Shown piece after piece: positions 1-31,937 of a stretch of DNA of 31,937 bases (its first letter is position 1; each line of letters begins with the position of its first letter). The notes under the pieces are model-generated. The model saw only the letters and a program-made list of their open reading frames with translations. It was not told the origin of the DNA and ran no database searches. The translations under genes were made by a program, and so were the position numbers. Source of the DNA: Oculatellaceae cyanobacterium bins.114 (GTDB lineage Bacteria > Cyanobacteriota > Cyanobacteriia > Elainellales > Elainellaceae); the NCBI GenBank assembly GCA_033764315.1, contig JANRJA010000128.1, positions 1 through 31,937 of the forward strand, read 5' to 3'.

Positions 1-44
1 CCCAGAGGGGTGCGCCTCTCACAACCCATTTGGGATTGCTATAA
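1..44. mobile_element. Right end of a MITE-like repeat, cut by the window edge
   Basis: Ends in GGGATTGCTA followed by TAA (32-44); the reverse complement TAGCAATCC resembles the TACCAATTC/TAA ends of the complete element at 13833-13946. Small internal hairpin AGAGG..CCTCT. Confidence 0.45.
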
Positions 45-122
45 ATTATTTGTAATGTCTTTAAAGACTGTGTGAATGAACACGAGATAACTTAAGTTTG
101 TCAAGCTAGGCTGTAGAAAATA

Positions 123-1109
123 TTACTTGCTGTGGGCTTCATAGGGTTGCCCGCTCGCTGCCGGAGGAGTTGCTTTGCCACCAAACCCAGCCAAGACAAT
201 GATGGTGAGTAGATAGGGAATGGCTTGATAGAGTTGGGTGGGGATCAACGCTAATGCTGATGAAGTTGCAGTCAGACTGGCAGCCCGAATTTGGATGGCC
301 GTTCCTAAGCCAAACAATAACGATGCACCAAAGGCACCGAGTGGAGTCCAACGACCAAAAATCATGGCTGCTAAGGCAATAAACCCTCGTCCGGCACTCA
401 TGCGTAGAGTAAAAGTGCCGACTTGCTCTAAGCTGAGCCAAACCCCTGCTAATCCAGCGATCGCCCCTCCTATCAAGGTGCTGATATAACGAACCCGTGA
501 GACGTTAATGCCAACTGTATCCGCTGCACGAGGATGTTCTCCTACTGCACGAGTGCGTAACCCCCAAGGTGTATAGAACAACACGTAGTAGATCACACCT
601 GTGAGTAGCAACATCACATATACCAAGGGTTGGTGATTAAACAACAATTCGCCTAATACTGGGATTTGGCTGAGCAGGGGAATGGGGATGCGGGGAAATG
701 TTCCTGGTGAGGTGGGTGCTCCACCGGATGCAGTCATCCAGCGTTGATAGACCCATCCCGTTACCCCCCATGCCAGTAAGTTAATCACCGTGCCACTGAT
801 AATTTGATCGGCTTTAAACCGAATAGACGTGATCCCATGCAATCCTCCTAGCAGTGCTCCTGACAGAACGCCAGCCCCCACTCCTAAGCACAAACTGACT
901 AAAATGGCAGCCTCTCCTAATGAAGCTTGTAGTGGTTCGTAGAGATACATCGCTACTAGTTGAGCCACCATTGCTCCGGTCAGCATCATGCCCTCAATGG
1001 CAATGTTGACTATTCCTGCTCGTTCTGACATGATCCCGGCGTAGGCACCGAGGGCGATCGGTGTGGCAGTGATGAGGGCGAGTTTGAGAAATCCGGTGAG
1101 GTTGTCCAT
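123..1109 (-). CDS. ABC transporter permease, nucleoside/simple-sugar type (YufQ/NupC-like, BPD_transp_2)
   Basis: Hydrophobic 328 aa with SERAGIVNIAIEGMML, ADQIISG, GLRTRAVGEHPRAADTVGINV and GRGFIALAAMIFGRW motifs typical of this family. Confidence 0.92.
   Translation of the reverse strand: MDNLTGFLKLALITATPIALGAYAGIMSERAGIVNIAIEGMMLTGAMVAQLVAMYLYEPLQASLGEAAILVSLCLGVGAGVLSGALLGGLHGITSIRFKADQIISGTVINLLAWGVTGWVYQRWMTASGGAPTSPGTFPRIPIPLLSQIPVLGELLFNHQPLVYVMLLLTGVIYYVLFYTPWGLRTRAVGEHPRAADTVGINVSRVRYISTLIGGAIAGLAGVWLSLEQVGTFTLRMSAGRGFIALAAMIFGRWTPLGAFGASLLFGLGTAIQIRAASLTATSSALALIPTQLYQAIPYLLTIIVLAGFGGKATPPAASGQPYEAHSK
457..464. repeat. HIP1 octamer GCGATCGC (example; many copies throughout the window)
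   Basis: Also seen at 1317, 10119, 10498, 20608 and many other sites; a cyanobacterial genome hallmark. Confidence 0.95.
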
Positions 1110-1140
1110 ACGTTAAAGTGCTGAGTGCTGCGAAATCTGT

Positions 1141-1238
1141 AAAGGCTGAAGGATAAATGATCAAGGATGAAAAAGAAGATGAAAGAGATTTGACTTTAGC
1201 TTTTAGCCTTTAGCCTTTAGCTTTTAGCCTTCATCCTT
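1141..1238. repeat. Heptamer tandem repeat (YTTTAGC x5-6) with an inverted partner
   Basis: ctttagc/ttttagc units at 1194-1228, then cttcatc. AAAGGCTGAAGGATAAA (1141-1157) is an imperfect inverted copy of TTTAGCCTTCATCCTTT (1223-1239). Confidence 0.85.
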
Positions 1239-1248
1239 TTTTTCTGTC

Positions 1249-2358
1249 CTATCCCCATCCTCTGGTTAATCCGCCTTCTTTTTCGATGTCGCTTTGGGGT
1301 AGTCGCAGTCGATAGAGCGATCGCACAATGGCTGGAGCCGCTACAAATAAAAGGATGACGGCTTGAACGATGAAAATCACTTCTTTTGAGACAGCACCGC
1401 CCGATCGCAGTTGCATCAAGTCACTGCCGTTGCGCAAAGCACCAAACAAAATGGCAGAAAGGATAACTCCTAAGGGTTGGTTTTGTCCGAGTAGGGCAAC
1501 GGGAATGGCGTCAAATCCGTAATCACTGGAATAGAGCACTTGCATGGCCCGATCGACTCCCAAGATTTGTACCGCTCCTCCTAGACCTGCTAGTGCTCCA
1601 GATAATGCCAGACTAAGAACTGTGAGTCGTCCCAGCTTCATGCCAGCATAGCGAGCTGTTTCAGGGTTGCTGCCGACGGTGCGGAGTTCAAACCCCAGGG
1701 TAGTTTTACTGAGGAGCCACCCGACAAATCCAGCCGTTAAAAGGGCAAGGAATAACCCCACATGCAGGCGATCGTAGAATCGGGGTAACAGGGCTGTTGC
1801 CAATACTTCTGGGGTGCGAACAACGGTTGGCGAAGGGTCTTTCATCGGGTTTTTGACCAGCCAATCTTGTAAGAAATAGGCTAGATAGTTGAGCATGATG
1901 GTGTTAATCACCTCATGGGAGCCAAATCGAGCTTTGAGAAACCCAGGGATTGCACCCCACAAGCCACCCCCGATCGCCCCAGCCAATAGAGCCGCGATCG
2001 GATGAATGAGGGGCGGCAATGGCACAGCATAGCCCACCCAAACAGCACAGGTTGCCCCCAGTAGAAACTGTCCCGCAGCCCCAATGTTAAACACCCCAGT
2101 GCGGAACCCTAGAGCCAACGCTAACCCCGTAAACATGAGGGGAATTGCGGCCACTAGCGTATTGGCAAAAGCATATTGTTTGAGCAGTGCCCCATCCAAT
2201 AGACCCCGGTAGGTCGTGGCGATCGCGCTCCAATCCCAATTGAGGGCAAAGCCAATCACTGGAATGGTGATCATCATAGCAGTGGCGATCGCTAATAAAG
2301 GGAGTCCCAACTGTCGAGCAGTCTTTGTCAAGCTTGGTCGCGGGCTAATGGTGCTCAC
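1249..2358 (-). CDS. ABC transporter permease, nucleoside/simple-sugar type (YufP/NupB-like)
   Basis: FNIGAAGQ, HEVINTIMLNY, GFELRTVGSNPETARYAGM and GFDAIPVALLG motifs. Start moved to GTG at 2358 (in frame, GGAGG upstream) instead of TTG at 2373. Confidence 0.9.
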   Translation of the reverse strand: MSTISPRPSLTKTARQLGLPLLAIATAMMITIPVIGFALNWDWSAIATTYRGLLDGALLKQYAFANTLVAAIPLMFTGLALALGFRTGVFNIGAAGQFLLGATCAVWVGYAVPLPPLIHPIAALLAGAIGGGLWGAIPGFLKARFGSHEVINTIMLNYLAYFLQDWLVKNPMKDPSPTVVRTPEVLATALLPRFYDRLHVGLFLALLTAGFVGWLLSKTTLGFELRTVGSNPETARYAGMKLGRLTVLSLALSGALAGLGGAVQILGVDRAMQVLYSSDYGFDAIPVALLGQNQPLGVILSAILFGALRNGSDLMQLRSGGAVSKEVIFIVQAVILLFVAAPAIVRSLYRLRLPQSDIEKEGGLTRGWG

Positions 2359-2690
2359 CCCGATTCCCTCCAATGGTGTTTCAACCTTCTTCTAGATTAT
2401 GCTTTAGCTCGAACAAGCGGGAGCATTTAACGTTTATGCTTGCCAGAGTGGGAGTACCTGTTTTCAGTAAAAACTCGGTGGTGGGGACGAAGAAAGCTGG
2501 TGGGCGGATGAACAAACTGCTTCGCAGCGACTCCTCACAAAACTTAAATCTAATGGGATGTACCCACAAAATCACTTTTCGAGATATAAGCTTAATCAAT
2601 AAGCACATTCAGATACAGACCCAAACCTTAAAACACGGTAAGGTTTCTGAGTTTTTAATCCTCTACACTTCATCTATTGAAGAGGTTTTT

Positions 2691-4178
2691 ATGGTTTCAA
2701 TGGCAGAAAAGTTAGCCCATTACCCAATGGTGATTGGCAGTGAAACGGTCGCAACGGGCAGCGAAGACTTAATTGATCCTGCCACTGGTAAAGCGTTTGC
2801 CACCGTGGCACTGGGCACCAAAGCGGATGTCGATCGCGCTGTGGCAGCCGCAAAGAAAGCACAACCCGGTTGGGCAGCGTTGTCCTATGGAGAGCGCAGC
2901 GTTGCCTTAATGAAATTTGCAGATGCGCTAGAGGCGCACTCAGAGGAGTTAGCCCATTTAGAGAGTCAGAATGCAGGTAAAGCCTTAAAACTGACAGTCA
3001 ATGGTGACATTCCCTTTGCGATCGATAACCTGCGTTATTTTGCAGCTGTGTTGCGTCGCCAAGACGGAACTGCTGCTGGGGAATATGCAGGGGGTTATAC
3101 CAGCATGGTGCGCCGTGAACCCATTGGTGTGATTGGGGCGATTACTCCCTGGAACTATCCCTTCATGATGGCAGCTTGGAAGATTGGGCCAGCGATCGCG
3201 GCTGGTAATGCCATCGTCCTCAAACCCGCTCCCAACACGCCCATCACAACCATTCGTCTGGCTGAAATTGCCCTCGAAGCCGGACTCCCTGAAGGCATCA
3301 TCAATATCGTTACAGGGGGTGTTGAAGTGGGTGAAGCCCTCTGTACTCACCCAGACATTGGCATGATCAGCTTTACAGGCAGCACTCGCACAGGCAAACG
3401 AGTGGCAGAACTTGCCAGTCCTTTGATCAAGCGTCTTAGTTTAGAGCTAGGCGGCAAAGCCCCTTTTGTCGTGTTCGCTGATGCTGATATCGAAGCCGCA
3501 GCGCATGGTGCAGTGGTGGGTGCCTATGCCAACTCTGGTCAAGATTGCACCGCTGCTACCCGCATTTATGTGCAAGAAGAAGCGTTTGACGCCTTTTTGA
3601 CTCGCTTTACTGAACTTTCTAAGCAAGTAAAAGTGGGTGCTCCCTTTGATGAAGACACCGACATTGGCCCTCTGTCGAGCCAAGCGCAACTAAACAAAGT
3701 CAAAAGCTATATCGAAGAGGCAAAGCAGCAAGGCATTCAGGTCATCACCTGTAGCGAAGTGCCCTCGGAGGGGTTCTATTGTGCGCCAACGATTATCGTA
3801 GACCCGCCTCAAACAGCCAGTTGTGTTTGTGAAGAAATCTTTGGGCCAGTGATTGTGGTTAAGCGGTTCTCTACAGAAGAAGAGGCGATCGCTCTGGCAA
3901 ATGATACCCCCTATGGTTTAGCAGGCAGTTGTTGGACACTTAACGTGCAACGCGCCATGCGCATGGCAAAAGCTATGCAATGCGGCACAGTGTGGATCAA
4001 TGACCACCTGCCGATCGCCAGTGAAATGCCCCACGGTGGCTTTAAAATGAGCGGTTTTGGCAAAGATATGTCGCACTATGCCCTAGACGAATACACCATC
4101 GTTAAACATGTTGTCTTCGACATCACAGGTGAGCAGCGCAAGGGCTGGCACTTCACCACCTTTGGCAAAGCAGATTAA
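2691..4178 (+). CDS. NAD-dependent aldehyde dehydrogenase, gamma-aminobutyraldehyde dehydrogenase (PatD/Prr-like)
   Basis: PWNYP, KPAPNTP, FTGST, LELGGKAP, NSGQDCTA (catalytic Cys), EEIFGPV and SEMPHGGFKMSGFGKDMS. Start at ATG 2691 after GAGG; the ORF-track extension to 2373 is not ALDH-like. Confidence 0.88.
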   Translation: MVSMAEKLAHYPMVIGSETVATGSEDLIDPATGKAFATVALGTKADVDRAVAAAKKAQPGWAALSYGERSVALMKFADALEAHSEELAHLESQNAGKALKLTVNGDIPFAIDNLRYFAAVLRRQDGTAAGEYAGGYTSMVRREPIGVIGAITPWNYPFMMAAWKIGPAIAAGNAIVLKPAPNTPITTIRLAEIALEAGLPEGIINIVTGGVEVGEALCTHPDIGMISFTGSTRTGKRVAELASPLIKRLSLELGGKAPFVVFADADIEAAAHGAVVGAYANSGQDCTAATRIYVQEEAFDAFLTRFTELSKQVKVGAPFDEDTDIGPLSSQAQLNKVKSYIEEAKQQGIQVITCSEVPSEGFYCAPTIIVDPPQTASCVCEEIFGPVIVVKRFSTEEEAIALANDTPYGLAGSCWTLNVQRAMRMAKAMQCGTVWINDHLPIASEMPHGGFKMSGFGKDMSHYALDEYTIVKHVVFDITGEQRKGWHFTTFGKAD

Positions 4179-4184
4179 GTCTTA

Positions 4185-4260
4185 CAGGTTGGGTGAAGTG
4201 AAGCGGAACTCACTATCCACCCGTTTTGTGTTAAGTTTTACAACCACTTCATCCAACCTG
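4185..4260. repeat. REP/REPIN-like long inverted repeat between convergent genes
   Basis: CAGGTTGGGTGAAGTG (4185-4200) pairs with CACTTCATCCAACCTG (4245-4260), 15/16 plus a G-U pair; may also act as a bidirectional terminator. Confidence 0.65.
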
Positions 4261-4326
4261 CATCTTGAAACGAGACTGCTGCTATAGCGACCCTCCATCA
4301 ACTTTGAAATAAGCGATCGGGCGTTG

Positions 4327-5376
4327 CTAGACATTGATCGAGTTCGACGATTCAGGAATCGTTTTGAACAAATTTCCCAAGACTCGCTCATAACATCTCA
4401 TTGCCGCTTTGCGATGTCCCAGACGTTCGTGAATCCTGCCGAGACTTTGAAACGTTTCATCTAAGGCCGCTTGATCTCCTAGCAATTGAAATAGTGCTAG
4501 GGCTTGCTCTTCATGAGCCAGGGCAGATAGATATAAACCGTCTCGTTGATAGAGAGCAGCAACCGTATGCAGATTGACAGCTTCTCGTCGCAGGTCGTCC
4601 AGGCTCTTATAGGTTTCGAGAGTTTCTTGGGGTGCATCCACAGAAGCGTTGACTGAACTCGCTACTGTTATAGAGCTGAGGTTAGGTAGGTCTGGGCTGT
4701 TTTGCATAGTGTTTTGGAGCATGGCTATGAGGGTGGATGGGGTGATGGGCTGTGCTAAGGATGATGTGGGGTCTTGCGCTATTGCGTCAAATGGTTTCAT
4801 GGCCTCTTGCAAGAGTTGTGCAGACACCCCGTAATATTGTTGAGCTTGTTCGAGTTGCCCTAAATCGATATACACCATTGCCAAATTTTGCAGAGTTTGT
4901 CCAACGGCTAAGTAATCGTCGGCTTCGACATAAGCTTTGAGTGCCTGCTGATAAGCCGTTAGTGCCCAAGTGCCCCGGTTCAATTGTCGATAAATCCAAC
5001 CGATATGACTGGCACTGATGCCCATACCGACTCGATAGTGAATCGCGTTACTGAGCCTAAAAGCGTGTTGATAATAATGTACGGCTTGAGCAAATTCGCG
5101 TTGCTGATAGGCCAATAACCCCAACATCAAGAGGATTTCTGTCATGCCAACAGCATCGCCGATCGCCCGTCGTAGCACCAATGCTTGCTGAAAGGGAGGC
5201 TCAGCTTCTGCCCAACGGCGTTGCTCATAATATTGCCAACCCAGTCTTTGCAGGCGATCGGCTTCTAATCGACAGTTGCGGGTCAGATTAAAACCAGGCG
5301 CAAGGGATCGTAACAGCAGGGCAAGGGCGATCGCTGGAGTATGAGTCAACAGTGAAATCAGACCTTGGGGGCACAT
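4327..5376 (-). CDS. Tetratricopeptide-repeat protein
   Basis: Repeated TPR helices (LGWQYYEQRRWAEAEPPFQQAL, LQNLAMVYIDLGQLEQAQQYY, LGRIHERLGHRKAAMRCYER) split by a Ser/Pro-rich linker. ATG 5376 has GGAGAG upstream. Confidence 0.8.
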   Translation of the reverse strand: MCPQGLISLLTHTPAIALALLLRSLAPGFNLTRNCRLEADRLQRLGWQYYEQRRWAEAEPPFQQALVLRRAIGDAVGMTEILLMLGLLAYQQREFAQAVHYYQHAFRLSNAIHYRVGMGISASHIGWIYRQLNRGTWALTAYQQALKAYVEADDYLAVGQTLQNLAMVYIDLGQLEQAQQYYGVSAQLLQEAMKPFDAIAQDPTSSLAQPITPSTLIAMLQNTMQNSPDLPNLSSITVASSVNASVDAPQETLETYKSLDDLRREAVNLHTVAALYQRDGLYLSALAHEEQALALFQLLGDQAALDETFQSLGRIHERLGHRKAAMRCYERVLGNLFKTIPESSNSINV

Positions 5377-5499
5377 AACCAACTCTCCATTCGTGGAACA
5401 CTCATACAGCTATATCTCTGGAATGGAGAGGAGTTATGCAAGATTTCTCAGTAAATTTAAGGATCAGCTTGATCAGTTTTGCCAGAAATCATGAATACA

Positions 5500-6174
5500 T
5501 CACCTTGGGCGCGATCGGTAATAGTGCCAGAGTAGATGTGCTACCGCACCCCGATAGGGGTCTAACGGCTGAGTCAGTGAGAGCAATTCTGAACGAGTGG
5601 GGCGATGGTCAAGGGATTTGAGCCGTTGATAACCAACTTGAATCGCTAAATCGGACGCTGGAAAACTATTCAACCGATTCAAACAAAACAACAAGTAAAC
5701 TTCAGCCGTCCAAACTCCAATTCCCTTGATCTGAGTCAGTTGCTCAACCATGAATGCGTCGGGTACGGGGGCAATGTCTCCCAACGGTGAGGCTTACATC
5801 GCCTCCAAACTCAACTGATGGGTCAAAATTGCTTCTGCCAATCGCTGACATGTGGCGATTTTGGCTTGGCTCAACCCGGCTTGTTTTAGCGACAGGTCTG
5901 AACAATTGACCCAGTGGTTAGGAGTGAGTTCAATCAGTTGGGTTAATCGCTCAAAAATTGCTCGTGCCGCCTTAGAAGACAACTGCTGCCCCACAATAAT
6001 TCGCACGAGTGACGCAAAACCGGGCGGCCACTGACGAACTTTTAATGCTCCTGCCTCAACTTCAACCCGTTTAAAAGTGCGATCGCGCTCACACACTACT
6101 TCCACAGCCTGTCTTAGCTCAAGGCTGGGCAACACCAGGTCATCGGGTAATGGGGAGGGCACACTAGGCTGCAT
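5500..6174 (-). pseudogene. alkA: DNA-3-methyladenine glycosylase II (AlkA/HhH-GPD family), interrupted by an in-frame TAA inside a 24-nt insertion
   Basis: The N-half (GFASLVRIIVGQQLSSKAARAIFERL, GLSQAK) and C-half (HhH IKGIGVWTAEVYLLF, FPASDLAIQ, PYRGAVAHLLWHYY) are in the same frame, separated by TAA at 5794-5796. Removing 5776-5799 gives an open 216-aa ORF from ATG 6174. Confidence 0.88.
5776..5799. mobile_element. 24-nt SDR-like hairpin element inserted in a HIP1-like octamer
   Basis: GCAAT[GTCTCCCAACGGTGAGGCTTACAT]CGC; the empty site is GCAATCGC (one mismatch to HIP1), and the insert folds into a bulged stem-loop. Confidence 0.7.
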
Positions 6175-6918
6175 CGTGAAAGATAATTCCCAAACAAAAC
6201 CTCTGTCCTGAATGCAAGGAGCTAACCCCATGCTTTAGATTGACTCGATAGGTTCCTCTGGTGCCTTGCACCGGACGATGACTCACGGCAAAAATTACAG
6301 CGTCTCCTTGTTGCAAATTGAGCACATGCACTCGTGACTGAGAGCGTGGTTTTTGTTCTGTTAAGACGAACTCACCCCCCATAAAGTCTTGCCCTGGCTG
6401 ACTCAGTGCGATCGCCACCTGAAGTGGAAAGGTTAACTCTCCATACAAATCCTGGTGCAGACAGTTATAGTCGCCTGTTTCATACTTTAACAACAGCGGA
6501 GTGGGTCGGGTTTGACCTGCTTGATGACAGGTTTCTAAAAAGCGATCGCTCTCATTAGGAAAGCGAGTTTTGAGTTCTAAGGCTTCATGCCAGCGATTGG
6601 ATAGGCTTACTAGTTGAGGATAAAGGCTCTCTCGCAAATTTTGAACAATCGTGGGCAAGGGATATGCGAAATATTGATATTCCCCTTGCCCAAAGCGATA
6701 CTGCTCCATCACAATCCGGCTGCGAAATAGCGTTTTATCAGCGTAACAAGCCGCCAACTGGTGGCACTCACAGGGGTTTAACAGGGAGTTGAGAGTTGGA
6801 ACCCCTGGCGATCGAGCGTTTCTAGAATGGCTGACCAATCCAAGGTGTCAATTCTCTCTGCGACTGAGAGAGGGTCTGGAGCTGAGCCAGGTAAGACTCG
6901 ATTTGAATGCAATTGCAT
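6164..6918 (-). pseudogene. 2OG-Fe(II) oxygenase, Oxygenase-NA/DUF2086-like, with a 1-nt frameshift near 6797-6801
   Basis: The main frame has FRSRIVM..FGQGEYQYF, NCLHQDLYG (HxD), GGEFVLTEQ and LKHGVS..R..LGIIFHDA. The family-like N-terminus (ERIDTLDWSAILETLDRQGF) lies in another frame, from ATG 6918 to TAA 6778-6780. Could also be a sequencing error. Confidence 0.78.
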
Positions 6919-6935
6919 AGAGTGAAGGGCTGAGT

Positions 6936-6966
6936 GTTGAGTGGATTTCGGCTACGCTCAACCCAC
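6936..6966. repeat. Short dispersed palindromic repeat (GGTTGAGCGTAGCCGAAATCC type)
   Basis: GTTGAGTG..CGCTCAAC inverted repeat enclosing ATTTCGGCTA; resembles dispersed cyanobacterial repeats as I recall them. Confidence 0.45.
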
Positions 6967-7018
6967 TGGTTTCAATCCACAGATTATGAGAGTGCTGAGC
7001 GCAGTCAAAGCACGGTTG

Positions 7019-8116
7019 CTAGAACAGGGATGGCTGACTAAGAGCGGATTCTTTGTCTAAGAGGGCTTGTTTGCGATCGCTCCCCCAGCGATAGCCCCTC
7101 AAACTGCCATCACTGCCAACGACTCGGTGACAGGGAATCGCCACCGCAATCGAGTTGTTGGCACAGGCATTTGCTACGGCTCGAACCGCTTTGGGTTTAC
7201 CGATACGTTGAGCGACTTCGGCATAACTGACGGTTGTGCCCGGTGCGATCGCCCGTAGTGCCTGCCAAACCTGCTGTTGAAAAGCAGTTCCCTGAACATC
7301 AAGGGGTAGATCAAGCCCTTGTTGAGGCGTGTCAATCAAACGCAGCACCTGCTCAACCCAGGTCTTAAATGCTACATCTCCTTTAAAGAACTGAGCCTTG
7401 GGAAAATCAGTTTGGAGTTGGGTCGTGAGCTGATCTGGAGTGTCACCAAAGGCGATCGCACAAATCCCCTTAGCCGTTGCAGCAATCAGCACCCACCCTA
7501 ACCAACACGGTTGCACTGTGTACTGAATTTCAATTCCATCAGCCCCTTTTTGATATTGAGAGGGAGTCATCCCCAGCAGAGCAGCGGACTGATCATAAAA
7601 GTTACTGCTGGTCTCAAATCCAGCTTCATAAATAGCTTGAGTCACGGTGTTACTCTCCTGTAACTGATGTCGGATTCGCTTAGTTCGGTGGGCAATCGCA
7701 TATTGTTTAGGCGTAATTCCCACAATTTCCTTAAACACTCGATGAAAGTGGTAGGTACTCAATCCAGCCATCTGCGCCATTGTCTCTAAAGCAGGCAATG
7801 TATCAGAGGCTTCAATGTGCTTACAGACTTCAGCAATGCGCTCAGCCTGTTGTCGGTGAGGCGAAGCCGAATTTGGGCTGCACCGCTTGCAGGGGCGAAA
7901 GCCAGCTATTTCTGCCTCAGTGCAGTTCTCAAAAAACAACACGTTTTCTCGTTTGGGTTGCCGTGATGAACAAGTCGGGCGGCAATAAACGCCAGTCGTT
8001 TTAACCGCATAGAGAAACCTGCCATCAGCGTCAGGATGCTTGTGGATTAGTGCTTCCCAGCGTTCAGCCTCGGTCAAATTAGGAGTCGTTTCGGGGGTCG
8101 TGATGATCTGAGTCAT
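7019..8116 (-). CDS. ada: Bifunctional transcriptional activator / O6-methylguanine-DNA methyltransferase Ada
   Basis: N-terminal Zn/methylphosphotriester motifs VKTTGVYCRPTC and GFRPCKRC, an AraC-type HTH (SxYHFHRVFKEIVGITP) and the C-terminal PCHRV active site. Start at ATG 8116 (MTQIITT). Confidence 0.96.
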   Translation of the reverse strand: MTQIITTPETTPNLTEAERWEALIHKHPDADGRFLYAVKTTGVYCRPTCSSRQPKRENVLFFENCTEAEIAGFRPCKRCSPNSASPHRQQAERIAEVCKHIEASDTLPALETMAQMAGLSTYHFHRVFKEIVGITPKQYAIAHRTKRIRHQLQESNTVTQAIYEAGFETSSNFYDQSAALLGMTPSQYQKGADGIEIQYTVQPCWLGWVLIAATAKGICAIAFGDTPDQLTTQLQTDFPKAQFFKGDVAFKTWVEQVLRLIDTPQQGLDLPLDVQGTAFQQQVWQALRAIAPGTTVSYAEVAQRIGKPKAVRAVANACANNSIAVAIPCHRVVGSDGSLRGYRWGSDRKQALLDKESALSQPSLF

Positions 8117-8165
8117 AGCTCTGATACGGAGGTAAAGATGCTTGAAACGCTTGTGAACTGATTGC

Positions 8166-9203
8166 CTACGCTTGAGAGCGGTCAATCACCGGAGGAATGT
8201 CGCTGCGGCGATGAGGGGCATTAACATAAGGGAACGTTGCACGCGGGAGTTGCGGATCAACCCCTGCTGAGATGGGGCGATTTGTGATGCGAGTCATAAG
8301 AACATCGTAAACGTTATCTGTGAGCGATCGCCCATTCACTCCATTCATTGAAAATGCGGCTACAGTGCCAACCTGGTAAGGCATTGCCACTGGAATCACA
8401 TAGGTATCTGTGACCCGTTCAGCATAGGTTTTTGCATCAGCGATCGCACTGGTCGTAGACACCACCTGGGTTAAATACTCAACCGCATGTTCTCGCTCAT
8501 GAGTAGTCCAATCAAAAGGATGAGCACTGTTGAAAGCATCAAACTCTCCGGGCTTTCCGGCAATCATAAAGGCCGCTAACGGCATACCCCAACGAGAGAC
8601 TTGTTGATAGCCGCCATCAGGCTCTAAACCAGTAATCGTTCCCCAAACTCGAATCAAGTTTGAGTTTCCACCCAACCTCTCATTTGGTAACTCCAACACA
8701 ATCGACATGACATCGCGCCCCTCAAACTTGTTGTTGGGTTGCTGGAAGAATGAGTAATCGGGCTGGCCCTTCGCTATGCTCTCCATAAAGCCAAAATAAC
8801 CCACCACATTGGCAACAAACGGATCGGCAATTAGCCCTGCCCAGACCCGACCACCCGTTTCTAAATGAACGATTTTTTCGAGTCTATCTGCTTGGGCGAT
8901 CGCTATTCCAGGCTCCTCACGGGGAGCACTCCACCCTTGTTGCTCAGAGAGTGTCCAACTGCCATCGGCAGAGGATCTCAACCGATAGCGCAGATCTTCC
9001 TTGAGATCGCCATCTAAATCAATGTTGAGGTCATACGTCGCATCAGGATGAAATGCCTCAGGAGATGATTTGCCGGATCCAGCATCGGGTCCGCTATTGA
9101 TGACAAATACAGTGGATGCGGCTGACGCAGGAAATACATACAGGTCGGTCAAGTTCAATCGACCATCTACTTTTGCGGTCGGAGAATTGAAGTGGTGAGA
9201 CAT
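8166..9203 (-). CDS. DUF4331 family protein
   Basis: MSHHFNSP..RLNLTDLYVF N-terminus, WAG..ADPF, DVMSIVLELP, QVSRWGMP, NGRSLTDNVYD and FPY motifs as recalled for DUF4331; AGGAG RBS; no signal peptide. Confidence 0.78.
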   Translation of the reverse strand: MSHHFNSPTAKVDGRLNLTDLYVFPASAASTVFVINSGPDAGSGKSSPEAFHPDATYDLNIDLDGDLKEDLRYRLRSSADGSWTLSEQQGWSAPREEPGIAIAQADRLEKIVHLETGGRVWAGLIADPFVANVVGYFGFMESIAKGQPDYSFFQQPNNKFEGRDVMSIVLELPNERLGGNSNLIRVWGTITGLEPDGGYQQVSRWGMPLAAFMIAGKPGEFDAFNSAHPFDWTTHEREHAVEYLTQVVSTTSAIADAKTYAERVTDTYVIPVAMPYQVGTVAAFSMNGVNGRSLTDNVYDVLMTRITNRPISAGVDPQLPRATFPYVNAPHRRSDIPPVIDRSQA

Positions 9204-9231
9204 TGAGAATAGCTCCTACTTGGGGGGTACA

Positions 9232-9287
9232 GGTCTATTCTCTGGAAATGGCACTCTGACAACTATCTGTTTCTTGCGGTGTAATTT
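9232..9287 (-). promoter_or_regulatory. Ada box with a putative Ada-activated promoter
   Basis: Minus strand AAATTACACCGCAAGA (9287-9272) fits AAT-N6-GCAA and matches 14/16 of the E. coli ada operator AAATTAAAGCGCAAGA as recalled. It is followed by TTGTCA (9262-9257), 19 nt, then TAGACC (9237-9232). Confidence 0.72.
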
Positions 9288-9381
9288 GATAGGCAGAAGA
9301 GTCAAGGGGGAGTGGGGTAAAAGGTTAATTGGAAAGGCGATACAGTAGAGACAAGTTGGTTTAGTAGTTGCAATCAGTTCT

Positions 9382-10158
9382 ATGTCTCTAGCCAAACCCT
9401 ACGTTGAACAAACCGACCCGCCGCGCTCTCCAAGAGAGACACTACCGACGATGTATGATCTTCCCTGTGAAGATCCCAACGAACCCGGTTTGCCTGACGA
9501 ATATCACTACCTTCAACCGCAGTTTCTCAGTGCTACGTTTCGACTGAGTGACTACGCAGCTGACCAAATCTTCACCACTGGAGATATGAATCTCTACTAT
9601 GACGTGCGTCATCCTCTCTGGCACAAACGCCCCGATTGGTTTGCGGTGGTGGGTGTCCCTCGTTTGTATGACCAGCAAGATTTGCGTCTGAGTTATGTGA
9701 TGTGGCAGGAGGGTGTTAGCCCCAGCATAATTGTGGAACTGCTCTCACCGGGTACGGAGGATGAAGATTTAGGGAGAACCGAGCGAGAAACAGAGTCTCG
9801 ACCTCCGACCAAATGGCAAGTCTACGAGCAAATCTTGCGGGTGCCCTACTATGTCGTGTTCAACCGATATACTGATGAACTGCGTGCCTTTACGCTGGTT
9901 TCGGGGCAATATCAAGCCATGAATTTGGCTGAATCTCGTATTTGGATGCCCATGCTTAATATTGGTCTAGGGCTGTGGCAAGGTGAAGAACGAGGCATTA
10001 CTCGCCAGTGGCTCCGTTGGTATGATGCAGAGGGTAATTGGATTCCAACAGAGACAGAACGGGCACAGCAAAGGGCAGAGCAGGCACAGCAAAGGGTAGA
10101 CCAGTTGGCTGAGCGGTTGCGATCGCTCGGTATTGACCCCGATGCAATTGGCGAATAG
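9382..10158 (+). CDS. Uma2 (DUF820) PD-(D/E)xK-like putative endonuclease
   Basis: LPTMYDLP..EPGLPDEYH, KRPDWF, LRLSYVMWQEG, IVELLSPGT, KWQVYEQILRVPYY, WLRWYD and a C-terminal coiled coil ending LRSLGIDP. Confidence 0.92.
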   Translation: MSLAKPYVEQTDPPRSPRETLPTMYDLPCEDPNEPGLPDEYHYLQPQFLSATFRLSDYAADQIFTTGDMNLYYDVRHPLWHKRPDWFAVVGVPRLYDQQDLRLSYVMWQEGVSPSIIVELLSPGTEDEDLGRTERETESRPPTKWQVYEQILRVPYYVVFNRYTDELRAFTLVSGQYQAMNLAESRIWMPMLNIGLGLWQGEERGITRQWLRWYDAEGNWIPTETERAQQRAEQAQQRVDQLAERLRSLGIDPDAIGE

Positions 10159-10164
10159 AGTTCC

Positions 10165-10497
10165 TTATAAAGATGCTAACTCCCGCTCTGTATCCAAGTT
10201 TTCGTTGCAGCGGATGCCTTCGCGAATAACCGCATTTCTCTCAGTATCAGTCGGGTTGCATCCAGGGCATTGACTGGGATGATCACACTGATGACATCCT
10301 CTTAAAAAGCGTTCCATATCTTCGCAATCAAACGCAACTTCACCATCAGAACAGCGATAACAATAAATTTCAAAATCATCCACTTTTAAGACGCCACGAT
10401 GAGTGACGTATACTTCTGATGTCGTGTTATTAGACTCTGGCGTTTCAATAGGTTCCCAGGTCAAACTATCCAGCAATTTATTCAGAAGTTCCGTCAT
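10165..10497 (-). CDS. Hypothetical 110-aa protein with a phage P63C-N-terminus-like segment and a CxxC-x5-CxxC motif
   Basis: ATG 10497 with GAGG upstream; contains VTHRGVLKVDDFEIYCYRCSDGEVAFD and CHQCDHPSQCPGC. Confidence 0.6.
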   Translation of the reverse strand: MTELLNKLLDSLTWEPIETPESNNTTSEVYVTHRGVLKVDDFEIYCYRCSDGEVAFDCEDMERFLRGCHQCDHPSQCPGCNPTDTERNAVIREGIRCNENLDTERELASL

Positions 10498-10578
10498 GCG
10501 ATCGCCTCTGTTTCTTGGGTAAGTGCTCAACACTACTCTACATCTGGTAGAACCAAATGAGTATAATCCCAACGTAGG

Positions 10579-11883
10579 ATGCTTATTCTCCTTCTTACAG
10601 CTGTTCTTGCTTTTTACGTTGCCTGGAACTTAGGAGCCAATGATGTTGCCAACTCAATGGGTACATCCGTTGGGTCAGGGGCGGTCACGCTACGACAGGC
10701 ATTGTTGATCGCCGGGGTGTTAGAGTTTGCGGGGGCGGTGTTATTGGGGCAACGAGTCTCAACGACACTCGCTCAAACAATTGTTGACCCTAATTTGTTT
10801 GCTGCGACACCCAACGACTTTGCATTGGGTATGGTGGCTGCCCTGTTGACCTGTGGCATTTGGCTGCAAATTGCAACGAGTTTTGGGTTGCCTGTGTCTT
10901 CTTCCCATGCCATTGTGGGGGCGATCGCCGGATTTGGATGGGTAGCGGTGGGGGTCAAAGCGGTGCAATGGCAATCGATTGGAGCCATCTCAATCACTTG
11001 GGTGTTGACTCCGTTGGTGAGTGGAGCGATCGCCGCTGGGTTGTATGCTTTAGTGAACCGCTGGATTGTGCAACGACCTCACCCACTGCAACAGTTATAT
11101 GAATGGATTCCCTGGTTGAGCACCGGATTAGTCACCGTCTTTGGGTTGATCGTCTTCCCTGCGATCGCCCAAGCTCTGCCCCTCTCAGACTTGCCGTTAA
11201 TCAATCGGGTCACGTTGCCCAATCACACATGGGCCTTGTTGATGGGGGCGATCGCCAGTAGTGCGCTAACCGTTGCCATGTGGCGCGTAACCACCCGTCA
11301 AATCAACCCAGCCCATTCTCAAACTCTGGTCAGCAAAACTCTCATTCCTTCTGAGCAAGTGATGGCTCGGTTTCAGGTGTTAAGTGCCTGCTTTGTGGCG
11401 TTTGCCCACGGCTCCAATGATGTGGGTAATGCGATCGCTCCGTTGGTAGCGATCGCTCACATTCAAGCGACCGGGAGTGTTCCTCTGAGTAGTCTCACGA
11501 TTCCCTCTTGGATTTTGGTAATAGGAGGTGGGGGGCTTGTCTTTGGGCTTGCGGTTTGGGGCAAAAACGTGATCACAACCATTGGTGAAAACATTACACG
11601 CCTGCAACCCAGCAGTGGCTTTTGTGCAGAGTTGGCAACTGCTACCACCACTCTGACGGCCTCCTACTTGGGGCTTCCGGTTTCAACCTCTCACGCTTTG
11701 GTCGGTGCCGTGGTGGGTATTGGTTTTGTTCAGCGGGCTCAGGCTCCATCCGGTCAGGCCATTCAACTGAAAACGCTACAACAGATTGCACTTGCCTGGT
11801 TTGTCACGATTCCAGCGGCGATTGGGTTATCTGTCATCCTCTTTTCGGGGTTGCGGATGATCCGTTCAATTCAATTTCTTTAA
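10579..11883 (+). CDS. pitA: Inorganic phosphate transporter, PiT family
   Basis: GANDVANSMGTSVGS, LPVSSSH, FAHGSNDVGNAI and GLPVSTSH signature motifs. Confidence 0.93.
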   Translation: MLILLLTAVLAFYVAWNLGANDVANSMGTSVGSGAVTLRQALLIAGVLEFAGAVLLGQRVSTTLAQTIVDPNLFAATPNDFALGMVAALLTCGIWLQIATSFGLPVSSSHAIVGAIAGFGWVAVGVKAVQWQSIGAISITWVLTPLVSGAIAAGLYALVNRWIVQRPHPLQQLYEWIPWLSTGLVTVFGLIVFPAIAQALPLSDLPLINRVTLPNHTWALLMGAIASSALTVAMWRVTTRQINPAHSQTLVSKTLIPSEQVMARFQVLSACFVAFAHGSNDVGNAIAPLVAIAHIQATGSVPLSSLTIPSWILVIGGGGLVFGLAVWGKNVITTIGENITRLQPSSGFCAELATATTTLTASYLGLPVSTSHALVGAVVGIGFVQRAQAPSGQAIQLKTLQQIALAWFVTIPAAIGLSVILFSGLRMIRSIQFL

Positions 11884-11944
11884 AAACTATCCTGATCTCT
11901 TCTACCAATGGAGGAAGAAGGGAATGGTAGATGCACCCTGATTG

Positions 11945-11976
11945 AACCTCTGGCCTCGCGCTAGAGGTTTTTTTTT
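11945..11976 (+). terminator. Rho-independent terminator after the PiT gene
   Basis: AACCTCTGGC-CTCGC-GCTAGAGGTT stem running into a long T tract. Confidence 0.85.
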
Positions 11977-12020
11977 GCAATGGTTTACGCTGGAGTAAAG
12001 CTGGAATAAAACAGGCGCAG

Positions 12021-12455
12021 ATGTTTTTCCAAAACCCAACTTTAACGATGCAAGGCAGATTGCCTCAGCCTATATCCTTGCAAACTTCTCCGGTCTACCA
12101 TATTGACCCTGGAAACCGTCTGAGAACGGCTTTCAACTTAGGTCGATTTCGAGGCAGTTTTCGCTACGACGACTCCGTTGGCAGAAATGACCCTGATTTC
12201 TTTCGGTTTCAACTCACCGATGACAGCACTGTAGCTGTGTGGTGGGCAAACTCGTCTAGCACTGTGATGATTGGGGCGATCGTCAATCGCGATGGACACG
12301 TTGTGCGGCAACAAGGCTTTCCCCTAGCACGACGCATTTTACCTGGCAAAACGGCTAGTTTTTTTGCAAACGATATTCGACCAGGCATTTATTACGTTCG
12401 CATCACGAGCAAAGGCAGAGGTAACGACTATAGTCTTCGGTTGGGGGCACTTTGA
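12021..12455 (+). CDS. Stand-alone PPC (pre-peptidase C-terminal)-like domain protein
   Basis: DPGN..AFNLG, DSVGRNDPDFFRFQL and PGIYYVRI..YSLRL pattern typical of cyanobacterial PPC-like beta-sandwiches; start uncertain. Confidence 0.65.
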   Translation: MFFQNPTLTMQGRLPQPISLQTSPVYHIDPGNRLRTAFNLGRFRGSFRYDDSVGRNDPDFFRFQLTDDSTVAVWWANSSSTVMIGAIVNRDGHVVRQQGFPLARRILPGKTASFFANDIRPGIYYVRITSKGRGNDYSLRLGAL

Positions 12456-12597
12456 GGGCTAAGGGCGATCGCCACTGTCGCTCGTGTTAAGGAACGGTAA
12501 CTTTACGCGATCGCGTCCTATCCTTTCCAGATAGGGTGTCTTACACTCGGTGATAAGTGTCACCCCGTTGAGTTTTGTGTTGAAGTGTTAGAAATCT

Positions 12598-13620
12598 ATG
12601 GTCAGTTCAGCCGTTGAAGTCAATCTCACCTCGTATTTGCATCGTCAAAAACCGTTATTGAATGCGATCGCCATTCTGTATACTTTAGGCAGTTATGTCG
12701 GTAGTATTGCTCTATTGCTATTGCCCAATGGTTGGCTAAATGCTCTAGGAGTGATGCTATTAACTCACAGTTTGGTCTACTCTGCCTATTTAAGTCATGA
12801 GTTTATGCACAGCACCATCTTTGCAGAGCGACGTTGGAATGCTGTTTGGGGGGATGTGATGTTGTGGCTCAATGGCGGGTGTTATGGACGCTTTGATGCT
12901 TTGGCAAAGCGACATATTGGTCATCATGTCAACCGAGTAGACTTTGCCGGGTTTGAGATGTCAGAGGCTCTTCAGCAGATGCCCAAGTGGGTGCGAAACA
13001 GTATTTTGGGGTTGGAGTGGCTTTACTTTCCGGTGATCTCGTTGTGGTTGCAGTGGCGATCGATCACGGCTCCATTTTGGCGGGTCGAGCGGCAGGATGA
13101 GCGATCGCGCGTAGTGGCTATCTTGCTGATTCGTGGAACACTATTTACCCTGTTAGGGTTGGCATCCTTTAAAGCTTTGTTGCTTTATTTTGTGGCATAC
13201 ATTGGCATGATTACAGTGTTGCGTTGGATGGATGCGTTTCAACACACCTATGAAGTGATTCCGATTGATCAGCCTTTGCCAGAACGCGATCGCGCCCACG
13301 AGCAAAATAATACTTTTTCAACTGTGTTGTCGTTGCGCTTTCCCTGGTTAAATCTGTTGCTACTTAACTTTGGTTATCACAATGCTCATCATGAGTTGAT
13401 GAAGTGCCCGTGGCATTCTCTCCCTGAACTCGATCGCGCACTTTTTGCAGGTACAGAAGTTCACTATATTCCACTCTCACAGTTGTTGTGGAACTATCAT
13501 CGCTTTCGGATGACTCGCATTTTTTCAGGTCAAGGAATTGCTGTTGATCAACAACGCAACCCTACTCCAGATACTTTTTATGGCGCAGTTGGAGTTTCGT
13601 TTTTAGTCATCAACTCATAA
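12598..13620 (+). CDS. Membrane fatty acid desaturase family protein
   Basis: His boxes HEFMH, HIGHH, FQH and HNAHH plus hydrophobic segments; substrate unknown. Confidence 0.88.
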   Translation: MVSSAVEVNLTSYLHRQKPLLNAIAILYTLGSYVGSIALLLLPNGWLNALGVMLLTHSLVYSAYLSHEFMHSTIFAERRWNAVWGDVMLWLNGGCYGRFDALAKRHIGHHVNRVDFAGFEMSEALQQMPKWVRNSILGLEWLYFPVISLWLQWRSITAPFWRVERQDERSRVVAILLIRGTLFTLLGLASFKALLLYFVAYIGMITVLRWMDAFQHTYEVIPIDQPLPERDRAHEQNNTFSTVLSLRFPWLNLLLLNFGYHNAHHELMKCPWHSLPELDRALFAGTEVHYIPLSQLLWNYHRFRMTRIFSGQGIAVDQQRNPTPDTFYGAVGVSFLVINS

Positions 13621-13832
13621 ACTGATTCCTTTTGTTGAGGTCAATCGGTGCAGCACAGCATTCGACAAATCACTGTTGCAACCGAAAAATGCTCTCTCTC
13701 CCCAATACTTCACCGAGTATTTCATCCTAAGGGATTTTAAGAGGGTGACTGAGAAGTTTTTGGCAGTTAAAACTGTCACTACAACAACAAAGTCCACCGT
13801 TGCAGACTCAAGCCAATTCAGGCTTTCTGTAA

Positions 13833-13946
13833 TACCAATTCTAGAAATTACTCCTACAGATCACACCCCACCGCCTGTGGCACCTCCCCTTACCAAGGGG
13901 AGGTTGGGAGGGGTCAGATGTGTAGCCTTAAAAAATTGAATTGGTA
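13833..13946. mobile_element. 114-bp MITE-like element with TAA target duplication
   Basis: TAA|TACCAATTC...GAATTGGTA|TAA; inner imperfect IR CTACAGATC/GATGTGTAG; internal palindrome CCTCCCCTT-ACC-AAGGGGAGG. Confidence 0.8.
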
Positions 13947-14021
13947 TAACCCGTAGAGGCAGTTTTGTCTTTGTAGCTCTGCGACTTTAATCGCCAATGC
14001 TGCCTAACGGATAAGGGCGAG

Positions 14022-14225
14022 TTAAGAAGTCTGTTGTTTCTTCCAATCATCCGTGAGGAGCCCTGAAAACCCCCAATTATCTTCTGTAATTTCTTGAATC
14101 ACAATATGAATGTGGTCTGGTTTCTTCCCCAGGATTCGCACGAGTGAATTGGTCACTTCTGTCACGAGTTGGGCTTTTTGCTCTCGCGTTGCGCCTGTTG
14201 TAATTTGAATGTTGACGTAGGGCAT
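14022..14225 (-). CDS. 4-oxalocrotonate tautomerase family protein
   Basis: 67 aa with catalytic Pro after Met (MPYVNIQI) and ATREQKAQLV..IHIVIQEI..NWGFSG pattern. Confidence 0.9.
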   Translation of the reverse strand: MPYVNIQITTGATREQKAQLVTEVTNSLVRILGKKPDHIHIVIQEITEDNWGFSGLLTDDWKKQQTS

Positions 14226-14245
14226 AGTGGATTGTGATAGAAAGC

Positions 14246-14277
14246 AAAAATAAGGGGCGATAGTGGATCGCCCCTTA
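14246..14277 (-). terminator. Rho-independent terminator of the rbp gene
   Basis: TAAGGGGCGAT-N5-ATCGCCCCTTA perfect 11-bp stem followed by TTTTT on the minus strand. Confidence 0.85.
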
Positions 14278-14293
14278 AACGATTAAAAATGAA

Positions 14294-14620
14294 TTAGTAA
14301 CGCTCTGAGGAATATCCTCGGCTGCGGTTGCCCCAGCTATTGCTGCTGCGATCGCCGCCACCACTACGAGGTCTTTCTTCTCGTGCCTTAGCTTTGTTAA
14401 CTTTGAGACTACGTCCCATCCACTCAGCTCCATCTAGTGCCTCGATCGCGGCATCCTCTTCAGTATCGCTAGACATTTCAACGAAACCAAAGCCTCTAGG
14501 ACGACCCGTATCACGGTCAAGGGGTAGATGAACACGACGTACAGAGCCATATTCAGCGAAAACAGTCGTTAAATCCTCTTGCGTAACCTCATAGGATAAA
14601 TTTCCTACGTAAACTGACAT
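14294..14620 (-). CDS. rbpA: RRM RNA-binding protein of the cyanobacterial RbpA family (exact paralog not determined)
   Basis: MSVYVGNLSYEVT (RNP2), RGFGFVEM (RNP1), LDGAEWMGRSLKVNKAK and a Gly/Ser/Arg tail; RBS TTCCGGAGA; start at ATG 14620. Confidence 0.93.
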   Translation of the reverse strand: MSVYVGNLSYEVTQEDLTTVFAEYGSVRRVHLPLDRDTGRPRGFGFVEMSSDTEEDAAIEALDGAEWMGRSLKVNKAKAREERPRSGGGDRSSNSWGNRSRGYSSERY

Positions 14621-14782
14621 GGAATTTCTCCGGAATGATATTGAGAAGGAGTGACCAAAAGCTGGAAGAACGCGTGTCAAAACCAAAAACAAACGCTACA
14701 ACCGATAACCGGAAGGAAGCCTGTTAATGCGCAAAACAAACACTACAACCGAGCCATTGTCTAGAGCACAGTGTAACACTGT
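14621..14782 (-). promoter_or_regulatory. Structured rbp leader/promoter with a duplicated 20-nt box
   Basis: TCGGTTGTAGYGTTTGTTTT occurs twice (14733-14752 and 14686-14705, 19/20 identical); CTTCCGG can pair with the RBS; 7-1-7 palindrome at 14768-14782. Confidence 0.55.
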
Positions 14783-14815
14783 TTCAAAGGGGTGAAATCA
14801 CCCATTTACATGAAA

Positions 14816-15685
14816 TCACTCAGTTTTTGCCACAAACATACCATCTTGATGAACCCAGGCAATGCCATCAGGGTCAAGGTCTTGGCTCCACGCTGGAAAA
14901 TCAACTCGGTCTTTGCGGCGGCTAATTGTGCTGCTGTTGACTCCTAAACGATGTGCCAAATCTCGTCCTGAGATTGGTTCACTTAAATCAAGATCATCAA
15001 TCAGATCAAGATACATCTGCCACAACATCAGCACACTGACAAAAATAATCAGCACGATCGCCTCTGGGCGGCGCAGCCAATCAGCCGTTTCGGTGGATTG
15101 GACAAAATCTTCGGGGGGTTGAGAGGAGTTTGAAACCAAATCAGCAGAGGAGACAGCATCTGTTAGAGACAGTGGGTCTGCGGATGGGGTGGTTTCTAAA
15201 GCGGTTGAGTCAAGCGGTTGAACGGGTGTCGGCACAGCGGGTGTTGAGGTTACAGAAGGGTTTGTAGACGATGCTAAATCAAAATCAGATTTTAGCGTTG
15301 ATGAGGAGCCGGAAACTGCCATTGATGATTCAGCCGATCGCAAATTGCTGGAGTGGGATGAATCTAGAGTAGACCGGGTTGGCTCATTCTCCCAAGTTAG
15401 CGAAATTTCTTGATTCCAGGCGATCGCTTTTTGTCCCAATTGCCGTCCGTAGACTTTAAGCGTTGAGATCGCTTCTACTTGAAGGGTGTTAATACTTTTC
15501 TCTAAAAACGCGACGACACCTTGAGGGTTCAGGGTGTGCGGCGACTCTAACAAAATGTGCAAACAGCGATCGCGTTTAGCGACATGGGCTTTGATGCCCT
15601 TAGCCCCAACGACTTGATTTAAGAGGGTAGCAATCACATAAGGATCACCCTGCCGTGCTAGTGTCAACATGTCTGGTGCAACCAT
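14816..15685 (-). CDS. Hypothetical single-pass membrane protein with a cyanobacterial ARQGD-type N-terminal domain and a C-terminal HTH-like domain
   Basis: ARQGDPYVIATLLNQ..LHILLES..VYGRQLG, Ser/Pro/Thr linker, TM segment IVLIIFVSVLMLW, and GRDLAHRLGVNSSTISRRK..DPDGIAW. Confidence 0.75.
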   Translation of the reverse strand: MVAPDMLTLARQGDPYVIATLLNQVVGAKGIKAHVAKRDRCLHILLESPHTLNPQGVVAFLEKSINTLQVEAISTLKVYGRQLGQKAIAWNQEISLTWENEPTRSTLDSSHSSNLRSAESSMAVSGSSSTLKSDFDLASSTNPSVTSTPAVPTPVQPLDSTALETTPSADPLSLTDAVSSADLVSNSSQPPEDFVQSTETADWLRRPEAIVLIIFVSVLMLWQMYLDLIDDLDLSEPISGRDLAHRLGVNSSTISRRKDRVDFPAWSQDLDPDGIAWVHQDGMFVAKTE

Positions 15686-15842
15686 GACTGCAATTTTTAA
15701 CCCGCTAATTGATCAGTTCTAGAATCAGCACAATTTTTTCCACCCATGATCCCTGCCATATTTTAGGCTCAATTTCGATCATAAACCCTGCTCAAGCGTC
15801 ATTAGTCAATCGGTAGGCATAGTGAATCAGGGAGTGAGCTAA

Positions 15843-15962
15843 GTACAACTCGTCGCAAATAGGGGTGGGAATTTGGGGTGCAGGGGTGAAATCCCTGGCT
15901 GGGGGCGCAGCCCCCACACCCCCTTGGTTTTATTTCCGAACCCTATCTGTGAAAAGCAGTAC
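15843..15962. mobile_element. 120-bp MITE-like element with TAA target duplication
   Basis: TAA|GTACAACTCGTCGCAAATAGGG...CCCTATCTGTGAAAAGCAGTAC|TAA imperfect TIRs; internal hairpins CAGGGG-TGAAA-TCCCTG and TGGGGGC-GCA-GCCCCCA. Confidence 0.72.
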
Positions 15963-16127
15963 TAAGTGCGGGTCGGTTGAGTCTGCTCAGCCTGAGTGCT
16001 GAGCAATTGCCTGTCATCTATTTACCCTCTACTTCCTGCCTTGATTACTTGCAGTCGTTGAACTGCACCGTTATATTTTCTCTAGTCGCTGTTGAATGCA
16101 TTATTTGCCCCTCCCTCTGAAAATGAA

Positions 16128-19100
16128 ATGAAGATGAATATGTCACCCCTGCCCCGCATCAAGGATTGTGTTAGCCAACAGTTGCCTCAAAGAGGGTTGG
16201 CGGTTGGCGGGGTGCTGTTGGCGTGTGGCAGTGTTTTGAGTGGCAGTGTTTTAATCAGCACCCCAGCCCTGGCTCAAATCGTTCCAGACAACTCGTTGGG
16301 AGCAGAGCGATCGCGCATCAACGAAAACGTGCAACGAGGCAATCAACTGATTGATCAAATCACGGGTGGGGCGGCGCGTGGCTCCCTGTTATTTCACAGT
16401 TTTGAAACCTTTAACGTGCAGCGAGGGCAACAGGTTTATTTCACTAACCCGTCTGGAATCAATTCTATTCTCAGCCGAGTCACAGGGAACGACCCGTCCG
16501 ACATCTTAGGAACGTTGGGCGTAGACGGAAACGCTAATCTGTTTTTGATCAACCCAAATGGCATTCTCTTTGGTGCTGACGCTCGGCTAGATATTCGCGG
16601 TTCGTTTGTGGCAAGTACAGCCGATCGCCTCTTATTAAATGATGGGTTGGAATTTAGTGCTGTGAATCCTGAAGCACCGCCATTATTAGTGGTGAGTTTG
16701 CGTCCCGGTCTGCAACCGGGGGGAGTGCCACTCGGTTCGACGATCGCCAGTGCAGGTAATTTGTCAGTGGGTCAAGATTTGACCCTGGTGAGCGATCGCC
16801 TCAACTTAACCGGACAGCTTCAATCAGGTCGCAATTTGACACTGTTAGCCAATGATGTGCAAATTCGAGATACTCCCTCGACTCCCTTTATTGCCAGTGC
16901 CACAGGGCAACTGTTGGTGCAGGGCGATCGCACGGTGGATATTTTCGCACTCAACCATCCCAATAGCGGGCTGTTTGCAGGGGGCGATCTAGTGTTGCGA
17001 TCGCCCAACCCTGTGACGGGAGATGCCCACTACACGGCGGGCGGCAACTTTCGCATTGAGCAACCCAACGGTGAAGCTGGAGCGTTGACCAGTCCCAATG
17101 ACCCGGTGATTCGGGCGGGCGGTGATGTCCGCTTTGGGACGTATACTGGTGCATCGCTGCACATTTTTGCAGGAGGGGCTGTTACGATCGACAGCGTTGA
17201 AATCAATGCACCTGACCCAGCCAACGGCATTCAAGAAACCGTTAACTTGTCCAACGGTGGAACGGTTGCCATCGATGGCAGAACCCGACCCACCCTCGAC
17301 ATTCGCGCCGGAACAACAGCAGTGGGGACACCTGGAGTGACAGGTACTCCTCCAGCAGATCTAGACACGACAGGTGCAGCCACATCTGGGGCGATCGCCA
17401 TCAACTCGATTCGCATCAGCCAACCCAATGGCTTGGTGTTTTTGAGCAACCAATATCAGCCCAATCTTGCTCTGACCAGTGGCCCAATTCGAGTTGGGTC
17501 GGTGAACCTAGCCAATGATGCTGGGGGCGGTTCGGTGGTGATTGATGCTCGCGATCGCCTGCAAGTGAGTGGGGTGGTCGATACATCAGCCGTTACGGGC
17601 AATGCGGGTAACGTGCAATTCCTGGCAGCGGGTGATCTGGAGCTACAGCCCGGATCAGAGATTCGAGCACGGGGGCTAATTGGTGGGGCGATCGCCCTTC
17701 GTAGTGGGGGCAATTTATCCTTTGTTGGGGATAATGATGAAGCCCCTGAAGGCATTCGGTCGGTCACGACAGGAAATGGCACAGGCAGCAATGTAACGTT
17801 AGAGGCTCCATCTATTTTTGTCGGCAATAGTGAAATTTTAATTACCCTGGCGGAAGGAGCCACGGGACGAAGCGGTGACCTGATCATTCGAGCAGGGTCA
17901 TTTGCGACGGACTTTGTCACCATTGTGACCGATGTATTGGGTACAGGCTCTGGAGGCAATGTGTTGATCGAGGCAGATACGATCAACATGAATAACGTTT
18001 TTTTAGGCAGCGTTGTTGCTGAAACTGGGGTAGGTGACAGCGGCAACCTGACCGTTAACGCGCGATCGCTCTCAGCTCTGTTTGGCACTCAAATCGGTTC
18101 TTTTACCGCAGGGCAAGGCAACGCAGGTGATGTCACAATCAACGCCAGTGAATCGGTCAGCTTTGATGGGTCTTTGTTCATTCCACCCCCAGATCCGCTT
18201 TTTTTCCCAAGTGGTGCGTTTAGCACTGTGCAGTTTGGGGCAATCGGCAGTGGCGGCAATCTTAGTATTACGACTCCGACTCTCTCGGTAACGAATGGGG
18301 CACAGTTGCGAACCAGTACAGAGGGTAGTGGCTCTGGGGGAGTCATCACCATCAACGCCACGGATGTCACCTTTGATGGCACGACATCAAATGAGTTAGT
18401 GGGAGTATCTCCCTCAGCGGCGGTGAGTGAGGTGTTGCGCGGGTCTGATGGCAGCGGAGGTGATATTCGGATCACGGCTCAAAACTTGTCAGTGACCAAC
18501 GGAGCACAACTACGAGTCAGCACAGAAGTAGCTGGAGATGCTGGAAGTATTCAAGTCAATGCCCCAGAATCCATTACTCTGTCAGGTGCTGATCCCACTC
18601 GTCGCCGCCTCAGTGGATTGTTTGCTGATACGCAACCAGGTTCAACCGGAAATAGTGGCAGCATTACCGCAACCAGCGATCGCATTTCGCTTGAAAATGG
18701 TGCTCAAATCGTAGTTGGTAGTCGGGGCACAGGTCAGGGAGGCGACATTCGCCTTCGAGCAAATCGCCTGTCTCTCAACAATGAAGGCTTTATCTCAGCC
18801 GAAACTGCCAGTAGTCAGGGAGGCAACATTAACTTACAGGTGCGAGACTTGACCACATTGCGAGACAACAGCCGCATCTCGACGACCGCTGGAACCGCTA
18901 GAGCGGGGGGTGATGGAGGAAATATCACCCTTAACTCTGAGTACATCGTGGCCGTTTCTACCGAAAATAGCGACATCACTGCAAATGCCTTTGAAGGACG
19001 AGGCGGCAATATCCGTATTACTACACAGGGCATTTTTGGCATCGAATTTCGCGAAGAAAACACCCCCCTCAGTGATATTACGGCAACGTCGGAGTTTGGG

Positions 19101-19511
19101 GTGGATGGCTTTGTTGAGATTAATCGCCCAGATGTAGACCCCAGTCGCGGCTTGGTTGCCCTTCCTGCGGATGTGGTGGATGCTTCACAACTCATTACCA
19201 GAGGCTGCTCTGCGGGAGGGACACTGGCTCAAGAACTGGGTGAATTTGTGGTGACAGGACGGGGTGGTTTACCCCCCAACCCAATCGAACGCCTTGCTAA
19301 TGATTCTGTGTTGGTCGAATGGGAAACCTTAGAGGCTGAAACCCCGGGTGTTACTTCAGTGGAAATTCCTCTTGTGGTCGCACAAACCCAGCCGATCGTA
19401 GAGGCACAAGGGTTAGTCAGACAACCCAATGGACGAGTCGTGCTGGCAACTCAAACCACACAGGTGACCCCTCATAACCCCTGGATTGCCCAAACTACCT
19501 GCCGGGGTTAA
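16128..19511 (+). CDS. Filamentous haemagglutinin family exoprotein (TpsA-like beta-helix)
   Basis: Signal peptide ending PALA-QIVPD, haemagglutination-activity domain (LFHSFETFNV, NILSRVTG-like, LFLINPNGI), repeated G(N/D)(A/G)G.I.I coils and the conserved C-terminus FVVTGRGGLPPNP..IVEAQG. Start could be 16128, 16134 or 16140. Confidence 0.92.
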   Translation: MKMNMSPLPRIKDCVSQQLPQRGLAVGGVLLACGSVLSGSVLISTPALAQIVPDNSLGAERSRINENVQRGNQLIDQITGGAARGSLLFHSFETFNVQRGQQVYFTNPSGINSILSRVTGNDPSDILGTLGVDGNANLFLINPNGILFGADARLDIRGSFVASTADRLLLNDGLEFSAVNPEAPPLLVVSLRPGLQPGGVPLGSTIASAGNLSVGQDLTLVSDRLNLTGQLQSGRNLTLLANDVQIRDTPSTPFIASATGQLLVQGDRTVDIFALNHPNSGLFAGGDLVLRSPNPVTGDAHYTAGGNFRIEQPNGEAGALTSPNDPVIRAGGDVRFGTYTGASLHIFAGGAVTIDSVEINAPDPANGIQETVNLSNGGTVAIDGRTRPTLDIRAGTTAVGTPGVTGTPPADLDTTGAATSGAIAINSIRISQPNGLVFLSNQYQPNLALTSGPIRVGSVNLANDAGGGSVVIDARDRLQVSGVVDTSAVTGNAGNVQFLAAGDLELQPGSEIRARGLIGGAIALRSGGNLSFVGDNDEAPEGIRSVTTGNGTGSNVTLEAPSIFVGNSEILITLAEGATGRSGDLIIRAGSFATDFVTIVTDVLGTGSGGNVLIEADTINMNNVFLGSVVAETGVGDSGNLTVNARSLSALFGTQIGSFTAGQGNAGDVTINASESVSFDGSLFIPPPDPLFFPSGAFSTVQFGAIGSGGNLSITTPTLSVTNGAQLRTSTEGSGSGGVITINATDVTFDGTTSNELVGVSPSAAVSEVLRGSDGSGGDIRITAQNLSVTNGAQLRVSTEVAGDAGSIQVNAPESITLSGADPTRRRLSGLFADTQPGSTGNSGSITATSDRISLENGAQIVVGSRGTGQGGDIRLRANRLSLNNEGFISAETASSQGGNINLQVRDLTTLRDNSRISTTAGTARAGGDGGNITLNSEYIVAVSTENSDITANAFEGRGGNIRITTQGIFGIEFREENTPLSDITATSEFGVDGFVEINRPDVDPSRGLVALPADVVDASQLITRGCSAGGTLAQELGEFVVTGRGGLPPNPIERLANDSVLVEWETLEAETPGVTSVEIPLVVAQTQPIVEAQGLVRQPNGRVVLATQTTQVTPHNPWIAQTTCRG

Positions 19512-19596
19512 AAGGGGAAAAGGTAAAAGTGATGGGTCGCTAGCGGCTAACCCCTGCTTAGTAATTCTGCTCAGTAACTAAATGATCAGTAATAAA

Positions 19597-19631
19597 TGAC
19601 CGACGACCAATGACCAATGACCAATGACAAA
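19597..19631. repeat. STRR2-type heptamer tandem repeat (TGACCAA x5, degenerate)
   Basis: tgaccga cgaccaa tgaccaa tgaccaa tgacaaa; the reverse complement is TT(G/T)GTCA. Confidence 0.85.
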
Positions 19632-19681
19632 TCCTTAGCATTCAGTACTCCTGGTCTTGATTGAAAGCGTAGAGAACCTCA

Positions 19682-19695
19682 GTAGAACTTTTTAC
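19682..19695. promoter_or_regulatory. Possible NtcA site (GTA-N8-TAC)
   Basis: AGTA-GAACTTTT-TACA, overlapping the palindrome GAACTTT-TTAC-AAAGTTC; no -10 box at the canonical class II spacing. Confidence 0.35.
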
Positions 19696-20052
19696 AAAGT
19701 TCATCAAGTCACCGGGGTCTCCGTAAAATTTCGGTGAAGGTTCGATCTATCACTTCGGTTTTCCTCTCGATTTGTGTAAATATCTTGGTCATAGATACAT
19801 TGAAATAATAAAAGCTGGACTCTTTTTCGACGTGGACTAGTTACGCCATCAGGGACAAGCCGTTTTTGCACACGATGCCTTCATTGGCGATCGCTGTTTG
19901 AATTAATCGCAAATTTAGGGTTACGCAGGGATGGATCAGTTCTGTTGAGATGAACTGGTTTGCATCCTCTATTTAGTTTCGTTTACCAGCCCTCAGTTGC
20001 CTGCTGTTGGGTGAAATTTTGTTGTTCCGCTGCCGTCTTTGGAGAGCCTACA

Positions 20053-23000
20053 ATGCCAGTCTTACAAGGTGTTGATCGTCACGCTACGTCTATCCAAGCC
20101 CGTTTAAACACGATCATTCATTTAGCGGCTAATTACGATCGCCCATCCTCCCTATCCATCCGCTCTCCTCGCCCCCTTGTTTGCATCGATCGCACCGTGC
20201 CTGACTACTACAAGCTAGTCAATGGGACGGTCTCCGACTGTGATATCGCGTTGTTAGACTCCCGCGAAGATGGCATTCTGCAAATTACCAATGCGCTGCG
20301 TCACTATCAATCCGTGACAGTGCTGCATTTGGTGTCTCATGGTAAACCGGGTCGGCTCTATCTGGGCAACAACGAGCTAAACGAAACCACGATTGAATAT
20401 TACGCCGATGCACTGCGTCAGTGGTCAAATTTGCTAGCACCAGAGGCCATGATTTTGGTGTATGGCTGCTCTGTCGCGGCTGAGGATACAACCCTATTAC
20501 ACCGACTACATGAGTTAACCGGACGGGCGATCGCCGCTTCTAGCACCCCCACCGGAGATGCGGCTCAGGGCGGCAACTGGGATTTAGATGTCGTCATTGG
20601 TGCAGACGCGATCGCAGATACAGACGCGATCGATTCTAGTACAGATGCGATCGATTCTAGTACAGACGCGATCGATTTTAGTACAGACGCGATTAATCGC
20701 GTCTCTTCCCCCTTTACCACGATTAATCGCGTCTCTATCCCTTCACCCTTCATTACAGACGCGATTAATCGCGTCTCTTCCCCCTTTACGCCTGAAACCC
20801 TCGCCACCTATCGCGGTCTGCTCGCCATCTTTACGGTGACGAATACCAACGACACTGGAACGGGTTCATTACGACAAGCGATTCTTGATGCGAACGCAGC
20901 AGGGGGCGCAGACGAAATTCGCTTCAATATCGCCGGGGCAGGGCCACACACGATTACTCCCTCGACGGCTCTGCCTACCATTACTGGACAGGTGACGATT
21001 GATGGCACAACGCAACCGGGTTTTGCAGGCTCTCCCCTGATTGTAATCAGTGGGAGTAGCATTCCCACTGGAACTGGGTTGTCGTTGAGTACTAGCAGCA
21101 GCACCATTCGTGGACTGGTGGTCAATGGGTTTAGCGGCAGCGGTGGCAGAGGTATCTCAATCGCTGGTTCTGACAACGTCATTGAAGGCAACATCATTGG
21201 TCTAGCAGCCGATGGCACAACCGTTGCAGCCAACGCACAAGGGATCGATATTTCCTCCGGCAACAACAACCTGATTGGAGGCACCACAGCGAGTGCCCGC
21301 AACATAATCTCTGGTAACAGTGGAGTGGGTATCCGAGTTTTTGATGCCACTGCAACCACGATTCAAGGAAACTACATTGGTACCGATGTCAATGGCAACG
21401 AGGATCGGGGGAATCTCTTTGGAATTCAGCTGAATTCCTCGTTAACATCGCCCGGTTTGACCATTGGTGGTACAACAGCAGCGGCTCGTAACGTCATCTC
21501 AGGCAATGGCACAGGCATCGTTCTACTCAACGGCAACAGTTCAACGATCGCCGGAAACTACATCGGGGTCAATGCGGCGGGAACAACGGCTGTAGGTAGC
21601 GTTGCCTCTAACTTCACAGGTATTCAAGTTCTTACAGCTAGCAATACAATTGGTGGCACAACGGCGGGAGCAGGCAACGTGATTTCGGGTGTTAACACTG
21701 GAATTGTGGTTGCAGGAGCAGGTTCCACTGCAAACCAGGTGCAGGGCAACTTGATTGGCACCAATGCTGCCGGAACTGGAGCGATTATTAATGGAACTAC
21801 AGGGGTAAGTATATCGGGGGTAGGGAACACCATCGGGGGTTCTGCGACAGGGGCAGGTAATGTCATTTCTGCCTTCCAGTTTGGAATAACAGTTGCTGGA
21901 ACAGACCACGTCATTCAGCAGAACCGAATTGGTACGAATGCGGCTGGAAGCGCATCACTCGGTAATGTTCAGGCTGGCATTCAAGTTAACACCGGTGCCA
22001 ATAACCTGATTGGCGGCACAACCGCTGCCGAACGCAACGTTATTTCAGGCACCTTCTTTGGGGATGGCATTCAGTTACTCAACAGCTCGACTGGCAACCA
22101 GATCTACGGCAACTACATTGGCACTAATGCCGCCGGAACTGGAGCGATCGCCAATGGTAATAATGGTATTTTGATTGACTCTGGGAGCAGCAACAACCTG
22201 ATTGGGGGGACAGTAGCTGGTCAGAGCAACATCATTGCCAACAACACGCAAGATGGGGTGGCGATCGCGGGCACGGGCACGGGCAACCAGATCCAGGGCA
22301 ACAGCATTTTCAACAACGGGCAACTGGGCATTGATCTGGGCAACAACGGTGTGACCGCTAACGATGTTGGTGATGGCGACACCGGAGCGAATGGGTTGCA
22401 AAACTTCCCGGTGATTACAGGATTGACTGACGGCAATATTAGCGGTACTCTCAACAGCACACCGAGCACGACTTTCCGAATTCATTTCTTTGACAACACC
22501 GCCGCCGATGGCAGTGGCAATGGGGAAGGGCAGCGATCGCGCGGGTTTCAAGACATCACCACCGATGGCAGCGGCAATGCCACGTTTAACTTTGGCTATG
22601 CGGCTGAGGCGGGAAGACCCGTTGTTACGGCGACAGCAACGAGTCTAAGTACAGGCAATACCTCTGAGTTTTCTGTTGCTGTCAATCCTCTAGTCGTCAC
22701 CAACACCAACGACAGTGGACTTGGCTCACTGCGAGCGGCGATCGCCTATGCCAACAGTGTTTCCGGTGCCCAAACGATCACCTTCAACATTCCCGGTGCA
22801 GGTCCGCACACGATTAGCCCACTGACTAACCTGCCTGACATTACTGGACAAGTCACGATTGACGCAACAACGCAACCGGGCTATGCAGGCACTCCGTTGA
22901 TTGCGCTGAATGGCTCACTCAATGGGTCGCCTGTTGATATTGGTTTTAACCTGCGCCCTGGCTCAGATGGCAGTGCCTTTAAGGGATTGGTGATCAACAA

Positions 23001-26000
23001 TTTTGATTTCGCTGCGTTCTTCGTCGAATCGAATGGCAACACCTTCCAGGGAAATTACATTGGCACAAACGTTGCCGGAACCGTTGATCAAGGCAATGGG
23101 GGTGGCTTTAGCATCAGTGGCAACAACAATATCATCGGTGGCGCTGGCGCGAATGAAGGCAATCTGATTTCAGGAAATGGTTACGGAATTAGCCTGGTTG
23201 GAAATGGCAACACCATTCAAGGCAACTTGATTGGTACAGATGTCACCGGACTAGTTGGACTTGGCAACACCTTTGAGGGCATCGCTCTAACACTTTCGAC
23301 CGGCAACACGATTGGAGGCACAACGGCAGCCGCCCGAAATGTGATTGCGGCAAATGGCGACGATGCGATTAGCCTGATTACCCAATCCAATGGTAACTTC
23401 ATCCAGGGCAACTACATTGGGGTGGGTACTGACGGTGCTACGGCATTGGGCAATGGCAATCGCGGGATTTACCTACAAGAATCCTCTAGCAACGAGATCA
23501 CAGACAACGTCATCTCAAACAGTGCGACCAACGGAATTGAACTGTTTGGCCCCAGTAACCTGTCTGACAACAACATTATCCAGGGCAACTTCATCGGCAC
23601 CGATGCCGCAGGCACCCTTGATTTAGGCAACACAGGTGCAGGCATTCTTTTGCGCGGTGGTGCTGACAACAATACGATTGGTGGCACGACTGCCGCTGCC
23701 CGCAATATCATCTCTGGCAACGATACCAATGGCATCACCATTACCAATGGTGCAACAAGTAACACGATCTTAGGCAACTACATCGGCACAAATGCTGCTG
23801 GAACAGCTGATTTAGGCAATAGCTTAAATGGCGTGTCAATTGAGGACGCAGGAAATAACTTGGTGGGTGGTTCGACATCTGGGAGCCGCAACGTTATCTC
23901 AGGCAACAACCAGATTGGGGTGAATATTGCGGGAGCAACGGCAATAAACAATACAGTAATCGGGAACTACATTGGCACCAACGCCGCAGGGACGGGGGCG
24001 ATCGCCAATGGCTCTGGCAATGTCACCGATGCTGGTGTGTACATCATTGATGCAATCAACAACACCATTGGAGGATTTAGCTCAGACGAGCGCAACGTCG
24101 TCTCTGGTAACAATGGCACAGGGATCATTCTCTCCGATGGTGCCACCGAAAACTCGGTGCGGGGCAACTACATAGGCACCCAGGTGGACGGTACGAGCGC
24201 GTTGGGCAACTCCATTGGTGGGATTCGCATTCAAAATGGAGCCTTCGAGAATAGCATTGGTGGCGCGATCACTGGAGCGGGTAACACGATCGCCTTCAAC
24301 ACCTTTGAAGGAATTGCAATTCCTTCCGGTGTCAACAACTCAATCTTGGGGAATTCCATCTTCTCGAACACCGCATTAGGCATTGATCTAGGAACTGATG
24401 GGGTGACGGCTAACGATGCAGATGATGTAGATGGAGGAGCCAACAATCTCCAAAACTTCCCGGTACTGACGGCTGCCACCGTAGTTGGTGGTAATACCAC
24501 CCTTGCGGGAACGCTGAATACCACTGCCAATACCAACATCCGCATTGAGATCTTCAGTAACGATGCAGCGGATGGCTCCGGCAATGGTGAGGGACAAACC
24601 TTCCTCACGGCGATTACAGCAAATACCGATGGCAGCGGCAACTACACCATCAATGAAGTGATTGCCCAAGACCTAACAGGCAAGTTCATCACAGCGACTG
24701 TCACCAATCTTAACGGGGATACTTCTGAGTTTTCGGGAACGATCGAAGCGTTAGCGGGTGGTGATCCGTTAGTTGTCACCAACACCAACGACAGCGGGGT
24801 TGGTTCTCTGCGAAATGCGATCGCCTTTGCCAACAGCAACCCCGGTGCTGATGTCATTACCTTTGACACCACCTCTGGTTCTCCCTTTGCCGACGCAACC
24901 CCCGACACGATCTCGCTCACCTCGGGTGGTTTTAAAATCATCGATAGCGTCACCCTGACAGGCTTAGGTGCAAATCTGCTCACGATTCAACGCGATGCAG
25001 GAGCCAGTGATTTCCGCTTATTTACCATCGAAGGTATTGGCGGTTCAGATATTACAGTCACATTTGAGGGATTAACGCTATCAGGGGGGCGATCGATCGG
25101 TGCAGAGGGTGGCTATTTTGGAGGAGGTGCCATCTACAACTTTGAGGAAAGTGTCCTGATTCGTAACAGTGCTCTGATCAATAACTTCTCCGATAATGAC
25201 GGTGGGGCGATCAGCTCTACTGGACTCTTGACCATTGAAAATAGCTTAATTGCAAACAACACCGCAGATAGGGGAGGTGGGATCAACATCGACAGCACTT
25301 CTGATGATCCGCCTCACACCACCGTTGTCAGCAACAGCACGATTTCTGGTAACACGGCTACGTTTGAGGGTGGAGGTATTTATACCACGTATGGATCAAC
25401 CCAAATTCGGAATAGCACCATTACCAACAACACTGGACTGGATGGAAGCGGTAGTGGGGTTGCTAGCAGCAGCAACACTACAGTAGAAGTCGTGTCTAGC
25501 ATCATTGCAGGGAACACCAACTCCGATGTTGATGTGATTGGAGCATTTGACAGCTTCTTTACCAGTTTAGGAAATAACCTGATTGGCACAGGAAATACAG
25601 AGGCGATCGCTGCTTTCACCCAACCAACCGACATCACAGGGATCACTGACCCTGGATTGAATCCCTTAGACGATAATGGTGGACCTACCCAAACCCATTC
25701 TCTAACCGATACCAGCCTCGCTCGTGACACAGGCAGCAACCCCGATGGGCTAACAACCGACCAACGCGGAGCAGGCTTTCCACGGGTATCGAACGGCAAT
25801 ATCGACATTGGGGCATTTGAGTTTTTTGTTAATCCACTCATTGTCACTAACACCAACGATAGTGGGGCGGGTTCTCTAAGGGCGGCGATCGACTTTGCCA
25901 ACAGCAACCCTGGATCTGACACGATTACCTTTGACACCGCCTCAGGCGTCTTTGCAGACTTAACACCCGACACAATTTTGCTCACCTCGGGTAGTTTTGA

Positions 26001-29000
26001 AATCATCGAAAGTGTTACCATCACGGGCTTAGGTGCCAACCTGCTGACGATTCAACGCGACACGTTAGCTCCCGATTTTCGCTTATTCACCATTGATGAT
26101 GGCACTGCCTCCCAAATTACCGTTGACATCAGTGGATTTACCCTCAGTGACGGAATCTCTGATAACGGTGGTGCGATCCTCAACCGCGAGAATTTGGTCA
26201 TCAGCGATAGTGTCATTAATAACAACACGGCTGTCATTAGCGGCTTTGATACTGGCAGTGGCGGAGCCATCTGGAATGAAGACGGTAGCCTCAATATTCT
26301 CAACAGTCTCATCACAGGAAACGAGGCTGGTGATCAAGGAGGTGCAATTTGGAGTAATAACGGTGCAATTAACATTCAAGCCAGTCAAATCTCCAACAAC
26401 ACCGCTGATGGCAGTGGCGGTGGCATCTTCAGCAACCGGGGTAGCTTGGACATCCTGACCAGTACCATTTCAGGTAACACAGGAACATTCACGTTTGGAG
26501 ACGGGGGTGGCATCTGGCACTTTGGAGATGGCTTGGGCGAAGATTTGACGATTACAGCCAGCACCCTCTCTGGTAATAGCACAGGCGGCAGCGGCGGGGG
26601 TCTCTGGACGAGTACTGTTTTAGGTGACACATCCGCCACTATTCTTAGCAGCACAATCTCAGGCAATAGCGCAGACGATCGCAGCGGCGGCATTCAAAAC
26701 GATAACGGTCTGCTGACGATTAGCAACAGCACGATCACCAATAACACTGCTCCAGCAGGTCAGGGCAGCGGTGTTGGTAGCTTTTCAGGTATCTCTTCTA
26801 CCCGTACTGAAGTGCTCTCCAGCATCATTGCGGGTAACGTCGGTAGCGACATTGATGTTTTGTTTGGTTCAGATAGCTCGTTTGTGAGCAATGGCAATAA
26901 CCTAATCGGTACAGGCGAAGCAGTGGCGATCGACTCCTTTAACCAACCGACCGACATTACAGGAGTCACTAACCCTGGACTAAATCCGTTAGCTAACAAC
27001 GGTGGCCCGACTCAAACCCATTCCTTGACCGACACTAGCCTGGCTCGTGATGCAGGCAACGCAAATGGGCAAACGCGAGATCAGCGGGGCTTTCCACGGG
27101 TGATTGGCAGCAGTGCTGATATTGGTGCGTTTGAGGCAGATGAAGTAGTTGACCCCCTGATCGTCACCAACACCAATGACAGTGGGGCGGGTTCACTCAG
27201 AGCCGCCATTGATTTTGCCAACAGCAACCCCGGTGCAGACAGCATCACCTTTAACATTCCCACCAGCGATCCGGGCTATAACTCTGTCACTGGTGCATAC
27301 ACGATTAACCTACTCTCTGAGTTGCCATTCATCACAGAAACCATCAGCATCGACGGCAGTAGCCAACCCGGATTTGCAGGCGCACCCATCATTGAACTGA
27401 ACGGAGCCACTATTGGTGGGTCAACCTTCTCTGGCATCTTGTCGTTGGGTGGTGCAGATAACAGCGTCATTCGAGGATTGGTGATTAACAACACTCCGGC
27501 ATTGGCAATTCAGGTCAGTGGTGGAAATGGCATTGTTATTGCTGGAAACTACATCGGCACCGACGTGACGGGTACAGTTGCCCAAAATGGCAGCAGCTTT
27601 GGGATTTTACTATCGGGTGGCTCCAATACATGGATTGGGGGCACGACCGCGAGCGATCGCAACCTCATCTCCGGCAACGCCAGCGGAATTGCCATCGGCT
27701 TTGCGTCGAGTACTCAAATTCAGGGTAACTACATTGGTACTGATGCTACAGGAACAGTTGCGCTTGGAAACGGCACAGGAATTGACTTCTATTCAGGCCT
27801 CTTTGATACCAACAACGTAGTGGGAGGCGTAGTAGACGGGGCACGCAACATCATTTCTGGTAACACCAACAATGGCATCCTATTTAGAGGTGGGGCACAA
27901 GGAAACCAGGTTCTTGGCAACTATATTGGTCTAGATGCCAATGGCATCGCTTTAGGCAACGGCAGCAACGGCATCCAGCTTGAGTCAGGAGCCATTAACA
28001 ACACCATTGGTGACACGACCTTTGAAGGACGCAACGTTATTTCAGGTAATACGGGCAACGGCATTCTTATCACGGGCGGTGGCACGACCAACAATACAGT
28101 TATCGGTAACTACATCGGTACGAATGCGGCGGGAACGGGGGCGATCGCCAATGATGGCAACGGTATTCGGATTAGTGGCAACGGCAACATCATTGGTGGT
28201 TCCACCGCTGGGTCAGGCAACGTCATCTCCGGCAACGGCGACCAGGGGATTGCGATTCTGGGCAACAACAACACTGTGCGGGGCAACATCATCGGTTTAG
28301 ATGCTGATGGTTCAACGGCTTTGGGCAACCTGGATGACGGTATTTTGATTGCCAACGGCTCAAACAACACAATCGGTGGAACGACAGCGGGCGATCGCAA
28401 CGTCATCGGCAGCAACAGTAATAACGGGGTTTCCATTTCTGGTAGCAGTGCCATTGGTAATACCGTCCAGGGCAATTACATTGGGACGGCTGTAGATGGC
28501 ACCACTGCTCGTGGCAATGGTATTCACGGGGTTTCTATCGGTAACAGTGCCGCAAACAACTCGATTGGTGGCACAACCGCTGGTTCCAGCAACTTGATTG
28601 CCAACAACGGTGCTGATGGCGTGTCGGTGTTTGGTAACACCACGACGGGTAATACTGTTCAAGGCAATAGCCTCTTTAACAACGCCGATTTAGGAATTGA
28701 TCTGGGTAACAACGGCGTCACGGCTAATGATGCAGGCGATGGCGACACAGGAGCCAACGGGCTGCAAAACTTCCCGATCATTACAGCGGCGACTCTCAGT
28801 GGTGGCAACACTCTGTTAGCGGGCACCTTTAACAGCACTGCCAACACTAACTTCCGGTTAGAATTCTTCAGCAATTCAACCATTGACCCCTCTGGCAACG
28901 GAGAAGGAGGACAGTTTTTAGGATTTGCCAACGTCACCACCGATGGCTCTGGCAACGCCACCTTCAACCCAACCTTTGCAATAGCCGTTCCATTGGGGCA

Positions 29001-31617
29001 GTTCGTCACTGCAACGGCGACCAATCTCACCACCAACAATACCTCTGAGTTTGCAGCAGCAAGGGGCGTTACAGCTACTCCCACAGTCACCCTCGGACTG
29101 GCGGGCAGTCCTCTCGCAGAGAATGGCGGTGTGGCAACCGTGACAGCCACACTATCGAATGTCTCGGCGCAAGCTGTGACGGTCAACCTGGGCTTTACGG
29201 GCACAGCTACGAACGTCAATGATTACACCCGCTCTGGCACCTCTATCGTGATTCCGGCGGGCAGTTTAACAGGCAGCGTTACCCTGACTGGGGTCAACGA
29301 CTTGTTAGACGAGGCCAACGAAACCATCATCGTCGATGTTCTTAGCGTCACTAATGGCACAGAGTCAGGTACTCAACAAGTAACCGCCACTATTACCGAT
29401 GATGACCTGCCGCCTGTTGTTTCTATCAGCCCTGCCACAATTGTCCAAAACGAAGGCAACAGTGGTACAACGGCTTACACTTACACGGTTTCACTCTCTG
29501 CTGCAAGTGGCTTACCCGTCACGGTCAACTACACCACGAATAATGGCACAGCTACGGCAGGCAGTGATTATGTCGATAATGATGGCTCCCTTGTCTTTAA
29601 CCCCGGTGGATCGTTAAGCCAAAACATCACGGTGTTGGTGAATGGCGACACGACTGTTGAACCTACTGAAACTTTTACTGTTGCTTTGAACAGTGCTACT
29701 AATGGCACCTTGGGCACTAGCACTGCCACAGGAACCATTACCAACGATGATGTTGTGCCCTTGCCCGTTGTTTCCATCAGCCCGGTGACGCTGAGCCAAA
29801 ACGAAGGCAACAGCGGCAACACTGCCTTTACCTTTACGGTCACTTTATCGAGCAACCCCACCTCCAATGTGACGGTCAACTATACCACCAACAATGGAAC
29901 GGCGATCGCGGGTAGTGACTACACCGACAACGACAATTTCCTGGTCTTTACCCCCGGTGGCGGGCTAACCCGAACTGTTACGGTCAATGCTATAGGCGAC
30001 ACCGTCTTAGAAACCAACGAAACCTTTACCGTCACACTTACGGGTGCCACAGGTGCGACGATTGGCACTAGCACTGCAACCGCCACCATTCTCAATGACG
30101 AAGCAACCGCTAATCTCAGTCAACTGCTCAGTAGCGGTCGAGCAGTCGCCTTTAATGGAGTCACATCAGGTGACTTTGCCGGTGGTTCGGTTGCCAATGC
30201 TGGAGATATCAACGGTGACGGATTGGATGATTTGATTATCGGTGCTCGTCGGGCTGATCCCGGTGGACGTGCTGATGCAGGTTCGACCTATGTGGTATTT
30301 GGCAGCACGTCTGGCTTCCCGTCATTGTCTGCTCTAAATGGCACAAACGGGTTTAGAGTCGATGGCATTGCCTCATCCGATGCTCTGGGGGGTTATGTGA
30401 GTCGGGCTGGAGACGTTGACAACGATGGGTTTGATGATTTGATTATCGGGGCCCGTTCAGCCGACCCTAATGGCAGAAGTGATTCTGGTCAGGCATACGT
30501 TTTGTTTGGGGCAGCCAGTGGCTTCTCTAGTACGGTCAATCCTGCCAACCTCAGCCCCACCAGCACAAGTGTACCGAGAGGTTTCCGCATTACGGGAGCC
30601 AGCACCTTTGACTTAGCAGGGGCGTCGGTCAGCACGGCAGGCGACGTTGATGGGGATGGCTTTGATGATCTACTCGTGGGGGCGATCGGTGGAGATCCGG
30701 CGAGTACTCGCCAAGATGCCGGATTTAGCTACATCGTTTTTGGTCGAGCCAGAACTAGTTTTACTGCTAACATTAACCTCGCCACTCCAACCACCGGAAG
30801 CGTGATCCGATTAAATGGTATTGATGCAACCGATGCCTCTGGCTACTCGGTTAGCAATGCCGGAGACATCAACGGTGATGGGCGATCGGATCTGATTGTT
30901 GGAGCTATCAACGGCGACCCCAACGGCAGCAACTCCGGTGAAACCTATGTGGTGTTTGGTAGCCCTTCTCTTAAGACGCCTACGGGGGCGCAGCTTAACC
31001 TATCCTCGTTGACTGGTGCTAACGGCTTTAGATTAAATGGGGGAGCAGCCAGCGACAACTCCGGGTTTGCCGTCAGTGCGATCGGCGATATTAACGGCGA
31101 TACCATTGATGATTTGGCAGTGACCGCTCCGTTTGCTGACCCCAATGGTCGCAGTAACTCTGGAGCCGTCTATGTGGTGTTTGGCAAAACAACTGGTTTC
31201 TCAGCTAGCCTCAACCTCTCTAGCCTGAATGGAACCAATGGTTTCAAGCTCAATGGCATTGATATTGGAGACTTTGCCGGGGTTTCGGTGAGTGCGGCTG
31301 GAGACTTTAACCGAGACGGCTTTAAGGATCTGGTGATTGGCGCATCTAACGGTGACCCCAATGGCACAGATTCGGGTGAGGTCTATGTGGTGTATGGTCG
31401 CAATGGGGCAACGAATCCTTTTGCTGCCAACATCAACCTATCGACGCTCAATGGGTCGAATGGCATCACGCTCAATGGGTTGGCGGCTGGCAACCTGTTT
31501 GGTTACTCGGTTGCCTCTGGCAACTTTAATGGCGGTGGCGATACGGATCTGTTAATTGGTGCCCCAGGCAGTGGTGCAGGCGCGGCTTACGCCGTGTTTG
31601 GTACAACACTTAGTTAA
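20053..31617 (+). CDS. Giant (~3854 aa) modular surface/adhesin protein: DUF4347, five beta-helix modules, 3 Calx-beta and a 7-repeat FG-GAP propeller
   Basis: ATG 20053 after GGAGAG. DUF4347 motifs LHLVSHG, LVYGCSVA and GGNWDL; five VTNTND(S/T)G.GSLR.AI module starts; GNYIGT coils; two GGAI-rich modules ending DQRG..DIGAFE; Calx-beta (TA.AGSDY, E.NETF.V.L); seven GD.NGDG.DDL.IGA-type repeats. Confidence 0.92.
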   Translation: MPVLQGVDRHATSIQARLNTIIHLAANYDRPSSLSIRSPRPLVCIDRTVPDYYKLVNGTVSDCDIALLDSREDGILQITNALRHYQSVTVLHLVSHGKPGRLYLGNNELNETTIEYYADALRQWSNLLAPEAMILVYGCSVAAEDTTLLHRLHELTGRAIAASSTPTGDAAQGGNWDLDVVIGADAIADTDAIDSSTDAIDSSTDAIDFSTDAINRVSSPFTTINRVSIPSPFITDAINRVSSPFTPETLATYRGLLAIFTVTNTNDTGTGSLRQAILDANAAGGADEIRFNIAGAGPHTITPSTALPTITGQVTIDGTTQPGFAGSPLIVISGSSIPTGTGLSLSTSSSTIRGLVVNGFSGSGGRGISIAGSDNVIEGNIIGLAADGTTVAANAQGIDISSGNNNLIGGTTASARNIISGNSGVGIRVFDATATTIQGNYIGTDVNGNEDRGNLFGIQLNSSLTSPGLTIGGTTAAARNVISGNGTGIVLLNGNSSTIAGNYIGVNAAGTTAVGSVASNFTGIQVLTASNTIGGTTAGAGNVISGVNTGIVVAGAGSTANQVQGNLIGTNAAGTGAIINGTTGVSISGVGNTIGGSATGAGNVISAFQFGITVAGTDHVIQQNRIGTNAAGSASLGNVQAGIQVNTGANNLIGGTTAAERNVISGTFFGDGIQLLNSSTGNQIYGNYIGTNAAGTGAIANGNNGILIDSGSSNNLIGGTVAGQSNIIANNTQDGVAIAGTGTGNQIQGNSIFNNGQLGIDLGNNGVTANDVGDGDTGANGLQNFPVITGLTDGNISGTLNSTPSTTFRIHFFDNTAADGSGNGEGQRSRGFQDITTDGSGNATFNFGYAAEAGRPVVTATATSLSTGNTSEFSVAVNPLVVTNTNDSGLGSLRAAIAYANSVSGAQTITFNIPGAGPHTISPLTNLPDITGQVTIDATTQPGYAGTPLIALNGSLNGSPVDIGFNLRPGSDGSAFKGLVINNFDFAAFFVESNGNTFQGNYIGTNVAGTVDQGNGGGFSISGNNNIIGGAGANEGNLISGNGYGISLVGNGNTIQGNLIGTDVTGLVGLGNTFEGIALTLSTGNTIGGTTAAARNVIAANGDDAISLITQSNGNFIQGNYIGVGTDGATALGNGNRGIYLQESSSNEITDNVISNSATNGIELFGPSNLSDNNIIQGNFIGTDAAGTLDLGNTGAGILLRGGADNNTIGGTTAAARNIISGNDTNGITITNGATSNTILGNYIGTNAAGTADLGNSLNGVSIEDAGNNLVGGSTSGSRNVISGNNQIGVNIAGATAINNTVIGNYIGTNAAGTGAIANGSGNVTDAGVYIIDAINNTIGGFSSDERNVVSGNNGTGIILSDGATENSVRGNYIGTQVDGTSALGNSIGGIRIQNGAFENSIGGAITGAGNTIAFNTFEGIAIPSGVNNSILGNSIFSNTALGIDLGTDGVTANDADDVDGGANNLQNFPVLTAATVVGGNTTLAGTLNTTANTNIRIEIFSNDAADGSGNGEGQTFLTAITANTDGSGNYTINEVIAQDLTGKFITATVTNLNGDTSEFSGTIEALAGGDPLVVTNTNDSGVGSLRNAIAFANSNPGADVITFDTTSGSPFADATPDTISLTSGGFKIIDSVTLTGLGANLLTIQRDAGASDFRLFTIEGIGGSDITVTFEGLTLSGGRSIGAEGGYFGGGAIYNFEESVLIRNSALINNFSDNDGGAISSTGLLTIENSLIANNTADRGGGINIDSTSDDPPHTTVVSNSTISGNTATFEGGGIYTTYGSTQIRNSTITNNTGLDGSGSGVASSSNTTVEVVSSIIAGNTNSDVDVIGAFDSFFTSLGNNLIGTGNTEAIAAFTQPTDITGITDPGLNPLDDNGGPTQTHSLTDTSLARDTGSNPDGLTTDQRGAGFPRVSNGNIDIGAFEFFVNPLIVTNTNDSGAGSLRAAIDFANSNPGSDTITFDTASGVFADLTPDTILLTSGSFEIIESVTITGLGANLLTIQRDTLAPDFRLFTIDDGTASQITVDISGFTLSDGISDNGGAILNRENLVISDSVINNNTAVISGFDTGSGGAIWNEDGSLNILNSLITGNEAGDQGGAIWSNNGAINIQASQISNNTADGSGGGIFSNRGSLDILTSTISGNTGTFTFGDGGGIWHFGDGLGEDLTITASTLSGNSTGGSGGGLWTSTVLGDTSATILSSTISGNSADDRSGGIQNDNGLLTISNSTITNNTAPAGQGSGVGSFSGISSTRTEVLSSIIAGNVGSDIDVLFGSDSSFVSNGNNLIGTGEAVAIDSFNQPTDITGVTNPGLNPLANNGGPTQTHSLTDTSLARDAGNANGQTRDQRGFPRVIGSSADIGAFEADEVVDPLIVTNTNDSGAGSLRAAIDFANSNPGADSITFNIPTSDPGYNSVTGAYTINLLSELPFITETISIDGSSQPGFAGAPIIELNGATIGGSTFSGILSLGGADNSVIRGLVINNTPALAIQVSGGNGIVIAGNYIGTDVTGTVAQNGSSFGILLSGGSNTWIGGTTASDRNLISGNASGIAIGFASSTQIQGNYIGTDATGTVALGNGTGIDFYSGLFDTNNVVGGVVDGARNIISGNTNNGILFRGGAQGNQVLGNYIGLDANGIALGNGSNGIQLESGAINNTIGDTTFEGRNVISGNTGNGILITGGGTTNNTVIGNYIGTNAAGTGAIANDGNGIRISGNGNIIGGSTAGSGNVISGNGDQGIAILGNNNTVRGNIIGLDADGSTALGNLDDGILIANGSNNTIGGTTAGDRNVIGSNSNNGVSISGSSAIGNTVQGNYIGTAVDGTTARGNGIHGVSIGNSAANNSIGGTTAGSSNLIANNGADGVSVFGNTTTGNTVQGNSLFNNADLGIDLGNNGVTANDAGDGDTGANGLQNFPIITAATLSGGNTLLAGTFNSTANTNFRLEFFSNSTIDPSGNGEGGQFLGFANVTTDGSGNATFNPTFAIAVPLGQFVTATATNLTTNNTSEFAAARGVTATPTVTLGLAGSPLAENGGVATVTATLSNVSAQAVTVNLGFTGTATNVNDYTRSGTSIVIPAGSLTGSVTLTGVNDLLDEANETIIVDVLSVTNGTESGTQQVTATITDDDLPPVVSISPATIVQNEGNSGTTAYTYTVSLSAASGLPVTVNYTTNNGTATAGSDYVDNDGSLVFNPGGSLSQNITVLVNGDTTVEPTETFTVALNSATNGTLGTSTATGTITNDDVVPLPVVSISPVTLSQNEGNSGNTAFTFTVTLSSNPTSNVTVNYTTNNGTAIAGSDYTDNDNFLVFTPGGGLTRTVTVNAIGDTVLETNETFTVTLTGATGATIGTSTATATILNDEATANLSQLLSSGRAVAFNGVTSGDFAGGSVANAGDINGDGLDDLIIGARRADPGGRADAGSTYVVFGSTSGFPSLSALNGTNGFRVDGIASSDALGGYVSRAGDVDNDGFDDLIIGARSADPNGRSDSGQAYVLFGAASGFSSTVNPANLSPTSTSVPRGFRITGASTFDLAGASVSTAGDVDGDGFDDLLVGAIGGDPASTRQDAGFSYIVFGRARTSFTANINLATPTTGSVIRLNGIDATDASGYSVSNAGDINGDGRSDLIVGAINGDPNGSNSGETYVVFGSPSLKTPTGAQLNLSSLTGANGFRLNGGAASDNSGFAVSAIGDINGDTIDDLAVTAPFADPNGRSNSGAVYVVFGKTTGFSASLNLSSLNGTNGFKLNGIDIGDFAGVSVSAAGDFNRDGFKDLVIGASNGDPNGTDSGEVYVVYGRNGATNPFAANINLSTLNGSNGITLNGLAAGNLFGYSVASGNFNGGGDTDLLIGAPGSGAGAAYAVFGTTLS
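20617..20789 (+). repeat. In-frame array of 21-nt tandem units and REP-like 20-bp palindromes inside the giant gene
   Basis: ACAGAYGCGATCGATTYTAGT x3 (20620-20682); perfect palindrome AGACGCGATTAATCGCGTCT at 20685-20704 and 20757-20776; a partial copy at 20720-20736. Confidence 0.9.
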
Positions 31618-31627
31618 GAGATAGAAA

Positions 31628-31780
31628 TATAGCCGTGTCATTCAGGTTAGGACGAATCACCATTCGCCCTCCAAAAAGTTTGAGCTGATAGCAATTTGAT
31701 CTGATACCAATTTGACTTGAAAACGCGACAGAGCCTGGTATGGGCTTGGCACTGCCAAGCCCCTCCTGAACTTTGATCTG
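31628..31780. repeat. Cluster of nested or truncated MITE ends and REP-like palindromes after the giant gene
   Basis: AGGACGAAT/ATTCGCCCT IR (31649-31670); TGA|TAGCAATTT then TGA|TACCAATTT..ACAGA (31705 onward, same spacing as the 13833 element); GGGCTTGGCA-C-TGCCAAGCCC (31742-31762). Confidence 0.6.
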
Positions 31781-31937
31781 CCCAAAAATCCGTTTAATAT
31801 CCCTCTTTGGTCACTCTAAGCAGATGAAAAGATGAGTTGCAGGTTTAACTCATGTACGAGTGGACAAATAAACGTATTCATCTTGCGGGTTAATTGCTCA
31901 AAGCCGACCTGAAGTGAAGCAATCGGGAAAACCTCTA

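Follow-up and report, generated by a model that had tools for sequence, protein, structure and literature searches.

The Ada response, a textbook regulon, has four classic members in Escherichia coli, and to our knowledge new ones are rarely added. The available text of Mielecki et al. (2013, PMC3788762) gives the binding site as an A box (AAT) and a B box (GCAA) 6 nt apart, read by R45 and R71 of Ada in E. coli numbering, and describes an autoregulated E. coli operon, ada-alkB, in which ada is the first cistron and is joined to repair genes. The same text lists a putative alkA-ada operon in Pseudomonas putida, in which another gene, for a known repair glycosylase, precedes ada behind the Ada box. 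A literature search found no paper on the Ada regulon in cyanobacteria, and another found none mentioning DUF4331 or PF14224. We present here a cyanobacterial locus at which a DUF4331 gene is likely to belong to the Ada regulon, as judged from its sequence and that of its relatives.

The window analyzed is a stretch of 31,937 nt from Oculatellaceae cyanobacterium bins.114, whose genome is a 6.6-Mb draft in 251 contigs. It carries, all on the minus strand, a DUF4331 gene, ada, a PF09859 oxygenase gene, and alkA, in that order (Table 1). The arrangement is operon-like because the genes share a strand, are separated by 49 and 100 nt (the latter from the ada stop to the oxygenase ATG at 6918) or overlap by 11 nt (oxygenase and alkA), and have no terminator-like site in the gaps; nor did the same simple scan find a sigma-70-like site there. 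Re-reading of the coordinates agreed with the original prediction on this layout, and the box, promoter, and ribosome-binding site that it described were each found in place.

Table 1. Features of the DUF4331-ada locus (positions in the window)
Feature	Position	Strand	Basis or detail
Ada box AAATTACACCGCAAGA	9272..9287	minus	AAT-N6-GCAA, read from sequence
Putative core promoter TTGTCA-N19-TAGACC	9232..9262	minus	TTGTCA 9262-9257, TAGACC 9237-9232, spacer 19 nt
AGGAG ribosome-binding site	9213..9217	minus	9 nt 5′ of DUF4331 ATG
DUF4331 gene, 345 aa, intact	8166..9203	minus	PF14224
DUF4331-ada spacer, 49 nt	8117..8165	minus	Between the two genes
ada, full-length regulator and methyltransferase, intact	7019..8116	minus	Pfam, NCBIfam; ATG 8116, stop at 7019
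PF09859 (Oxygenase-NA) 2OG-Fe(II) oxygenase gene, broken by frameshift	6164..6918	minus	Pfam; L057 comparison
alkA-like HhH-GPD glycosylase gene, interrupted by TAA	5500..6174	minus	HhH-GPD; ATG 6174

Ada has the domain set given for the E. coli protein in the available text of PMC3788762 (Pfam Ada_Zn_binding, the AraC helix-turn-helix HTH_18, and the MGMT domain DNA_binding_1) and scores 443 bits against the NCBIfam equivalog NF011964 (cut-off, 345). Its translation contains CRPTCSSR, RPCKRC, and PCHRV, the first two of which, mapped by eye, would supply the zinc cysteines and the box-reading residues. A genome search returned this single Ada and no second high-scoring box.

The box, 68 nt upstream of the DUF4331 start codon, is part of an extended conserved site at about 9266-9289 and shares 13 of its 16 positions with the ada box of E. 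coli K-12, AAATTAAAGCGCAAGA, which stands 64 nt before the ada ATG and agrees with the site given in the original prediction. By itself, the loose core AAT-N6-GCAA carries no significance (8 occurrences in the window versus 6.3 expected), and the 6.6-Mb genome has 84 copies of AAT-N6-GCAAGA. A 24-column weight matrix was built from the ada-upstream sites of 10 relatives, with the window site left out. By this matrix the window box ranks first of 13,262,960 genome positions, with 28.8 bits (training sites, 27.2 to 35.4 bits; runner-up, 21.4 bits), and it agrees with the training sites at every one of their 15 invariant columns. By these sequence comparisons, it is a genuine cyanobacterial Ada box, single in the genome. 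The sequence AATAGACCTGTA in the core promoter stretch is also found in the ada promoter of L049, the closest reference Ada locus, 3′ of its box. TTGTCA-N19-TAGACC was not called by a simple sigma-70 scan, which is expected because such a promoter would be activator-dependent.

By analogy with E. coli, Ada methylated at its N-terminal zinc-cysteine site would bind this box, and bound Ada would drive transcription of DUF4331, ada, and the two damaged genes, oxygenase and alkA, as a single mRNA. Gene order and box position bear out the placement of DUF4331 as the promoter-proximal gene behind the box. As a whole, the locus is best explained, and in our judgment probably so, by DUF4331 being the first cistron of the genome's only Ada-box promoter. 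The locus differs from the E. coli operon in its first cistron, in having a PF09859 oxygenase in place of AlkB, and in including alkA; both of these genes are broken here. It differs from the putative P. putida operon, as far as the latter is described in the available text of PMC3788762, in that the leading gene belongs to an uncharacterised family without repair-like fold or residues.

The proposed family assignment is upheld by a PF14224 score of 90.9 bits (cut-off, 27; E value, 1.4e-25), and no other gene in the genome matches that profile. The protein begins MSHHFNSP without a hydrophobic leader, consistent with the earlier statement that it has no signal peptide, and it contains no cysteine. 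Its AF2 model (pLDDT, 91.4) has a predicted fold of a beta-sandwich with helices, for which fold comparison returned no clear solved relative; the protein is a predicted cytoplasmic beta-sandwich protein. The suggestion that it may detoxify alkylating agents or help repair DNA finds no support in the missing cysteine or in the predicted fold.

The N terminus is conserved. A start of the form M/V/L-[SAGT]-H-H is present in 100 of 120 DUF4331 homologs, in 9 more S-H-H directly follows a signal-peptide-like extension whose last residue is Ala, and H3 is invariant across 69 sequences. Position 2 is small, which permits Met removal, and in the leader-bearing forms it follows the predicted signal-peptidase site. 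ATCUN motifs are amino-terminal Cu/Ni sites of the form NH2-X-X-His; DUF4331 resembles them in that the third residue of its predicted mature form is a His, and its sequence would be compatible with an ATCUN-type site if Met1 is removed. Anglerases, in the available text of PMC12537917, likewise have an N-terminal His, but their site uses His1, as do those of LPMOs, whereas DUF4331 has His2 and His3.

No DUF4331 gene lies within about 7 kb of ada at any of 20 reference cyanobacterial loci (L050 extends only 162 nt upstream), AAT-N6-GCAA directly precedes ada at 10 of the 20, and a search of 401 genomes from the phylum found DUF4331 in 2, one of them G000. Because all 20 loci lack the gene and half have the box directly before ada, the DUF4331 gene is, on this comparison, an insertion between the ancestral ada promoter and ada. 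The original prediction had named a one-off insertion as the outcome that would count against it; the relatives do show the insertion, but it recurs and so is not a one-off. The ten closest DUF4331 homologs are all metagenomic, and five of them pair with an Ada homolog by having the same longest-contig size and the same sources: P0003 with P0127 (4305 bp), P0004 with P0151 (3681 bp), P0006 with P0150 (9565 bp), P0007 with P0176 (6233 bp), and P0010 with P0154 (20701 bp, 7 contigs for both proteins). This pairing is a size-and-source fingerprint rather than a reading of gene order or boxes on those contigs; it was validated by the window pair, which gives 31937, and by P0138, whose value is that of L049 (345970). 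Over the five pairs, identity is 72 to 78% for DUF4331 versus 62 to 75% for Ada, which makes DUF4331 no less conserved than Ada. Among the DUF4331 homologs compared, none matches in contig size the closest named Ada (P0122, 80%), and on a quick tree P0138, which is unlinked, falls among linked rows, so that the link label needs at least two changes. These comparisons suggest that the DUF4331-ada arrangement persists in a group of related cyanobacteria, all of them known from metagenomes alone.

A further case comes from a Burkholderiaceae metagenome-assembled genome (L012). There a secreted DUF4331 protein, 42% identical, heads a DUF4331-DUF4198-alkB-GST-cupin operon that is convergent on Oxygenase-NA, Ada, and TauD; its AlkB scores 274 bits against NF011930 (cut-off, 267). 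The 14-mer TTCGAAAGCAAGAA, with one mismatch allowed, occurs exactly twice in the 3.5-Mb genome, once upstream of DUF4331 (by 82 nt) and once upstream of ada (by 62 nt), and the reversed 14-mer used as a control does not occur in it. Within this 14-mer is AAAGCAA, the form that the Ada box takes at E. coli alkA in the available text of PMC3788762, and the A box is noncanonical (CTT or ATT with 5 nt instead of AAT-N6). In this independent case, the sister secreted clade appears to head an operon containing alkB behind an ada-type motif.

Elsewhere, the family keeps other company. A leaderless Rhizobium DUF4331 gene adjoins a HoxN/NixA permease gene, a secreted form on a Pseudomonas aeruginosa plasmid is grouped with DUF4198 and HupE/UreJ, and NicO lies within 3 kb of DUF4331 in 4 of 18 actinomycete regions. 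None of the 19 short-form genes in those 18 regions lies near Ada, AlkB, Oxygenase-NA, or AlkA, and the same holds for DUF4331 in G080, L013, and L014. An association of DUF4331 homologs with Ada or repair genes was indicated by the fingerprint for the five metagenomic contigs, was seen in L012, and was absent for the 19 actinomycete genes; neighbors that are Ni/Co-type permeases rather than repair genes likewise lend a repair role no support. The exported modules (with DUF4198, HupE/UreJ, NicO, or HoxN) share with the window protein the Pfam family and the mature X-His-His but have transporters, whereas the window protein has no leader, no adjoining transporter, and Ada-regulon partners instead. 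L012 combines both contexts: its alkB is immediately preceded by DUF4331 and DUF4198. The free N-terminal X-His-His and the Ni/Co-permease neighbors together suggest a family role in metal handling.

DUF4331 might have an unrelated job, such as Ni, Co, or Cu handling, and be co-expressed by position, with no part in the alkylation response. The 20 reference relatives all lack the gene, which makes it an insertion, other family contexts (the 19 actinomycete genes and the plasmids) hold metal permeases or miscellaneous genes and never repair genes, and its spread within the Ada clade is patchy, as P0138 and the tree indicate. We nevertheless consider this doubtful, since the link is kept in at least five more diverged contigs with DUF4331 conserved at least like Ada, the GC content of the gene is even with that of its neighbors, and the sister clade stands independently before alkB under an ada-type motif.

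For the window protein, the conserved N-terminal Ser-His-His, predicted to be free after Met removal, and the permease neighbors of the family point to binding of a transition metal. A tentative proposal is that it buffers or delivers metal, keeping the Fe(II)/2-oxoglutarate repair oxygenases of the regulon correctly metallated under alkylation stress. A further reading, which we regard as unlikely, is that a DUF4331 subfamily is a real component of the adaptive response, a Ser-His-His metal-binding accessory made together with Ada; in one version it would keep Ni, Co, or Cu off the AlkB and PF09859 oxygenases or supply them with Fe(II), and in a bolder one it would itself soak up methylating agents, sacrificing histidines or amines. 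Either version, if true, would tie alkylation defense to metal homeostasis, in a cytoplasmic (cyanobacterial) and a periplasmic (Burkholderiaceae) form. An uncharacterised, widespread family stands behind Ada-type promoters in two distant lineages; a functional link would give it a first physiological handle and would suggest that metal handling is adjusted when Fe(II)-dependent repair oxygenases are switched on.

The two downstream genes look damaged, which the original prediction overlooked. The oxygenase ATG opens a frame of 46 codons with a stop at 6780-6778, while the match to PF09859 (279.9 bits, 6838-6167) lies in a different frame running from 6838 to 6164; comparison with the intact L057 ortholog shows that a 1-nt deletion near 6797-6805 explains the break. 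The alkA gene has an in-frame TAA at 5796-5794, its upstream half by itself scores 24.7 bits (below the 26.2 cut-off), and its L057 ortholog is contiguous. None of the other listed window ORFs of at least 110 aa is split, and uninterrupted ORFs of 3885 and 1139 aa are among them, which argues against assembly error at the two genes. The rest of the genome yielded no spare oxygenase, AlkA, or AlkB. The operon could thus be decaying, with DUF4331 and ada merely unhit so far and the arrangement without present function, given a frameshift and a stop within 1.1 kb. This we consider improbable: DUF4331, ada, the box, and the ribosome-binding site are intact, as is each of the invariant residues, sequence errors are possible in a 251-contig draft, and downstream decay is uninformative about an arrangement conserved in other contigs.

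It is very improbable that the box drives DUF4331 only, with ada transcribed from a separate promoter located in the 49-nt gap or within the DUF4331 3′ end, for although cyanobacterial promoters are poorly predicted and P. putida alkB has basal Ada-independent promoters (available text of PMC3788762), no other genome site exceeds the 21.4-bit runner-up, the gap holds no Ada box and no promoter-like (including sigma-70-like) or terminator-like site, and in relatives Ada as a rule autoregulates through a box of its own. The analysis also yields a cyanobacterial Ada-box consensus, defined here as GAATTAGACCGCAAGAAT-nn-GAT, which is usable for mapping the Ada regulon across that phylum.

The DUF4331-ada layout in the window is operon-like, with spacers of 49 nt between DUF4331 and ada and 100 nt between ada and the oxygenase gene. 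The four codirectional genes of the original prediction (DUF4331, ada, oxygenase, and alkA), with their gaps and overlap, were recovered, its promoter elements (box, TTGTCA-N19-TAGACC, and AGGAG) lie at the positions it gave, and its DUF4331 family assignment was borne out by Pfam. All four genes are present, but two breaks had been overlooked. In the oxygenase gene, the frame from the ATG at 6918 has 46 codons and stops at 6780-6778, and the Pfam match lies in a different frame; the break is a 1-nt deletion near 6797-6805 relative to the intact ortholog of L057, a cyanobacterial ada locus. In alkA, an in-frame TAA lies at 5796-5794, a point over which the L057 ortholog is contiguous. Since the window's remaining open reading frames (ORFs) of at least 110 amino acids are unsplit, including uninterrupted ORFs of 3885 and 1139 amino acids, both breaks appear more likely to be real than assembly noise in this 251-contig draft. 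Programmed frameshifting in the oxygenase gene was dropped, as nothing was found to support it. GC content is flat across the DUF4331-ada cluster. A Uma2-family putative endonuclease gene (9382-10158, plus strand) is divergent from the Ada-box promoter, with a 178-nt intergenic region in common.

Coordinates of the Ada-box promoter and the genes downstream of it in the window
Feature	Position	Strand	Details
Ada box AAATTACACCGCAAGA	9287-9272	-	68 nt before DUF4331 ATG
TTGTCA-N19-TAGACC, putative core promoter	9262-9232	-	
AGGAG	9217-9213	-	
DUF4331 protein, 345 aa	9203-8166	-	PF14224, 90.9 bits (cut-off, 27)
ada, full-length	8116-7019	-	Ada_Zn_binding, AraC-type HTH, and MGMT; NCBIfam NF011964, 443 bits (cut-off, 345)
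PF09859 "Oxygenase-NA" 2OG-Fe(II) oxygenase	6838-6164 (Pfam-matching frame)	-	279.9 bits
alkA-like HhH-GPD gene		-	Downstream of oxygenase gene, overlap of 11 nt

Mielecki et al. (2013, PMC3788762) give the accepted core of the Ada site as AAT(N)6GCAA, with A and B boxes, and name Ada residues R45 and R71. This loose core is not significant by itself: the window has 8 copies of AAT-N6-GCAA (6.3 expected), and the 6.6-Mb genome has 84 of AAT-N6-GCAAGA. A sequence containing AATTAACCCGCAAGA (window 31881-31937) recurs in the same genome near the ends of contigs C7, C84, C119, C120, C166, C184, and C213, at a constant distance of about 43 nt. It is a repeated element (an IS end or something like it) at which the assembly breaks, and it also inflates counts of Ada-core-like motifs. 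When 201 genomes of the class were searched with the window Ada, 75 matched, and 20 full-length ada loci were fetched, 10 of which have AAT-N6-GCAA directly 5' of ada. Alignment of these 10 sites with the window site (alignment A3) yields the consensus GAATTAGACCGCAAGAAT-nn-GAT and 15 columns without variation; the window box agrees with 15/15. A 24-column weight matrix was built from the ten relatives' sites only and applied to the complete genome on both strands. The window site ranks first of 13,262,960 positions, with 28.8 bits (runner-up, 21.4; training sites, 27.2-35.4). By comparison with the relatives' ada sites the box was therefore judged real: it is an Ada box that is phylogenetically conserved, unique in the genome, and located directly 5' of DUF4331.

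The E. coli site given in the original prediction is carried by the K-12 sequence as AAATTAAAGCGCAAGA in the ada promoter (NC_000913.3), 64 nt before the ATG. The window box agrees with it at 13/16 positions, and its distance to the start codon, here that of DUF4331, is 68 nt. The translated window Ada retains CRPTCSSR and RPCKRC, which, mapped by eye, may correspond to the box-reading residues R45 and R71. The genome contains one Ada and one separate MGMT-only gene, and no AlkB, second oxygenase, or second AlkA was found in it (90.7% complete); as assembled, the window operon is its whole Ada regulon. The order ada-Oxygenase-NA(-alkA) recurs in cyanobacteria (L057:7013-9410 and L053:7019-8905), and ada-Oxygenase-NA is also found in a Burkholderiaceae metagenome-assembled genome (MAG); where Ada regulons lack AlkB, PF09859 may be their usual oxygenase.

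Genome contigs scanned with the single window DUF4331 protein yielded no relative, those scanned with alignment A1 yielded only 3 distant loci, and metagenome contigs yielded 6 short distant loci with the close clade absent. Because these scans gave no close-homolog contexts, contig-size fingerprints were used, in which a DUF4331 and an Ada homolog have an identical longest-contig size and source set. As controls, both window proteins returned 31937, and the Ada homolog P0138 returned 345970, the size of the contig of L049, the closest reference Ada locus. The closest DUF4331 homologs are metagenome-derived records only (72-78% identity). Among the 10 closest, 5 match an Ada homolog exactly within the 120 best Ada matches: P0003/P0127 (4305 bp), P0004/P0151 (3681 bp), P0006/P0150 (9565 bp), P0007/P0176 (6233 bp), and P0010/P0154 (20701 bp, each on 7 contigs), with the DUF4331 protein named first. 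The contigs of 3.7-4.3 kb are so short that DUF4331 and ada must be adjacent there. For the remaining five, found on contigs of 1.7-4.2 kb or 35 kb, none of the 120 Ada matches listed has the same fingerprint, and they count neither for nor against the linkage. Judged from these records, the DUF4331-ada linkage recurs and is not a one-off. Across the five pairs, identity to the window proteins is 72-78% for DUF4331 versus 62-75% for Ada; DUF4331 is at least as conserved, which favors purifying selection acting on it in its position by ada.

No DUF4331 was found by tblastn within about 7 kb of the 20 reference ada loci, of which L050 offers only 162 nt upstream. DUF4331 is present in 2/401 sampled genomes of the phylum, the source genome being one of the 2; the copy in genome G080 is 34% identical and lies amid AOX, GMC-oxidoreductase, and epimerase genes. 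L049 (72% Ada identity) has the box and a downstream AATAGACCTGTA in common with the window. On the simplest reading, the present order arose when DUF4331 was inserted behind an ancestral ada promoter, separating it from ada. The original prediction had held that relatives lacking DUF4331, with the box directly before ada, would point to a one-off insertion; such relatives exist (10/20), but a one-off is contradicted by the recurring linkage. In a quick Ada tree, 6/6 linked Adas fall inside one 45-row clade (SH-aLRT, 94), the other clade contains 4/5 known unlinked Adas, and the unlinked P0138 is nested amid linked rows; the linkage label needs 2 changes, and 28/500 shuffles were equally good. 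The clustering of linked Adas in this tree is therefore modest, and gains, losses, or cassette transfer of the arrangement have occurred.

The next-nearest DUF4331 clade (40-45% identity) has a signal-peptide-like leader with an Ala end directly before S-H-H and is predicted to be secreted. In the Burkholderiaceae MAG (locus L012), a 42%-identical DUF4331 leads a DUF4331-DUF4198-AlkB-GST-cupin operon (AlkB, NF011930, 274 bits; cut-off, 267), convergent with Oxygenase-NA, Ada, and TauD on the opposite strand. DUF4331 and ada are each preceded by the 14-mer TTCGAAAGCAAGAA, at 82 nt and 62 nt, respectively; at no more than 1 mismatch, it has exactly 2 sites in the 3.5-Mb genome (reversed control, 0). 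It includes AAAGCAA, the form of the Ada site of E. coli alkA (PMC3788762), and its A box is noncanonical. Given this operon order, alkB, a classic regulon member, would therefore be reachable from that promoter only through DUF4331 and DUF4198. The secreted clade has one further DUF4331-AlkB fingerprint pair (P0026/P0243, 3971 bp); a match of P0025/P0312 (6469 bp) was taken as coincidence and not counted, its AlkB being just 56% identical to that of L012. In the family of genome G401, DUF4331 matched in 2/232 genomes, and the second of that family (locus L018) has no repair gene within 3.9 kb. Genes for Nramp (Mn/Fe importer family) and a ureidoglycolate-lyase-like protein (L012:4430-6864) are divergent from the DUF4331-DUF4198-alkB operon.

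Actinomycetes searched with alignment A2 had a DUF4331 match in 34/301 genomes, a tally that counts the unpublished genomes G794, G802, and G830, from which no regions were taken. Within about 8 kb of 19 short-form DUF4331 genes (18 actinomycete regions), no Ada, AlkB, Oxygenase-NA, or AlkA was found, and the same holds for DUF4331 at L013 (Pyrinomonadaceae) and L014. The Ada link therefore characterizes a single subfamily (the window clade together with its secreted sister clade) rather than the DUF4331 family as a whole. The main rival explanation is that DUF4331 is a hitchhiker gene without a role in alkylation defence. The L013 gene (7001-7716; about 43% identical), which lies between DUF417 and MatE, appears broken: its match is split into three pieces that differ in frame.

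An N-terminus of M/V/L-[S/A/G/T]-H-H is present in 100/120 DUF4331 homologs; 8 more have Met directly ahead of the motif and may start there, 9 carry a leader with an Ala end before S-H-H, and the remaining 3 are fragments or different. H3 is invariant, and S2 and H4 are nearly so (69 sequences). Leaderless and exported forms would thus converge, given Met removal, on the same mature N-terminus, X-His-His, which fits a candidate amino-terminal Cu/Ni (ATCUN-type) site. A thiol methyl-acceptor role was dropped, the window DUF4331 having no cysteine. Its AF2 model is confident (pLDDT, 91.4; pTM, 0.92) and predicts a beta-sandwich combined with a helical portion. No PDB structure matched in Foldseek at E ≤ 0.001, ESM Atlas matches were DUF4331 clusters only, and the top match of a wide VIA-align search was Sas6 (Z, 8.3; rmsd, 5.1; 206 aligned), followed by Ig-like domains (Z, 5-7), values within the tool's stated background for models without a clear relative; no fold family was therefore assigned.

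A leaderless copy on a Rhizobium plasmid adjoins a HoxN/HupN/NixA permease, a secreted copy on a P. aeruginosa plasmid lies with a c-type cytochrome, DUF4198, and HupE/UreJ, and NicO lies within 3 kb of DUF4331 in 4/18 actinomycete regions (78/99 candidate ORFs scanned). Other neighbors are miscellaneous (TPP enzymes, TetR, and sigma factors). TPP enzymes and DUF417 beside leaderless DUF4331 in unrelated bacteria (L069, L013, L088 [an M. abscessus plasmid], and L090) form a second neighborhood type besides the Ni/Co permeases.

By the E. coli paradigm, methylated Ada would bind the box upstream of DUF4331 and, once bound, would activate one transcript spanning DUF4331 and ada, with DUF4331 as the first cistron. 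Nickel and cobalt inhibit Fe(II)/2OG oxygenases. A speculative and rather doubtful role is that N-terminal binding of a transition metal enables DUF4331 to protect or serve the regulon's Fe(II)/2OG oxygenases. The L012 homolog is periplasmic, whereas Ada and AlkB are cytoplasmic; direct binding of DUF4331 to either is not claimed. Our literature search found no paper naming DUF4331 or PF14224, no relevant paper for PF09859 or DUF2086, and none combining "Ada regulon" with cyanobacteria. The Ada regulon itself is well known; what is probably new is an uncharacterised, likely metal-binding first cistron, in two lineages.

Elsewhere in the window, about 120 residues precede the Pfam match in the aldehyde dehydrogenase ORF (2373-4178, plus strand), so translation probably begins well downstream of the first ATG. 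Also on the plus strand, genes for a 1139-aa protein that carries a TPS secretion domain (16092-19508) and, after it, a 3885-aa protein containing DUF4347, beta-helix, Calx-beta, and FG-GAP repeats (19960-31614) resemble a two-partner-secretion or giant adhesin locus.
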